Shown piece by piece: positions 1 through 64,000 of a stretch of 64,000 nt of DNA. Numbering within the stretch: the stretch's first letter is position 1; each line of letters opens with the position of its first letter. Position numbers and translations under genes: made by a program. This DNA comes from Alphaproteobacteria bacterium (GTDB lineage Bacteria > Pseudomonadota > Alphaproteobacteria > SP197): the NCBI GenBank assembly GCA_964291415.2, contig OZ219918.1, forward strand, positions 1,216,001 through 1,280,000. The letters are read 5' to 3'. The notes under the pieces were generated by a model. That model was not told the DNA's origin. It made no database searches and saw nothing but the letters and a program-made list of their open reading frames with translations.

Positions 1-895
1 CGAAGGCGCTGTGAAAGCTGAACGTGGAGATCGCGTCCCCGTCTCCGCGCCGGCCCCCGGACGACGCGAGCGTCCCGTCTGAATCCCACTGCTTGAGGAT
101 CAGGACCTCGTCACGGGTGAGTGCCGTGTAGTAGGACCAGCGGTGGGTGTCGGCATGCTTGGCGAAGTAGTTCTCGCCGACGCGGTCGGCGTAGTGAATC
201 TCGAAGACGACCAGGTCCATCGGATTCACGCTGGTGGCGTCACACAGCGCAAGGGGATGGGTGGCGACCGGTTCCGGCCTCACGTTGCGCCATACGTTGA
301 TGATGGCATACCGACCGGAGTCGAGAGCACAGTCGACTTCGTCCCGGTCGAGCAGCGACGTGCCGGCGGCAAGCACCGTGGAAAGAGTGTCGTTCTCGCC
401 TGGTGGTCGTGTCAGGTCGCGAAGTCTTTGCGGTGCGCTGGCGAGGGTGTAGTCGCCGTGGACGACACTCGCCGGTCCCTGCACTTCCTGGCCACCCCTG
501 ATGCGGCTACGGCTGGACTTGCCGCCGGCCGAACGGACGTTGTGGTCGAAGGCGGCGGCGAACGATGCGCCGCTTGCCTCGCGCACGATGTCGGCACACT
601 CCGGATAGTAGCGGCGCACCACCTCGTCGTGACTGAGAAAATCGAGATCGGAACGCGCCAGCGGGCTTCGGGTCATGCAGAAACCGTTGCGCGTGAGCGT
701 CGGTCGTTGCGCGGCATCAAGCTGGCGAACGTCGCGGACCGGCATCGGGTACTCCTCGAGGTCGACGCCGACCCAGTGGTCGTCACTGCCGTCGCGGTCA
801 CGCCGGGTCAGAACCTTGCCATTGCGGTAGAGGGAGGGTTCTGCGGATGGGCCGAGATAGTTGAAGCGTCCTGTGCCTGGTGAAGATGTGATCAT
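1..895 (-). CDS. CmcJ/NvfI (AsaB-like) family oxidoreductase, 3' end runs off the window
   Basis: Not in the ORF track. Manual minus-strand translation from ATG at 895 gives motifs GF..., YYPECADIV, FDHNVRS, VHGDYT, YAIINVWRN, HPLALCDA, HRWSYY, FHSAF typical of this family. The frame is open to position 1. Confidence 0.8.
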   Translation of the reverse strand, partial: MITSSPGTGRFNYLGPSAEPSLYRNGKVLTRRDRDGSDDHWVGVDLEEYPMPVRDVRQLDAAQRPTLTRNGFCMTRSPLARSDLDFLSHDEVVRRYYPECADIVREASGASFAAAFDHNVRSAGGKSSRSRIRGGQEVQGPASVVHGDYTLASAPQRLRDLTRPPGENDTLSTVLAAGTSLLDRDEVDCALDSGRYAIINVWRNVRPEPVATHPLALCDATSVNPMDLVVFEIHYADRVGENYFAKHADTHRWSYYTALTRDEVLILKQWDSDGTLASSGGRRGDGDAISTFSFHSAF

Positions 896-975
896 GCGGT
901 TTCCGGCGAATGGCTTACCCTCGACCATTTTGCCACGATAGAATGGCCGGAACCATGATTGTGGAGAACAACACG

Positions 976-1620
976 ATGGAACTCTTTGCTGATCCGATCA
1001 CGGTGAACTGCCGCAAGGTGCTTGCTGGCCTGCAACTGCTTGGCGCCGACTACGAGCTCACCAAGGTGGATTACTTTGCCGGTGAGCAGGCGGGCGAGGC
1101 CTTTCGAAAGATCAATCCGAATGCAGCCCTGCCGGCCCTCAGGGATGGTGACCTTGTGCTCTGGGAGTCGAACGCCATCCTGCAGTACGCTGCCGAGAAG
1201 ACGGGTCGCGAGGACCGCTATCCCGTGGCGCCCGCAGACCGTGCGGATGTCAATCGCTGGTTGTTGTGGGAAGCCGCTTCGTGGTTTCCCTCCTGCTACA
1301 TCTACCTGGTCGAGAACTGCGTGAAGCCACTGCTCGGCGATACCACAGATCCTGCCGTGCTCGCCGGGGAGGCTGACAACTTCCACAAGCTTGCCGGCAT
1401 TCTCGATGATCGCCTGTCGGACAATCCATGGCTCACCGGCGATGCTGTCACAATCGCGGATATCGCGGTGGCAGCGCCGATGCATCTCCATGAATGGGCC
1501 CAGTTGCCGTTGGATGACCATCCCAACCTGGTTCGCTGGATGACCGAAAACGTCGAACAGCTCGAGTGCTGGAAGGCCACCCATGTGGGCGAGGGATTTG
1601 TCGCCGGCGCGGCGGCCTGA
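976..1620 (+). CDS. glutathione S-transferase family protein
   Basis: INPNAALPAL, LWESNAILQY and TIADIA GST motifs. ATG at 976 follows GGAG. Confidence 0.9.
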   Translation: MELFADPITVNCRKVLAGLQLLGADYELTKVDYFAGEQAGEAFRKINPNAALPALRDGDLVLWESNAILQYAAEKTGREDRYPVAPADRADVNRWLLWEAASWFPSCYIYLVENCVKPLLGDTTDPAVLAGEADNFHKLAGILDDRLSDNPWLTGDAVTIADIAVAAPMHLHEWAQLPLDDHPNLVRWMTENVEQLECWKATHVGEGFVAGAAA

Positions 1621-1638
1621 CTTCGCCGTGGGGTAGGG

Positions 1639-2532
1639 TCAGCGTCCAAGGACGAGGACAAGGATCCCGGCGACAATCGCCAGAATGCCGGCGAACTCCG
1701 CAATGCTGGTGCGTTCCCGGAAGATCACCAGCGAGGCGATGAAGGTGAACACCAGCTCCACCTGGCCCAGGGCGCGCACGTAGGCGGCATTCTCGATGGT
1801 CATGGCCGTGAACCAGCATGCCGATGCCAGCATGCCGGTCAGTCCGACGAGCCCGGAGACGCGCCAGCTGAGAAAGGCCTCGGAGAGGACCCGCCGCTGC
1901 CGTGCGATGAGCCACGCGGTCATGATCACGGTTTGCCAGGTGGTGACGAAGAGAAGCGTGAAGGCGGCCTGCATCAAGTAGCCGTCGCCACCCAGCGACA
2001 GCGACGCGGCACGCACCGACACCGCGGTCAGGGCAAAAAGCGCCCCGGACGCAAGCCCGATGGGAATGGCGCGGCCGGAGAACTCCCGAACGCCCGCGGC
2101 GGCGCGCGCCACGCTGAGGACCAGCACGCCGACAAGGCTGATGATGATTCCCGCCACGGCCCCGACGCTCAGTGGATCACCCAGAATGAGAAGGCCGATG
2201 ATGGCGGCCTGGACCGTTTCCGTCTTGGAATAGGCTGTGCCGGCGGCGAAGGTCCGCATCGAGAAGAGCGTCACGAGAAGGAGGGTGGCAAGGATCTGCG
2301 ACAGGCCGGCGACGCCGGCGAAGACCAGGAACGAACTGTCCGGGAGAGGGAGTGGGTCGTCGCCAAAGACGAGCAGAGTGGCAACCCAGACAAGGGCGAA
2401 GGGCACCGCGTAGACGAAGCGGACATAGGTGGCGCCGACGGTATCCAGTCTGCTGCGCAGATGCTTCTGCAGGGCCGAGCGGGCGTTCTGCAGGAATGCC
2501 GCGGCAACGGTGATCGGGATCCACAATTCCAT
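1639..2532 (-). CDS. DMT/EamA family transporter
   Basis: About 10 hydrophobic helices in a two-repeat EamA architecture (TAYSKTE, ALGQVELVF). Confidence 0.85.
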   Translation of the reverse strand: MELWIPITVAAAFLQNARSALQKHLRSRLDTVGATYVRFVYAVPFALVWVATLLVFGDDPLPLPDSSFLVFAGVAGLSQILATLLLVTLFSMRTFAAGTAYSKTETVQAAIIGLLILGDPLSVGAVAGIIISLVGVLVLSVARAAAGVREFSGRAIPIGLASGALFALTAVSVRAASLSLGGDGYLMQAAFTLLFVTTWQTVIMTAWLIARQRRVLSEAFLSWRVSGLVGLTGMLASACWFTAMTIENAAYVRALGQVELVFTFIASLVIFRERTSIAEFAGILAIVAGILVLVLGR

Positions 2533-2769
2533 CAGCGGTGATGCCTTGCCGCCCGCGCGCTGTGACGGAACGCGACGATTGGCGCACGCCGCGGCGCTTC
2601 CTTATCCACTGACTCGCGCCGTGATCAGCCAGGCCGGGGAATTCATGCCGACGGGAACGATGTCACATGGACAAGGCGGATGGTGCTGCTCACCGGACGT
2701 CGATTCATCGTCCGCCATCGAGCGGAGGCGATGCCTGCCAGGTCTTGTCATCCCACATGGTGTTCCGGC

Positions 2770-4485
2770 TCATGGTGGCGCCCACTCCTCGATCCGGTGC
2801 TCGGTGCGCAACATCTGCCGGCGGCCCTGAAGTCCTTCAAAGACCTTGTCGGCATCCATACTCCCGGATGGATCGAGCATCAGGGAGGCGCGGGCTTCGG
2901 CGAAGAACCGGTCGCTCGCCCGCTTCACATAGCCTTCCTGCCACCATGTACAGATCCGGTCCCGGGCGTCGTCGAGAGCGTCCGCCGACGGAAGCCGGGC
3001 GCGTTTCTGGTGCTGATTGACGCGCCTGTCGGTGGGCAGAAGGTTCCACAGGGCATCACACGGCCATGCCGCCCACGGCATGCAGTGATCGATGTTGAGC
3101 CGTTTCCTGTCCAGCTTGCGGCCTGTCCAGACGCAATGGAGGTGTCCCTCCTCGAAGAGCTCCCGGGAGACCCTGCGAGCGAATCCGACGTCGCGGTCGG
3201 GATCGGACCATCGCATGGCGTCCTCGACGCGGCGATGATCGAGTTCTCTTCCCTGTGTCGTCGCCCACTCCGTCATCAGCTTCATCCATTCAGCGATCAG
3301 TGCGGGCTCGATCCACGCGTCATGACGCATGAGGGAGTTCCACAGATGGACGGGAATGTGAAGGTCGCCGAACTGCGCCAGATACTCCCGATCGACGAGC
3401 ACGGAGCGAGGTGGCGCACCGGCTTTCGCCTGACGAGCCTCGAACACCTGTTCGTCGGAACCGGGGAGGGTCATGTAGTGGATCGGCATCCTGACGAGTG
3501 TGCCGACGGTGTCCCGAAGCGCCTGGTGAAGTCCGCGGGCGTGGGAGCCCGAGAAGCTCTGGCCGACACGCAGGTCGAAGGCCGGGAGATCGTTGATGGT
3601 CCGCCAGCCATCCTTGACAAATCCAAGATTGGTCAGGCCATCGTTGCCGGGGCGCTGCGGCAGTCCGGCCCCGATCAGCGCCTTGTAGAGTCTGAGCCAG
3701 TTGAGGGCGACGAGACCGAGAGGCACGGTCACGGTATCGTCATCCACATGGCGCGCCATGCCGGGAGCACTGTCGGCGGTACGCGCCACGGCACGGAGCA
3801 GGCCGAGCTTGTAGGTCGATGATTTCCTGTCGTTGAGGATGATGTGGCGGAGCAGGGGCAGGGCGCCGGTACCGTCATCGGGGAGTTGCAGGGCCACCTG
3901 CTCCCAGCGAACGCCGGGACGGCCGAAACTGTCCGGTGTGGTGCTTCCGGGAAGTGCCATGGCGCCGTGCCGACGGGCGAGAGATTCAACTTCGGCTGCG
4001 CTGGAGGGATACATGCCGTCATCAGAGTCGTTGCCGCCGACACGCAGCGAGAAAATGATGAGGCCGCCGGGCTTGAGGAGGCCGATGAGCTTGCGAAAGG
4101 CACGCTGCCGATCATCCGGATGAACGTGCATCCACACGGCGTTGAGCAGAATGATGTCGTAGCTCAGTCCTCGTCGCACGACGTGATCAAGCGATGGCAG
4201 GCAATCTTGGGTCCAGGAGACTCGTGCAGTCGGGTGTCGTCGGTGCGCCTCCTCGAGCATCGTCGCCGAAGGGTCGGCGGCTACGACTTCGTAGCCCTTT
4301 GCGGCGAACCATGCGGCGTCACGGCCCGATCCGGCGCCGACGTCGAGCACGGCGGCCGGTGGCGGCGGCAGGTGATCGGCGAACCAGGCGTGAAGCGCAT
4401 TGGGGTCAATCGACTCATAGCGCTCGGCAAGGGCACGCCCCGCAGCGTCCTCGTAGCGCGTCAGTTGTCCGGGCGTCCCTGTCAT
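2770..4485 (-). CDS. class I SAM-dependent methyltransferase fused to a C-terminal HNH endonuclease domain
   Basis: N-terminal VLDVGAGSGRDA SAM-binding motif. Central KSSTYKLGLLRAV segment. C-terminal CVWTG...IDHCMPW...LWNLLPTDRRVNQHQK HNH motif. Confidence 0.8.
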   Translation of the reverse strand: MTGTPGQLTRYEDAAGRALAERYESIDPNALHAWFADHLPPPPAAVLDVGAGSGRDAAWFAAKGYEVVAADPSATMLEEAHRRHPTARVSWTQDCLPSLDHVVRRGLSYDIILLNAVWMHVHPDDRQRAFRKLIGLLKPGGLIIFSLRVGGNDSDDGMYPSSAAEVESLARRHGAMALPGSTTPDSFGRPGVRWEQVALQLPDDGTGALPLLRHIILNDRKSSTYKLGLLRAVARTADSAPGMARHVDDDTVTVPLGLVALNWLRLYKALIGAGLPQRPGNDGLTNLGFVKDGWRTINDLPAFDLRVGQSFSGSHARGLHQALRDTVGTLVRMPIHYMTLPGSDEQVFEARQAKAGAPPRSVLVDREYLAQFGDLHIPVHLWNSLMRHDAWIEPALIAEWMKLMTEWATTQGRELDHRRVEDAMRWSDPDRDVGFARRVSRELFEEGHLHCVWTGRKLDRKRLNIDHCMPWAAWPCDALWNLLPTDRRVNQHQKRARLPSADALDDARDRICTWWQEGYVKRASDRFFAEARASLMLDPSGSMDADKVFEGLQGRRQMLRTEHRIEEWAPP

Positions 4486-4589
4486 CGGGAAAGAATAGAC
4501 CCGTCAGTTCTCTGGAAGAAGGTTGACGGTGGGGGATGTTCCGCTGGCCCGTGGAAGCTATTGTGAGTTGAGGGAACCGGAGAGTCGTC

Positions 4590-5726
4590 ATGGACCGCGA
4601 GATGATCAGTTTTGCCAGCGGCAACGCCAATCCGGAGACTTTTCCGGCCGCGGAGCTTGCTGAAGCCGCCGCCGAGGTGATGCGCACCATGGCGGTGGAT
4701 CTCACCACCTACCCTGGAAGTCTCGGTCATGAAGGGCTGCGCCAGCTGATGGCCAGGCGCGAAATGGACCGTGAGGGGATCACGGTCGATCCCGAACACG
4801 TGCTGATCACCAACGGGTCCATGCAGGCCGTCACCCTGGCGGTGGAGACACTGTGCACCGGCGTGGACGACGTCGTTGTCATGGAGGAACTCAGCTACTC
4901 GGGGAGTATCGTCGCCTTTGGTTCCATGGGCATCGAGATGGTTGGGGTTCCGGTCGATGGTGACGGCATGGTGATGGAGGCCCTTGAGGAGACTCTGGAG
5001 ACACTGTCACGCCAGGGACGCCCACCCCGCTGCATCTATACCCTTGCCACCTACCAGAATCCGACCGGCACGGTGATGCCGCGGTCCCGCCGCCTGGAGA
5101 TGATTGCCATCGCCGGGCGTCATGGCGTTCCGATTGTCGAGGACAACTGTTACGCAGATGTTCACTTCGATGGTGACGTCGCTCCGGCGCTCTACGCGCT
5201 CGATCCGTCCCCCTCGATGATCTACCTGTGTTCGCTTTCCAAGATCTTCGCTCCCGGCGTGCGACTCGGCTACATGGTGGCGCGGCCACCCATGCTCGAT
5301 CGGGTGCTGGCGAAACGTCATGACGCGGGACCCAACACCCTGGCGTCGGCCATCACCCATGCGTACCTGAAGGATTGCCTGTGGGACCATGTCGCCATGG
5401 CCAACCGGGCGCTGAAGATCAAGCGCGACACCATGATGAGCGCCCTCAGGCGGGAACTGGGCAACGCGTGTTCCGTTGTCCAGCCCCCCGGTGGGCTCTT
5501 CATCTGGGTCCAGCTGTCCGACGATGTCGATCCCGCCCGGCTGGTCGACGCGGCCCTTGAGGAGGGTGTGGAGGTTGTCGACGGTTCGGAGTTCCATGTG
5601 AGGAACGACGCCGGCGCGGTCATCCGCCTCGCCTTCGGTTTCCCGACGGTCGCAGAAATCGATGAGGGTATTCGCCGTCTCGGCGTCAGCCTGCGCAAGA
5701 TTCGCGGTGATTCACCTGAACCATGA
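4590..5726 (+). CDS. PLP-dependent aminotransferase class I/II (LysN/MocR-like, no HTH)
   Basis: ITNGSMQA, YQNPTG, IVEDNCY and SLSKIFAPGVRLGY (PLP lysine). Confidence 0.9.
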   Translation: MDREMISFASGNANPETFPAAELAEAAAEVMRTMAVDLTTYPGSLGHEGLRQLMARREMDREGITVDPEHVLITNGSMQAVTLAVETLCTGVDDVVVMEELSYSGSIVAFGSMGIEMVGVPVDGDGMVMEALEETLETLSRQGRPPRCIYTLATYQNPTGTVMPRSRRLEMIAIAGRHGVPIVEDNCYADVHFDGDVAPALYALDPSPSMIYLCSLSKIFAPGVRLGYMVARPPMLDRVLAKRHDAGPNTLASAITHAYLKDCLWDHVAMANRALKIKRDTMMSALRRELGNACSVVQPPGGLFIWVQLSDDVDPARLVDAALEEGVEVVDGSEFHVRNDAGAVIRLAFGFPTVAEIDEGIRRLGVSLRKIRGDSPEP

Positions 5727-6910
5727 GGACTCCCTTTGCGCGGGAAGAGTACGAGGAACGCTGGCGCCGTGTGCATGACGACATGCGTCGGCGCGGCCAC
5801 GCCGCGGCCCTTGTAATCGGCCGCGGCGGGGGTTCCTACGACCGCTGCGGCGATGTTCTCTACCTTGCCAATCACTATTCGCCGGCATCGGGTCACGAAG
5901 TCGACAATCCACTCAACACGGCACGCTCGTTCTCGGCCGTCCTGCTCGAGGAAGGCCGCGAACCGCAACTCCTGATCGACGATCCGGAGCCGCGCCGTGA
6001 TCGTCTGGCCACGGGACATGTCAGCGGTCACAACGATCCCATGTCCGCCGCCGGCCGGGCGCTGGCGGAACGCGCCATTGATGGCACCGTCGCCCTGGTG
6101 GGGGCCGACTTCCTGCCCCTCAAGTACTGGCGGCTCATCCGGTCTGCCGCCGGGGATGTCGCCTGGACCGAAGATGACACCCTCATCCAGCGTGTCCGCC
6201 GCATCAAGAGTCCGGCCGAGATGGAGGTCTTTCGCGAGGCCGGCGAGATCGCGACACGGTCCCTCGACCTTCTCATGGCAGGTCTCGTGGGTGGCATGTC
6301 CGAAGCAGAAGCCGTGGGCGAAGCGATCCGCGAACTGCGCCGGTCTGGTGCGGTATCGCAGATGATTCCGGTGGCCCACGGACGGCACATCAGCCGCTGG
6401 ACGTCGGATCCTTTGACCGGTGCCAGCCGTGCCGTGCCGTGCCCGGGCGATCTGGTCAGGGGCTGGCTCGACAGCATCATCTACCAGGGATACTGGCTCG
6501 ATCCCGGCCGCACCGCGGTCGCCGGCGGCAGGCCGACAGCCCGGCAGCGGACCCTCATCGAGAACTGCGTGACGGTCGTCGACGCGTTGATCGAGGCCAT
6601 CCGCCCGGGTGTCCTGGTTCACGATGTGGCGCGTCTGGGAGATCAATTGACCGCCTGCCATCGGCAGGGCGCCAGCCAGATGAGCGCCCAGTGGCCGCTC
6701 TATGGGCACGGCACCGGTCTCTACTGGGAGCACCCCTACATCGGTCTCAGGATGTGTGAAGCGCACGAACGCTTCGAAGCCGGCATGGTTCTCGGCGTCG
6801 AGGTCTTTCTTGACAGCGAGGAGACCGGTACCGCCGCGCACGAACAGAATCTCATTGTCCACGACGACGCAAACGAAATTCTCACACACTCTCCCGAGTA
6901 CTGGTGGTAG
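5723..6910 (+). CDS. M24 (Xaa-Pro peptidase/creatinase-like) family hydrolase
   Basis: Creatinase-type N-terminus (EEYEERWRRV), RRIKSPAE, GYWLDPGRT, GHGTGL. ATGA overlap with the upstream gene. Confidence 0.85.
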   Translation: MRTPFAREEYEERWRRVHDDMRRRGHAAALVIGRGGGSYDRCGDVLYLANHYSPASGHEVDNPLNTARSFSAVLLEEGREPQLLIDDPEPRRDRLATGHVSGHNDPMSAAGRALAERAIDGTVALVGADFLPLKYWRLIRSAAGDVAWTEDDTLIQRVRRIKSPAEMEVFREAGEIATRSLDLLMAGLVGGMSEAEAVGEAIRELRRSGAVSQMIPVAHGRHISRWTSDPLTGASRAVPCPGDLVRGWLDSIIYQGYWLDPGRTAVAGGRPTARQRTLIENCVTVVDALIEAIRPGVLVHDVARLGDQLTACHRQGASQMSAQWPLYGHGTGLYWEHPYIGLRMCEAHERFEAGMVLGVEVFLDSEETGTAAHEQNLIVHDDANEILTHSPEYWW

Positions 6911-7105
6911 GTACCGGCAATCCGGGCCACCTCCTGTGGAGGACTTGTCAGCGGCGCGTTGACAGCAATCCGGCAAAAAAATACCGTCATTCACGAGATT
7001 GTCCGGACCGCGCGTGACAGGCTTCACGCTGGCAATTCGGACGGGGGTTTCGTGCGTCAGGCGGCCTGACAATTCATGTGGCTGCCGGCGTCATGGGAGG
7101 AATTC

Positions 7106-8491
7106 ATGAACCTGACTATTGATCTTGCCGTCCGTCGAATGGGACAGGGCCTCTTCTGGGCAGCCGTTCTTCTGATAGCCTTGCCGGGCGAGGCGGCGGC
7201 GGCGGTGCCTGACGAATCTCAATTCGTCTTCAACACTTTCTCCTTCCTGGTGTGGGGCGCCCTGGTCATGTGGATGTGCGCCGGCTTCACGATGCTGGAG
7301 TCGGGTTCGGTGCGCACAAAGAACGCTTCGGTCATCTGCCTCAAGAACATCGGCCTCTATTCCATCGCCGGGCTCGCCTTCTACTTCATCGGCTACAACC
7401 TCATGTACGTCGATGTCTCCGGATGGATCGGCACCGTCACGTTCCTCTACGGCCCGTCAGCCGATGAGCTGGCCCTGCTCGACGGGGATGAGGAAGTGGC
7501 CGGAGCGGTTGTATCCAATGGCTACTCGGTGATGTCAGACTGGTTTTTCCAGATGGTCTTCGTGGCCACCGCTGCCTCGATCGTTTCCGGTGCCCTCGCC
7601 GAACGTGTCAAGCTGTGGTCCTTCTTCGCCTTCATCACCGTGCTGACCGCCATCATCTACCCCATCGTCGGCGCCTGGACCTGGGGTGGCGGCTGGCTCG
7701 CCGAGAGGGGTTTCCAGGACTTTGCCGGGTCGACCATCGTTCATTCGACCGGTGGCTGGGCAGCCCTTGCCGGCGCCATCGTGGTGGGTGCGCGCCGCGG
7801 CAAGTTCCGGGCTGATGGCAGCGTCAAGCCCACCCCGCCGTCGAATGTTCCGGTGGTGACGCTGGGTGTCTTCATCCTCTGGCTGGGCTGGTTCGGCTTC
7901 AACGGGGGTTCACAACTCGCTCTTGGAGGCGCGGTCGATGCGGTCGCCATGAGCAACGTTCTCGTCAACACGAATCTCGCCGCTGCAGCAGGCGTCATGG
8001 CGGCGATCAGCACCGCCCGACCGATTTTCGGCCGCGTTGATCTGCTGGCGGGACTCAATGGCGCCATTGCCGGTCTTGTCGCCATCACGGCCGGTCCGGA
8101 TCTGGTCGATCACTACTGGGCGATCATCATCGGCGCCGTGGGTGGCATCGTCTGTACCCTCGGCATGAAGGTCATGGAAATGCTGAAGCTCGACGACGTT
8201 GTCGGTGCGGTTCCGGCCCACCTCGTCGCCGGAGTATGGGGCACCCTGGCTGTCTGCATCACGGCTGGCGGCAACTTCGGGGTCCAGCTCTTGGGCGTGC
8301 TCGCCATCGGCGCTTTCGTCTTTGCCGTGTCGCTCGCCCTGTGGTTCCTGCTCCAGAAGACGGTTGGCGTGCGTGTCTCCGACACTGTGGAGGAGATTGG
8401 CCAGGATTCCGCGGAGCTTGGCATCGAGGCCTATCCGGAGTTCGTGGTCATGCCCGATGCGGACGACATCGAGGAACTGAAGCGGCCCTGA
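7106..8491 (+). CDS. amtB: ammonium transporter
   Basis: FFQMVF, DFAGSTIVHSTGGW, LWLGWFGFNGGS and DDVVGAVPAH. GGAGG RBS before ATG 7106. Confidence 0.95.
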   Translation: MNLTIDLAVRRMGQGLFWAAVLLIALPGEAAAAVPDESQFVFNTFSFLVWGALVMWMCAGFTMLESGSVRTKNASVICLKNIGLYSIAGLAFYFIGYNLMYVDVSGWIGTVTFLYGPSADELALLDGDEEVAGAVVSNGYSVMSDWFFQMVFVATAASIVSGALAERVKLWSFFAFITVLTAIIYPIVGAWTWGGGWLAERGFQDFAGSTIVHSTGGWAALAGAIVVGARRGKFRADGSVKPTPPSNVPVVTLGVFILWLGWFGFNGGSQLALGGAVDAVAMSNVLVNTNLAAAAGVMAAISTARPIFGRVDLLAGLNGAIAGLVAITAGPDLVDHYWAIIIGAVGGIVCTLGMKVMEMLKLDDVVGAVPAHLVAGVWGTLAVCITAGGNFGVQLLGVLAIGAFVFAVSLALWFLLQKTVGVRVSDTVEEIGQDSAELGIEAYPEFVVMPDADDIEELKRP

Positions 8492-8515
8492 TCGGCACGA
8501 ACCGACCTGCCCTTC

Positions 8516-9919
8516 ATGGGTCACTGGTGGCACAGGAGCGCCGCTGAGACGGCGGCGGCGATCAGCCGCCGGGAGGTGAGTGCTCTCGAGGTGGTGGAGG
8601 GCCACCTCTCCCGAATGGACGAGGTCAACGCGCATGTGAATGCCGTTACCGTGCGCATGGATGAAGAGGCGCGTCGTGCTGCACGTGCAGCCGATGACGT
8701 CGTGGCCGCAGGCGCTCCTGTCGGACCGCTGCACGGAGTTCCTGTCACCATCAAGGAGAATGTCGACGTGGCCGGGCAGGCGACCACCAACGGCATTCCC
8801 GCCTTCGCGGATCTTGTGGCCAGCGAGGATTCCCCAGTCGTCGCCCATCTCAGGAAGGCCGGCGCCATCATCATCGGCCGCACCAACACGCCGGAGTTCA
8901 GTTTCCGGTGGTTCACAGACAATCCTCTGCGTGGCGCCACACTCAACCCCTGGGACCGTGACGTCACGCCCGGTGGTTCCGGAGGCGGCGGCAGCGCGTC
9001 CCTGGCCGTGGGCATCGGCTGCATTGCCCATGGAAACGACGTTGGCGGTTCTCTGCGCTATCCCGCCTTTGCCTGCGGCGTGGCGACCGTTCGCCCGACG
9101 CTCGGGCGTGTTCCGGCATTCAATCCATCGGCGGCTGCCGAACGCCCGCCAATGTTCCAGCTGATGTCGGTTCAGGGGCCGATGGCACGCGAGGTGAGGG
9201 ATGTACGCCTTGCTCTCGAGGTGATGGCGGCACGTGATCCCCGGGATCCGTGGTGGGTGCCGGCACCGATTGCGCCTCCGCCTCCCGACCGCAAGCCAAG
9301 GGTTGCCGTCACCTCCGACCCTGGCGGCCTCGGAGTCCACCCGAGTCAACGAGATGCGGTGACGGCGGCCGCTGATGCTCTCGCGTCAGCCGGATACGAT
9401 GTTGTCGAGGCCGAACCCCCGCGGATTGGCGATGCCATGCGGTGCTGGGAACGCCAGATTGCCACCGAAATGACGTTCTACCTGGAGCGCGACATGCGTC
9501 GCCTTGGCGGCCATGCGATCAACCGCAAGCTCGACTTCATCAGGACCAACGTGCCGACACTCGACCTCGAATCCTATCTCGCGGTCCTGTGCGAACGACA
9601 GACCCTGTTGCGTGAATGGCTCCTCTTCCTCGAGGACTATCCCCTGGTTCTTGGTCCGGTGTCCACGGAGCCGCAGTTTCCGGTGGACGATGATCTTGTG
9701 AGCGCCGCACGGCTCGGCGAGATTTTTGTTGCCAACCGGCTGCTGACGACTGTCAATTTTCTCGGTTTGCCGGCAGCCGCCGTGCCGGTGGGACTGGCCG
9801 GAGACCTGCCTCTCGGGGTGCAGATCATTGGCAACCGGTACCGCGAGGACATGACACTCGATGCCGCCGAAGCCATCGAGGACGTGACGGGGGTGCTCAC
9901 GCCGATCGACCCGCGCTGA
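8516..9919 (+). CDS. amidase signature family enzyme
   Basis: GPLHGVPVTIKE, GRTNTPEF, TPGGSGGG and GNDVGGSLRYPA. Confidence 0.92.
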   Translation: MGHWWHRSAAETAAAISRREVSALEVVEGHLSRMDEVNAHVNAVTVRMDEEARRAARAADDVVAAGAPVGPLHGVPVTIKENVDVAGQATTNGIPAFADLVASEDSPVVAHLRKAGAIIIGRTNTPEFSFRWFTDNPLRGATLNPWDRDVTPGGSGGGGSASLAVGIGCIAHGNDVGGSLRYPAFACGVATVRPTLGRVPAFNPSAAAERPPMFQLMSVQGPMAREVRDVRLALEVMAARDPRDPWWVPAPIAPPPPDRKPRVAVTSDPGGLGVHPSQRDAVTAAADALASAGYDVVEAEPPRIGDAMRCWERQIATEMTFYLERDMRRLGGHAINRKLDFIRTNVPTLDLESYLAVLCERQTLLREWLLFLEDYPLVLGPVSTEPQFPVDDDLVSAARLGEIFVANRLLTTVNFLGLPAAAVPVGLAGDLPLGVQIIGNRYREDMTLDAAEAIEDVTGVLTPIDPR

Positions 9920-9970
9920 ATCGTCACGGCCGCCGTGACGTTGCGACCGCGCATCGGGCATGATGGCGCC

Positions 9971-12907
9971 ATGCCCCGATGGCTCAAAGGATCCGGGAGA
10001 ACCGTCGCGTTCGTCGTGCTTGTCGCCGGCGTGGTCACGATCGCCGGTTTCCATGGTGCCCGCCACGAGATTGCCGGATGGCTGATCAGCCGCAGCCTCG
10101 GCGATGCGGTCGCCGGTTTCGAGGTGGCGGAGGTGACGCTGGGGACCGTCACCATGACCAACGTCACGTTCAATCCGCGAGGCACACTCGACGAGGTCCG
10201 GGCCCAGTGGAGTTTCGGCGGACTGGCCGGCGGTCGCCTCGACCGGCTGACAATCAGGGGGTGGAACACGGATTGGCCCACCCTGTCGGAGATGGCTGCC
10301 GGCATGACCGCGCTGGCGGAAGACGTCGTCACCGAGGACACGCATGTCGACGTTTCCGGGCCATGGGGCGACATCGTCCTTCGCTTTGACGCGGAGCTCA
10401 CCGATCAGCGGACGGGGCTGACTGGCACAGGGGAATGGCAGGCAGCCCTGATGGGTCTGGAGGGCGCCGGTGACCTTGCCCTCACCTGGCACGGTGTCGA
10501 GGACCGGGCGGTGATCGATATCGCGCCGAAGGGAAATGGCGAGGCAAGGGGCGCCGGACTTCCCGGTGGCCGCATCGTGGTGGAGGGTCTGACGAGCCGT
10601 CAGCCGGTGGCCGGGATCCGTCTGGCGTGGCCCGGCCTCGCGGCAGGTGACCTTGACATCGAAGGTGCCGTCGACGGCACAGGCTTCACGGGGACGGCCT
10701 CCCTCTCCGGCGGCAGGGTTTCCCTTGCCGCCGACATCGGTGTCACGGGCAAAGGCGAAGTCTGGCAGGTGGAGGGAATGGTGACCTCGGGCACGTTGGT
10801 CCATGCGGCCCTGCAACTCGACGCCCGGATCGCCGATGTTTCCGATCCGGCAAGCTGGATGATCACGGGCGATGGAGTCGTGCGGACAACCGACATGCAT
10901 CTGGGGCCATGGCTGGCGATGGAGGATGCGAGCGCCGACGTGAACCTCTCCGTCGAGGGTGGTCGATTGCGGGCGTCGCTTGGCGCGCCGCTGCCCGTCG
11001 TTCTCGATCTTGGCGATGGCCTGCGCCTTGATCTTGCCCTGGAGATGGCGTCGCTGGAGGCGAGGCGGCGGGGTGATGGCGCCGAACTCACCGTGGCCCT
11101 CGAGACATCGGGTGAGGTGGCAGGCCGGGGACGGGGCCGGGCACTCGTCACGGCTGATGTCGCATTCGACGGCGCCGGCGATGTTGTCGCACTCAGAATT
11201 CCGGATCTCGACCTCGTCATGGAGGGTGATGTGTCGGGCCATGTCACCGGATCGGCCGACGTTGCCGGTGGACCGGATGCATGGCGAGGAGGCATCGGCA
11301 TTCACGGTCTTTTGGAAGAGGTGGTGATGTCTGACGCCACCTTCTACAACGTCACTTTCGATCTGCCGCTGACACTGGCGACCGGAAACAGCGACCACCT
11401 CCTGCGGAGCAATTCATCGGCGCTGCTGCATGTCGGCGAGGTTCGCAGCCACGCCATGGTCGTGGGCGGTGTGGACCTGGAGTTGCCGTTCGGAATCGAT
11501 GTCATGGAACGCGGCATCGAGGTTCGTCAGAGCGATACCGGCTGGATCGACCTGCAGACGTTCACACATGGTCCCGTGCGCCTGGTGGGGCCGCTCTCCG
11601 TCAAGCTTGAAAAGGAGTCACTCCCCCTCTTTGTCCTGGAACAGCTGGGAAAGGACCTGTCCTGGGATCTGCGTCTGCAGCTCAGCGATACACCGCTCCA
11701 TGCTGTCGTTCTCGATGACACTCCGCGTCCCGCGGTCATCGAGGGAATCCTGCCGGATCTCGGGATCCGCCTCGAGAGCCTTGGCGCCCACTACCTGCAG
11801 GCAACCATGGAGGCAGAAGGTGGTGATCTCGTCGTCAGGGGACCAGACCTCAGGGTCAGGGATGTCCGTGCCCTCCTCAACTACAATTCGGGCCTGTCGC
11901 CCTGGCCACAGTTCAGTGCCGACGTGAGAAAGATCGATGACTTGAGAGACCCGCAACGCTTTACCCGGATGTCAGTGGACGTGGTGGCGACACCGGTGTG
12001 GCCGGAAGGCGACGATGCACGCCTGTCGATGACCCTCCACACCGACAAGACCCGGTTTGTCGGTGCCGTCGATGCCCGTTACATGCCGGAACGAGGCCGT
12101 CTCGAAGCATCCGTCAGGACAGCCAGCGCGCTGTTCGAGGTCCCGGGACTGCAGCCTGCGGACCTCTCCCCTCTTTATGGTGCGCCATTCAGCGATGTCA
12201 GTGGAGGCGTGGCGATCACGGGAACACTCTGGCTCGAAGGAGAGGAGTCTGGCGCCGATCTCTCCGTCGACATCAATGACGTCTCTGCCAGTATCGCTGG
12301 TGTCCAGGTGCGGCATGCCTCCGGCACCACCACCTTCACCAACCTCCTGCCACTGGAGACATCGTCTGCCCAGGCGTTCACGATCGCCGGCCTCGACGCT
12401 CCCCTGCCGCTCCACGATGTCGAAGTCATGCTGTCTTGGCCCGGCGACGGCACGGTGGTGGTCGAGAGCGCGGTGGCTCGCCTGCCAACGGGTCAACCGT
12501 TCAGGGTCGAGCCCGCGGGCCGTGATGGTCACGCGATGAGATTCCGTCTTTCCGGCCTTGATGCCGTATCCCTGCTCGACCATGCCGGGGTGGCGGGACT
12601 CGATCTGGAGAGTCGGCTCGATGGTGAGGTCGCGGTGTTGACTGGCGAGGCGGGCCTTGTGATCGACATGGCCGAACTCCGCACCTCGTCGCCGGGAGTC
12701 GTTGCTTTCGCCGGCAGCGGAATGCGGGCCTACGATGCGCTGGTGTTCCACTACGACCGCCAACAAGGGACATCTGGATCGATGCATGTCACGATGACGG
12801 AAGGCCGGTGCCGGTTGCGCCAGGAGTTCTCTCTCGGTCACGGTATCCACGCGCTGGCCGGCGCAGTCGCGGCTTGGATGGGTAACGCTCGATGCGACAG
12901 CACGTGA
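9971..12907 (+). CDS. large N-terminally anchored beta-rich protein, possibly YdbH/AsmA-like
   Basis: One N-terminal TM helix, then about 950 aa of alternating beta-strand pattern typical of bridge-like lipid-transfer proteins. Confidence 0.5.
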   Translation: MPRWLKGSGRTVAFVVLVAGVVTIAGFHGARHEIAGWLISRSLGDAVAGFEVAEVTLGTVTMTNVTFNPRGTLDEVRAQWSFGGLAGGRLDRLTIRGWNTDWPTLSEMAAGMTALAEDVVTEDTHVDVSGPWGDIVLRFDAELTDQRTGLTGTGEWQAALMGLEGAGDLALTWHGVEDRAVIDIAPKGNGEARGAGLPGGRIVVEGLTSRQPVAGIRLAWPGLAAGDLDIEGAVDGTGFTGTASLSGGRVSLAADIGVTGKGEVWQVEGMVTSGTLVHAALQLDARIADVSDPASWMITGDGVVRTTDMHLGPWLAMEDASADVNLSVEGGRLRASLGAPLPVVLDLGDGLRLDLALEMASLEARRRGDGAELTVALETSGEVAGRGRGRALVTADVAFDGAGDVVALRIPDLDLVMEGDVSGHVTGSADVAGGPDAWRGGIGIHGLLEEVVMSDATFYNVTFDLPLTLATGNSDHLLRSNSSALLHVGEVRSHAMVVGGVDLELPFGIDVMERGIEVRQSDTGWIDLQTFTHGPVRLVGPLSVKLEKESLPLFVLEQLGKDLSWDLRLQLSDTPLHAVVLDDTPRPAVIEGILPDLGIRLESLGAHYLQATMEAEGGDLVVRGPDLRVRDVRALLNYNSGLSPWPQFSADVRKIDDLRDPQRFTRMSVDVVATPVWPEGDDARLSMTLHTDKTRFVGAVDARYMPERGRLEASVRTASALFEVPGLQPADLSPLYGAPFSDVSGGVAITGTLWLEGEESGADLSVDINDVSASIAGVQVRHASGTTTFTNLLPLETSSAQAFTIAGLDAPLPLHDVEVMLSWPGDGTVVVESAVARLPTGQPFRVEPAGRDGHAMRFRLSGLDAVSLLDHAGVAGLDLESRLDGEVAVLTGEAGLVIDMAELRTSSPGVVAFAGSGMRAYDALVFHYDRQQGTSGSMHVTMTEGRCRLRQEFSLGHGIHALAGAVAAWMGNARCDST

Positions 12908-13812
12908 AGGACGATACCGGACTTCTTCCCGGGTCGATCGACGAGACCGTTCACCTTCTCGAATCGGAGGGTTACGTAACGGGACGCAGTCTTGCCTGCG
13001 CCATATATCTTGCGCTGGCCATGGAAAGACCGCTTTTTCTCGAAGGCGAGGCCGGCGTTGGCAAGACGGAGACGGCAAAGGTGCTGGCAAGGGCGCTCGG
13101 CCGCCGGCTGATCCGTCTGCAGTGCTATGAGGGCCTCGATGTGGCCCAGGCGGTCTATGAGTGGAACTACCCGCGGCAGATGGTGGAGATCCGGCTGGCA
13201 GAGGCTGCCGGGGCGGTCGATCGCGATGCGGTCTCCGGTGCGATCTATCGCGACGAATTCCTGCTCAGCCGGCCTGTCCTCGAGGCGTTGCGTCCCCATG
13301 GCGAGGGACCGCCCGTCCTTCTCATTGACGAGATCGATCGCACGGACGAACCCTTCGAGGCCTACCTGCTGGAGGTGTTGTCCGAATGGCAGGTCAGCAT
13401 TCCCGAACTGGGAACGGTGACGGCCGAACGGCCGCCGATCGTCATCATCACCTCGAATCGGACACGCGAAGTGCATGACGCACTCAAGCGTCGCTGCTTC
13501 TACCACTGGGTCGACTACCCCTCGCCCGAGCGGGAGATCGAGATCGTGGAGCGCAAGGTGCCCGGATGCGCGGACCGGCTCGGTGCTGAAATCGTCAGGT
13601 TTGTCCAGGTCCTGCGCCGCCAGGACCTCTACAAGACCCCCGGAGTTGCCGAGACCCTCGATTGGGCGATGGCTCTCGAGCACTTCAACACCCGATCACT
13701 GGAACCGGGAATTGTCGACAGTTCGCTGGGGGTGCTGCTCAAGCATCAGGACGATGTCCGGACCATCAGGGACACCGGTATCGAGGTACTCTTGAAGGAA
13801 GACGGCACGTGA
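12904..13812 (+). CDS. MoxR family AAA+ ATPase (CoxD-like)
   Basis: Walker A GEAGVGKT, RLQCYEGLD, LLIDEIDR, TSNRTREVHDALKRRC. Confidence 0.92.
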   Translation: MKDDTGLLPGSIDETVHLLESEGYVTGRSLACAIYLALAMERPLFLEGEAGVGKTETAKVLARALGRRLIRLQCYEGLDVAQAVYEWNYPRQMVEIRLAEAAGAVDRDAVSGAIYRDEFLLSRPVLEALRPHGEGPPVLLIDEIDRTDEPFEAYLLEVLSEWQVSIPELGTVTAERPPIVIITSNRTREVHDALKRRCFYHWVDYPSPEREIEIVERKVPGCADRLGAEIVRFVQVLRRQDLYKTPGVAETLDWAMALEHFNTRSLEPGIVDSSLGVLLKHQDDVRTIRDTGIEVLLKEDGT

Positions 13813-14993
13813 GCGCGTTCCTGGCAAACGTGGTGCGCTTTGCCGGTTCCCTGCGGGCCGCCGGCCTGGCGGCGGGACCGGACAAGGTGCCAGACGCCCT
13901 CCGGGCACTGGACCTGGCAGGCGTCACCCGGCGGGAGGATGTCTTCTGGCTGTGGCACGCCATCTTTGTTTCGCACGCCCACGAAAGCGATCTCTTCACC
14001 GCGATCTTTCATCGCTTCTGGTCGGGGGAATCCGCTGACCGAGAGGCCATGGAGGAAGCCGTTGTCGAAGCCGGCGCGACGACCGCTGGACTGCCGGACG
14101 GCGTCAGGGAAGACAATCCACGTGGCCCGCAGACCGGTGAACAGGGAACCTGGTCGGCCGCCGAGGCACTGCGCACGATGGACTTTGCCGACATGGACGA
14201 AGACGAAATGGCACGGGCGCGACAGGCGGTGGCAAAGATGTCGGTTGCCTTTGCTCCGCTTGCCGGCCGCCGCTTCAGGCCTTCGCCCTCCGGCCGTCAA
14301 ATCGATCTGAGGGCAGCGCTGCAGGGTGGCGTACGTCAGCCCGGCGGCATGATCACGCTGCCTCTCGTCCGGCGGGTCGACAAGCCGCCTGGCGTGGTGC
14401 TTCTGTGCGACATTTCCGGTTCCATGATCGACTACGCGCGCATGCTGATCTGTTTCGCCCATGCCCTGTCGGTGCTTGGCCGCAGTGCGGGCACCCGTCG
14501 ATGGACTGCCGGCGCGATGAAGGTCCATACCTTTACCTTCGGCACCCGGTTGACCGATATCACCCGCGATCTGGCGACGCGCGATGCCGCGACAGGCCTG
14601 AGCACGGTCGCGGAGCGTGTGGCGGACTGGTCCGGCGGCACCCGCATCGGCGAGTGCCTCGGGACCTTCAATCGCGGCTGGGGCCGGCGTCTTCCCGGCC
14701 AGGGCACGATTGTCATTCTCGTCACCGACGGCCTTGACCGCGATGTCGGTGGCAGCCTCGCGACCGAGATGGCGATGCTCAGGCGTTCGTGCCGCAAACT
14801 GGTATGGCTCAACCCCCTGTTGCGCTGGCGTGAATTCCAGCCCCGCACATGGGGGATCCGCACGATGCTGCCGCATGTCGACGGGTTCCTTCCATGCCAT
14901 AATCTCGCGAGTCTCGAAAACCTGGCGGAGGTTCTTGCCAGACCGGGACGCGGATCTGCGGAGGACATGGCAGGATGGCTGAGAGCGGCTTGA
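13809..14993 (+). CDS. VWA domain protein (CoxE-like)
   Basis: MIDAS CDISGSM, DWSGGTRIGECL, TDGLDR, WLNPLLR. GTG start overlaps the upstream stop. Confidence 0.9.
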   Translation: MSAFLANVVRFAGSLRAAGLAAGPDKVPDALRALDLAGVTRREDVFWLWHAIFVSHAHESDLFTAIFHRFWSGESADREAMEEAVVEAGATTAGLPDGVREDNPRGPQTGEQGTWSAAEALRTMDFADMDEDEMARARQAVAKMSVAFAPLAGRRFRPSPSGRQIDLRAALQGGVRQPGGMITLPLVRRVDKPPGVVLLCDISGSMIDYARMLICFAHALSVLGRSAGTRRWTAGAMKVHTFTFGTRLTDITRDLATRDAATGLSTVAERVADWSGGTRIGECLGTFNRGWGRRLPGQGTIVILVTDGLDRDVGGSLATEMAMLRRSCRKLVWLNPLLRWREFQPRTWGIRTMLPHVDGFLPCHNLASLENLAEVLARPGRGSAEDMAGWLRAA

Positions 14994-15304
14994 TGGAGGA
15001 TGTTCTGGAGACGGCCGAGGCCTGGTCCGGGGACGGTTACCGGGTGGCGCTGGCCACCGTGACCAGGACATGGGGGTCGAGCCCGCGCCCCGTGGGGAGC
15101 CAGCTCGTGGTGCGCCAGGATGGCTCGTTCCGGGGTTCCGTGTCGGGTGGTTGCATCGAGTCTGCGGTCGTCGAGAGTGCGCGCGAGGTGATCGCGGACG
15201 GAAAGGTGCGCACCCTGGAGTTTACAGTCTCCAACGAACGTGCCTGGGAAGTGGGGCTGACCTGCGGAGGTACGATTCAGGTCTTCGTCGCGCCACTGAC
15301 ATGA
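14975..15304 (+). CDS. XdhC/CoxI family protein, N-terminal module
   Basis: ALATVTRTWGSSPRPVGS, GSVSGGCIE, GLTCGGTI. Confidence 0.9.
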   Translation: MAESGLMEDVLETAEAWSGDGYRVALATVTRTWGSSPRPVGSQLVVRQDGSFRGSVSGGCIESAVVESAREVIADGKVRTLEFTVSNERAWEVGLTCGGTIQVFVAPLT

Positions 15305-15984
15305 AGAGCGCCACGCTCACGGCCCTCAACGAGGCTCGAAAGAAGCGGGAGGGCGTCATTCACGCGACCTGGCTCGACAGCGGCGAATCATGGCTGATCT
15401 GCCGCGACGATGCTCCTGATGCCGACCTGGCCCGGGACGTTGGCCAGGCGTTCCGGCTCGATCAATCCCGGACGCTGGAGGTGAAGGGCCGACCACTCTT
15501 CCTCCATGTCTTCAATCCGCCCGTGCGGCTGATCATCGTCGGTGCCGTTCATGTGGCGCAGCCGTTGGCGGTCCTTGCCGGAACAACGGGTATCGACCCT
15601 GTGATCGTCGATCCCCGTCGCGCCTGGGCCGATGTCGGGCGATTCCCCGATGTACGCGTGATCGAGGCCTGGCCGGACGATGCACTGGCGCAACTGAAGC
15701 CGGACCACCGCACGGCCGTGGCCGCACTGACCCACGATCCCCGCATCGATGATCCGGCACTGATCGCCGCGCTCAATTCGCCGGCCTTCTACATCGGCGC
15801 CCTGGGCAGCCGGCGCAGCCATGCAAGGCGCCTGGAACGCCTCGCGGATGAGGGACTTGACGGCCTTGCCATGGCGCGAATTCACGGGCCCGTCGGTCTC
15901 GACATCGGGGCGCGATCGGCAGAGGAGATCGCGCTTTCGATCATGGCGGAAGTCGTCGCCGCCCGGAACGGAAAACTGCCGTGA
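15301..15984 (+). CDS. XdhC/CoxF family protein, Rossmann module
   Basis: IIVGAVHVAQ, LTHDPRIDD, YIGALGSRRSH, GPVGLDIGA. Confidence 0.9.
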   Translation: MKSATLTALNEARKKREGVIHATWLDSGESWLICRDDAPDADLARDVGQAFRLDQSRTLEVKGRPLFLHVFNPPVRLIIVGAVHVAQPLAVLAGTTGIDPVIVDPRRAWADVGRFPDVRVIEAWPDDALAQLKPDHRTAVAALTHDPRIDDPALIAALNSPAFYIGALGSRRSHARRLERLADEGLDGLAMARIHGPVGLDIGARSAEEIALSIMAEVVAARNGKLP

Positions 15985-17606
15985 GATTCGCAGACAAGCC
16001 GGTGCTCGACGCGCTGGGCGGGATTCTTGCCCACAGCGTCACGATTGAAGGGCGTACCGTGAGGAAGGGGCGCCGCCTTGACGAGGCGCTCGCCGACGAA
16101 CTTCTGGCAGCCGGCGTCACGTCGCTCTACGTCGCCATGCTCGACACCGGTGATGTCCTGGAGGATGAAGCGGCAACCAGGGTCGCAGAGGCCCTTGCGG
16201 GGTCCCATCTTCTGGTGCAAGCCGCGTCAAGGGGCCGGGTCGACATTGTCGCCCGAAGGCCAGGTCTTGTGGTGATCGACACCGTTGTGCTGGAGGCCGT
16301 GAACGGTGTCGATGAAGCGGTGACGGTTGCCACGTTGCCCGGCTTCGAACCGGTGGGTGAGGGCGAGAGGGTGGCGACCATCAAGATCATTCCCTTCGCC
16401 GTGCCATCGGCCACCGTTGCGGCCTGCGTCGGCCTGGTCGAAGCGCCGGCACTCGCGATCGCCCCCTTCGCCGCCTGGCGCACAGGCCTCGTCATGACCA
16501 CCTCGCCGGCGGTGAAGTCCCGGGTTCTCGACCGCACCCAGAGTGTGGTGACCGCGAGAATCGAGGGATTCGGACTGTGCCTCGGCGACAGCGTCAGGAC
16601 CCCGCACCGGACTCCGGACCTCGCGGACACCATCACCCGCATGGCCACGAGCCACGATGTCGTTCTCGTCTACGGCGCCTCTGCCATCTCGGACCGCAGG
16701 GATGTCATCCCGGCCGCGATTGAGACCGCGGGGGGTGTGGTCGATCATCTCGGCATGCCGGTCGATCCTGGCAATCTCCTGCTTCTCGCCCACATCGGAA
16801 GCACCCGTGTTCTCGGTCTTCCGGGGTGTGCCAGGTCGCCGCAGCCCAATGGACTCGATCTCGTTCTGGGGCGGCTCGCCGCAGGAATCCACGTGACCGG
16901 CGCGGACATCCAGGCCATGGGTGTCGGCGGCCTCCTCAAGGGACGGCCTTCGGGTGTCCTTCCCGTGGCGGGAAGCCGCAAGGGAATGCCGGCTGCGATC
17001 GTCCTGGCGGCGGGCCGCAGCCGGCGCATGGGCGGGCACAACAAGCTCCTGATGACGATCGATGGTGTGCCCATGATCCGTCACGTGGTGAACGCGCTTC
17101 TTGCGGCCGGAATTGCGGTCATTCGGGTCGTGACCGGCCATCAGGCCTCCGCCGTGCGTGCGGCCCTGGAGGGCTGTGCCGTCTCGTTTGTCGACAACAG
17201 CGAGCACGAAGCGGGGCTCAGCACGTCACTGAAGGCGGGACTCGATGCGCTCCCCGCCTCCTGCGGAGCCGCACTCGTCTGCCTGGGCGACATGCCGGCT
17301 GTCGCTGGTCCGGCGTTGCGTTCCCTTGTCCGTGCATGGCAGGGTTCGAAGGCCAAGGCGATCGTTGTGCCGACGTGGAATGGCCGCCGGGGCAATCCCG
17401 TTCTGTGGGACAGCAGCTTCTTCCAGGCGATGCGCAGGGTGACGGGCGACGCCGGCGCCAGGCACCTGATCGGCGAGTACGCCGACTACGTGATCGAGGT
17501 GGCGATGGACGACGGAGCCGTTCTGGTGGATATCGACACGCCGGAAGACGCAAGCGGTCTCGTCATGGCCGACGGCGAGGCAGATCGGGGGAAGCGCGAA
17601 CGATGA
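15981..17606 (+). CDS. molybdopterin-binding domain / MocA-like nucleotidyltransferase fusion
   Basis: GMPVDPGNLL and GLPGCARS, then VLAAGRSRRMG, LGDMP, GNPVLW, DIDTPED. Confidence 0.88.
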   Translation: MRFADKPVLDALGGILAHSVTIEGRTVRKGRRLDEALADELLAAGVTSLYVAMLDTGDVLEDEAATRVAEALAGSHLLVQAASRGRVDIVARRPGLVVIDTVVLEAVNGVDEAVTVATLPGFEPVGEGERVATIKIIPFAVPSATVAACVGLVEAPALAIAPFAAWRTGLVMTTSPAVKSRVLDRTQSVVTARIEGFGLCLGDSVRTPHRTPDLADTITRMATSHDVVLVYGASAISDRRDVIPAAIETAGGVVDHLGMPVDPGNLLLLAHIGSTRVLGLPGCARSPQPNGLDLVLGRLAAGIHVTGADIQAMGVGGLLKGRPSGVLPVAGSRKGMPAAIVLAAGRSRRMGGHNKLLMTIDGVPMIRHVVNALLAAGIAVIRVVTGHQASAVRAALEGCAVSFVDNSEHEAGLSTSLKAGLDALPASCGAALVCLGDMPAVAGPALRSLVRAWQGSKAKAIVVPTWNGRRGNPVLWDSSFFQAMRRVTGDAGARHLIGEYADYVIEVAMDDGAVLVDIDTPEDASGLVMADGEADRGKRER

Positions 17607-18832
17607 GCGTGACGATCGACTCCATCAACCAGGCCTCACGCGTGATTGCGGGACATGTCGTCAGGACGCCCTGTGTCCAATCGCGCACGTTGTCGACAAT
17701 GAGCGGAGCCGACGTCTTCGTGAAATTCGAGAACCAGCAGTTCACGGCATCCTTCAAGGACCGCGGCGCCCTGGTGAAGATCGCCTCGCTCGGAGATGAG
17801 GAACGCTCCCGCGGCGTCATTGCGATGTCAGCCGGCAATCATGCCCAGTCCGTTGCCTACCATGCCCAGCGCCTGGGCATTCCGGCGACCATCGTCATGC
17901 CAGTCGGGGCGTCGGTGGTAAAGGTCCGGAACACCGAGCGCTTTGGCGCCCGGGTCATCCTGACCGGCGAGACCATTGATGATGCGGCGGTGTCCGCCCA
18001 TCTCATGGCGGCCGATGAGAATCTCGTCTTTGTCCATCCCTATCATGATGATCACGTCATGGCAGGGCAGGGGACCCTTGCCCTCGAGATGCTCGAGGAC
18101 GCACCGGATCTCGATGTCATCATCGTCCCGATCGGTGGCGGAGGGCTGATCGGCGGAATCGCCGTTGCCGCCAGGGCCATCCGTCCGGAGGTGGAGATCG
18201 TCGGTGTCGAAGCCGAGATGTTTCCCTCGATGTACCAGCAGCTCAGGGGAATGGAGGTGAAGGCGGGAGGCCGCACAATCGCTGACGGCATTGCGGTGAA
18301 GACGCCCGGAAAGAATGCCATTCCCATCGTCCGGGATCTCGTGTCGGACATTGTCCTGGTGAGCGAAAGCCAGCTTGAACATGCCGTCCAGACCTATCTG
18401 GAAATCGAAAAGACGGTGGCGGAAGGCGGAGGGGCTGCGCCGCTTGCCTGCCTTCTCGCCTGGCCCGAGCGCTTCCGCGGGCGCAAGGTGGGCCTTGTCC
18501 TGTCGGGAGGCAACATCGACAGCCGGGTGCTGTCGATGGTGATCGAGCACGGTCTCGTGCGAGACGGCCGCATGGTCCGTCTCGGCCTGGAGATTCCTGA
18601 TGCACCGGGTGTGCTGGGCAGAGTGTCCGCCATCATCGGCGAAACCGGAGCGAACATCATCGAAGTGCATCACCAGAGGGCGTTCTCCAATCTCTCGGTC
18701 AAGCTTGCCGATCTCGATATCGTTCTTGAAACCCTCGACCGGGATCACATCAGTCGGATTGCAGAACGTCTGCTGGAGGCCGGATTCCGCGTCCAGCCCG
18801 TTGAACCCGTCTCCGGCTCGAGAACGGTCTGA
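17603..18832 (+). CDS. ilvA: threonine ammonia-lyase with C-terminal ACT domain
   Basis: SFKDRGA (PLP lysine), SAGNHAQ, PIGGGGLIGG, LSGGNID, ACT domain at the C-terminus. Confidence 0.88.
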   Translation: MSVTIDSINQASRVIAGHVVRTPCVQSRTLSTMSGADVFVKFENQQFTASFKDRGALVKIASLGDEERSRGVIAMSAGNHAQSVAYHAQRLGIPATIVMPVGASVVKVRNTERFGARVILTGETIDDAAVSAHLMAADENLVFVHPYHDDHVMAGQGTLALEMLEDAPDLDVIIVPIGGGGLIGGIAVAARAIRPEVEIVGVEAEMFPSMYQQLRGMEVKAGGRTIADGIAVKTPGKNAIPIVRDLVSDIVLVSESQLEHAVQTYLEIEKTVAEGGGAAPLACLLAWPERFRGRKVGLVLSGGNIDSRVLSMVIEHGLVRDGRMVRLGLEIPDAPGVLGRVSAIIGETGANIIEVHHQRAFSNLSVKLADLDIVLETLDRDHISRIAERLLEAGFRVQPVEPVSGSRTV

Positions 18833-18920
18833 CACCGTGGGGGCCGCTATGCGCCGGCCGGGGAATCGGCTATGTGTCTCCGGGCCACGGGGGGGTGACT
18901 GATGTTGAAGGGCGTGTGCC

Positions 18921-19667
18921 ATGAGTGGCAGTAGGGATCGTGTTCGGCGCAAGGTGATCTGTGTCGTTCACGGTGAATGGTCAACCACAGGTCGCATCGG
19001 TCGAGTCCTTCGTGAAGGGGGCTACGAGGAGGTGCGCTGCTGTCTGAAAACCGGCGATGTACTTCCCCGGAACGTCCACGAAATCGCCGGCGCCATCATC
19101 TTCGGCGGCCCGATGAGCGCCAATGATGACGGCACGTTGGACTTTATCGCCGCCGAATTGCGCTGGATCGACCGGGTCCTCGAGGCGGGCACGCCGTTCT
19201 TCGGGGTCTGTCTTGGAGCCCAGATGCTCGCCCGCAGCCTCGGTGCTGCCGTGAAGCCGCACGAGGACGGTTGGCACGAGATCGGATTCACGCAGCTGGT
19301 TCCCACGCAATCCGGACGGTCGGTGCTGGGTGATTTGCGCCATGTCTACCAGTGGCACGGGGAGGGTTTCGATCTTCCCCGGGGATGCGAACTTCTCGCC
19401 ACGAGTGTGACAGAACACTTCCCCAACCAGATGTTCTCCTGCGGCCCGAGCGTCTACGGCGTGCAGTTTCACCCCGAATGCACCATCGACATGATCGGCG
19501 AGTGGATGAAGGAGGGAGCGGAGGATCTCGACGAGCGGGGCGCCCAGCAGCCTGAAGAGCAGCTCGCCGACGCCGGCAGGTACGATCACCTGGTCGACGC
19601 GTGGCTGCCGGGCTTCTTCGAACACTGGCTCGGCGCTGCCAACTCCGGGAGGATGGCGGCCGAATAG
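18921..19667 (+). CDS. class I glutamine amidotransferase-like protein
   Basis: GGPMSAND, GVCLGAQML, YQWHGEGF, QFHPE triad motifs. Confidence 0.9.
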   Translation: MSGSRDRVRRKVICVVHGEWSTTGRIGRVLREGGYEEVRCCLKTGDVLPRNVHEIAGAIIFGGPMSANDDGTLDFIAAELRWIDRVLEAGTPFFGVCLGAQMLARSLGAAVKPHEDGWHEIGFTQLVPTQSGRSVLGDLRHVYQWHGEGFDLPRGCELLATSVTEHFPNQMFSCGPSVYGVQFHPECTIDMIGEWMKEGAEDLDERGAQQPEEQLADAGRYDHLVDAWLPGFFEHWLGAANSGRMAAE

Positions 19668-19670
19668 GTG

Positions 19671-20279
19671 TCAGGCCTGCTCCCTGAGAGCCGCTTCCAG
19701 GAGGACAAGCCGGTCGTTGCCCCAGAACATCTGTTCACCGAGGAAGAATGTCGGTACTCCGAATGTCCGGCGCTCAGCAGCCTCGGCGACTCTCGCTTCC
19801 ATCTCGTCGCCGAGGCTGCCGCTTGCCAGATCGCTCCGAAACCTCCCGACATCGAGGCCGCAGGCTCCGGCCGCCTGTTCAAAATCTTCCTGGGCCAGCT
19901 TCTCGCCGGGAGTGATGAAGATGAGCGACATCACCGCCCTGGACATGGACTCCACGGCGCCCTGGCGTTCGCCGGCCAGGCAGGCGAGCGCGGCCTTCCG
20001 GGCATCGAACGTCAGGCGGTCGACCGGTTCGAGGTACTTGACGCCGTAATGGCGGGCCCACGCCGCCGCGTCCTGCTTGCGGTACTCCCAGTCGTACTGA
20101 CCCGCCCCGCCCTTGAAGGGATCCTCCCCCTTGTGGCCGGCGGAAATGAGCAGGCCGCTCTGCAACGGCAGCCAGCGGAAGCGGCACCCGGTCTCGCGTT
20201 CGATGCGCGCCAGCTGCGTGGAGGCGAGATAGGAGTAGCGGCTGCCCGGACCGAAGTAGAAATCGACCTCTTGGGTCAT
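19671..20279 (-). CDS. 2-hydroxychromene-2-carboxylate isomerase / DsbA-like kappa-GST family protein
   Basis: VDFYFGPGSRYSYLA and FGVPTFFLGEQMFWGNDRL. ATGA overlap with the Rieske gene. Confidence 0.85.
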   Translation of the reverse strand: MTQEVDFYFGPGSRYSYLASTQLARIERETGCRFRWLPLQSGLLISAGHKGEDPFKGGAGQYDWEYRKQDAAAWARHYGVKYLEPVDRLTFDARKAALACLAGERQGAVESMSRAVMSLIFITPGEKLAQEDFEQAAGACGLDVGRFRSDLASGSLGDEMEARVAEAAERRTFGVPTFFLGEQMFWGNDRLVLLEAALREQA

Positions 20280-21427
20280 TCGGCGGCCTGAGGCACGGGC
20301 AGGGGGCCACCTTCCATGGCCTGCATGACGAGCCTGTGGAAATGGTGCACCGCGTGCTCGCTGATGTGGCTGCGGCCGCTGTCGACGATGAACCGGCCGC
20401 GGTCGTAGCCACGCGACTTCAGGCCCGCATGGACACTCTCGCAAAGAGCGATGTCCTCAGGCTGAAGCACGTCGACCACGTAGTCGATCGCCGCCTCGGA
20501 CTGATGGGTCAGCGCGCCGCCCAGCGAGTGCCAGTGCAGATGCTCGACGCAGCCTTCGGGTCCGTCGGGGAGCATCTGGAGAGTCATGAGATTGGGTTCG
20601 CCCGGCATCAGCCAGATCGTCAGGTTCGGCCACACGAAGTAGCCGGCGTAGCCGAAATCGACGTCGCCGGTTTCGAAATCGTAGGCCGTGCTCCTGTTCG
20701 AGCGTGGCTTGTCCGATGTCTGCGCCGACCAGTACTGGTGCGTGCGATTGCGGTAGGTGGGCATCTCGACCATGTCGACGAAGGCCGGATGCGCCGGTTC
20801 GCAGTGGTAACACTCCTGGAAGTTGTCGATGACCACCTTCCAGTTGGCCTTCAGCGCGAAGTCCCGTTGGCACGCCGGCTCGAGAGATGCGGCCCGGGGC
20901 ATCCAGCGTAGAATGTCGTCCTCGAGGCCGGCATACTGTTCGCCGAACGGGATGGCTTCAGCGTCGAGATTGACGAAGACGAGGCCAAGCATCGTGTCGA
21001 CCCTGACCTGTTGAAGTGAAAACGCCGACTTGTCGAAATCGCGGACATTCTCGCAGCCGCGCGCCGTCCTCAAGGACCCGTCGAGATTGTAGGCCCAGGC
21101 GTGGTAAGGGCATGTCATGACGGGCCCCAGAGTGCCGCTGCCTTTGAGGACACGGTGCGCCCGGTGCTGGCAGACATTGTAAAAGCAGCGCAGGACGCCG
21201 TCACGCCCCCTGACGAGAGCGAGGCTCTCGTCGGCGATCTCCACCACCCGATAGCTGCCAGGTGCCCTGAGCGTGCTTTCGTGTCCGGCAAAGAGCCATG
21301 AGCGGGCGAAGATTCGCTCCTTTTCCTCCTCGAAGATCAAGGGATCGGTGTAGTAGCGCGAGGCCATCGTGAAGGAACGGGAGGGGTCGTCGTGGAGACC
21401 TCCCGGAAGAGCGTCATGAAGTGTCAT
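20276..21427 (-). CDS. Rieske non-heme iron oxygenase alpha subunit, CntA/YeaW-like
   Basis: CQHRAH...CPYHAW Rieske motif, NWKVVIDNFQECYHC..H, EDIALCESVHAGLKSRGY, SEHAVHHFH. Confidence 0.85.
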   Translation of the reverse strand: MTLHDALPGGLHDDPSRSFTMASRYYTDPLIFEEEKERIFARSWLFAGHESTLRAPGSYRVVEIADESLALVRGRDGVLRCFYNVCQHRAHRVLKGSGTLGPVMTCPYHAWAYNLDGSLRTARGCENVRDFDKSAFSLQQVRVDTMLGLVFVNLDAEAIPFGEQYAGLEDDILRWMPRAASLEPACQRDFALKANWKVVIDNFQECYHCEPAHPAFVDMVEMPTYRNRTHQYWSAQTSDKPRSNRSTAYDFETGDVDFGYAGYFVWPNLTIWLMPGEPNLMTLQMLPDGPEGCVEHLHWHSLGGALTHQSEAAIDYVVDVLQPEDIALCESVHAGLKSRGYDRGRFIVDSGRSHISEHAVHHFHRLVMQAMEGGPLPVPQAAE

Positions 21428-21706
21428 CGTGGCAGTCCGCTGACCATGCGATATCGCCGCACCATATGAACGCCTCCCGACGAATTCAATCGAGATGTGT
21501 CACACAGACTCTCAAGATTTTCTCAATGAACGTCCGCCCTACGCGCTCTCCATCTGCGTCGGCTTCCATTTGGCGCACCAGGCCCGGGCCGCCGGAGGTC
21601 ACCGCCGCTTCGCAACGGGTCGGCATGGGATCCGGTGCGTCCAGCGCCTTGTCGAGCCAGGCGGGGACGCGTTTCATGGCGTGCCGGAACCGCGCGGATA
21701 TGCGCG

Positions 21707-22942
21707 TCAGGCGGTTTCCGCTGGGGTGAGGTGGAAGCCGCGCTCCTGGACGAAACTCCCGAATTCCTCCTGTGTCATGAGGGCAAACCCGGAGCGCCGG
21801 GACATGTGCTCGCGTACCGCCGACACGATCTCCGCGACGGTTTGCCCGTTCGCGGACCAGCCGAGGACCGAGAGGTTGTAGAGGACCGTGAATTCGTTGC
21901 AGCGCCGGCCGATCGACAGGTGGTGGCGGTTGCCGACCAGCCGGGGCGGGTAGATCAGGGCTTCCTCGAATCTCCCCTCCTGGTGAAGCTCCCAGTAGAC
22001 CTGCTGAATCTCCTCGGTCTCAGGAATCGCGAAGGCCGAATCGCCCACGACCGGCTTCTGCCGGGGGATCGCGAGGCCAATCGAACGGGAAACGAGTTCA
22101 GAGAGCTCCTTCAGGGACGAAAGGTCGATGCCGGTGGAAACGCCGATGTGCATCTCGGCCGCCACGGCGAACTCCTCGAGCGGAACAAGGCCCGTGAATT
22201 CCCCCACACCGTTCACCGTGGTCTGGATGGTCGAGGCGCCCGCCAGGACGGCCGCCATGGCGTTGACGACGGCCATGGAGGAATGGTTGTGCAAGTGAAC
22301 CTGCAACGGACGGTCGGTCCATGCGGCGACGAGCCCGACGAGATGGTGGAGGCCCCATGGCGAGATCGTGCCGACGGAGTCGCCGATGGTGAACTCGTCG
22401 CAATGCGGTGTGAGTTCCCTGATCAGCCGTTCCAGGAATTCCGGTCGTGTGCGCGTTGCGTCCATGCACATCAGGCACGTGTGCATGCCTTGCGCCCTGG
22501 CATGGTCGGTCAGGCTGCGGGCGAGGTCGATGATGTCGGCGCCGGACTTACCCTGAGGCACAAGGGCGTCGTTGACTCCCACCAGAATGTCGATGTCGGA
22601 GAGGCCGGTTTGCCGGGCGATGTCGATCTCCTGGGCTGTCTTGACGAAGGAACTCAGGCGGACGGGCAGGTCGAGGGCGACGATCTTCTCCGCGCAGCGG
22701 ATGTCGTCGTCGGACGGCAGGGGCGAGTTGCCGAGAATGGACATGCGGCCGACACCGGCGCCGGCGAGTTTGCGGGCAATGGCGATGCGGTCGGCTTCGC
22801 TCAGGTATGCTCCCGCCATTTCCTCGCCGTCGCCCTCAAGCGTGAGGTCGTGGATGGCGACGTTCTTCGGCCTGTCGGGTTTCTGCAACTGTGGAGCGAG
22901 CCAGTTGTAGGGACTGGCGTAGGGTGTGAGCGTGGGCATCAT
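21707..22942 (-). CDS. DRE-TIM metallolyase (LeuA/homocitrate-synthase-like) with atypical active-site motif
   Basis: HDLTLEGDGEE in place of DTTLRDGEQ. Also DATRT, GDSVG, HLHNH, TVNGVGE, KPVVGDSAF. Confidence 0.75.
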   Translation of the reverse strand: MMPTLTPYASPYNWLAPQLQKPDRPKNVAIHDLTLEGDGEEMAGAYLSEADRIAIARKLAGAGVGRMSILGNSPLPSDDDIRCAEKIVALDLPVRLSSFVKTAQEIDIARQTGLSDIDILVGVNDALVPQGKSGADIIDLARSLTDHARAQGMHTCLMCMDATRTRPEFLERLIRELTPHCDEFTIGDSVGTISPWGLHHLVGLVAAWTDRPLQVHLHNHSSMAVVNAMAAVLAGASTIQTTVNGVGEFTGLVPLEEFAVAAEMHIGVSTGIDLSSLKELSELVSRSIGLAIPRQKPVVGDSAFAIPETEEIQQVYWELHQEGRFEEALIYPPRLVGNRHHLSIGRRCNEFTVLYNLSVLGWSANGQTVAEIVSAVREHMSRRSGFALMTQEEFGSFVQERGFHLTPAETA

Positions 22943-22975
22943 CCGATCTCCCAGGGTTCTGTTCCGCCGGTATCT

Positions 22976-23782
22976 TCAACAGGAGGCAAACGCGGTGAAG
23001 GACGTCCGCTTGAGGTAGCGATCCAGGAACTGCCGGGATCGCTGTTCCCTGGGACTCGAGAGGAAGTCGGCCGGCGCGCCTTCCTCGATGATCGAGCCTT
23101 CGTCCATGAACACGATGCGGTCCGCCGCCTCGCTCGCGAAGCCGATCTCGTGGGTCACCACGATCATGGTTGTGCGCTGCTCCGCGAGCGCCCGCATGAC
23201 GTCGAGGACCTCCCCGACGAGTTCCGGATCAAGTGCGCTCGTGGGTTCGTCGAACAGGAGGATTTCAGGCTCCATGGCAAGCGCGCGGGCGATGGCGACG
23301 CGCTGTTGCTGGCCGCCGGAAAGCTTGGCGGGATAGCTTGTCGCCTTGTCCTGCAGTCCGACCCGGTCGAGCAGGACTTCGGCCCGCTCGCGGGCCTCAT
23401 TCCTGGAGAGGCCCCGGACGATCATCGGTCCCTCCATGACATTGCCGATCGCCGTCCTGTGAGGCCACAGGTTGAAGGATTGGAAGACCATGCCGATCCG
23501 GCTGCGCTGCCGTCTCAATCGGGCATCGCCCAGTGGCCTCGGGGTGCCGTTGGCATCCCTTTCCATGCCGAGCATTTCATCACCGATCCATACCGTTCCC
23601 GAGGTCGGCGGCGACAACCAGTTCAGGCAGCGCAACAGGGTGGACTTGCCTGAGCCCGAAGGACCCAGGACGCAGACGACCTCGCCCTTGGCCACCTCGA
23701 GGCTGATGTCACTGAGGACCTCGAGATCCCCGAAAGTCTTGACCAGGTGTTCGGCGCGAATGGCGGGCACGTTCTTCGTCAT
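22976..23782 (-). CDS. polar amino-acid ABC transporter ATP-binding protein
   Basis: [35 protein letters not shown]. Confidence 0.95.
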
Positions 23783-23792
23783 GGTGGCGCTC

Positions 23793-24452
23793 TTACCTCG
23801 CTTCACGGTAGCGGGTCACGCGACGTTCCAGAGACCGCATGCCGTTCTCCCAAACGCAGAGGATGGTCCAGTAACAGATGGCGGCAAATGTCCAAAACTC
23901 GAACGGGGCATAGGTCCGGGCAACGACCTGCTTGGTCTCGAAAGCGAATTCGTGCACCGAGATGATCGACAGGATCGCCGAATCCTTGACGAGGCCGATG
24001 GAGATGCCGGTGAGCGGAGGGATGATGAGGCCCAGGGCCTGCGGCACGGTGATCCTACGCGCCGCCTGCAGGCGGGACATGCCGACCGAGCGCGCGGCTT
24101 CCAGCTGTCCTGAGGGAATGGCGTCGATGGCGCCGCGCATGATTTCGGCCATGTAGGGCGAATAGTAGAGCGTCAGGGTGAGAAGGCCCGCCGCCAGTTC
24201 CGAAAGCCTGAGGCCGATGTCCGGGAGAACGAAGTAGATCACGTAGAGCAGCACGAGTATCGGGATGCCCAGGATGATCTCCGTATAGATGCGAACGATG
24301 ACGGCGAGCGGCCGGATGCCGGAGCGCTGCATCGCGACCAAGACGGCTCCGGTGACAATGGAAAGCAGGATGCCGGCCGCGGAGATGATGATGGTGACCT
24401 TGAGGCCCTCCAGCAGGAGCGGCGCATACTTCAGAATCTGTTCGAGATCCAT
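23793..24452 (-). CDS. polar amino-acid ABC transporter permease
   Basis: EAA motif [12 protein letters not shown] and HisM-type TM pattern. Confidence 0.92.
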
Positions 24453-24467
24453 GCCGGGCGTCCTCCT

Positions 24468-25124
24468 TCAGGTGTGGAGCAGCCGGAAGCGGCGTTCCAG
24501 CCACCGGGAGACCTGGGTGAAGGAGAGGGCAATGAGGACGTAGCCCACCGCGATCGGGAGGAAAATCTCGACGGCGCTGAACGCTCTTGCCTGGATGACG
24601 ACGCCTGCGTAGGTGAGTTCGGTCACCGCCACCACCGAAGCAAGCGGTGTCGACTTCAGGACGATCGTGAACTCGCTGGTTAGAGCCGGCAGGCTGACCA
24701 CGAACGCCTGCGGCAGGATGACCCGGAACCAGATCTGCCGGGTCGACATACCCATGGCCCGTGCCGCCTCGATCTGTCCCTCGGGCACATTCTGGACAGC
24801 CGCTCTGAGGATTTCCGTCGTATAGGCTCCGCTGTTCAGTCCGATCGCCACAGCCGCGGCGAGGAAGGCCTGTCCCTTGATGCCCAGCAGGGGCAGGCCG
24901 AAGAAGACGACGAAGAGCTGCACCAGAAGGGGCGTGCCGCGCATGATGCTGACATAAGTCCGGCTGAGCCAGTAGCCGCCCGGGATCTTCGACAGCTGGA
25001 GCATCACCGAAATCGTGCCGAACAGCAGACTCAGAATGACACTGCAGACGGTCAGTTCCACAGTGACGATCGCTGCCGATGCAAGAATGGGTACGGATTC
25101 GTAGAAAAGGTCGAGATTGAACAT
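24468..25124 (-). CDS. polar amino-acid ABC transporter permease
   Basis: RGTPLLVQL, GQIEAARAMGMS, VILPQA. Confidence 0.92.
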   Translation of the reverse strand: MFNLDLFYESVPILASAAIVTVELTVCSVILSLLFGTISVMLQLSKIPGGYWLSRTYVSIMRGTPLLVQLFVVFFGLPLLGIKGQAFLAAAVAIGLNSGAYTTEILRAAVQNVPEGQIEAARAMGMSTRQIWFRVILPQAFVVSLPALTSEFTIVLKSTPLASVVAVTELTYAGVVIQARAFSAVEIFLPIAVGYVLIALSFTQVSRWLERRFRLLHT

Positions 25125-25150
25125 GTGCTTCCAGGCACCGGGAAGGGATA

Positions 25151-25182
25151 CGCAGGGGCCGCGGCAGGCCGCCGCCCCTGCG
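25151..25182. terminator. GC-rich stem-loop between the substrate-binding gene and the permease (mRNA stabiliser or partial terminator)
   Basis: CGCAGGGGC...GCCCCTGCG inverted repeat in the usual position for ABC operons. Confidence 0.5.
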
Positions 25183-25230
25183 CCGGTTGCTTTGCGGTCC
25201 GGTCAGATGATCAGCCGACCGGGCAGGGAT

Positions 25231-26082
25231 CTAACCTTCGGGAATGAAATTCTCTTCGGGAAGATTGTCGATCCGGAAGCCGAAGTGTTTCTCCTGAAGC
25301 TCGCCCATCTTGCCGCTGGCCTTGAGTTTCTTGAGGGCATCGTTGAGCGCCGCGTTGAGCTTCGGATCATCCTTGTTGGTACCCCAGCCGATCACCGCCT
25401 TCGTGCCGATCTCACCGACGACTTCCATCTCGATGTCCGGGCGGCTGGCCATGGCCTTGTGGAGAACGACGATGTCGTCGACGACGCAATCGACCCTTCC
25501 GTCGACCAGGGCGGCGATGGTCTGCTCCACGGTGTCGAAACTCAGGAGCTCCACCTCGTCCATGCCTGCGGCCGACAGTTTCTCGTTCATCGATTGCATC
25601 ATCTGCTCGGGTTGCGTCGTCTGCTTGACGGCGCATCTGTTGCCGGAAAGGTCATTGATGTTGCTGTTCGTGACATTGGCGTTGCCCTTGGTTGTCAGTA
25701 TCGCGTTCACGGTCGACGTGATGGGTATCGTGAAGTCGATCTTCTGGGCACGCTCGGCGGTGATGTTCAGCGCCGTGGCGGTGAAATCGAACGATCCGGC
25801 GATGAGGCCGGGAATGACGCCGCTGAAGGCCATGACCTGGTAGTCGATCTCGACACCCCAATCCTCGGCAATGGCTTCGAGCAGCTCGGGATCGTAGCCG
25901 ATGATATTGCCCTCCGAATCAGTGTATTCGAAGGGTGCGAAGGTCGGATCGATGGCAACGATCATGCTGCCTCGCTCCATGATGTCGTCGAGGGCATCGG
26001 CCTCGGCGGGCGCCAGTCCGGCGTTCATGCCGAGCACGATGACGGCAGCAGCCGTCGACGTGATAATGTGTCTTGTGTCCAT
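25231..26082 (-). CDS. ABC transporter substrate-binding protein (family 3)
   Basis: Signal peptide, PTFAPFEY, GYDPEL, ITAERAQKIDF. Confidence 0.92.
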   Translation of the reverse strand: MDTRHIITSTAAAVIVLGMNAGLAPAEADALDDIMERGSMIVAIDPTFAPFEYTDSEGNIIGYDPELLEAIAEDWGVEIDYQVMAFSGVIPGLIAGSFDFTATALNITAERAQKIDFTIPITSTVNAILTTKGNANVTNSNINDLSGNRCAVKQTTQPEQMMQSMNEKLSAAGMDEVELLSFDTVEQTIAALVDGRVDCVVDDIVVLHKAMASRPDIEMEVVGEIGTKAVIGWGTNKDDPKLNAALNDALKKLKASGKMGELQEKHFGFRIDNLPEENFIPEG

Positions 26083-26147
26083 GGAAATTTCTCCTTTGGT
26101 CCGTTGAACGTTCGTTACGTTGTGCCAGTGATTCCCGTGCTTGTGCG

Positions 26148-27185
26148 TCACCCTCCTTCCTTACCGGGTGTGCCGAACAGTCGAAGGCGATTCACGCCAC
26201 CGTCTGGAATCATGTTGAAGCGGACATGAGTCACCGTTCCGAGGACGGCGACTTCATCCTCGAAGGTGTGGACCCGGTCCATTTCGAGTTTCTGCTCGGG
26301 CAGCAGATCCTGCCAGAACAGTGACGATGCCACGGCCGACGAATCGTCGGCCGCATGCGCGGCAGCCTGAATTGAACATCGGTCGGGATAGTTGCCCTTG
26401 AAGTGGGTGGTGTCGACAACAATTTTTCTGACCGTTCCCGCACAGGCGAGGCGAAACAGCGCCCATTCGTTGCCGGGTTCGCGCCGTCTGCGGGTTTCCC
26501 ATCCCTCGGCCATGGTGGCGCCGACACCGGGATAGAGGATGTTCGCCGGCGATCCGTAGTGCTGGTCGCTGCAGTCCACGAGCCAACCACCGTGTTCGAT
26601 CGCCGCAAGGTCCATCTCTGCCGCGCCGTCCCGGTCGCGAACGATTTCGCCGTAAACGCGCAGGCGAGCGACACCCCCGTCGGGATAGATATTGAGGCGC
26701 ACATGTGTCCACAGACCGTCGTTGTCGATCGGCCGGACGTGGTGAGCGTTCCCCTCCAGGGCGACCGGCGGCAGGACCTCGGTCCAGGTGGTGGCATCAT
26801 CCGGGTCGCCGCTGCAGCGGCAAGCGTCGATGGAAGCGGACGGCGGAAAGTTGCCGGTGAAGTGACTTGTATCGATATCGAAGCCCCGGATTCGTCCGGT
26901 CGCCGAAAGCCTGACGATACAGTAGTCGTGTCCCGTCGTTCTCCTGCGCCTGGTCTCCCATCCGTCCATCCACTTGCCGTGATCGTCGTACCTGTCCGGA
27001 ATGAAGCGCGCGGGACGCGGTTCGAGCATGCGCTCCTTCGGCGCAAACCACTCGTTGTTCGCGAACACCGCGACAGCACCCAGGCGGGGGTCGGCGAGGT
27101 TGGGCCAGCGCTCCGCAAGCGTGTTCTCGCTGGCCGGGACGAACTCGCCGAGTGTCTCGTCGAAGAACAGACCGGCTCCGGTCAT
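26148..27185 (-). CDS. alc: allantoicase
   Basis: Two allantoicase repeats: [54 protein letters not shown]. Confidence 0.95.
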
Positions 27186-27661
27186 CGAAGGTCCGTGTCG
27201 AGCGTCACCACGATCCCCTCGTCATCGATGCTCTCCTCTTCGTAGTCCTGATCGAAGACCTCGCCTCTTGCCGAGCGGTCCACAACCAGGAAATCGGCGG
27301 CATGGAGCGCGATGAGGGGGAGATGCCATGTACCGGGGTGGAGGCTGACGCCCTGGCTGTGCCGCGCCACGACGATCAGAAACTCCGAACGGTCGAGAGG
27401 CACGAAGGCCTGACCGGGCACGGGATAACGTTCCATGAGACTCAGCCGGAAGGGAAGCATCGCGAGCATGAGCACCTGGAAGATGCTGAATAGGGGCCTG
27501 CCGTCCTCGGCCGGCACGTCGACCCTGGCGAGGTCGTGATGAGGCAGGACCTCGCCATTGTTGATTTCGAGGCACGAGCGCGGATCCCGTTCGACGACAT
27601 CGCCGAAGGCGCGGAAGGCCAGTCTGGTCAGAGGTTCGACCCGGATCTCCCCTATCGACAT
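27182..27661 (-). pseudogene. allA: ureidoglycolate lyase (AllA-like), degenerate
   Basis: EPLT..AF..FGDV, INNG and FLVVDR are kept, but MERH is MERY and a segment appears missing between FLIVVA and QGV. Confidence 0.6.
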
Positions 27662-27842
27662 TCTGCCACCCCGATTCGCGTGCGGTGCAACATTCAATCG
27701 CTCAATTCAAGCGGCGGTCAAGCGTCCATTGTCTCGGTCCGGGCACCCTTCGGGAGCCGCCTTACGGGCAGTACCGGGCCGTTGCGGCATGATGAGGACC
27801 GTCTGCCGGCATCTCGAGGGGTTTGCCCATGCACTACGTCAG

Positions 27843-28130
27843 AGCCGGTCGATCTTTCCGTCGACGGCAGCGAGGACCTCTTTCCCGTGGCCCGGGTGTT
27901 CTGCATCGGACGCAACCATGCCGGCCATGCGATCGAGATTGGCGGCAATCCGGAGCGCGAGGAACCGTTCTTCTTCGGCAAGCCGGCCACGGCGATCGTG
28001 CCGACCGGAGGACCGCTTGACGAACCTCCGGCCAACGGCGGTCTTTACCATGAGGTCGAGCTCGGAAAGGGCGGCCGCGACATTCCGGTCCACGCCGCCG
28101 GAGACTGCATCTTCGGCCATGCGGTCGGCG
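27843..28130 (+). pseudogene. fumarylacetoacetate hydrolase family fragment
   Basis: FPVARVFCIGRNHAGHA, PFFFGKP, HEVELGKGG (hydrophobic strand missing). C-terminal half absent. Confidence 0.7.
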
Positions 28131-28215
28131 CGTTGCTGTCAACAATTCTATTGAATGCTGCAGTCCCCGAGCATATCTCTTCAGTGCTGGTTCGATCGCT
28201 CACGTGGCTACGCTC

Positions 28216-28461
28216 ATGACGACACTTGTCAAATGCACCGACCCTCCGAAGCAGCTTGCTGAAGCCGTCTGGGTCGATTCCGCACGTATGAGTGGCGTGC
28301 CCGGTTTCCGCGGTACGCGCTTACCGGTTCAACAGCTCTTTGACCGGATTGCGGACGGCATCCCCCTGGACGGGTTCCTGCCCAACTTTCAGGTCGACCG
28401 CAGGGCGGCCACCACCGCCCTGCGTGCCGGAGCGTCGGCCGACTGCGCTTTCCCCTCCTGA
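28216..28461 (+). pseudogene. DUF433-like antitoxin, probably decayed
   Basis: VWVDSARMSGVPGFRGTRLPVQQLFD DUF433 signature. Confidence 0.65.
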
Positions 28462-28470
28462 CTCCCCGGC

Positions 28471-28800
28471 ATGAGGCTTCTCCTTGACGTCGGTGTGTCG
28501 CCGCGCCCGCGCCAGCCACTCCGGCAGCAGCTCGCCGGTGCCTTGGTCAAATCCGCGGAATCTCACAGCTGGCGTTCGCTCCGTGACCACGAACCCTTGT
28601 CTGCGGCGGAGCGTGGCGGTTTCACGACTCCCACAACGACCGATGGGCGCATGGCGGCGAAACAGCCGCACGCACCATCGCCATCATTGTGGTCGACGAC
28701 ATCAGCCTTGCCGGACTCGTGGCCCCGCCTCCAGCATTGCTGAGGCTGTTCGGTCGGCACTCCCCGGCGAGAAGCGCCTCGTGCCGTTCGCACAACTCCG
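28471..28800 (+). pseudogene. PIN-like (DUF5615-type) toxin, frameshifted
   Basis: MRLLLDVGV...LRDHEPLSAAERGGF...TTD. The AIIVV strand continues in another frame. Lies directly after the DUF433 gene. Confidence 0.55.
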
Positions 28801-28849
28801 CCGATGATCCGTGCTCCTTTGCCGGCTGGGAAGGGGAGGCGATGCCGGG

Positions 28850-29060
28850 CTGGAACCTTGATGGCGCGCGGACAGATTCCGACGCCGTCCTGATTGCTGC
28901 GGTCTCCGACAACGTGTCAGCACCGGCAATCGCTTCGGGAGGCGTGAAGCGGGCCGATCACCTTGTCGCGGCCCTGAACGCCGGCGCCAACGCCGTGCTT
29001 GCGGCTTCGACTTTCCTCGACGGCGACTGCACGGTGGCCGACTTCAATCAGGCGATGACC
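28850..29060 (+). pseudogene. HisF C-terminal remnant
   Basis: DG...IAAVSDNVSAPAIASGG....HL..AL.AGANAVLAASTF resembles the HisF C-terminus. No N-terminal part. Confidence 0.6.
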
Positions 29061-29083
29061 CCGAACCGCCTCGAGAACGAGCG

Positions 29084-30295
29084 GTGGTAGACCGCGCCCC
29101 GCCAGTCGATGTCGGCGCAGGACGGCGTCTTCCGATCCTGGCCTTCTGTGCCGGCCACATGGCCGTCGACTGGCCCCACGGCGCACTCTGGATTCTGATT
29201 CCCGCGATCGGCGTTGCCATGGACCTATCGCCATCCGATCTTGGGCTGATGGTGAGCCTTACGGCAATCGGGGGCACGCTGAGCCTGATCCCCGCCGGGA
29301 TGCTCAGCGACCACACCCGGCGCCGGGGAGCTCTCTTCGTGAGCACATTCGTCTGGGTGGCCGCGGGTTACGGCCTTGCCAGCCTGGCGCCTGACTTCTG
29401 GTCCCTGACGCTGCTGCTTGCCGTTGCCGGGATGGGCACCTCGGCCTGGCATCCCCTGGCCACAGGCACGCTGACGCAGGTCCTGCCGGCGCAGCGGGCG
29501 CGAGTGCTGGGTATTCACGCCATGGGCGGTACCCTTGCCGAGGTCTTCGCACCCGTGCTGACCGGCGCCCTGCTGGTCCACGTCGACTGGCGGCAGGGCC
29601 TGCTCCTGGCTGTCGTTCCTGCTGTTGCCATTGGTCTCGTTTTCTTTGCCATACGCGGCCGCCTTACGGTTCCCGCAGAATCTGGTGCGCGCATGGCGGA
29701 TCTCAAGGAGCTCGCGCAACGCTGGCTCAGCCGCGCCGGCCTCCTGCTCGTGGCGATGATCAGCATCTACAACATGGCCATCATGGCCACGCTCGCGATG
29801 GCAACGCTCTTCATCGTCAACGATCTCGGCCTGTCCGAGTTCTGGGCAGGCATCGCGTTCGCCGCGATGATCCTGGCCGGCGCGGTGTTGCAACCGGTGA
29901 TGGGGCATCTCTCCGACACGCTGGGACGGCGCAAGATCTTCGCCTTCTCGCTGCTGGCTGCCGCGCCTCTTGGCTTTCTCATGCCCCTGGTCGAAGCGCC
30001 CTGGCTCGCTCTGGCCTTCCTGATCGCCATGATCGGGGCCTTCTACGGTGTTCGTTCGGTCGTACTCGCTTCTGCGGTGGATTTCGCCGGCAAACGCGAA
30101 GGAACGACGCTGGCGCTGGCCTTCGTGCTCATGGACGGCGTGGGTGCGTTGGGCGCCTTCCTGGGCGGCCATGTCGGTGATATTGACCTCGCCTATGCCT
30201 TCTCGCTTGCCTCGGCGTTCGCCGTGGTGGCAGCGACTCTCGCAGCTGCTTCGACACTTGTCTCCCCGCGCGCACGAAAGGAGGCGGCAACTTGA
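29084..30295 (+). CDS. MFS transporter
   Basis: About 12 TM helices. Motif A variants GMLSDHTRRR and GHLSDTLGRRK. Confidence 0.88.
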   Translation: MVDRAPPVDVGAGRRLPILAFCAGHMAVDWPHGALWILIPAIGVAMDLSPSDLGLMVSLTAIGGTLSLIPAGMLSDHTRRRGALFVSTFVWVAAGYGLASLAPDFWSLTLLLAVAGMGTSAWHPLATGTLTQVLPAQRARVLGIHAMGGTLAEVFAPVLTGALLVHVDWRQGLLLAVVPAVAIGLVFFAIRGRLTVPAESGARMADLKELAQRWLSRAGLLLVAMISIYNMAIMATLAMATLFIVNDLGLSEFWAGIAFAAMILAGAVLQPVMGHLSDTLGRRKIFAFSLLAAAPLGFLMPLVEAPWLALAFLIAMIGAFYGVRSVVLASAVDFAGKREGTTLALAFVLMDGVGALGAFLGGHVGDIDLAYAFSLASAFAVVAATLAAASTLVSPRARKEAAT

Positions 30296-30552
30296 TCATG
30301 CCCCCGAACCAGCTCAAGGACGGTCTTGCCGTGTCATTCGAAAGTCTGGAGTGTGCTTTCGTATCCTGAAGAAGCCGAATCGAAGGAATCGCCCCTGGAG
30401 GCCTCCCGGAAGGGTATCCTGGAACGTCGTCGAGGCGATCCGCTGCCCATCACTGTCGCCGTGTCAACTGATTGTCCCCCGATGTTGGCTGACCTGGCGG
30501 ACAGCTTGACATCGGGTCGATCAAGTCCGGATCATTGATCGGGGAGGCGACC

Positions 30553-31194
30553 ATGGCACTGATGAGTCTGCAGGGCGAAGTTGACCTTCTGCTTGTGATT
30601 GACGTCCAGAACGACTTTTGCCCCGGTGGCACGCTTGGTGTTCCCGGGGGCGATGAGGTGGTCGCCGTCATCAACCGGCTGGCGCCGCACTTTCATCATT
30701 GCGTTGTCACCCAGGACTGGCATCCGGCGGACCATCTTTCCTTTGCCAGCAACCATGCCGGGCGCCAGCCCTTCGAGACAGTATCCCTCGACTATGGCGA
30801 ACAGGTGCTGTGGCCCGATCACTGCATTCAGGGAAGTCACGGCGCATGCTTCCACCGCGACCTTGACCGGCGCGGTGCCGACCTCGTCCTGCGCAAGGGT
30901 TTTCGCCGCGGCATCGATTCCTATTCGGCGTTCCGGGAGAACGACAAGGCGACGCCCACCGGCCTTGCCGGCTACCTGCGCGAACGGGGTTTTGCGCGCC
31001 TCTTCCTCGCCGGTCTGGCGACGGACTTCTGTGTCGCCTGGACGGCGCTCGATGCCGTGGCGGAAGGGTTCGATACCGTCCTCATCGAGGATGCCTGCCG
31101 GGCCATCGATCTTGACGGTTCACTCGCTGCCGCCATGGAGGCCATGACCGGTGCCGGGGTCACGATAACCCGGTCCGCCGCGATGACCGGCTGA
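30553..31194 (+). CDS. pncA: nicotinamidase/pyrazinamidase
   Basis: IDVQNDFCPGG, TQDWHP, WPDHC, RKG...DSYSAF, GLATDFCV. Confidence 0.93.
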   Translation: MALMSLQGEVDLLLVIDVQNDFCPGGTLGVPGGDEVVAVINRLAPHFHHCVVTQDWHPADHLSFASNHAGRQPFETVSLDYGEQVLWPDHCIQGSHGACFHRDLDRRGADLVLRKGFRRGIDSYSAFRENDKATPTGLAGYLRERGFARLFLAGLATDFCVAWTALDAVAEGFDTVLIEDACRAIDLDGSLAAAMEAMTGAGVTITRSAAMTG

Positions 31195-31196
31195 GA

Positions 31197-32471
31197 TCAG
31201 CCGGCAGCTGCCGAGCGCAAGCCTTCGTCCCGCCAGAAATCCGTTGCGGCACCGACATGAGCCGCGAGGTGGCGCGTCAGGTCGTACGCATCGTCCCCCG
31301 CCCCGTGGATGAAACTCGACTTGCGGCGGCGCAGAAATGTCAGCCCGGTGCGGTAGAGCCCCGGGGCCACCACACCTCCGTCATGGCGCAGGCCTCCCTT
31401 GCGATCGAATACCGGAAGATGGAGCCACGAATGGTCCGCCTCGAAACCGGTGGTCCAGATCACGCTTCGGATACCTTCCCGGGCGAAGTCGAGAACCAGG
31501 TCTGGCGATTCGGGGACGCGTGTGGGGGCCGGCCGTTCCGCTGCCTCCACCGCGCCATCGAGCCCGTTGCAGGTCGCCCACTCGTCGAGGGTGTCGAGAA
31601 GACGGCCCTGCTTGAGGTCAGCCAGGGCGCACTTGTTGGCCAGTGAACCGGAGAACTGGGCCCGCCCGTCCGCGACGCCTGCGAGACGTCCCACCAGCCG
31701 GACGCCGTCTGCCGTCAGTGCGTTGAGGTCGAGTGTGCTCCTGGGCTCGCTGCCGACGAGTTGCGGTGAGGGCACGCGGCGGGCTCGCGCAACATCCTCG
31801 ATTTCGTCCCAGCGTTCGTTGTGAAGACCCGAGCGGTCGAGCCACCAGAAGATGTCCCGTCCCCGGTACAGTCTCGGCATGCGCACGTGCTCCCCCACGG
31901 CGAGGGTGACCGGGCGTCCCGAGCGCCGCACCTCTTCTGCGATCTGGACGCCGCTTGCGGATGCGCCGACCACCAGCACGCCCCCTGGAGGCAGGCTGGA
32001 AGGGGAGGTGTAGTCGAAGGCTGTCAGCGATTCGACATCAACGGGCAGGTAGGAAGCGAAGGGCGGAATCCGAGCGATGTTGAAGCCGCCCGAGGCGATG
32101 ACCACAGCGGAACACGCGATTGCGTCCCGGTCGGTGGTCACCTGATAGCCGTCTGTCGATGCCGTCACCGACTCGACGTTCGTGCGCGTCCACAGCTCCG
32201 GACTGACGAGACGCGCGTAGCGTTCCAGGAAGGCGACGACTTCCGCCATGTCCATGTAGCCGTCAGGATCATCGCCGTCATAGGCCAGCCCCGGCAGCCG
32301 GGTCAGCCAGTTCGGCGTGAGCAGCCTGAGCGACTCCCAGCGTTCGGTAAGCCAGGAATGGCCCACCTCGCCGCGCTCGATGACCACGTGGTCGATACCG
32401 AGCGCGGCGAGGCAGTGACTTGTCGCAAGACCGGTATGGCCGGCACCTATGACGACAGCGGTCGTGCGCAT
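31197..32471 (-). CDS. flavin-containing monooxygenase / NAD(P)-FAD oxidoreductase (CzcO-like)
   Basis: VIGAGHTGL, RWESLRLLTPNW, VVGASASGVQIAEE, IWTTGF. Confidence 0.85.
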   Translation of the reverse strand: MRTTAVVIGAGHTGLATSHCLAALGIDHVVIERGEVGHSWLTERWESLRLLTPNWLTRLPGLAYDGDDPDGYMDMAEVVAFLERYARLVSPELWTRTNVESVTASTDGYQVTTDRDAIACSAVVIASGGFNIARIPPFASYLPVDVESLTAFDYTSPSSLPPGGVLVVGASASGVQIAEEVRRSGRPVTLAVGEHVRMPRLYRGRDIFWWLDRSGLHNERWDEIEDVARARRVPSPQLVGSEPRSTLDLNALTADGVRLVGRLAGVADGRAQFSGSLANKCALADLKQGRLLDTLDEWATCNGLDGAVEAAERPAPTRVPESPDLVLDFAREGIRSVIWTTGFEADHSWLHLPVFDRKGGLRHDGGVVAPGLYRTGLTFLRRRKSSFIHGAGDDAYDLTRHLAAHVGAATDFWRDEGLRSAAAG

Positions 32472-32478
32472 GGCGCGT

Positions 32479-33042
32479 TCAGGTCACCTCGACGGTGACG
32501 TTGGTCGGATTGGTGACGATGTCGAAAACCGCCGAACGCTTCTGTGACTGGGCGACGAGAGCCCTGATGTCTTCGGGAGTGGCATCGGCATCGATGTCGT
32601 AGGTGACACGGATGTTGCTGAAGCCGTTCCTGACATCCGGATCGGCTCCCAGGATACCCTGGATGTCCATGTCGCCCTCGACCGTGGCCTTGACCGAGTT
32701 CAGCTGGATTTCCCGGTTCTGGGCTACGGCGGCCACGCCTGCCGTGAGGCAGCTTGCCAGTCCGACGAGGACGATCTCGACGGGTGTCGCCGCATTGTCT
32801 TCCGCTGCGAAGACGAGGGGGTGGTCGGCTTCGAAGTCAAACTCAGACTTGTGGTCATGCTCGGCCCCGAGCCCGTAGTAGCTCCTGACCGACGAGCGCG
32901 AATGGGTGCCGTGAACCCACTCGTTGGTGGCACGCCAGACGAACCGGCCGGCTTCCGGGGTTTCGCCAAGGGCGTCGCGGGCGCCGAGCAAGGCCTCGAC
33001 GTTGACGCCGTTTTCTGCCGATTTGACCTGTACTTCACTCAT
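32479..33042 (-). CDS. OsmC family protein
   Basis: ADHPLVF, TPVEIVLVGLASCL, GDMDIQGILG, SQKRSAVFDI. Confidence 0.85.
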   Translation of the reverse strand: MSEVQVKSAENGVNVEALLGARDALGETPEAGRFVWRATNEWVHGTHSRSSVRSYYGLGAEHDHKSEFDFEADHPLVFAAEDNAATPVEIVLVGLASCLTAGVAAVAQNREIQLNSVKATVEGDMDIQGILGADPDVRNGFSNIRVTYDIDADATPEDIRALVAQSQKRSAVFDIVTNPTNVTVEVT

Positions 33043-33380
33043 GACTGTCTCCTTTTCGGGGATCGGGTTGGCAACGCAGGAACGCAACCTCCCGAACGGC
33101 GGGAAAGGAGCCTGATGCGAACAGGGCACGCAAAAGCCGAGTGTGAAAAACCTGGAATTTCAAGACGGATTCATGCATCCGACGGCACTCCACTCTCAAC
33201 TCCTACGCGCTCTGAAGAGCGCCGAGAGCGGTGTGACCGCGTATCGGCTGACTCATCGATCAGGCATTGGCACCGTCAAGACGGTTGCCGCGGCTTCGAA
33301 GGGCCTGTCCCTCCACCGCTCTGGATGAGCGCGTCCTGTATCGCCACTATGAGATCAGCGCCGGGACATTGTCAAGCGGC

Positions 33381-34871
33381 TTACTCTGATCCGTCGAGAT
33401 GTCGTATGCGGCCTTCGCGATCAGCGGAAATGGTACCGGCCGCCGATATGTCGTCGGCAAGAAGATTGGCCAGCACCCTGCCGTCCGCCGCACCAATGAT
33501 GACGTCGGCGGTCTCGAAGGCCTGGTATCCGTCGCCTCCGTCGGCAAGGAAATCGGTGGTGGCAACCGTGTAGCGGGTCTGCGGCTCGAGTGCCATGTCA
33601 CCGACGGTGATGGTCACGACGCGGGATCCCGCCGGCTGCGACGGATCATAGACAAACGAGAGCCCGGAGACCTGCAGGAACCGTCCGGAACCCTCGTCGA
33701 TGGCCGAAACGGCATGTTCGAGAACGAGCCTGAGGGTGCGGCCGGAGAGGTCCAGGACCACTGCCCTGTTTCCGAACGGCAGTTCCCTCAGCACCATCCC
33801 GCGTGTGATGGCCGTGCCCGGCGGATAGAGGGTATCGCCGCGGATTCCGCCGCCATTGTGGAGCGCGATGTCGCTGCCCGTGGCGCGGCGCATGGCGTCG
33901 GTCAGCAGGTTTCCGAAGGTTGTCTCGCGCGACCTGACATGCGCCCGTCGCGTGTCGAGGGCGGTCGCTGCATGTCCGATCACCTGGCTGAGGCCGGCAT
34001 CGAGATCGTTCTCGAAGTCTGCGACCATGGCGGCGATCTCCGGATCATCCCCGGCTCCTGCGGAAGCCTTGAGACGAATGTCCTCGAAGCGGATCAGGCC
34101 GTCTTCTTCGACGACAAGATCGGCTACCGCCACATGTCGCCCCCGGGATCCGGACTGCAGCATGGCCTGGTTGCTGTCCCATCGGGCCACCAGAAGATGG
34201 TCGTGCCCGCCAAGCACCATGTCGATCGCGTCCGACGCTGCCAACAAGGCCTGATCCTCCGCAAAGGCAAGATGGGTGAGGGCGATGACGACATCGGCGC
34301 CGTCTGCCTTGAGCGTCCGGGCCAGTTCGATCCCGCTGGAAACGACGGGGTCGAAGGAGACATCGTCGCCGGGTTTCGAGATCCAGGCCGTGTCCCCCGT
34401 GACGAGACCAAGGAGACCGATTGTCAGGTTGCCGCGCTCCAGCATGGCCGTGGCCTGCGTTCCGGCCAGCAGGCGGCCCTGGCGGCTGACATTGCCCGCA
34501 AGCCAGATCATGGAGGATTCGGCGAGGCGTTCTTCGAGCACGGCGGCTCCGAAGTCGAATTCGTGGTTGCCCGCAACGCCGATGTCGAAACCGATGGCAT
34601 CGGCCAGCGCGATCATGTGGGCGCCCTGATCGATGGCCGACAACGTCGACGGTGAGATCATGTCGCCGCCGAACGTGACCAGGGTCGCGCTGCCCAGGGA
34701 TGCCGCGCGCGTCCTTTCCCGGGCCACCACCGCCGCGATTCGGGGAGCCGCGGTCATGTCGGCCCAGTCGCTCAGGTGAATGACAGTCAGCCGATCCTCC
34801 GCATGGGCGGAATGCAGGGCCACAAGGCCGACGCCAAGAACCAGCGCCTGAAGGGCCCGGCGCGGCGACAT
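33381..34871 (-). CDS. periplasmic metallophosphatase/5'-nucleotidase
   Basis: Signal peptide, GGDMISPS, GNHEFD, GGHDH, NGGGIRGD, LPFGN, GGDGY. Start approximate. Confidence 0.88.
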   Translation of the reverse strand: MSPRRALQALVLGVGLVALHSAHAEDRLTVIHLSDWADMTAAPRIAAVVARERTRAASLGSATLVTFGGDMISPSTLSAIDQGAHMIALADAIGFDIGVAGNHEFDFGAAVLEERLAESSMIWLAGNVSRQGRLLAGTQATAMLERGNLTIGLLGLVTGDTAWISKPGDDVSFDPVVSSGIELARTLKADGADVVIALTHLAFAEDQALLAASDAIDMVLGGHDHLLVARWDSNQAMLQSGSRGRHVAVADLVVEEDGLIRFEDIRLKASAGAGDDPEIAAMVADFENDLDAGLSQVIGHAATALDTRRAHVRSRETTFGNLLTDAMRRATGSDIALHNGGGIRGDTLYPPGTAITRGMVLRELPFGNRAVVLDLSGRTLRLVLEHAVSAIDEGSGRFLQVSGLSFVYDPSQPAGSRVVTITVGDMALEPQTRYTVATTDFLADGGDGYQAFETADVIIGAADGRVLANLLADDISAAGTISADREGRIRHLDGSE

Positions 34872-35283
34872 CCACCTGGACATCATCGTCTGGACCTGCC
34901 GGCCGAAACCGCGCCCGTGTTGCATCCTGTCGGGAGACGTCACTGTATTCCCATCCATGACCGACAATTTGAACCCCGTATCTTCGATGCTCGCTTGCCG
35001 GTCAATGCCGTACCGGACCGGACAGGTCGTCCATTGCAGTTGAGAGCCACGCGCCGACGGCCGGTCCTCTGGCTCCCTCGGTTGCTGCGGGAGTCTTCGA
35101 GGAAGAGCCGTTTGAGCGGGCGGTGGAACTTCGGCGTTCCGTGTGAACGGGAATCGACCGTGATGACGGCGGAGCTGTCCCGTCGCCACGGACTTTAGCG
35201 AGCAGACGCGCACAAGCAGCTCGGGCTGGCGGCACGCCGTCGGCTTGACTAGGGTCTTCCGGCCAATCTCATCGGGAGCCACA

Positions 35284-36486
35284 ATGCCTCATTGCGACGT
35301 GGTCATCGTTGGAGCCGGAGCGATCGGCAGTTCGATCGCCTACCACCTGGGCAAACAGGGTGTGAAGTCCACCGTCGTGGAGCGCGAGTCCATCGGAGCG
35401 CGGGCCTCCGGCAAGGCCTGGGCGGTAATCCCCTATCCGCAGAAGTACATCGCCGAGGCGATATCACGCCATGTGTCAGATCAGAACCCGGGAGCCGACG
35501 GAACGCCGGAAGGTTCCAGGGCGAACGGTTGGCACGCTCTCGTCGCATCGTCCTGCGACCGCATGCCGGGCCTGGCTCTCGACATCGCCGAGCGCGGCGG
35601 CATCGACATCGAGTACGGCGAATCGCTCCACACGTTGCTCCTGACCGAGAAGGAAGTCGACGAGAGGAGTCAAGACGAGAGGCTGGCCTCGCACCGACAG
35701 GCCGGAGCCATCGAGACCGGCTGGCTCGACGCTCGCCAGCTCAGGGAGGTTTTCCCTTCACTCCATCCGAAGTGGGTCGCGGGCATCACCAGCCCGCAAG
35801 GTCAGGTCGAGCCGTACAAGTACACCCTGGGCCTGGCGCAGTCGGCTGAACGCCTGGGCGCCCTCATGAAGCAGGGAGAAGCGGTGGGTTTTGCCACGCG
35901 AGGCGATCGGATCACCGGGCTGAAGCTCGCCTCGGGCGAGCTCCTCGAGGCCGACCACTTCGTGATCGCCGCAGGTCCGTGGTCGCGGACCCTCGCGTCG
36001 CATCTCGGTGTTGATGTCCCGATGTTGACGATCATGGCCGAGTGCAGCCGGGTCACCTTGCCCTCGAGCCTGCCCTTCCAGACGCTTGAGGCGGGCGACT
36101 ACTGGATCATCCCCAAGGTGAACGGAGAGGTGATCCTGAGCGCCTACGAGGGGAGCGCCAGCAGACGGGACAACTTCGACGAGTCGCTCACCGAGGAAGT
36201 GAAGCTCAAGACGGTGTCGGAGTGCCTGGAAATCCTGCCCGCCCTCGAGGAGGCCAAGCTGGTGGAGCACCGGGGCGACCTGCTCGCTCTGACGTCGATG
36301 TCGACCGAAGAGCCTACGCTCGGGCGCTTGCCAGAGTGGGAGAACGGCTATCTTGCGACGCACTTCGGCGGAACGGGAATCATGATGAGCCCGGCAGCGG
36401 GCGAGCTGATGGCGGAACTCATCGTGACCGGTCAGCCACCTCTGCGCGCAACACAGATGTTCGCTCGGTTGGCGCCACCAGGCTGA
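35284..36486 (+). CDS. FAD-dependent oxidoreductase (DAO/glycine-oxidase-like)
   Basis: VVIVGAGAIG, ASGKAWA, IAAGPWS, HFGGTGIMMSPAAGELMAELI. Confidence 0.85.
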   Translation: MPHCDVVIVGAGAIGSSIAYHLGKQGVKSTVVERESIGARASGKAWAVIPYPQKYIAEAISRHVSDQNPGADGTPEGSRANGWHALVASSCDRMPGLALDIAERGGIDIEYGESLHTLLLTEKEVDERSQDERLASHRQAGAIETGWLDARQLREVFPSLHPKWVAGITSPQGQVEPYKYTLGLAQSAERLGALMKQGEAVGFATRGDRITGLKLASGELLEADHFVIAAGPWSRTLASHLGVDVPMLTIMAECSRVTLPSSLPFQTLEAGDYWIIPKVNGEVILSAYEGSASRRDNFDESLTEEVKLKTVSECLEILPALEEAKLVEHRGDLLALTSMSTEEPTLGRLPEWENGYLATHFGGTGIMMSPAAGELMAELIVTGQPPLRATQMFARLAPPG

Positions 36487-36897
36487 CGACGAACCCGCCA
36501 GAACCGGCGGAGAGCCCCCGCCTTTCCCCCGCTATCGCCGTATGCCAGTTCGTCGACGACGAAGGCCAAGGCCTCGCCGACAACCCTCGGCCTTCTGGCA
36601 CCGGAGCCGGACGTCGCTGGCGGTCGTGTGGCAGGGCATGCGATTCCGCCTCGAACGGAATGAAGTCCTCGTGGTCGCCACGGATCGCGATGCCGCGCCA
36701 GCTCCTGCCGGTCTCGGCCCGGCACCAGGACAAGCCGCAGCCGCCGATGTCGCAGCCGGCCGCGGCGTGATCGTAGGTCGGAACCCTGCGAGGGCTTCAC
36801 CTCGGTCACGTGGTGGCTCGCAGGGTGCAGCCCGGCAACCGTCGGTTGCGGTCGGTGCGGCCGATCCGATAGGCTCTTGCGACGAGGGAGCGAGGCG

Positions 36898-38487
36898 ATG
36901 GCCCATCTCGATGCCGTGGTCGTGGGGGCCGGCTTTTCCGGTCTCTACATGATGCATCTGCTGCGTCAGCGGGGCCTCTCGGCGCTCGGCATCGAAGCCG
37001 GCCGCGATGTCGGCGGCACGTGGTACTGGAACCGCTATCCCGGTGCCCGATGCGACAGCGAGAGCCTGAGCTATTCCTACTCCTTCGTGCCCGAGATCGA
37101 CCTCGACTGGCACTGGCCGGAGCGCTACTCCGAGCAGCCCGAGATTCTCGCGTACATCGACCATGTCGCCACCCGGCTCGACCTGCGACGCAGCTTCGTC
37201 TTCGAAACCCGGGTGACGACGGCCACCTACGACGAGGCGCGCGATCTCTGGACGGTCGGCACGGACCGGGGCGATTGTCTCACGGCGCGCTTCCTCGTCA
37301 TGGCGACAGGGTGCCTGTCGATCCCGAACAGACCGGCAATCGACGGCATCGAACGCTTCCGCGGCGAGTCCCTGCACACCGGCCTGTGGCCCCACGACGG
37401 CGTCGACTTCACGGGCCGCCGAGTTGCCGTCATCGGCACCGGCTCGACCGCGATCCAGTCGGTTCCGAAGATCGCCGGGCAGGCCCGCGAGCTCTTCGTC
37501 TTCCAGCGCACGGCCAACCATTGCGTTCCGGCGCAAAATCACCCCATGGATCCCGAGGCCGAGCGCGCCTACAAGGCACGCTACGACGCGCTTCGCGAAC
37601 AGGCGCGACACTCGTTTGCCGGTGACGTGGTGCCCGAACTCTACATCACCATCATGGATCTCTCCGATGAGGAGCTCGAACGCGAACTCGACCGGACATG
37701 GGCTCAAGGCGGGTTCTACACCCAGTATCCCTACATCGATCTCTTCACGGTCGGCGCGGCGAACGAGCGGGTGGCAGCCTACTCCCGCGCGCGCATCCGC
37801 GAGCGCGTGAACGATCCTGGCACCGCGGCGCTGCTGTGCGCCAGGGACCATCCGTTCGGGACCAAGCGCCTGTGCGCCGACACCTTCTACTTCGAGACCT
37901 TCAACGAGGACCACGTCCGTCTCGTCGACCTGCGCGCCACGCCGATCCGGGCGATCGACGAGAGCGGCATCGCCACGAGCGAGAGACACTACGAGGTGGA
38001 CGCCATCGTCTATGCCACGGGCTTCGACGCCATGACCGGGGCGCTCACCGCCGTCGACATCCGCGGACGCGAGGGCGCGCGGCTCCGCGACGTGTGGGCG
38101 GGCGGCCCTGTCAACTTCCTCGGCCTGACGGTCGCGGGGTTTCCCAATCTCTTCACCGTCACCGGCCCCGGCAGTCCGTCGGTGCTGTGCAACATGGTCT
38201 CGGCGATCGAGCAGCACGTCGAGTGGATCGACCGCTGCCTCGACTGGATGGGGGCAAGGGGCGCCACGTGCATCGAGGCCACCGCCGAGGCCCAGGCCGC
38301 ATGGGTGGACGAGGTCAACGTCGCCGCCCACGCGACGCTCTTTCCCGAGGCCAACTCCTGGTACATGGGCGCCAACATCCCGGGCAAGGCCCGTGTCTTC
38401 CTGCCCTATGTCGACGGTCTCAAGACCTACCGCGACCGGTGCGACGCGGTGGCGGGCGACGGCTACGCCGGGTTCGTCGTCTCGTAA
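36898..38487 (+). CDS. type I Baeyer-Villiger monooxygenase
   Basis: GAGFSG, GGTWYWNRYPGARCD, fingerprint FRGESLHTGLWP, GTGSTAIQ, ATGFD. Confidence 0.95.
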   Translation: MAHLDAVVVGAGFSGLYMMHLLRQRGLSALGIEAGRDVGGTWYWNRYPGARCDSESLSYSYSFVPEIDLDWHWPERYSEQPEILAYIDHVATRLDLRRSFVFETRVTTATYDEARDLWTVGTDRGDCLTARFLVMATGCLSIPNRPAIDGIERFRGESLHTGLWPHDGVDFTGRRVAVIGTGSTAIQSVPKIAGQARELFVFQRTANHCVPAQNHPMDPEAERAYKARYDALREQARHSFAGDVVPELYITIMDLSDEELERELDRTWAQGGFYTQYPYIDLFTVGAANERVAAYSRARIRERVNDPGTAALLCARDHPFGTKRLCADTFYFETFNEDHVRLVDLRATPIRAIDESGIATSERHYEVDAIVYATGFDAMTGALTAVDIRGREGARLRDVWAGGPVNFLGLTVAGFPNLFTVTGPGSPSVLCNMVSAIEQHVEWIDRCLDWMGARGATCIEATAEAQAAWVDEVNVAAHATLFPEANSWYMGANIPGKARVFLPYVDGLKTYRDRCDAVAGDGYAGFVVS

Positions 38488-38662
38488 GCCTCCGGCGCGG
38501 CAAGGCCGGGCTCCGACGCTTGCTGCAAGGGTGCCGCGGTCCGGCCCGGACGGGTCGAGCGCGTCGCGCGGCAGGCCACCGGTACGGGGTCGCACCACGC
38601 CCAGCAGGGCCAGCCGCGCGGCCCGCGGCATCGCCGCATAGCGGCGGCCCCGGCCAGCGGCG

Positions 38663-39631
38663 TTACGCCACGATCAGTTCGTGCTGAACCCGGCTCAGCC
38701 AGCGGGCCTGGGTTTCTGTGAAGGCCATCGTGTCGATCAGGATCGAGTAGCCTTCGAGATGCGGCAGGAAGAACTGGCTTTCGTGGTTCACCACGCGGCC
38801 GGGTGCAAAGACCTGATCGTCGTCATGGAGCGTGTCGGCGTCGTAGTGGAAGTCGCCCACCCAATCGGGCGGAAAGGCGATGCCGAGCTCGTAGCCGCCG
38901 ATCCAGCCGCGGTTCTCGTAGATTCCGACGTCCTTGTAATACTTGACGATCGTGTCGTTGAGCTCCTTGACCGGGAGGTTGGGTCTGAGGATTCCCTCAA
39001 GAGCCTTGTAGACGCCGGCGGAGAGGTTGATCCGTTCTACCGCGTCCGGGTGGGGCTCGCCGATCGAGAAGCTGCGGGCCTGATCGACGTGGTAGCGGTT
39101 GAAGACGCCGCAGACGTCGAGGAACACGACCTCGCCGACTGCGATCTGCTTGCGCGAGGCCATGCCGTGACCGGTGACCGCCTTCACGCCCGACGTCACC
39201 AGCATCGGGATCGCCTGGTTCTCGCCGCCGGCACGGGTCATGGCGGCCGTGGTCTCGCCCCAGAGCTCGAGTTCGGTGATGCCCGGCCGCAGGGTTTCGC
39301 GCGCGGCCTCGAGGCCGATGTCGGCGATACGGGCGGCCTTCTCGACGCAGACCATCTCGGCGGGCGACTTGAAGCTGCGCACCTCGCGGACGATCTCGGT
39401 GCCGTCGACCACGGTGCAGCCCTTGGCCTCCAGGGCCGCCTGGCATCGCTCGCTGACCCGCCGGTTGGGCCGATAGCTTCCCATCTCGAGACCCACGGTG
39501 CCGCCGGTCCAGCCCGATGACGCCAGTTCGTCGGCGACAAAGGCAAAAGCCGTGTCCGCGTCCTGGGGGCCACTGTAGAGACGGACATCCTCGGCGACGG
39601 TGTACACAGAAGACGGGTCGCGTACGCGCAA
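38663..39631 (-). pseudogene. M24 peptidase/creatinase-like gene, 5'-truncated
   Basis: VRSFKSPAE, DVCGVFNRYHVD, GYELGIAF, NHES. The N-terminal creatinase-like region is missing, the only start is TTG, and composition changes abruptly at about 39630. Confidence 0.7.
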
Positions 39632-39841
39632 CCCTTACTGAAACTCCAACCCGTTCTCTCTCCAATTACGACGCCATTACAGCACGATAGGAGCAATGTC
39701 AAGACCGGTCGGAAACGCCATACTGACAACTTATGTCGTTATTCAGTCGCAAAACTGTTGCGCTCGGGGAACTAAAGGGAAAACCCACAAGCCGCTAATA
39801 CGGTACGTAAGAATGCTCCACAGTGGCCGTTTTCGCGGACA

Positions 39842-39869
39842 TTGACACGACATAAACACAACGTAGCCT
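39842..39869 (+). promoter_or_regulatory. putative sigma70 promoter for the RHH operon
   Basis: TTGACA-16 nt-TAGCCT. The spacer contains CGACATAA, whose inverse TTATGTCG lies at 39731-39738. Confidence 0.45.
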
Positions 39870-39960
39870 AGGCACGCCGGAGGCCATAGGAGAAACTCCG
39901 AAGGATGTTTCACACGACAAGGGGGAACCATTCCATGCATATGTTGCAAGCGCTGAACCG

Positions 39961-40299
39961 ATGACGGCATCTAGTCGCCGGCAGCGCGCCGTCATGGCGA
40001 CCGATTCGGAGTGGGAGCGGATCACCCGCGCCGCCCAGGCGGCCGGCATGGATCTGTCGCGCTTCGTCATCCACCAGACACTCAATCGCGCTGCCCTGCC
40101 GGCGGAGGTCCTGCGCCGTACGGTGAGGGAGACGCTCATCCTCTCTCGCCTGGAGGAACGCCGACTGCGCGAGGCGGGCGCCGGCGGGGCCTGGGAGGAT
40201 GCCGCCGCGGCGGTCGACGACTGGCTGGTCCGGGAAGGTGTCCTGGCGCATCTCACGGATCCGGGAGCGGCCAACCGCTGGAAGGCATCGGGTCCGTGA
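39961..40299 (+). CDS. RHH/MobC-like protein 1
   Basis: RQRAVMATDSEWERITRAAQAAGMDLSRFVI beta-alpha-alpha pattern. Confidence 0.65.
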   Translation: MTASSRRQRAVMATDSEWERITRAAQAAGMDLSRFVIHQTLNRAALPAEVLRRTVRETLILSRLEERRLREAGAGGAWEDAAAAVDDWLVREGVLAHLTDPGAANRWKASGP

Positions 40300-40586
40300 C
40301 CCCGGATCTCAAACGCCAGCGCACCGTGCACTGCGCGCCGGAGGACCAGGCGCTGATCCGCGAACAGGCGGCCAAGGCCGGCACGACGATCTCCGGCTAT
40401 CTTATCGACCTGGTCCACAACGACGACCCAATGATCCATTCCCTCGTGCTCTCGCCCGACCAGCAGAGGGAGGTGCTGGCCGCCGCCCGCCAGGTGAACG
40501 GCATCGTCCATGCGCTCAACGAGGAGCTCCCCGGCACCGGCGGCCCCGGCATCTTCGCCGCCCTGGCGCTGATGGCAGATAAGTGA
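40296..40586 (+). CDS. RHH/MobC-like protein 2
   Basis: GTG start overlaps the upstream TGA. RQRTVHCAPEDQALIREQAAKAGTTISGYLI. Confidence 0.65.
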   Translation: MTPDLKRQRTVHCAPEDQALIREQAAKAGTTISGYLIDLVHNDDPMIHSLVLSPDQQREVLAAARQVNGIVHALNEELPGTGGPGIFAALALMADK

Positions 40587-41074
40587 TGCGGACCCGCCGC
40601 CGGCGCCGTACCAAGAGCAGGGCGCCGCCGAAGCACCTGACCATCTCGGCTACCGATGCCGAGTGGGAGACGATCCGGTACTTTGCGGAACTGAAGGGTC
40701 TCTCGATCGCGCGCTATCTCGTAGACCTGGCGCGCCGCGACGCGGCAGGCCACAACGACGGCCCGCCGCTGGTGCTGGACGACGAGGAGCAGGTGGAGAT
40801 TCTCGAACGGCTCCGGGAGGCGCCAACCCTCCTCGACACCGCCGGCGAGGCGAAGTCGCTGATTGCCGACATGCAGGCGCGGATCGCGGCGATGTTCACG
40901 CTGTGGGCGCGCGACAGGATTGATCGTGGCCGCGGAGACGAGCTCCGCGAGGAGCTCGCCCGAATCGTCGGCGAGGAGCAGACCGCTACCGTCATGGCGT
41001 CTATCGGCGGGAGCCGGCCGCGACGGCAGCGCCGCGCGGCAGACGACGAACCCGAACTGGATCTCTTTTCCTGA
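40586..41074 (+). CDS. RHH/MobC-like protein 3
   Basis: KHLTISATDAEWETIRYFAELKGLSIARYLV. Its PLVL..EEQ.E.L segment is shared with protein 2. Confidence 0.65.
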   Translation: MRTRRRRRTKSRAPPKHLTISATDAEWETIRYFAELKGLSIARYLVDLARRDAAGHNDGPPLVLDDEEQVEILERLREAPTLLDTAGEAKSLIADMQARIAAMFTLWARDRIDRGRGDELREELARIVGEEQTATVMASIGGSRPRRQRRAADDEPELDLFS

Positions 41075-41257
41075 AGCCGCGCCGCAGGGATCCGGTTTGT
41101 CGACGGTATCCCGGAGTGCGGCCCCTGGCACGAGGTATCGACGGTCCGGTTGGACTCGCCCCGCCTTCGGGGAAGGCGAACCCGTCTGCGCCGCTTCGAA
41201 TGCGGCGCCAGCAAGCCGGGCAAGAGACCATCCACGGTCACCCTGCGACCGCCGCTC

Positions 41258-41913
41258 TCACTGAGCGTATCCTTCTCCCGATCGGGCGCGGCCTTTCTGC
41301 GACGTTCGCGGCCCCGGCAGGAGCCCGGCGGGACAGAAGCGCTCGGGGATCACGCAGCCGCCGATCTCGTCAGCCATCTCCCTCAGCATGCATTCCTCAT
41401 CCTCCAGGCGCTGAAGCTCCAAAGGACAGCCGCGGACACGGGCCTCCGCCAGGCGTTCGCATGTGGCGTCTTCCGCCTCCATGGCGGGAAAGCACGCGCC
41501 CATGCCCTGTGGCAGACTCGTGTCCTTCGTGACCGCCGTCCACGTGCCGTCTGCACGGCTCACCGGATCGATGCCCCAGTAGTCGTTCAGCCGGGCCCGA
41601 TGCGCCTTCTCCACCTCCTCAAGGCGCTCGGCCTCCCGGTCGTCACCGGCATCGCGTGCTTCTTCCCGGCGCTTCATCGTGGAGAAGACGTCATCGACCA
41701 TTTTCGTCAGCGCCGTCCGCACCCGTCCAGGCGCCTCGAAGCGGCGGATCGTGTCAACGGCGACCGCAAGGCGGTACACTTCTGTCTCCAGCAACTCCAA
41801 TGGCCTTTCGAGGAGACGGACCTCCTCGTGACGTCCGGCATCCCAGGCGTCGCGATAGCGGCCCGGAGGTCGTGCAGCTGCGCGTACATGATTTCCAGGC
41901 GGCGGGTGGACAT
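41258..41913 (-). pseudogene. hypothetical helical-repeat protein, frameshifted near 41855
   Basis: MSTRRLEIMYAQLHDLRAAI in one frame continues as RDAWDAGRHEEVRLLE in another. Confidence 0.45.
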
Positions 41914-42088
41914 GCCTGGCCCCGCGGTGTGGGTCGTCGGAGCGACAGCCTACCACGGCTGCAGGCCCTGTTCGAAGGGAAGGATGGCGCGAAGCCATCA
42001 CGTGACACCCGTCGAGAGCCTGGCCCCGAAGCCCGGTCCGGGCCGCACCGAAGGACCGATTGCGGCTCCGTGACCTCCAGCCTCGGGG

Positions 42089-45000
42089 CTACATCGAGAA
42101 GCCCCGCGATCGTCCCCGCCGCCGGGCCTCGCTCTCGCGGAGAGCCTCGGCCATCCGTTCGGACCGCTCATCCTCGTCCTCCCAGGGCGCGCGGACGCAT
42201 CCGCGCATGAAGAGGGCCCGCATCTCCTGGCGGACCGTCGAACCGGCCGCGGGCGCCGCGTCCGTCCCCCAGGAGCGGATCACCCGCAGCGTCACCATGT
42301 CGGAGACCCGGTTGTTGATGGCGGGCTCGACGGCCTCGACGACGGCCTCGATGAGGGGCGTGTCGCCCCCCCTGGCGTCACGCCCGCCCGCCGGATCGCG
42401 TACCAACGTCCAGCGGACGCGGTCGCCCGGGAGGACCCCGTCCTCGCAGGTGAGCGGGAAGGACGCATCGGCCTCAGGGTACTGGCGCCCGCATTCGCGC
42501 CGCCGCACCTCCTCGTCGGGCCACAGCATGCGCCGGCAGGTGGCGTTGGCGGCAAGGGTCCTGATCGTCTCGTTGAAGAGGACGCGCGTTTCAATGCCGC
42601 CGACGGGCCGCAGGCGCAGGTGATCGATCGTGCCGGGACCGGAGACGTGGCCCACGATCTCGACGAGAGTGTCGTGCCGGCCCTCGCCGTCGCGCCAGGT
42701 CAGCCGGTCGCCGCGCAGCAGCGGTTCGGTGCCGTCCCAGCGGATGCTGCGCGACGTGTCGAACGGCGCGTCGCGCAGTCGCCGCACGGCGTCGTCAATC
42801 GCGAGAAGATGGCCGCTGCGGCGGCGCGCCTCGCGCACCGCGTCGTCGTCGGCTAGGCGCCCGCGGAGCGCCTCCAGGATACCGGCGATGCGCTCGGGCC
42901 CGGCGCCGGCCGCGCGGACGTGCGCCTCTGCCAGGGCATCCGCCGTCCCGGCGTTCAGCAGGGCCTCGGCCCGGCGGCGCCAGACGTCGGGAATGGGCCC
43001 GGCCCCCTCGAGGCGGGGTTCGAGCGCCAGCGCCTCGGCGACGATCCCGGCCACCCGGCGCCGGTCTCCGTCCCAGCCCTCGATGGCGTTGCGCCACCCG
43101 ATGACCTTGGTCCGTTCGTCCGCGCTCAGGCGCGGATCGTCGCCGAGCTGACCCAGAGCCGTGCGCAGCGGCGCCAGGTGGACTGAATCGAGAGCATGGA
43201 CGCCATTCTCCCGCACGTCCCGGTCGAGGGCGTGCGACCGCCTCACGAAGACCCTGCGGCTGTCGTCGAGGAGCGCCGCGTCGAGCCGCGCCGCCGTGTC
43301 CTGGACGGCCTCCACCGCACCCGCCATGTCGCCGGCAGGGAGGCCCGAGGCGCGCCACGCCCCGGGCAGGGCCCGGCCTTCGGCGATGAGCGCCGCAACG
43401 TCGCGGCGCCAGCCGGGATCACCGGGTTCCGGCGCCGCAGTGTCGTGCCGGTCGACGCGCTGCCGCCAGACCGCGAGCGCCTCGAGGGCGGCGACCGTTG
43501 CCAGCCAGGAGGGAACGGCAGCGATTCGTTGTTCAAGAGCGGCGGCGGTCTCGCCGAGTGCAGTGAGGTGCGCGTTGCGTTCGCTGTCGGGGATGGCATC
43601 CACCGCCGCCGCGACCGTCCGGGCAGCGGCGGGAGCCGCGGCGCGCCAGGCCGCGCGGTCCGACTCCCGGCCATCGGCGAACCGGGGCCGGTTCGCCTCA
43701 ATCTCCGCGAGGCGGGCGAGGGCGGCGCGGAGACGTTCGCGGTCTTGCTGCCGCCGTGCGTCGCTGACGAGATGCGCGGCGAGGACTTCCAGGACCGGCG
43801 TACCGCCGGCCTCGCGCTCGACCGTGCCCCGGACCTCGTCCAGGAGACCCGGCCAGCCGGGCATGTCGAGAGACAGCAGGGCCCGTTCCGCCGCCTGCCG
43901 TTCGGTCTCCTCGACTCGCCAGAGCAGTGCGCCGTGGTCAACCGCGCGCATCGCGGCGGCGGTTCGCCCGAGAGCCTCCTCGATCGCCGCCCGCGTCTTC
44001 GGCATGGACCGCAGGAAGGGAGCTTCGGGCGTCTCGCCCGTCAGCACCGCGCGGGCCTCCCGCATCCAGGCGTCCGCCTCGTCGCGCCAGCTGACGATCT
44101 CCGCGGCCGCCGGATCGGTTGAGGAGTCGCCCGGGGCCTGCGCCAGCAGTGCCTCGGCGCGCGCCGTCAGGGACTCGAGCCTGGCGACAAGCGCGGTCTC
44201 GGCCGCGTGTCGGGCCTGCCACGACGCCACCTGTCGTGCGTCCTCGCCGGTCAGGCTTCCGGCATCGGCAAGCCGCTCGCCCTCCGACACCAGCTGCGCG
44301 TAGCCTGCCAGGGCGGCGACCGGCACGCCTTCGGCGTCCGCGCGAGCCTCCAACGCCCGCCAGTCGCGGGCGAAGCGCCGGGCGTCGTCGATGAGCCGCA
44401 CTGCCCTGAGGCGCCGGCCGGCATTCGCAAGCGCCGTTCCGTCGGCGACGCTCCGCGCCGCCGCCTCCAGCAGCGCCGCCCCGCCCTCGCGCCACTGCCG
44501 CCACGCCGGCAACTCGTCGGCGGCGCAGGCCTTGGCCGACGCCGCCCAGTTGAGCTCCGGCCAGCGCCGGGCGTGGTCCAGGAGACCGTCGACAAGGCGG
44601 CGGACCTCGCGGTCGGCCGCGCGGACGGCTTCGTGCTCGTGAAGGCGCGCGTCGACGAAGGCCCGCATCTCGTGCGGCAGGTCCTCGATCGCCGCGAAGG
44701 CCGCCAGCCCTGCCATCGCCTCGGCGTAGCCCGGGACCGACGAGGGTTCGCGCCCGGTGCGCTCGGCCTGGTGGTGGACCGCCTCCCAGGCGGCGACGGC
44801 GTCGGCCCACGCGTCTGGGTCGACCACCGGAGCGTCGAAGTCCTCGCCCAGCGCCTCGAGGGCGACGTCGGGGACGTCGGGTGAGGTCTCCAGGCGCTCG
44901 ATCAGCGCCTCGCGGTCGTCGGTCAGCAGCGTGAACCCGTGCGAGGCCCGGCTCACCTCGACGTAGAACATCTCCTGGTCCGCCATGCCGCCGGCGTCGA

Positions 45001-47671
45001 GCACCGCGATGACTTTCTTCGCCGTTCGCCCCTGGGCGGCGTGAACGGTGGAGCTCCAGGCGTGGTCGAGGTGGCGCAGCTGCGGATCTGCCCGGGAGAA
45101 CGAGACCTCGATGCCGTCGGCCGCCATCATGCGCACCCGCCGCGGCCCGATCGACATGATGCGCATCTCCTCGCCGTTGACGCACCCCGGCTTCCCGCGG
45201 CGGGGTCTGCGGTTCCGCGTCCAGCGGATGCGGTCGCCCGCCCGGATCTCGATCTGGGCCGTCTCGTAGACGGAGAGGTTGCGAGCGGCGTTGCCCGAGG
45301 GCCTGAAGCGCCGTTCCCCGCCGTCGGCGCCGATGAGGACGACCATGCCGTCCTCGAGCCTTGAAACGGTGCACGTGTCATCGGCCATGCAGCCGTAGGC
45401 GTTGCGGTGGAAGACGACCGTGTCGCCGACTTCGTAGTTGCCTATCTCGGCGGCCTCGACGCGGGTATGGCGCCGGTCGATCAGGCGCTCGATCACGAGC
45501 GTGCGGCCCGACAGCCTGTCTTCCCCGGCGAGGCCCTCGCGGACGGCCTCGTTGATCTGCCGGCGGATGGCGTGGGTGGGAGCCAGCACCGCGCAGTCGT
45601 CCCTCTCGTCCACAGGCAAGGCGAGCCAGGCGTGAGCCGCTGCGGCCCCGAGATCCTCTCTCGCGTGCTCGATCACCCGGTTTGCGAGACGGGTCACGGC
45701 CTCGCCCGCTTCGCCCTCGCGGGCGTGTGCGACTGCTGCCTTGAGTTCCGGGTCCTTCTGGCGCAGCACTTCGTCCATCACCGCCGTCGTCATGCCGGCC
45801 TTCTGCATCAGCGCGAAGGGCTGGCCGGCGTCAACGGCCTTCAGCTGCGCCGTGTCGCCCACCAGCACCACCCGGGCGATTCCCAGATTGCCGGCGATGG
45901 CGAGCAGCCGCTCCATCTGCACCGTGCCGATCATCGAGGCCTCGTCGACCGCCAGGACGGTGCCGGCCAGCTCCTCCCGGGCCTGCGCCAGTCGTTCGGG
46001 CTCGAGATCGCCGTAGCGCACGAGGAACCACTGGAGTGTGCGTGTCGGAATGCCCGTCTCCCTGGCCAGCACCCGCGCCGCGGCCGTCGAGGGTGCAAGA
46101 CCTGTGAGAGAGTCTCTGCCGACGAGGTCCGCCACTGCGCGAAGCATCGTCGTCTTGCCAGACCCGGCGCGGCCCTGCACGCCGACGGTGCGGTCGCCCT
46201 CGCCGACGATGTGGCGCACCGCGTCCGCCTGGCCCGACGTCAGCGACGTCCCGGCAAGGCGCGTCGCGACCGTCTCCGGTTCGGCGAAGGCCTCGGCCAT
46301 CGCCCTGCCTTCCTTCACCATCTTGAGGATCCGTCGCTCCGCCTTCACCGCGCGGTCGGTGACGAACGAGCGGTCCGAGCCGCGCTGGACGGTCTCCACC
46401 AGTTCCCCGTCCGCCACCAGGCGTTCGATCGCCTGGTCGATTTCTTCCAGGCGATAGCGACCCGGCGCGTGGCCCAGCGCCAGCATGCGGATGTCGCGTT
46501 CCGGGATGATCGTGCGTCTCTCCTCGACGTGGGCGACCGCGCGGGCCACCGCCTCCAGGCACCCGGTCTCCGGCTCCGGGATCATCTCCGGCGGCGCAGC
46601 CGGCCGCCGCCTCGTTTCCAGCGGCGGCGCCTCCACCACCGGCGTGAGGTGAGGCACGGCCGGCGACCGGCGGCGACGGCGCCTTTCGTTCTTGGTTAGA
46701 TCCGCCTCCAGAGGCAGCGGCCGCGGCATCTCCTGGCCCGTTTCCGGATCGACCGGCCGCGGAGGGCTGAGCGCCGCCGGATCGCGGGCGAGGCCGAGGG
46801 CCCGGGCACGGTCCCGCCACTGAGGCACCAGTTCGGCCAGCCCTGCCTCCACCTTGCGCCGGCGCGTGTGGAGCGTCGCCTTCTGCGTCGCCTCCTTCGT
46901 ATGGGGAAGGCCGTGCTTCTCCAGGTAGGCCAGGATCTCGCGGCGCCGCCCGGAGAAGGCGTCGAGGAACGCCTTGTCGTAGCCCGCCAGCTCGAACCCC
47001 GGCACCGAACCCACCATGGTCGGCGTCACCGCCAACCTCAGCGCCTCCAGCCGCGCCGCCAGCCCGTTGCGGTAGTGCGCCCCGATCAGCCTCTCGCTCC
47101 TTCTGATGAGCGTCGGCTCGATGCTCTTCCAGGCGCCCTCACGGTCGCGCGTCATGTTCGCCAGGACGCAGTGGGTGTGGAGCTGTGGGTCGAGGTCGCG
47201 GCTGGTGAGGTGGCGAAAACCCGCCACCACCATGCCGTGGGCCTTCACCCGGGGACGCCGTTTCGTCGTTGGATCCCAGCCGCGGGTCTGCAGGAGGTCG
47301 CGCTCGATCCAGTCGAGCGTCGCGCGCACCGCCTCGTCATGGGCGCGGATGACCCGGGCATCGCCCATGACCAGCGCCTCCAGCGACACCGATTTTGGCG
47401 CCGACAACGTGATGTCCCAGCCAGGGCGGTGCTGCCGCGTGCCCTCGACGAGGCGGCCCAGGCGGATATCGCTCTTCGGCACCTTGCCTGAGAGCACCGA
47501 TTCGAAGCGCGACGGCACCACGTGGCCCCTGAGGTTGAGAGCCGCCGCCGCGGTGCCGTGCCAGAAGCTCGCCTTCCTGTGCTCCGGGTCGTTCTTCGCG
47601 TAGTAGCCGTCCTTCTCGAAGTACGACACCGCCGTCGCCGTCGAGGCCAGCTCGTGGACCGTCGCCACCAT
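42089..47671 (-). CDS. MobF (TrwC/TraI-type) relaxase-helicase with long C-terminal extension
   Basis: YFEKDGYY tyrosines, DITLSAPKSVS, HLTSRDLDPQLHTH (3H motif), GRAGSGKT, DEAS, STVHAAQG. Confidence 0.93.
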   Translation of the reverse strand: MVATVHELASTATAVSYFEKDGYYAKNDPEHRKASFWHGTAAAALNLRGHVVPSRFESVLSGKVPKSDIRLGRLVEGTRQHRPGWDITLSAPKSVSLEALVMGDARVIRAHDEAVRATLDWIERDLLQTRGWDPTTKRRPRVKAHGMVVAGFRHLTSRDLDPQLHTHCVLANMTRDREGAWKSIEPTLIRRSERLIGAHYRNGLAARLEALRLAVTPTMVGSVPGFELAGYDKAFLDAFSGRRREILAYLEKHGLPHTKEATQKATLHTRRRKVEAGLAELVPQWRDRARALGLARDPAALSPPRPVDPETGQEMPRPLPLEADLTKNERRRRRRSPAVPHLTPVVEAPPLETRRRPAAPPEMIPEPETGCLEAVARAVAHVEERRTIIPERDIRMLALGHAPGRYRLEEIDQAIERLVADGELVETVQRGSDRSFVTDRAVKAERRILKMVKEGRAMAEAFAEPETVATRLAGTSLTSGQADAVRHIVGEGDRTVGVQGRAGSGKTTMLRAVADLVGRDSLTGLAPSTAAARVLARETGIPTRTLQWFLVRYGDLEPERLAQAREELAGTVLAVDEASMIGTVQMERLLAIAGNLGIARVVLVGDTAQLKAVDAGQPFALMQKAGMTTAVMDEVLRQKDPELKAAVAHAREGEAGEAVTRLANRVIEHAREDLGAAAAHAWLALPVDERDDCAVLAPTHAIRRQINEAVREGLAGEDRLSGRTLVIERLIDRRHTRVEAAEIGNYEVGDTVVFHRNAYGCMADDTCTVSRLEDGMVVLIGADGGERRFRPSGNAARNLSVYETAQIEIRAGDRIRWTRNRRPRRGKPGCVNGEEMRIMSIGPRRVRMMAADGIEVSFSRADPQLRHLDHAWSSTVHAAQGRTAKKVIAVLDAGGMADQEMFYVEVSRASHGFTLLTDDREALIERLETSPDVPDVALEALGEDFDAPVVDPDAWADAVAAWEAVHHQAERTGREPSSVPGYAEAMAGLAAFAAIEDLPHEMRAFVDARLHEHEAVRAADREVRRLVDGLLDHARRWPELNWAASAKACAADELPAWRQWREGGAALLEAAARSVADGTALANAGRRLRAVRLIDDARRFARDWRALEARADAEGVPVAALAGYAQLVSEGERLADAGSLTGEDARQVASWQARHAAETALVARLESLTARAEALLAQAPGDSSTDPAAAEIVSWRDEADAWMREARAVLTGETPEAPFLRSMPKTRAAIEEALGRTAAAMRAVDHGALLWRVEETERQAAERALLSLDMPGWPGLLDEVRGTVEREAGGTPVLEVLAAHLVSDARRQQDRERLRAALARLAEIEANRPRFADGRESDRAAWRAAAPAAARTVAAAVDAIPDSERNAHLTALGETAAALEQRIAAVPSWLATVAALEALAVWRQRVDRHDTAAPEPGDPGWRRDVAALIAEGRALPGAWRASGLPAGDMAGAVEAVQDTAARLDAALLDDSRRVFVRRSHALDRDVRENGVHALDSVHLAPLRTALGQLGDDPRLSADERTKVIGWRNAIEGWDGDRRRVAGIVAEALALEPRLEGAGPIPDVWRRRAEALLNAGTADALAEAHVRAAGAGPERIAGILEALRGRLADDDAVREARRRSGHLLAIDDAVRRLRDAPFDTSRSIRWDGTEPLLRGDRLTWRDGEGRHDTLVEIVGHVSGPGTIDHLRLRPVGGIETRVLFNETIRTLAANATCRRMLWPDEEVRRRECGRQYPEADASFPLTCEDGVLPGDRVRWTLVRDPAGGRDARGGDTPLIEAVVEAVEPAINNRVSDMVTLRVIRSWGTDAAPAAGSTVRQEMRALFMRGCVRAPWEDEDERSERMAEALRESEARRRGRSRGFSM

Positions 47672-47677
47672 AGCCCG

Positions 47678-48442
47678 CTACCCCTGCGTTGCCGCCGGCA
47701 GTGGCCAGGGCATCAACCCCGTCGCAGGGCGCGCGAATTGACCCGCAGACCCGTCAAGGTGCTGGATCACGAAGCCGGTCATCATGCCGGCAGAGAACGT
47801 GAAGCCGAGGAGGAGGGGGATGGCACTCGTGTGAAGCCGGAAATCGGTCCTGTGCTGCGCCAGCGCCTGTTCGAAGCGCCCGAGCCGCGCGGCGAGCGAG
47901 GCCGTTCCCTTCACGAGGTCGCCCAGCGTCCGTGTCTGGCCGGTCCGCGCCTGGCGCGCGTGCTCGCTGTGCGCCGCCAGGCGCAGTGCGGCGACGGGGG
48001 CCGTGACGGCATCAGTCATGGCACCGAGGCGGTGGTCGTGCTGCTCGCGCGTGCGGGCTACCCTGTCGAGCGTGCCGCCCTGGGCCTTGAGGTCGGCGCG
48101 GATGCCCGCAGCGCGCGTCGCCCCGGCCGCATCGAGTTCGGTGCCGGGACCGGTGACGGCCACCGGGATCCGCCGTACCGAGGCTGTCGGTTCCACGTGC
48201 CGCGCCGAAGCGTCGCGCCCGGCAGCGTCGATCCGCCCCGAAAGACGGCCAGGCGCGTCGATGCAGGCCTGCAACGTCGCCGGTTGGTTTGCCGTTGCCT
48301 GATGTTGTGCTGCGCATTCGCCGGCGATGAGAGTCGTGAAGCCGGCGACCGCGGCCAGGAGCGCGCCGAGCGTCTCCCGGTCGGCGACCGCCAGGCGCTG
48401 TGCGGGTTCAAGCGGGCGAAGAAGGTCCCTTCTTTCTGTCAT
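47678..48442 (-). CDS. hypothetical coiled-coil protein with C-terminal TM helix, upstream of the relaxase
   Basis: ORF with GGAG RBS, ends 6 bp before the relaxase ATG, TM segment AIPLLLGFTFSAGMMTGFVI. Confidence 0.55.
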   Translation of the reverse strand: MTERRDLLRPLEPAQRLAVADRETLGALLAAVAGFTTLIAGECAAQHQATANQPATLQACIDAPGRLSGRIDAAGRDASARHVEPTASVRRIPVAVTGPGTELDAAGATRAAGIRADLKAQGGTLDRVARTREQHDHRLGAMTDAVTAPVAALRLAAHSEHARQARTGQTRTLGDLVKGTASLAARLGRFEQALAQHRTDFRLHTSAIPLLLGFTFSAGMMTGFVIQHLDGSAGQFARPATGLMPWPLPAATQG

Positions 48443-49056
48443 GGCGCATCTCCCCGGTCATGACATCAGCCGTCTTCCTCCCTGCCCTGACAGGGATGCA
48501 CACAAGAGCCAGAAGAATGCAACCATTGAGTGGACGAGGGGGTAGAGCGTGCTCCTCGTCGACATCAACTGCACCAGCAGCCCGGCGGTTGGCAGCTGTC
48601 GTGCGACAGGAGCGGGCGAGATGGCGGCCGTGGTCGACAGTGCCAAGTGAAAACGCGGGGACCGTCCCGATCCCGGGGCCATCGTGGGCAGACGGGCGGT
48701 CGTGACGTCCAGTCCAGACCTGTGATCTGTACATCCAGGGCGCGGGTTGCCATTTGAAATCGCTGACCACGCTTGACGCCAAGAAGTCGGCCATCCGACA
48801 GGCAGACGCTTTTGGAAGGACTACCGAGGAAGCATGTCCGGGCTGACTACCGTGCCGCGCCGATCATCCCGCGGTCTCCCGAGCGGCAAACCCGGCCAAA
48901 AGGGAACATCATCGCGAAATCCGGCGCTCGACCGGGACAGGCCGGCGGATGGCAGAGGATGCGTGTCGGCCGACACGTGCCGCGAGACCCGACAGCTCCG
49001 CAACGGGCCGAAGAGAACCTAAGGGCGGGCACATTGCGGCGGGTGGCACCCTGATT

Positions 49057-49480
49057 GGAAGTCATCCGCCGGCCGCGGCGATCGACGTGCAGAGCGTGGG
49101 GGCGACGGAGGGGGGATCGGGAGGGCCGTCCGGACATGAAGCGGGCAGGAAGGGTAGGGGACGCAGGCGTCACTTGGCGGTGGACACCGAGGGTTCGCTG
49201 ATTGTCCTCACCAGATGCACGGTGGACATTCAGGTCCGGAACGCGATTGCGGATGTGCGAGTGAGTCTCCTGCGAAAGGCGCCCGGAATCGCGAGGGTGT
49301 TGCCGACGGCGTCCATCGGGGAAACCCGGGCCGCGCGACGCCGTGGCTCGCCGACGCCTTTCGGAGCTGATCGAGATTGTTGCAAGACCGAAGGATGTCA
49401 GGGCGCCCACCCGACCTCGCCGAGGCTGGGCGTCGGAGCGAACGGTTGCCCGGAAGGGCCGATGTCGGCGCCTGACAAAG
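49057..49480 (+). pseudogene. IS5-family transposase relic
   Basis: PPAAAIDVQSVGATEGGSGGPSGHEAGRKGRGRRRHLAVDTEG matches the IDSQSVK...GYDAGKKIKGRKRH..VDT.G pattern. Downstream part is frameshifted. Confidence 0.7.
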
Positions 49481-50257
49481 GCGTCGATCGCACCGGGAGA
49501 GGGCTTTGGCGTGGGCCCGGCCGCATGTCGCTTCCGCATGCGCCGGACCGCAGGAGAGTCACATGCATGAATCACCGAATACACTATTGTCGACCACGTG
49601 TGCGTCAACCGCGGAGGAACGGCGGGATTCACGTGAACGCCTGCATGACGGCGAATTGCTAACCTCAAGTCGAAGCAGCGGACAAAGTGGGAGACGTCAG
49701 TACCGCCGCCATGGACAACCAAGGCTGGCAAATCCCGAGTGTCGTGCCCAGAGCTAGAACAGAGAAGGTATGAAAAAATAGTGAAAAACTACCACACTGG
49801 AGGAAACAACACACAATACATACATACCACGCACTATAGTGTTCGCCCAGATCATGCAATCCGGAAGGCAGAAGGAATTGAAGTACATCACTCAAGCAAG
49901 TCCGGCTCTATCCCTCGTGGTTGGCATTCCGGCGGCAGCTGATGATGTTTCGCAAGGAAGCCGTGTTTGCCCGCGATGGGGTGTGCGAGAAACTACAAGA
50001 AAAGAAGATACACCGTCATCGGCCAATTGGACCCCCGTGGATGCGCAGCCAGCGCACCAGCGCTTGGTCATGGCCGATGTCCCGAGGGGACCCCGTCAGA
50101 ACAGCCGGGTCAAGACACGAAACCATCCCGGCTATGTCAACCGTGTGACGCTCAACTAACGGACATGCCATGAGCCAGATCCCCCGCAAGGGCGCAGGAC
50201 TCCGCATAGCATCTCAGAGTGTGTTGGTTCCGGTTTTGCCGGGTTAGGGAAAATGCC

Positions 50258-50470
50258 ATGAAAGAGAATGTTATTTCAGCTACCGCAATGTTGGCAATGG
50301 CACTATGCGGCACGGTTGCGTTGGCACAGGACTCGACGGACCTCACAACACGACAGATCACCTCGGAAAGTGACCCCCAGAACGGCAGCACGGAAACTCA
50401 AAGCATCGGTGGAATAAAGTGGTTTTGCGAAAAATATCCTGATTCACGAGCGTGCAACCCGGACAATTGA
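50258..50470 (+). CDS. small secreted peptide with C-terminal C-x8-C loop
   Basis: Sec signal MKENVISATAMLAMALCGTVALA, Ser/Thr-rich linker, WFCEKYPDSRAC. Confidence 0.6.
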   Translation: MKENVISATAMLAMALCGTVALAQDSTDLTTRQITSESDPQNGSTETQSIGGIKWFCEKYPDSRACNPDN

Positions 50471-50472
50471 AT

Positions 50473-51024
50473 ATGTACCACCAACAAGTCCTCGATTTGC
50501 TCGAACAGATTGCAAAGATACTCGGTGTCGTTGTCGCACTCGTGTCTGCTGCGATAGTGTGGTGTGAGTACACGGCCAATCAGAACAACGAACGCATCAA
50601 TAGAACATTGCAGTTCTCGGAAGCATATCGGTCCGGTAGTTTTCTGGAGACTAGGAAAGAGCTTCATAAGACAGTTGATCGCGCTATTTACGATAAAACC
50701 GGTTCGCAACGTGATTGGGACGAGTACGCTGAGGCTTTAGTTGCTATGTTGGATCGCGGCGAACCCTTCATCAGCTATGAAATTGTTCTGGAATCGTTTG
50801 ATGAACTTATGCGATGCACTATCACCGAAGTCTGTGATGTGAAAACAGCGACTGACCTTTTTGCGGAAGAAGCATGCTTTCTCGTCACTGTTCTGTTTCC
50901 GGCTATCGAAGGACGGATTAAGACGACGCATGCGGAACATGCGTCAGGACTACGTTACTTTGCGGACAAGTACATTGAGAACGGCACAAAGCCGTGTGTT
51001 GCTGTATCCGCTCTCAATGGTTGA
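50473..51024 (+). CDS. single-TM hypothetical protein (possibly DUF4760-like)
   Basis: N-terminal TM ILGVVVALVSAAIVW then a helical domain. Starts 2 bp after the peptide gene. Confidence 0.55.
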   Translation: MYHQQVLDLLEQIAKILGVVVALVSAAIVWCEYTANQNNERINRTLQFSEAYRSGSFLETRKELHKTVDRAIYDKTGSQRDWDEYAEALVAMLDRGEPFISYEIVLESFDELMRCTITEVCDVKTATDLFAEEACFLVTVLFPAIEGRIKTTHAEHASGLRYFADKYIENGTKPCVAVSALNG

Positions 51025-51252
51025 TTTCAGGTGCTGTCGTGTCAGCAATGCTAGACATTTTGAGCGCGCCAGCCTTCGCGGTTGAGCTGCAGAGTTGGAA
51101 CTGTTGGGGCAACGTCGCACCGTGGGAGACCACATCTACAGGTCGAGCCTTGGCTATTGTTAGAGCAGTTCGCGCGGTCGATCTATGTGGACCTCAACCT
51201 GTGGGCTTGCGCGGCGTTGTGCGCCCGCGTCCACTTGAAAGGAGAATGACCG

Positions 51253-51645
51253 GTGTTCGTGCAGAATCTGAATGAGCGCCAACAGGGCGTCTTGCTTCAC
51301 TACGCCGATGAAGTGATGCGCGTGGATCACAAGATCGACGCTGCGGAACTGTTGGCGATGGACATGCTCCGAAATCAGACGGAGCCCGGTGTGAAAGCCG
51401 AGGATGTGGCGATCGAAGCGCTGCCAGGACTGTTCGAGGACAGACTGAGCCGCGTGTCCTTCCTTCTGGAACTGGTTGGCATGGGCTATGCCAACACGGA
51501 CTTCCATCCCGAACAGTCGGAACTCATCACCCAGATCGCACGCGTGTTCGGCCTCCACGAGAACGGCACGAAAGAAGCCGTCGAACAATGGGTGAAGGAC
51601 GAGATTGCCCTGATGAATAAGGCCCGGCAGTTGATGGAGGGCTGA
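51253..51645 (+). CDS. TerB-like protein
   Basis: MFVQNLNERQQ start and two TerB-like helix-loop motifs (VDHKIDAAE, ANTDFHPEQ..LI..IA..FGL). GGAGA RBS. Confidence 0.65.
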   Translation: MFVQNLNERQQGVLLHYADEVMRVDHKIDAAELLAMDMLRNQTEPGVKAEDVAIEALPGLFEDRLSRVSFLLELVGMGYANTDFHPEQSELITQIARVFGLHENGTKEAVEQWVKDEIALMNKARQLMEG

Positions 51646-51648
51646 AGG

Positions 51649-53235
51649 ATGCCTCTGCCACTTGTCCTGATAGGCGCAGCGGTGGCCGCAGGCGTTGCCA
51701 TCGGTATTGCCACCGCAGACGACAACGATGACGATGACATCAAGTCGCGCAATCGAGGACGGTCTGACTCGCGAAGAAGCCGCATGCCGCCCCGGGACGG
51801 TTCACGCTTGTCGCGCGAGGAAGTGGCGGGGGTCAGTGCGGGGGTGGCCGGTAGCGGAACGAACTATGCCGACAACGTCAGGTTCGGGGCCCAGCACGGT
51901 CATGGAGTCGCTGCCGAGAAAGCCAATCACCTCTTTGACACATTTACCGGCAAGGATGCCCGGGTCGTGGGTGGCGATAACGCGAAGGGCGGTCCGGATC
52001 GCATTGTCGGCGGCATCGAAATACAGACCAAATACTGCAGTAGTGGTGTGAAATGCATAGCTGAGTGCTTTGAAGGCGGCGAGTTTAGATATTTTGGTGG
52101 TGACGGTTCGCCCATGCAGATCGAGGTTCCCAGCGATATGTATGAAGGGGCCGTCAAAGCGATGGAAGGTCGCATCGCGAAGGGCCAGGTGAGCGGCGTT
52201 TCAGATCCAGCAAAGGCCAGGGAGATCGTACGCAAGGGACAATTCACCTATGCCCAAGCGAAGAACATTGCCCGTTTCGGCACGATCGAAAGCCTGACCT
52301 ACGATACGGTGAACGGCGTGAAGCTGGCCGCGCAAGCGATGGGTGTTTCCGCCGCGCTGTCGTTTGCGGTTTCGATTTGGAACGGCGAGGATCCCGAAAC
52401 GGCGTTGAGGCAGGCATGTGTAACGGGCATCAAGGTGGGAGGGATCGCCTGGGCTGGCAGCATCCTTGCGGCACAACTTGGCAGAACGGGAGTTGAGCAG
52501 ACACTTAGAGGAACCACTGACTGGGTTGTCAAGCAGATTGGGCCGAAGGCGGCCGCTACAGTAGCCAATGCTCTGCGGTCCGGCACATCGATCCACGGAG
52601 CCGCGGCGATTAACCATGTCAGTAAGCTGCTACGGGGGAACATCGTCACGGGAATCGCGACAACGGCAATCCTGTCCTCGGTTGACTTCGCTCGCATGTT
52701 CCAAGGAAGGATGTCGGGTGCCCAGCTGTTCAAGAACGTTGCCACAACCGCTTCGGGTGTCGCCGGCGGTACTGCGGGTTGGATGGCAGGCACCGCCATG
52801 GGCGCAGCCATCGGATCAGTTGTGCCTGGTGTCGGGACGGTCTTTGGCGGAGCTATCGGCGCCTTCGCAGGCGCGTTTGCGGGAGGGGCGGCAACATCGA
52901 AAGTGGTGACGGCTGTTCTGGATGAATTCATCGAAGACGATGCAAAAGAGATGCTGAAGATTGTTGAGAAGACCTTCGGGATCCTGTGCGTCGACTACCT
53001 GCTGAACGAGAAGGAAGCGCTTGCTGTCCTCGAAGAACTACAGAAGTTGGATCTGCCTGTCACTTTGAGGGATCTGTATGCATCGAATGATCGGAATGTC
53101 CACGCGCGCAGTGTTCTTGAACCGCTCGTGGAGGAACAGGTCAGAGCTAGAAAACGCATATTGCTTCCATCGAGCAACGACCTGGCGAAGCAAACCGGAG
53201 TCATCTTGCAGCAGGCGGCCGAAGCCGAACGTTGA
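51649..53235 (+). CDS. YeeR-like membrane protein: PD-(D/E)xK-like domain plus glycine-zipper helices
   Basis: GHGVAAEKANH...DNAKGGPDRIVGGIEIQTKYC...PMQIEVPSD closely resembles the E. coli YeeR C-terminal region (from recall). Long Gly/Ala hydrophobic helices follow. Confidence 0.65.
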   Translation: MPLPLVLIGAAVAAGVAIGIATADDNDDDDIKSRNRGRSDSRRSRMPPRDGSRLSREEVAGVSAGVAGSGTNYADNVRFGAQHGHGVAAEKANHLFDTFTGKDARVVGGDNAKGGPDRIVGGIEIQTKYCSSGVKCIAECFEGGEFRYFGGDGSPMQIEVPSDMYEGAVKAMEGRIAKGQVSGVSDPAKAREIVRKGQFTYAQAKNIARFGTIESLTYDTVNGVKLAAQAMGVSAALSFAVSIWNGEDPETALRQACVTGIKVGGIAWAGSILAAQLGRTGVEQTLRGTTDWVVKQIGPKAAATVANALRSGTSIHGAAAINHVSKLLRGNIVTGIATTAILSSVDFARMFQGRMSGAQLFKNVATTASGVAGGTAGWMAGTAMGAAIGSVVPGVGTVFGGAIGAFAGAFAGGAATSKVVTAVLDEFIEDDAKEMLKIVEKTFGILCVDYLLNEKEALAVLEELQKLDLPVTLRDLYASNDRNVHARSVLEPLVEEQVRARKRILLPSSNDLAKQTGVILQQAAEAER

Positions 53236-53720
53236 TGTCTTGAGAAGTTCAGCGCGCCATTCGATCGCCACACCAGAACGGGCCCCATCACGTGGCGGCG
53301 ATGTGCTGTCAACATGCACCGACCAGCGAACCAACAACGGATGGCTCGCAGGTGGTAACGCGCGTCGGCGTACGGCGAAGATCGCGGAGAAGGCGGTTTG
53401 ACCGCCACAAGCGGATTCTTCGACGGCAACCCATTACTATTGGGAGTTGGTTGCGGCCTGAAGTCACAGTCCCTCTTGCCGTTCCCACTCATCACGAACT
53501 CGGTAGCGATTACAATTTCGAGCAATTCCTAAGTGACCCGAGTTACGGATACGACGTCCAAGCATTCGCACGCGCACGACCTCATCGCTGTACCTTATTC
53601 AAATCGTTGGGGTTGATGGAGATCACGCAAATGAAGGCGGCACCAGTCGCACGCGCCCGCCGCGCAAGCGTGCAAGCAGCGGCGCAAACGTAAGCGTTCG
53701 GCGAGACCGCCCCGGCGAGA

Positions 53721-55257
53721 TCAGGCTTCGGCCTGCCGATCTTCCGCCGGCGCGGTGTTCCACGGCAGCAGTTCGTCGATGCGGTTGATCTTGTAGTCCG
53801 GGATTCGTTCAAGGACGTCGGCAAGCCAGGCCTGCGGGTCGAGGCCGTTGAGCTTGGCGGTCTCGGTCAGGGTGTAGGCGATGGCAGCGGCCTTGCCGCC
53901 GCTGGCCGAGCCCATGAAGAGATAGTTCTTCCTTCCCACCGCGATCGGTCGGATCGCGCGCTCCGCCGGCATTGTTATCGAGTTCCAGGAAGCCGTGCTC
54001 GAGATAAGGCCGCAGGCGCTTGATGCGGGTCAGCGCATAGCGGATCGCCGCCGCCAGAGGGGTCTTGGCGGAGATCTTCGGCAGTTGCGCGTGCAGCCAG
54101 CGCTCGAACTCGTCGAGGCGCGGCGCGGCCTTGCCGCGGCGGATGGCGACACGCCGCTCGGGGGGAAGGCCGCGGGCCTCCTTCTCGATCGCATAGAGGG
54201 CGGCGATCCGTTCCAGCGCCTCGGCGGCGATCGCCGAGCCCTGGGCGGCATGGACATCGAAGAACTTGCGCCGGATATGGGCCATGCAGGCGACCTCGCG
54301 GACCGGACCGGCGCGGGCCAGTGCACCGAACCCGGCATAGCCGTCCGAGTGCATCCAGCCGCTGAAGCCCGTCAGATGTTCCTGAGGATGCGCCGCCTTG
54401 CGGTCGGTCGAGAAGCGATACCAGGCCGCCGGCGCTGCCGCGCCCTGCCAGGGCCGCTCGTCCCGGACGTAGGTCCACACCCGCCCGGTCGCCGTCTTGC
54501 CGGTTCCCGGCGCCAGAAGCTTGACCGGGGTGTCGTCGGCGAACAACGCCTGGCCGGCCAGCACGTGGCGTCCGATCGCCTCGGCCAGCGGCTCCAGCAG
54601 CGCTGTGCTCTTGCCGACCCAGCCGGCCAGCGTCGAACGGTCGAGTTCCACGCCGTCGCGGGCGAAGATCCGGCTCATACGATACAGAGGCAAATGATCG
54701 CAGTACTTCGAGACCAGCACGTGCGCGAGAAGGCCGGGCCCCGGACGGCCGCGCTCGATCGGCCGCGGCGGCAAGGGTGTCTGGTGGAAGCGTTCGCAAC
54801 TGCCGCAGGCCAGGCGCGGGCGAACGATGCGCTTCACCACGAAGCGACCGGGGATGTACTCCAGCTCCTCGGTCACATCCTGGCCCAGCCGCTTGAGATG
54901 CCCGCCGCAGTCCGTGCAGCGTTCGCCTGGCGCCAGGATCGTCTCCTGGCGCGGCAGATGATCCGGCAAGGGGCGGCGTCTGGGTTGCTTCTTCGCAGGC
55001 GTCGGTGGTTCGGGCAGCGCCTCGGCCGTCTGGGCGATCTCCTCGTCCTCCAGGGCGAGCTCGAGCTGGTCGAGAGCTTCCGAAGAGGCGCCGAAGCGCT
55101 GCCGGCGCAGACCCGCAAGCTGATGCTTGAGCTTCTCGATCAGCAGATCGCGGTGGCGCAGCTCGGTGTCCCGCGCCGCCAGTTCGGCCCTGGAGGTCAG
55201 CACCATGGCCTTCAATGCAGCGATGTCGTCAGGCAGGGAATGGGCTTCGGCGAGCAT
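53721..55257 (-). pseudogene. tnpC: IS66 DDE transposase TnpC with +1 frameshift
   Basis: Zn-finger C..C, SKYCDHLPLYR, ADDTPV, CMAHIRRKF. ELDNNA|AERAIRP is broken by an extra G near 53965. Span 1537 nt = 3n+1. Confidence 0.88.
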
Positions 55258-55330
55258 GGCGGCAGCCTACCCGAAAGGGTCGGCGAAGGGAAGCCCGAAT
55301 CAACTCAACATGTTGTTAAAATGTCGTGAA

Positions 55331-55528
55331 TCAGCCCGCAGACAACGGCCTCCACGTCCGCACAGGGGCCCGCCAGTCGATCCCCTCCAGCAGCATCGAC
55401 AGCTGCGCCGGCGTCATCGTCACCTTGCCCCCGGACGCCGACGGCCACACGAAACGGCCGCGCTCCAGACGCTTCGAGAACAGGCATGCTCCCTGACCGT
55501 CCCACCAGATCACCTTGACCAGGTCGCC
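55331..55528 (-). pseudogene. tnpB: IS66 TnpB (Orf2), 3' half
   Basis: GDLVKVIWWDGQGACLFSKRLERGRFVWP...LLEGIDW. Confidence 0.9.
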
Positions 55529-55563
55529 TAACCTCATCTCATTCTGCATACCGTCATAGCTTC

Positions 55564-56010
55564 GTGACGGTGGAGTATCGGTGGCACCCCTTTCACGGGC
55601 GTCGCCTCCATGCCCGCAACGCCGGCCGTCGCGACGGAATCCTCCTTCTCGTTGACGGGGACCCGCACACGTCCCGCAAGGTGCCTGACTGGATGTGCGA
55701 TCCCGCCATCTGCCAAGCAATGACGCTGGGTCCACCGCTGGTTCGGCTCGACGCACTGTCCGAACTGTCGGCGGCCCTGGTGAGCCTGTTGCCGGGCGGA
55801 ACAGGCCCGTCATCATCGGCCTCCCCCCGGAAGGAGAATGCCGATGAAGTCACCGACGTCACGACCACGAACCCAACTCCGGTTGAGCCTGGAACCGCCG
55901 GTACCGGCGGCGCCGCGATCGGCGGCGCTGATGCGGGCTCTGGCGGATCTTCTGCTCGAAGCCCTGGATCCGGAGACCGTCACGACCGAGCCAAGGGAGG
56001 CGATCGATGA
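55564..56010 (+). CDS. small accessory protein (Y4bD/DUF5372-like, YRWHPFHG and VP.WM motifs)
   Basis: VEYRWHPFHGR...VPDWMCD...LDALSELSAAL is typical of ORFs preceding this recombinase class. Its C-terminal tail overlaps a second small ORF. Confidence 0.5.
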   Translation: MTVEYRWHPFHGRRLHARNAGRRDGILLLVDGDPHTSRKVPDWMCDPAICQAMTLGPPLVRLDALSELSAALVSLLPGGTGPSSSASPRKENADEVTDVTTTNPTPVEPGTAGTGGAAIGGADAGSGGSSARSPGSGDRHDRAKGGDR

Positions 56011-56029
56011 ACTCCAAGATCACGTCTGA
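55844..56029 (+). CDS. small accessory ORF upstream of the recombinase
   Basis: AAGGAG RBS and sequence QLRLSL...LMRALADLLLEA. Confidence 0.45.
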   Translation: MKSPTSRPRTQLRLSLEPPVPAAPRSAALMRALADLLLEALDPETVTTEPREAIDELQDHV

Positions 56030-58091
56030 GCATCTTTGCCGCGGCGCCACCGTCTACATCCGCCAGTCCACGCCGGTGCAGGTGCTGGAGAACACCGAGA
56101 GCCAGAGGCGGCAATACGGGCTGGTGGATTCGGCCAAGGCCGCTGGATTCGCGTCGGTGACGGTGATCGACGACGATCTTGGCCGTTCTGGCTCCGGGGT
56201 GGCGGACCGTCCCGGGTTCCAGAAGCTGGCCGCCGCGGTGTGTGCCGGATCGGTCGGCGCGGTGTTCTGCATTGAGGCGTCCAGGCTCGCCCGCAATGGC
56301 CGGGACTGGCATCATCTGATCGACCTGTGCGCACTGGCCGGCGCACTGGTCATTGATCCGGACGGGACCTACGATCCGCGCCTGATCAACGACCGGCTAT
56401 TGCTCGGGCTGAAGGGGACGATGTCGGAGTATGAGCTGAGCCTGCTGCGCCAGCGCGGCCTCGCCGCCCGGGACGCCAAGGCCGGGCGCGGCGAGCTTCG
56501 GTTCACCCTGCCGCCGGGCTATTGCTGGGCCGAGAACGGGCGCATCGAGATCGACCCCGACGAGCGCGTGGCGGACGCGATCCGTCTGGTGTTCGAGAAG
56601 TTCCGGGAACTCGGCAGCTCGCGCCAGGTGTATCTATGGTTCCTGGCTGCCGGGCTGAGCCTGCCGGTGGTGCGGCGCAACTCCGTCGCGCGCCATATCG
56701 AGTGGCGGTCGGCGGCCTACCACACGGTGCGCCAGATTCTGAAGAGCCCGATCTATGCCGGGGCCTACGCCTTCGGGCGGACCGCGGGGCGAACCCGGAT
56801 CGTGGACGGGCGGGCTCGGAAGACCGAGGGGCACAAGCGCCCGATTACTGACTGGAGGGTGCTGCTGCGCGACAACCACGAGGGCTACATCACCTGGGAG
56901 CGTTTCGAGGAGAACCAGAGGACGCTGCTTGAGAATGCTCACATGAAGAAGCGTGCCTCGCGAAAGTCGGGCCGGGGCGGCCGGGCCCTGTTGACCGGCC
57001 TGGCGCGCTGCGGGCGCTGCGGGCGCATGATGCGGGTGTTCTACCAGGGCCGGTCGAATCATCCGTATCGCTACCAGTGCCGGGGAGACTCCAACGGCGC
57101 AGGTCTGTGCAATGGCATCGGCGGGTTGCGTATCGACCGCGCTGTCGCCGCGTGCATTCTGGATGCGGTCTCGCCGCACGCTGTGGAGGCGGCAATGCAG
57201 GCGGCCGAGCAAGCTGACCGGGCAGCGGTCGAGCGCCGGCGCGCCGTGGAGCGCGAGCTTGAGGAGGCCGAGTACGAAGCCTCGCTCGCGGCCCGGCGCT
57301 ACGAGCTGGTCGATCCCGCCAAGCGGCACGTCGCGCGGGAGCTGGAGGCGCGGTGGAACACCGCGCTTGAGCGCGTCGAGCAGATCGCGCAACGCCTGGT
57401 CGGCCTGGACGCCGAGCGGGCGTCGCGTCCCTCGATCGATCGGGCGGCGCTGATGGATCTGGCGCAGGATCTTCCCGCGGTGTGGAACGCGCCGACGACG
57501 AGTGCGGGGGCGAAGCAGCGTTTGATCCGTACCCTGATCGAGGAAGTGGTGATCGGCCTGGATGATGAGGCCAACGAGGCGGTCCTGACGATCCACTGGG
57601 TGGGCGGGCGCCACAGCGAGACGCGGGTCCCGCGGAGGAGGACCGGCGGATATCCGTCCGACCGCAAGCCCGATCCGGTCGAGGTCATGTGCAAGCTTGG
57701 CGGTTGCTTCCCCGACCGCGATCTTGCGGTGACGATGAACAGAATGCGATGCAGGACCGAAGACGGCGGCACCTGGACGATGGTACGAGTCCGCGAGCTC
57801 CGGGAGCGCTTGGGTATCGCCGCGTTCGATCCGGCGACGTCAGGTCCCGAGACGATTAGCGCCCAAGAGACGGCACATCGCCTTGGGATCTACATCACCT
57901 CGGTCCATCAACTCATCCGCGAAGGCACGTTGCCGGCGAGACAACTCATGCCATCGGCTCCGTGGCAGATCCCGGTCGAAGCACTCGAAAGCGAGGCGGT
58001 TCGGATAGGCGTGCGAGAAATCATTGCGCGCCGTCCCGGCAATACCACGCAATTACAAAATCTTAACATTCCCAGGCTGCCGGGGATCTAA
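56007..58091 (+). CDS. large serine recombinase
   Basis: YIRQST (catalytic Ser), [17 protein letters not shown], Zn ribbon CGRCG, coiled coil, C-terminal HTH. Confidence 0.93.
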
Positions 58092-58117
58092 GAATGGGGA
58101 CGCACAATGTCACACGA

Positions 58118-58272
58118 TCGCCCCGGCGGCCCCGGAACACGAACAGATGCCCGCTGTAGGGATCCGCCTTGAGCACCTCCTCGGCCAGCGCCGCCAGGCC
58201 CGGAAAGCCCTTGCGCATGTCCGTCACGCCGCTCGACAGCCAGACCCGGGTCGAAGACGGAACCGGAATCAT
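58118..58272 (-). pseudogene. tnpB: IS66 TnpB (Orf2), 5' half
   Basis: [26 protein letters not shown]...[12 protein letters not shown]. Confidence 0.9.
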
Positions 58273-58622
58273 CTCAGCAGCGCCCGCACCACGCGACACA
58301 GGGCATCCACGTCGAACGACCCGCTCGCGCTCACCCGGTGGCCGCTCGCCAGCGCCACCTCGATGCGGCCGTCCGATGCCGCGGGCGCCGCCGATGGCGG
58401 CGACAAGGGCTCGGGAACCACCTCGACAGGCAGGAACGAGGTCTCGGCCTCGCCATCCCCGGCCCGCCGGAAGCGGGGATCGCGACGCCACTTGAAGATC
58501 AGGTTGGCGTTGACGTCATAGCGGCGTCCCACCTGGGACACCGAAACCCCCGGCGCCCAGGTCTGCGCCACGATCCGGCGCTTCTCGTCCTCCGACCAGA
58601 ACCGGCGTACTCGACGCGCCAC
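58269..58622 (-). CDS. tnpA: IS66 accessory HTH protein TnpA
   Basis: [13 protein letters not shown]...[27 protein letters not shown]. Confidence 0.9.
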
Positions 58623-58637
58623 CGCAAAAGCCTCCTC

Positions 58638-58672
58638 CGATGGTGTCCACCAACCGATGGTGGACACCATCG
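58638..58672. promoter_or_regulatory. 15-bp perfect inverted repeat upstream of tnpA
   Basis: CGATGGTGTCCACCA-accga-TGGTGGACACCATCG. Confidence 0.6.
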
Positions 58673-58879
58673 AGCACTGGACCGACACCATCCGAATCTG
58701 CAGCTCCGCACTGAGCAGCCGCAAGGGCGGTCAGACCGAACGCTTACGCGCAAACTGGAGACGGGAGCCGCTGAATCTCATGGCGGAGACGGTAATGCGC
58801 GTGTATCTCTTGCGTTCATTTGTTTGTTCCGTGAGCAGTACGTCGAGGTTCTCGTGTCCCAAGGCGCCCCGAAGCGACC

Positions 58880-59100
58880 CATGGCGTCCCAGTCACCGGG
58901 AGTGGCCGCCGCCTCGGCGTCGCGAACCAAGCAGGAGGATCGAGCGTTCATTTGCACCGAGGTGTGACCGAGCAGTGTCCCGATTATCAACAGGGGTTCC
59001 CCGAGGGCGCAGGCAGGCGAAGCGCACCCGAGCCGGAAGTCATGAATGCGCACATCTTCCAGTTCGGCCCGCTCGCGTCTGCGCTCCGTGCAACACTTGA
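58880..59100 (-). pseudogene. tyrosine integrase C-terminal relic
   Basis: LEDVRIHDFRLGCAS...IGTLLGHTSVQMNARS. The catalytic Tyr is lost. Confidence 0.7.
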
Positions 59101-59529
59101 CGTGTCGGCAGGGATCGGATCCGGACGACCGCAGGCACCACGCCCGACGAGCGAGAGCATCGTGGAGAGAATGCAGGCGTCCGGTTCGCCTGGTGGGGCG
59201 CGACACGCAGGTAGAAGTGCAGCCTGTCGATGTCCTTGCGTTCCACCACGCAGAACCGCATTGCGACGACACACCCTGCAGCCGGCGCCGCCTCAAGCGC
59301 CCTACGAAGTCGCGTCAGGCGAGCAGACACGGTGTTGACAGCACCTCCGGCGGAACCTTCATCGAGGAAGCAGTGCAGCCATCGGGAACACCATGTGTGC
59401 ACCCGCGGTGCTGAACCGAAAATGTAACTAACTGCATGCACGGCCTTTTCTCTCTCACGATTCTATGCCTGGGGCACGGAAACAGGTCGTTTCCCTGCCC
59501 TCGGTGCAACACGCGAGGGAGAGAAAACC

Positions 59530-60012
59530 ATGGCGACCAGCCGTCTCACGCAACGCAGGATCGACGCCCAAAGGCCGCGCAAGAAGGTCTGTGCCATCCG
59601 CGATACCGACATCAAGGGGTTCGGTCTTCGTATTCTGCCTTCCGGGCGCAAGCACTTCCTGCACAGCCAGGTCAACGGTAGACGCGTCTGGCATGTCATC
59701 GGGAGTGTCACGTCCATCACGCTCGACGAGGCACGCCACGAGGCACGAGGCATCCTGACAGCGAGACGCGAGGGTAACGATCCTCCTAGCGATATCGCTC
59801 CCGACCCTCCGTTCGAGACGGTGGCCGACGAGGTCTTCCGGCGATATCGGCGTCACTGGAAGGCAAGCACCTTCAAGGTCAACGCCTACTACTACAGGAA
59901 ACGGATCCTGCCCTGGTTTGGAGGCATGGCCATCCGCAGCATCACGCGTGCCGACGTTCAGCGATGGTTCGCCTCGCTCCATGCCACGCCGGCAGCTGCG
60001 GACCGTTCGTAA
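59530..60012 (+). pseudogene. tyrosine integrase N-terminus (arm-binding and SAM-like domains), truncated by an IS66 end
   Basis: RLTQRRID...IRDTDIKGFGLRILPSGRK...ITLDEAR...ITRADVQRWF. The stop codon comes from the GTAA of the IS end. Confidence 0.8.
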
Positions 60013-60624
60013 GCGGACATTTTGCGACGCCCTTGACGCCGGGCGTCCCGCACCCCTGACCAACTTGTGATTTTCAGGCTGCCTGCGGCAGCTTCGTGGG
60101 GACGGCCTTGCCGACGTCGGATGTCATCGGGTTGTCGGCGAAGCGCTCCTTCCACAGACGCGCCCGCCGCAGGATCCCCTGCTCAAGGCCATCGGCTACG
60201 CCCGCAACCACAGGAGCGGCCTCGAGGTCTGCCTCCAGGATCCCGCCGTGGCAATCGACACGAACCATCTCGAAAGGTGCGTCAGGCCGGTCGCGCTGGG
60301 ACGCCGCAACTGGCTGTTCTGCTGGAGCGAGGCGGGCGCGGAAGCCGTCGGCATCCTGCAGAGCTTGGTGCTGACATGCCGCCTGCACGGTATCGATCCC
60401 TACACGTGGCTGGTCGACGTTCTGCTGCGGGTCTCGACCCATCCCGCCCGGGATGTGGCCCAGCTGACGCCACGCCTGTGGAAGGACCACTTCGCTGAGA
60501 ACCCGATGACATCCGACATCAGCAGGGCCGTGCTCGCGAAGGTGCCGCAGGCAGCCTGAAAATCACAAGTTGGTCAGGGGTGCGGGAAGCCCGGCGTCAA
60601 GGACGTCGCAAAATGACCGGATAC
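60009..60624. mobile_element. head-to-head fusion of two IS66 right ends with tnpC 3' fragments
   Basis: About 155-bp imperfect inverted repeat (60009-60163 vs about 60470-60624), ends GTAAGCGGACATTTTGCGAC and GTATCCGGTCATTTTGCGAC. Internal IDTNHLERCVRPVALGRRNWLF. No TSD. Confidence 0.85.
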
Positions 60625-60636
60625 GGCCCAACGGCG

Positions 60637-61731
60637 CTAGTCCAACCGAAAAACGTCATTGTCGAGGTCGTCAACCGCCTGCCTTCGCTGTTCCCGGGCC
60701 TGTCGGGCTGCACCGACGAGTTCGACCGAGCGCTTCACCTCGCCGACGCAGCGCATGGCGTCGTCATAACCCTGCTCGATCCAGGAGTGAATATCCGCCG
60801 AAAAGTTGAACATATCCCGCTTCTCGCCCGCAAAGCCTTCCTTTCGCCTCATTGTGCGGCCCGGTCGGATTTCAAGGACGACCGTGTTCGGAAACCTGTT
60901 CCGCGGCCAGGGCGAACCTTCGGACGAATGGGTGACAATAAGGTGGGTGCAACCGGCGTGCTCGACCAGAGGTTCGGCCGGAGTGTTCCCCTGCCTCGTG
61001 CGGTAGCCGCCCAACACGCCGTCCACAAACCGCCGGTTATCCGGCCCGAGCCTGCGGGCCTGCAACACGATCGGCATGGCAGCCGAGGCCAGGATTGTCG
61101 CTTTGCGTTCATCACGCGGAAGCGACTGGATGTGGCGGAATTCGGACGGCGGCGTGTCCCACAACTCCAGCAGCATGCCACCAAGAGCAAGCGAGTCGGT
61201 CAACATCTCCTCACTCGCGAAGATCGACACGTAGAGGGGCAGCCCTTCTCCCTTCAGAAGAAGCTTCATGCCGCGATCGAGCATTTTCTCAAGTGATGCC
61301 GCGTCCGCCAGTTCAAGAGAGAGAAAACCAACCTTCCTGAGCGCTGCGGCAAGAACAGCTGCAACATCTACAGCCTTTGCATATCGGGGGTCCTCTTCAT
61401 ACCGAGGATGATTGCGAGCCCGCCCCAGAATCATGGGCAGGCCTACCCCGAGGACGAACTTGCCTGGTTGCCACTCGAGCGGGCTGTTTCCGATCAGCCT
61501 GGTCCAGAGTTCCTCCAGTTCGATCGCTGCTTTCTTCAAGTCGCCGTTGGCTTCGGAAACCACGACGCCATTCATCGCGCCTGCGCTGGCCCCGGCCACC
61601 GCATGGACATGGACATCGAGTTCGGCCAGCGCCTTGACGACGCCCGCCTGATAGGCGGCCGAGGCCCCGCCGCCGGACAACACCAACCCGACTCTGGCTT
61701 CCTTCGAATTCAACGCGATCTCCTTCGTCAC
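60637..61731 (-). CDS. patatin-like phospholipase
   Basis: LVLSGGGA, GASAG nucleophile elbow, ASAAMP, FVDG. Confidence 0.9.
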   Translation of the reverse strand: MTKEIALNSKEARVGLVLSGGGASAAYQAGVVKALAELDVHVHAVAGASAGAMNGVVVSEANGDLKKAAIELEELWTRLIGNSPLEWQPGKFVLGVGLPMILGRARNHPRYEEDPRYAKAVDVAAVLAAALRKVGFLSLELADAASLEKMLDRGMKLLLKGEGLPLYVSIFASEEMLTDSLALGGMLLELWDTPPSEFRHIQSLPRDERKATILASAAMPIVLQARRLGPDNRRFVDGVLGGYRTRQGNTPAEPLVEHAGCTHLIVTHSSEGSPWPRNRFPNTVVLEIRPGRTMRRKEGFAGEKRDMFNFSADIHSWIEQGYDDAMRCVGEVKRSVELVGAARQAREQRRQAVDDLDNDVFRLD

Positions 61732-62738
61732 CGTGTCGCTCCGTCCCGGTTGAGCCTTTCAGTTGCGATGCGCCGAACCGTTTCCCGCAGGGCCATCTCG
61801 CCCAGATAGAACGGCTGAACCAGCCGTGGCCGGTTTCGGGGCAATTCCTCCTTGGAATCCTGAAGGCGCATCCGGGCAGAGACGGCCAGCGGCCGATCGC
61901 CCGGCGATGCGTCGGCCAGAAGATATGCAATGGCATCTCGCCAATCCGTCGGAAGAGCCGCGTCCCTCAACGGAGCCAGCCAGAGATCGACGATGACGGA
62001 CTCCCGCTCCTCCCCGACAGCAAAGACGTCGGCCATGTTTCCCAGCACATTCCGTGCATTGTCAATCAAGCCCCAAGCATCCCTGTCGTCCGGGCCCTTC
62101 AGACGCAGGAACGCGCCGAATTCGTTCCAATAGAGGTCGTTGGCAGCCAGCAGCACTCGCAACAATGGAGGAACCGCCTTGAATCTGTTACTCAGCAATC
62201 GCTCCTTCGCAGCGGCAACGGAAGTCCAGGCCCGACCTTCTAATTTCTGATCTGCCAGGTCCTGTTGCAGGTCCGAAAGCCGGTGTTCCGTGGATTCGAT
62301 ATGGTTCGCAAGCCTCTGGTCGAGTTCCTCAACCTCGGTCCTCAATTCCTGGTGCCGCTCCTGGAGCTTCATCACGCCCTGGCGAGTCTCCAGAAGCCGT
62401 TTCGCAACACGAGCCAGGGCAATGTCCGATTCCGCCTGCGCCGCCTGGAGTCCGTGCAGCCATTCGTTCATGTTGCGCAGCACGCCTCGTGTTCCGCTGT
62501 CTATGCCTTGCTGCCGCCGCGCCGAGGTCCCGGTCACGAGATCCCAGGCCCGTCCTAGGAAGGATCCCGGGTTTTCGTCTCTGAACCTGAGATGATCGTC
62601 CACGACCTCCAGGCCGTTGACGACGTCCACAACTGCCTTCTCCCGCACCTTTGGGAAGTCGGCGAGTACTCCCAACGACAGTGGTCCTGCCGGAAGGTCA
62701 CCGCGATTCATTGCCGCATTCTCCCGCACTATCGTCAT
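61728..62738 (-). CDS. YjcZ/RdcB-like protein
   Basis: VVDVVNG, central coiled coil, NDLYWNEFGAFLR and C-terminal PRL resemble E. coli YjcZ (from recall). 4-bp overlaps with both neighbours. Confidence 0.65.
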   Translation of the reverse strand: MTIVRENAAMNRGDLPAGPLSLGVLADFPKVREKAVVDVVNGLEVVDDHLRFRDENPGSFLGRAWDLVTGTSARRQQGIDSGTRGVLRNMNEWLHGLQAAQAESDIALARVAKRLLETRQGVMKLQERHQELRTEVEELDQRLANHIESTEHRLSDLQQDLADQKLEGRAWTSVAAAKERLLSNRFKAVPPLLRVLLAANDLYWNEFGAFLRLKGPDDRDAWGLIDNARNVLGNMADVFAVGEERESVIVDLWLAPLRDAALPTDWRDAIAYLLADASPGDRPLAVSARMRLQDSKEELPRNRPRLVQPFYLGEMALRETVRRIATERLNRDGATR

Positions 62739-64000
62739 CGGACACTGAGAAGGCGACCCGCTGCCTTCTCGAAGTCCCCCACATTCGCACGGCTGTCACC
62801 AGCCTCTTCTTCCATCCTCCTTATGGCTGTGAGAAAATGCGCCTTGCGCTCTCGCTTCATCCTGCGTTCGCTCAACCCATCGACCAGACTCTGGTGATAC
62901 CCGTCCAGGAGCCTCAGAACGATGGTGAAACTGTCATCGACATGCTGCTTCCAGTCGTCAATACTAGCCTCCGCACGTTTGCGATAGCTCTCCAAAGTAT
63001 CGGTCACGCCCTTCTTGAGGGACGCGATGACGTCATTGCGATAAATCACATATACGACTTTCGTATGGTGGACCTCTCGTTTGCCCCACCCGAATGCGTC
63101 AAAGGGATCCAAGAAATTCGCTAGCTCGTGTGTCACCACCGTCCTTGGCCGTGACTTTCGTCTTTCCCTTTCCCGTTGAAAAGCAATATCGGCTGGCTTG
63201 GCGCAATCCTTGCCCGGATCAAAGTGCGGGACCTGAAGACTCAATTCGAAGCCACCATCGCCCAAAGCGCGACGAGCAGCCTCCAACGCATCGGCCACAC
63301 CAGTGTCCACCTTGCGTGCCAGATCGACATGGGTGCTGTCCATGAGTGCGCTAATCGATGAAGAAGCGTCCTTCACAATCTGATCTGCTAGCTTTAGGTA
63401 GACTTTCTTGATCCTATTGCATGCATTGCGCCAACACTCTTCGTTGTCGTATTCCAGTTTCCCATCCTCGAATTGCTCTATAAGGTCCTCCGGGTTCACA
63501 ATGCCAGAGTTGGTGGATCGCCTTGTGTTGGATGGTACATCGATCAATCGTCTTTCGTTCTGGATATCTTCGATAAACGTGCGGATGTTTTTTGTACTAG
63601 TCTTGTTGTTTGCGTTGCGCAGGATATTGTCTAACTTCTCGCTGAGGTCCTGCATGGTCGAAGTGAGCCATGCGTCAAGGTCGCATCTTGCCTTCTTGGT
63701 GGCCTGGCTACACTCCTCCATGCTCTGAATGGTTTGCTCCAGATTCGCCCTGTCAATGGTCAAAGACCCGGTGAACAGTTTCAAGTGATGTTCAATATCG
63801 TTGCCGTACTGTTTCAATTTTGTCAAAGCGGATTGAAGGGCGAGTTCGCCGGCCCGCCGCTGCGCGGCCACAACGACACCATCAAGCAGAGGCTGGAATC
63901 TACTTTCGCACCAAAGATGATTTGCCACTTGCTCGACCTGCGCCAAATCCTGGAGCCATGTATCGTCACCACGGACATTTAGCTTGCCAAAGTCAGCGAC
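62735..64000 (-). CDS. CrfC/RdcA(YjdA)-like dynamin-family protein, C-terminal helical part (5' end outside window)
   Basis: Frame is open to the window edge. VADF...ANHLWCESRF...ALQSALTKLKQY resembles the post-GTPase region of CrfC (from recall). The GTPase domain is not visible. Confidence 0.6.
   Translation of the reverse strand, partial: VADFGKLNVRGDDTWLQDLAQVEQVANHLWCESRFQPLLDGVVVAAQRRAGELALQSALTKLKQYGNDIEHHLKLFTGSLTIDRANLEQTIQSMEECSQATKKARCDLDAWLTSTMQDLSEKLDNILRNANNKTSTKNIRTFIEDIQNERRLIDVPSNTRRSTNSGIVNPEDLIEQFEDGKLEYDNEECWRNACNRIKKVYLKLADQIVKDASSSISALMDSTHVDLARKVDTGVADALEAARRALGDGGFELSLQVPHFDPGKDCAKPADIAFQRERERRKSRPRTVVTHELANFLDPFDAFGWGKREVHHTKVVYVIYRNDVIASLKKGVTDTLESYRKRAEASIDDWKQHVDDSFTIVLRLLDGYHQSLVDGLSERRMKRERKAHFLTAIRRMEEEAGDSRANVGDFEKAAGRLLSVR

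Follow-up and report, generated by a model that had tools for sequence, protein, structure and literature searches.

The closest characterised relative of the operon described here is the RdcA-RdcB pair of E. coli (YjdA/CrfC-YjcZ), a growth-phase GTP sensor that controls an enzyme. According to the published accounts, RdcA relocates to the membrane when it lacks GTP, RdcB is its constitutive binding partner, and the effector is activated by the C-terminal domain of RdcA (PMC13463826, PMC6510439). Dynamin-superfamily GTPases are also found in Eleos (LeoA + LeoBC), where the P-loop was required for defence in the tested system, and DynA, the dynamin-like protein of Bacillus subtilis, has been implicated in membrane-level resistance to phages. 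CapV is a patatin effector of CBASS, according to PMC13069673.

An operon that joins a CrfC-like GTPase gene, a YjcZ-like gene and a patatin gene (the trio) has already been remarked on. A 2026 paper calls the E. coli form a "putative defense system" from expression data only, reports these operons as strongly up-regulated in lysogens and lying beside EcoKI and Druantia, proposes RdcB and the lipase as regulators of the dynamin, and finds core RdcAB to be ∼30% identical to the island copies (PMC12922286). RefSeq routinely annotates the same genes, with 4-bp overlaps, as 'dynamin family protein', 'diguanylate cyclase regulator RdcB family protein' and 'patatin-like phospholipase family protein'. 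The initial annotation of the present locus, which knew of no such characterised system, holds in that we found no functional study and no phage-protection experiment in the literature, where the supplements of the NAR 2026 screen and the DefensePredictor candidate lists could hold the operon; it was anticipated in that the combination stands in print as a putative defence system. The words 'dynamin', 'RdcB' and 'YjcZ' do not occur in the accessible text of the NAR 2026 domain-centric screen, and its one 'patatin' is the CBASS effector.

The locus lies at the end of a 64,000-nucleotide stretch of an alphaproteobacterial contig, OZ219918.1 (the window). The features are as follows.

62735-64000, minus strand: CrfC/RdcA-family dynamin-like GTPase gene, C-terminal 421 codons (ORF open at the window end)
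62738-62735, minus strand: ATGA overlap of the CrfC-like stop and the YjcZ-like start
61728-62738, minus strand: YjcZ/RdcB-family protein, 336 aa (ORF and Pfam PF13990)
61731-61728, minus strand: GTGA overlap of the YjcZ-like stop and the patatin start
60637-61731, minus strand: patatin-like phospholipase, 364 aa (ORF and Pfam PF01734)

The gene identities first proposed were borne out by matches to NCBIfam CrfC and to Pfam Dynamin_N, YjcZ and Patatin. Translational coupling stands as far as the GTGA and ATGA overlaps go, although as assembled the operon consists of two intact genes and a frame-broken third. The region is partly lower in GC, as had been noted (0.51-0.53 at 63000-64000 against 0.646 for the genome), and its mobile setting is evident from a TrwC relaxase, IS66 copies, a serine recombinase and an integrase fragment around the trio. 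The relaxase adjoins the trio both here and in G019, a genome of the same genus, and in both genomes an XRE-HTH+M78 protein (CapP/RmrA-like) lies beside it. A promoter and terminator scan of the locus gave nothing reliable above shuffled expectation.

The initial annotation named the absence of a dynamin GTPase domain upstream as a point of refutation. The domain is present, with a Dynamin_N score of 41.7 bits in the N-terminal fragment, and extension of the contig recovered the P-loop, albeit in another frame from the main ORF. This ORF of 626 aa (window-equivalent 62735-64615) holds G3 (DLPG) and G4 (NKFD) without G1 or G2; the GxxxxGKS/T P-loop and the G2 threonine are found beyond the window end, on an ORF of 162 aa that is read in a different frame, and the first ∼26 GTPase codons are in the third frame, with the 5' end reaching up to window-equivalent ∼65104. 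The NCBIfam CrfC profile (NF007368) is matched at positions 177-661 by the 626-aa ORF (5.2e-57) and at 56-168 by the out-of-frame P-loop fragment (6.6e-28). These frame pieces score 193.6 and 97.4 bits, far short of the equivalog cut-off of 1146 bits, and by sequence the gene seems to be a member of the CrfC family and not an equivalog of E. coli CrfC. With Dynamin_N (cut-off 27 bits) the P-loop fragment is above threshold and the 626-aa ORF, at 23.4 bits, below it, whereas intact homologs score 45.9-70. The only match to a solved dynamin structure found by sequence was the G domain of Nostoc BDLP (E 1.1e-4).

In G019 the GTPase is an intact ORF of 838 aa that carries G1-G4 in one polypeptide, an arrangement missing from the present assembly, which has three single-base insertions relative to G019, at window-equivalent ∼65029, ∼64944 and ∼64562, all of them 165-632 bp from an inversion breakpoint. 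Given these three 1-nt insertions so close to the breakpoint, the GTPase copy in this genome is either inactive or locally mis-assembled. We lean slightly towards mis-assembly, in which case the organism's gene is intact and G1-G4 would be united here too. Comparison with the closed genome G013 shows three of 76 long orthologs to be split in frame in this assembly as well, each through a +1 insertion; all six indels are insertions, none lies in a long homopolymer, and the pattern resembles a consensus error mode. The sites lie near the inversion breakpoint, at which the sequenced population may have been mixed; together the three shifts amount to +3, and the remaining ∼1,326 codons of the operon are open. 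If the insertions are instead real, the gene is a pseudogene, and for this speaks the clustering of three breaks in ∼470 bp, where ∼0.013 would be expected from a background of ∼1 per 35 kb. IS and integrase debris surround the locus, and the GTPase gene has decayed naturally elsewhere, in loci L113, L150, L178 and L120. In E. coli strain 144, the CDS at the dynamin position, overlapping the RdcB start, is annotated as an N-terminally truncated pseudogene; RdcB and the patatin are intact beside that pseudogene, named 'hypothetical protein'. Programmed frameshifting and another genetic code were rejected on the grounds that the homologs are single one-frame ORFs and that, compared with G019, each break is simply one added nucleotide.

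The other two genes are intact in the window. The YjcZ-like protein matches PF13990 with 61.3 bits (1.2e-16; cut-off 27), and this score, together with its place directly after a CrfC-family gene with an ATGA overlap, assigns it to the YjcZ/RdcB family. It is predicted to be all-helical, with a helix of ∼110 residues followed by a C-terminal helical bundle (AlphaFold2 pLDDT 80.8, pTM 0.60). The model found no significant solved fold in a Foldseek search of the PDB (best E 0.19), a wide VIA-align search returned generic coiled coils and one SlmA-type bundle at Z ≤ 7.5, the noise level for helical models, and in a sequence search no PDB entry reached an E below 0.3.

The patatin scores 69.9 bits against PF01734 (4.3e-19; cut-off 27.7). 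Its motifs, which had been described as intact, are so: alignments of 16 and of 47 family members show no variation in the GGG loop (G20-G22), G47-x-S49-x-G51 or D237-G238, and the Gly-rich oxyanion loop and the Ser/Asp dyad, with the Pfam score, place the protein among the patatin-like phospholipases. It belongs to a dedicated subfamily with a conserved C-terminal extension, HxxxGSxWxR...EIRP...WIEQGYxD. Among solved chains the nearest is PlpD (5fqu, E 2.5e-6), matched over the N-terminal 73 residues only. The N terminus shows weak similarity to both PlpD and VipD.

Conservation of the three genes together was a further point on which the initial reading could have fallen, and it is what we observed. 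All three are present in 55 of 56 evaluable metagenomic loci, defined as those with at least 3.5 kb upstream of the patatin, and in five of six evaluable named genomes. Fifty-one of the 56 have an intact-looking CrfC-like, YjcZ-like and patatin gene in that order on one strand, four have a split or partial CrfC-like gene, and one retains only a YjcZ remnant and the patatin; the metagenomic loci correspond to 62 clusters at 90% patatin identity. The first HMM missed the variable C-terminal halves of the CrfC-like genes in L167, L190 and L178, which BLASTP found, and a 449-aa upstream ORF in L127 had no match by either method. A chance adjacency of the patatin was rejected on this conservation in 55 of 56 loci. 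Across 57 trios, G1 (GxVKAGKST), G2 (T103), G3 (DLxG), G4 (NxFD) and the patatin Ser and Asp are each at least 95% conserved, which indicates selection on both enzymes. A segment in the C-terminal half of the GTPase (aa ∼451-600) is fast-evolving, evidently so even between close pairs.

The trio is a conserved, horizontally mobile three-gene module. Several phyla carry it, the order is the same in Methylococcaceae, Pseudanabaenaceae, Pseudomonas, Anabaena, Amphritea and G019, and its environments include free-living cyanobacteria, methanotrophs and marine and soil metagenomes. Thirty-six enterobacterial and Aliarcobacter plasmid records bear it, conjugative plasmids of Klebsiella and Enterobacter being among the carriers, and one copy on an IncF plasmid is IS-flanked. 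At ≥80% coverage of the 4.35-kb trio, 2,443 of 5,426 complete E. coli genomes (45%) have it. Its place in E. coli is in tRNA-Asn islands; K-12 has an equivalent island without the operon. Around the present organism it is accessory, occurring in one of 22 other genomes of the genus, and the YjcZ family is above cut-off in four of 401 genomes of the phylum. A phage-borne origin was rejected: 2.9 million viral contigs yielded a single locus, at a contig edge, and 50,697 phage records yielded no copy.

Comparison with the described systems places the trio nearest to RdcA-RdcB, with which it has in common the two protein families, the gene order, the overlapping genes, and the G1 Lys and G2 Thr at identical positions (K82, T103). 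Both lack a membrane anchor and have an adaptor partner, and in both the C-terminal domain of the GTPase appears to address an effector enzyme. The trio differs in that its operon encodes a patatin, whereas the classic pairs have none downstream (L106-L108), and in being mobile, accessory and outside the flagellar regulon. It is not the RdcAB-DgcE signalling system, for a MASE1 diguanylate cyclase partner is missing: PF05231 had no match in the window genome, which is 100% complete by markers, and the E. coli control was positive. The E. coli operon of PMC12922286 is, by RefSeq annotation, of the identical type; for strain ST131, as distinct from the paper's MP1 loci, identity to the window proteins is 38% for the patatin, 26% for YjcZ and 36% for the GTPase. 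A quick RdcB tree (root unknown) places the classic RdcB clade together with enterobacterial proteins of the trio type (SH-aLRT 99), within the broader diversity of trio sequences.

The likeness to Eleos lies in a dynamin-superfamily GTPase found beside defence systems, yet Eleos lacks YjcZ and patatin genes and is built from two consecutive dynamin-like genes, against one GTPase gene in the trio. PADLOC matches do not make it Eleos (LeoBC at 6.7e-4 for the window part; in G019, LeoBC at 3.7e-10 and LeoA at 1.1e-5), and L006, L008 and L010 gave no LeoA or LeoBC match at 1e-5. No PADLOC system model matches the trio as a system, and the matches of the GTPase are only these distant ones. CBASS with CapV shares a patatin-fold phospholipase as the presumed membrane-degrading, cell-killing output, but activation of the trio would come via protein partners and not a cyclic nucleotide. 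The locus is not CBASS, since neither Pfam nor PADLOC found a CD-NTase cyclase in the scanned ORFs upstream and downstream. The window patatin matched no PADLOC model at E ≤ 1, nor did the patatins of G019 (E ≤ 0.01) and L010 (E ≤ 1e-5); the Pseudomonas homolog alone matches the CBASS phospholipase model, weakly (6.6e-6, N-terminal 64 residues). DynA, in contrast, is a two-headed housekeeping protein that guards membrane integrity and delays lysis, and the lipase of the trio would damage the membrane.

In a PADLOC scan of the genomic neighbourhood at E ≤ 1e-15, 14 of 30 non-redundant loci had clear defence systems in their flanks, as did two or three of 14 random control windows, the controls being from a single genome of another taxon and 'clear defence' being classed by the analyst's judgement. 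This agrees with the expected enrichment in defence islands, which at locus level is modest (Fisher p = 0.037 with 2/14 controls, p = 0.10 with 3/14); by ORF, 66 of 235 flanking ORFs had a PADLOC match against 11 of 119 control ORFs, counts that are not independent. As a conserved operon enriched, with modest statistics, beside known defence genes, the trio is a candidate defence system in the operational sense. The flanking systems are RM types I, III, IIG and IV, Zorya I and II, JukAB, Mza, PDC-M09, NERD helicases, DruE-like proteins and DUF262, and in Amphritea the trio stands between Zorya II and a DruE-like helicase. A WYL protein is found in 11 of the 30 loci, directly upstream in seven, and both WYL and XRE-HTH+M78 regulators are typical of defence systems. 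Five of the 30 loci (L113, L118, L160, L166 and L167) have no PADLOC neighbours, and the Anabaena trio has housekeeping flanks only. The candidate defence system first proposed gains support from defence neighbours, regulators and carriage on ICEs, plasmids and islands. The proposal is weaker on the GTPase gene, which is frame-broken in this assembly, and on the description as a membrane sensor: neither the GTPase nor the adaptor showed a transmembrane segment, a paddle or any other membrane-binding element, and the relative in E. coli senses the GTP level as a soluble protein.

The trio is most likely an anti-phage system of the abortive-infection type, or a similar conflict system, acting by a GTPase-controlled phospholipase switch, a reading to which we give about an even chance. 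By analogy with RdcA/RdcB-DgcE of E. coli we infer a standing complex of GTPase and adaptor that would be cytosolic and inactive while GTP is bound. A drop in GTP or cell energy, or a cue at the fast-evolving C-terminal domain, would send the complex to the inner membrane, where this domain would engage the patatin in place of DgcE; the patatin would then hydrolyse membrane phospholipids, and the cell would be killed or arrested. The same proteins might instead serve physiology, the GTPase and adaptor sensing GTP/(p)ppGpp or energy and controlling a phospholipase for the remodelling or recycling of membrane lipids under stress or in stationary phase. The role of RdcA-RdcB itself suggests as much, for a defence system, 45% of complete E. 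coli genomes is a high occurrence, and the Anabaena flanks and the five loci without defence neighbours point the same way. We nevertheless consider this unlikely, given the patchy accessory distribution within genus and phylum, the carriage on ICEs, plasmids and IS-flanked islands, the enriched defence neighbours, the frequent WYL regulators and the fast evolution of the sensor domain.

That the trio is always on mobile or island DNA, in E. coli beside a CbeA/CbtA toxin-antitoxin pair and antirestriction genes, would also fit an addiction or stabilisation module in which the GTPase and adaptor restrain a patatin toxin that is freed when the element is lost. The decay of GTPase genes cuts both ways here: the patatin and YjcZ remain intact when it happens, but an intact patatin beside a decayed GTPase gene, as in strain 144 and possibly in the window, argues against the GTPase as a required antitoxin. 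No labile-antitoxin feature is known, the reading overlaps with abortive infection and is compatible with it, and we regard it as improbable. Least probable is a virulence or secretion module, with a LeoA-like dynamin driving vesicle release and the patatin acting on host cells. The distant LeoA/LeoBC similarity, the pathogenicity-type island location in E. coli and the weak patatin likeness to PlpD and VipD are what suggest it; yet carriers include free-living cyanobacteria, methanotrophs and marine and soil metagenomes, no secretion system or signal was seen beside the trio, and the Leo operon has itself been re-read as defence.

The copy in the window is itself of lesser value, being broken or mis-assembled and of an operon type already remarked on in print. 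Taking the defence reading further, we tentatively suggest that the trio may be a new class of abortive infection, in which a soluble dynamin-like GTP or energy sensor, with a diversifying C-terminal domain that possibly reads phage cues, would carry a phospholipase to the inner membrane, and of which RdcAB-DgcE may be a domesticated descendant that lost the lipase and gained the cyclase. If the defence model is true, this would also suggest that a known c-di-GMP control system arose from a conflict module, and a housekeeping-style nucleotide sensor (RdcA/RdcB) joined to a membrane-destroying effector would be an immune module missing from current defence catalogues. It would represent a new sensing principle in bacterial immunity, a fall in GTP or energy or a conformational switch of a dynamin, and thousands of genes that now bear no more than the labels 'dynamin family', 'RdcB family' or 'patatin-like' would gain a function.

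The last 3.4 kb of the window carry three ORFs, all on the minus strand, that form the following trio.

60637-61731, minus strand, patatin ORF (364 aa; Pfam Patatin 69.9 bits, cut-off 27.7)
61728-61731, minus strand, overlap of YjcZ-like stop and patatin start, GTGA, in the junction ...CGGTGACG...
61728-62738, minus strand, YjcZ-like ORF (336 aa; Pfam YjcZ 61.3 bits, cut-off 27)
62735-62738, minus strand, overlap of GTPase stop and YjcZ-like start, ATGA, in the junction ...CGATGACG...
62735-64000, minus strand, C-terminal part of the GTPase-gene ORF, open at the window end

The GTGA and ATGA junctions give a 4-bp stop/start overlap in both cases, so the coupled arrangement described in the initial annotation is present. 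The patatin likewise has the intact catalytic motifs ascribed to it, with its GGG loop, G47-x-S49-x-G51 and D237-G238 invariant in alignments with 16 and with 47 relatives, and the locally reduced GC is found at 63000-64000 (0.51-0.53 versus 0.646 for the genome), the patatin and YjcZ-like genes standing at 0.612 and 0.609. A Pfam search with the in-window part of the third ORF gave no significant match.

The window occupies C2:1216001-1280000 of its genome, G000 (5 contigs, 4.44 Mb). Sequence past the window end (window-equivalent numbering, beyond 64000) extends the third ORF to 626 aa (62735-64615). It had been proposed that extending the contig would recover the GTPase P-loop; the motif GTVKAGKST is indeed found, in a separate 162-aa ORF in a different frame, and is absent from the 626-aa ORF, with the first ∼26 codons lying in the third frame. 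The NCBIfam CrfC model matches both the P-loop fragment (profile 56-168, 6.6e-28) and the 626-aa ORF (profile 177-661, 5.2e-57), and the P-loop fragment alone passes the Pfam Dynamin_N cut-off (41.7 bits), identifying the upstream gene as a dynamin-like GTPase gene. In the same-genus genome G019 the ortholog is intact: its ORF spans 838 aa, or 805 aa counted from the probable start, and YjcZ-like and patatin genes come after it. Protein and DNA alignments against this ortholog locate three single-base insertions in the window genome, which has no second copy of the GTPase gene.

Window-equivalent ∼65029, insertion 1, after CTGCAG
Window-equivalent ∼64944, insertion 2, after GAGGAG
Window-equivalent ∼64562, insertion 3, within ACCG-GTG

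The mobile-island setting noted in the initial annotation was borne out by Pfam searches on the surrounding ORFs, which returned a NikA-like protein, a TrwC relaxase, an IS66 transposase and IS66 fragments, a large serine recombinase and an integrase N-terminal fragment. The NikA-like protein, the 1,860-aa TrwC-type relaxase/helicase and a 254-aa partner (39961-48442) are colinear with G019, and the island is either an integrative conjugative element or one derived from a plasmid. A synteny map shows a ∼14-kb block bearing the trio (∼51238-65194) to be inverted relative to G019, with breakpoints near 48524/51238 and 65194/66162. The breakpoint at ∼65194 precedes the start of the GTPase gene by about 90 bp, and the three insertions therefore lie 165-632 bp away from it. 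Inside the block are an IS66 copy, the 694-aa large serine recombinase (56007-58091) and IS/integrase fragments; the recombinase or IS66 copies could have mediated the inversion. The block also holds a lower-GC two-gene cassette.

51253-51645, plus strand, first cassette gene (130 aa)
51649-53235, plus strand, second cassette gene (528 aa)

Neither cassette protein has a Pfam match in the window. The first part of the cassette also adjoins the trio in G019, where it encodes a 131-aa protein with a weak TerB match, and the pair may represent a further cargo module carried by this element.

We lean slightly towards reading the three frame breaks as an assembly artefact and not a pseudogene. As a proxy for frame errors, we mapped 92 long ORFs of high GC3, drawn from 20 stretches of 20 kb in G013, a closed genome of the same genus, onto the window genome, where 83 were matched; 7 of these, below 55% identity, were set aside, and the remaining 76 comprised 72 single-piece, 1 partial and 3 frame-split ORFs, each split being a +1 single-base insertion relative to G013.

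Contig C1, ∼601884-601894, frame split
Contig C4, ∼305463-305479, frame split
Contig C2, ∼620283-620293, frame split

Consensus errors of the insertion type seem to occur in this assembly about once every 35 kb of coding sequence. That all six indels seen, three in the GTPase gene and three in the proxy set, are insertions suggests a consensus error mode, and a consensus of poor local quality, where the structure is heterogeneous, would fit; however, the background rate predicts only ∼0.013 events in 470 bp, versus the three seen. Real decay of the GTPase gene also fits, and natural decay of this gene is known elsewhere: in 4 of 56 metagenomic loci (L113 degenerate, L150 and L178 split, L120 with a YjcZ remnant only) and in E. 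coli strain 144 (L195 11214-13935). In the latter, beside intact RdcB-family and patatin genes, an unnamed CDS ("hypothetical protein") at the position of the dynamin gene in ST131 overlaps the RdcB start and is annotated as an N-truncated pseudogene of 753 bp. Under the artefact reading or under decay, the window trio is a genuine family member, locally damaged or mis-assembled.

The patatin falls in a distinct subfamily whose members are ∼350 aa long, with 221 relatives at E ≤ 1e-3 among 8,000 candidates scored. In species-representative genomes, full-length members numbered 7 among the 80 loci listed; in 5 of these 7, from Methylococcaceae, Pseudanabaenaceae, Pseudomonas, Anabaena and Amphritea, Dynamin_N and YjcZ genes lie directly upstream in the same order, the other two being a Synergistaceae patatin alone and a locus at a contig edge. 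A metagenome scan with the subfamily-specific C-terminal half of the patatin gave 80 listed loci (62 clusters at 90% patatin identity), which were scored with HMMs built from confirmed trios. Upstream sequence of 3.5 kb or more was available for 56 loci, the other 24 being cut by contig ends; an intact-looking trio was present in 51 of the 56 (L173 included), the GTPase gene was split, partial or duplicated in 4, and 1 had a YjcZ remnant and patatin only. The trio is thus conserved together; the initial annotation had named a lack of such conservation as a refutation. Apparent exceptions at L167, L190 and L178 proved to be divergent GTPase C-terminal halves, and in L154 (2215-6363) the full GTPase gene is preceded by an additional N-terminal half-copy. 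L127 is the sole locus with an unmatched upstream ORF: there, in an island with PDC-M09 and Zorya II, an unrelated 449-aa ORF without family match (520-1866) replaces the GTPase C-terminal half. Some subfamily members carry an N-terminal extension of ∼200 aa, as in a 545-aa ORF of a Verrucomicrobiaceae MAG (L011:10-1647) and in the 521-aa protein P0027, which combines PF27050 with Patatin. These N-extended patatins may represent a fusion that does without the GTPase pair.

The trio is accessory in the window's genus (1 of 22 other genomes), and the YjcZ family exceeds its cut-off in just 4 of 401 same-phylum genomes, 3 of them with classic enterobacterial CrfC+YjcZ pairs and no patatin downstream. 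The patatin occurs on 36 plasmid records (Klebsiella 19, Enterobacter 8, Escherichia 7, Aliarcobacter 2), 19 of them conjugative. On an E. coli IncF plasmid the trio lies between IS5 and IS30 with 4-bp overlaps in the RefSeq annotation, where the genes are labeled "dynamin family protein," "diguanylate cyclase regulator RdcB family protein," and "patatin-like phospholipase family protein." A search of complete E. coli genomes with a 4,354-bp trio query shows that 2,443 of the 5,426 have a chromosomal version at 80% coverage or more, at as many as 5 places in one genome; this version resides in tRNA-Asn-type islands beside DUF932, antirestriction, YeeS, YeeT and CbeA/CbtA genes, and the equivalent K-12 island, CP4-44, is without it. 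The strain 144 trio is a natural parallel to the state of the window's GTPase gene. Phage collections gave 1 locus among viral contigs and 0 phage records. The trio type is common in enterobacteria and already annotated there.

Across 57 trios the G1 (G76xVKAGKST84), G2 (T103), G3 (D239LxG) and G4 (N303xFD) motifs and the patatin Ser and Asp are each at least 95% conserved. The GTPase is least conserved at aa ∼476-675, and close pairs also diverge most at aa ∼451-600 (0.68-0.88, versus 0.92-0.98 in N-terminal bins, for L179/L181; 0.34-0.57 for the window and G019), this variable region also being the low-GC stretch where nucleotide similarity to G019 is absent. No consistent transmembrane segment was found in the GTPase or adaptor, and the patatin is moderately hydrophobic around aa 85-100. 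The YjcZ-like protein is predicted (pLDDT 80.8) to consist entirely of helices, among them one of ∼110 residues and a bundle; sequence and structure searches gave no informative solved relative.

Flanking ORFs of at least 150 aa (235 from 30 non-redundant loci) were scanned with PADLOC at E ≤ 1e-15, giving matches for 66, and 14 of the 30 loci have clear defence systems by our own classification.

Defence genes flanking the trio, by locus
L114, L174: NERD helicase
L124: type IIG RM, DruE-like helicase, GajB-like helicase
L127: PDC-M09AB, Zorya II
L136: type I methyltransferase, type IV restriction enzyme
L152: type III RM, DUF262, DrmD-like helicase
L169: IetA, PDC-S68
L173: two DUF262 genes
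L179: JukAB
L180: type I RM, PDC-M48B, Zorya I
L181: JukAB, type III RM
L185: ZorAB-like
L187: NERD/UvrD helicase, type I RM, RmuC
L189: methyltransferase, MzaBCE

Five of the 30 loci had no PADLOC match in their flanks at this threshold. In 14 random 14-kb control windows of one genome, G013, the same pipeline matched 11 of 119 ORFs and gave clear defence in 2 windows (CBASS; an AbiE pair), perhaps a third. Enrichment of defence neighbors held across ORFs, which are not independent (Fisher, p = 1.9e-5), and by locus at p = 0.037, weakening to p = 0.10 with the third control window counted. Among named genomes, Amphritea has ZorA2/B2/E2 (E down to 2.7e-188) on one side of the trio and a DruE-like helicase on the other, and the Pseudomonas trio has a DUF262 gene at a distance of 5.6 kb. 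In two loci unrelated to each other (L010:8232-14720 and L124:9859-16299) the patatin is directly followed by a DruE-like helicase of ∼2,150 aa (DEAD + MZB). Druantia is also reported from the E. coli island bearing the trio, and the pairing could be recurrent. A conflict or defence role for the trio has reasonable, though indirect, support.

A WYL regulator is found in 11 of the 30 loci, immediately upstream of the GTPase gene in 7 (L114, L129, L143, L148, L152, L170, L187) and elsewhere at the locus in L119, L136, L151 and L169; all four WYL-type regulators checked have WYL, WCX or HTH domains by Pfam. This suggests a facultative fourth gene encoding a WYL-domain (HTH-WYL-WCX) regulator, which may be of the BrxR/CapW type. 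In its place the window genome and G019 have nearby an XRE-HTH + M78 (IrrE/ImmA-type) peptidase fusion with RmrA/CapP/CapH-like PADLOC matches, encoded upstream of the trio on the same, minus strand (window-equivalent 66338-67489 = L002:8338-9489; also L085:14597-15709), and a candidate for a regulator that responds to stress or phage. Between this gene and the trio lies a 280-aa ORF with a weak PDC-M09A match.

PADLOC matched the trio proteins themselves to no system beyond distant LeoA/LeoBC matches and one weak CBASS-lipase match. Unlike Eleos, the trio has a single GTPase gene and only those distant LeoA/LeoBC matches, and unlike CBASS it has no cyclase among the neighboring ORFs scanned, ruling out both identities. 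The RdcAB-DgcE system is also ruled out, since the trio adds a lipase gene, has no MASE1 partner in the window genome and scores far below the CrfC equivalog cut-off. Two islands of E. coli MP1 are reported to bear this operon type, which is strongly up-regulated in lysogens and adjoins EcoKI and Druantia; the authors label it a putative defence system and found no literature linking phospholipases to bacterial dynamins (PMC12922286). No functional test of the trio was found in the literature searched.

According to two studies, E. coli RdcA binds RdcB, its nucleotide state governs activation of the membrane enzyme DgcE, and K82A complements, whereas T103D fails to (PMC6510439); GTP-free RdcA moves to the membrane, taking constitutively bound RdcB along, RdcA binds and activates DgcE through its C-terminal domain, and (p)ppGpp is a competitor of GTP (PMC13463826). 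Because the trio GTPase retains K82 and T103, the trio encodes its own effector, and no MASE1 protein is found in the window genome, we infer, at every step by analogy, that the GTPase and adaptor would gate the patatin at the inner membrane. The trigger might be a fall in GTP or energy, or an infection cue sensed by the variable C-terminal domain, and the outcome would be membrane damage by the patatin.

In a quick, unrooted maximum-likelihood tree of 52 YjcZ/RdcB proteins, for which the careful search is unfinished, the three classic RdcB proteins form a clade of their own (SH-aLRT 99), which joins trio-type proteins of enterobacteria (99) within the wider trio diversity. This nesting hints, with three classic sequences and no root, that the classic RdcA/RdcB pair may derive from a trio-type ancestor. 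The trio is a widespread, uncharacterised RdcA/RdcB variant with a phospholipase output.
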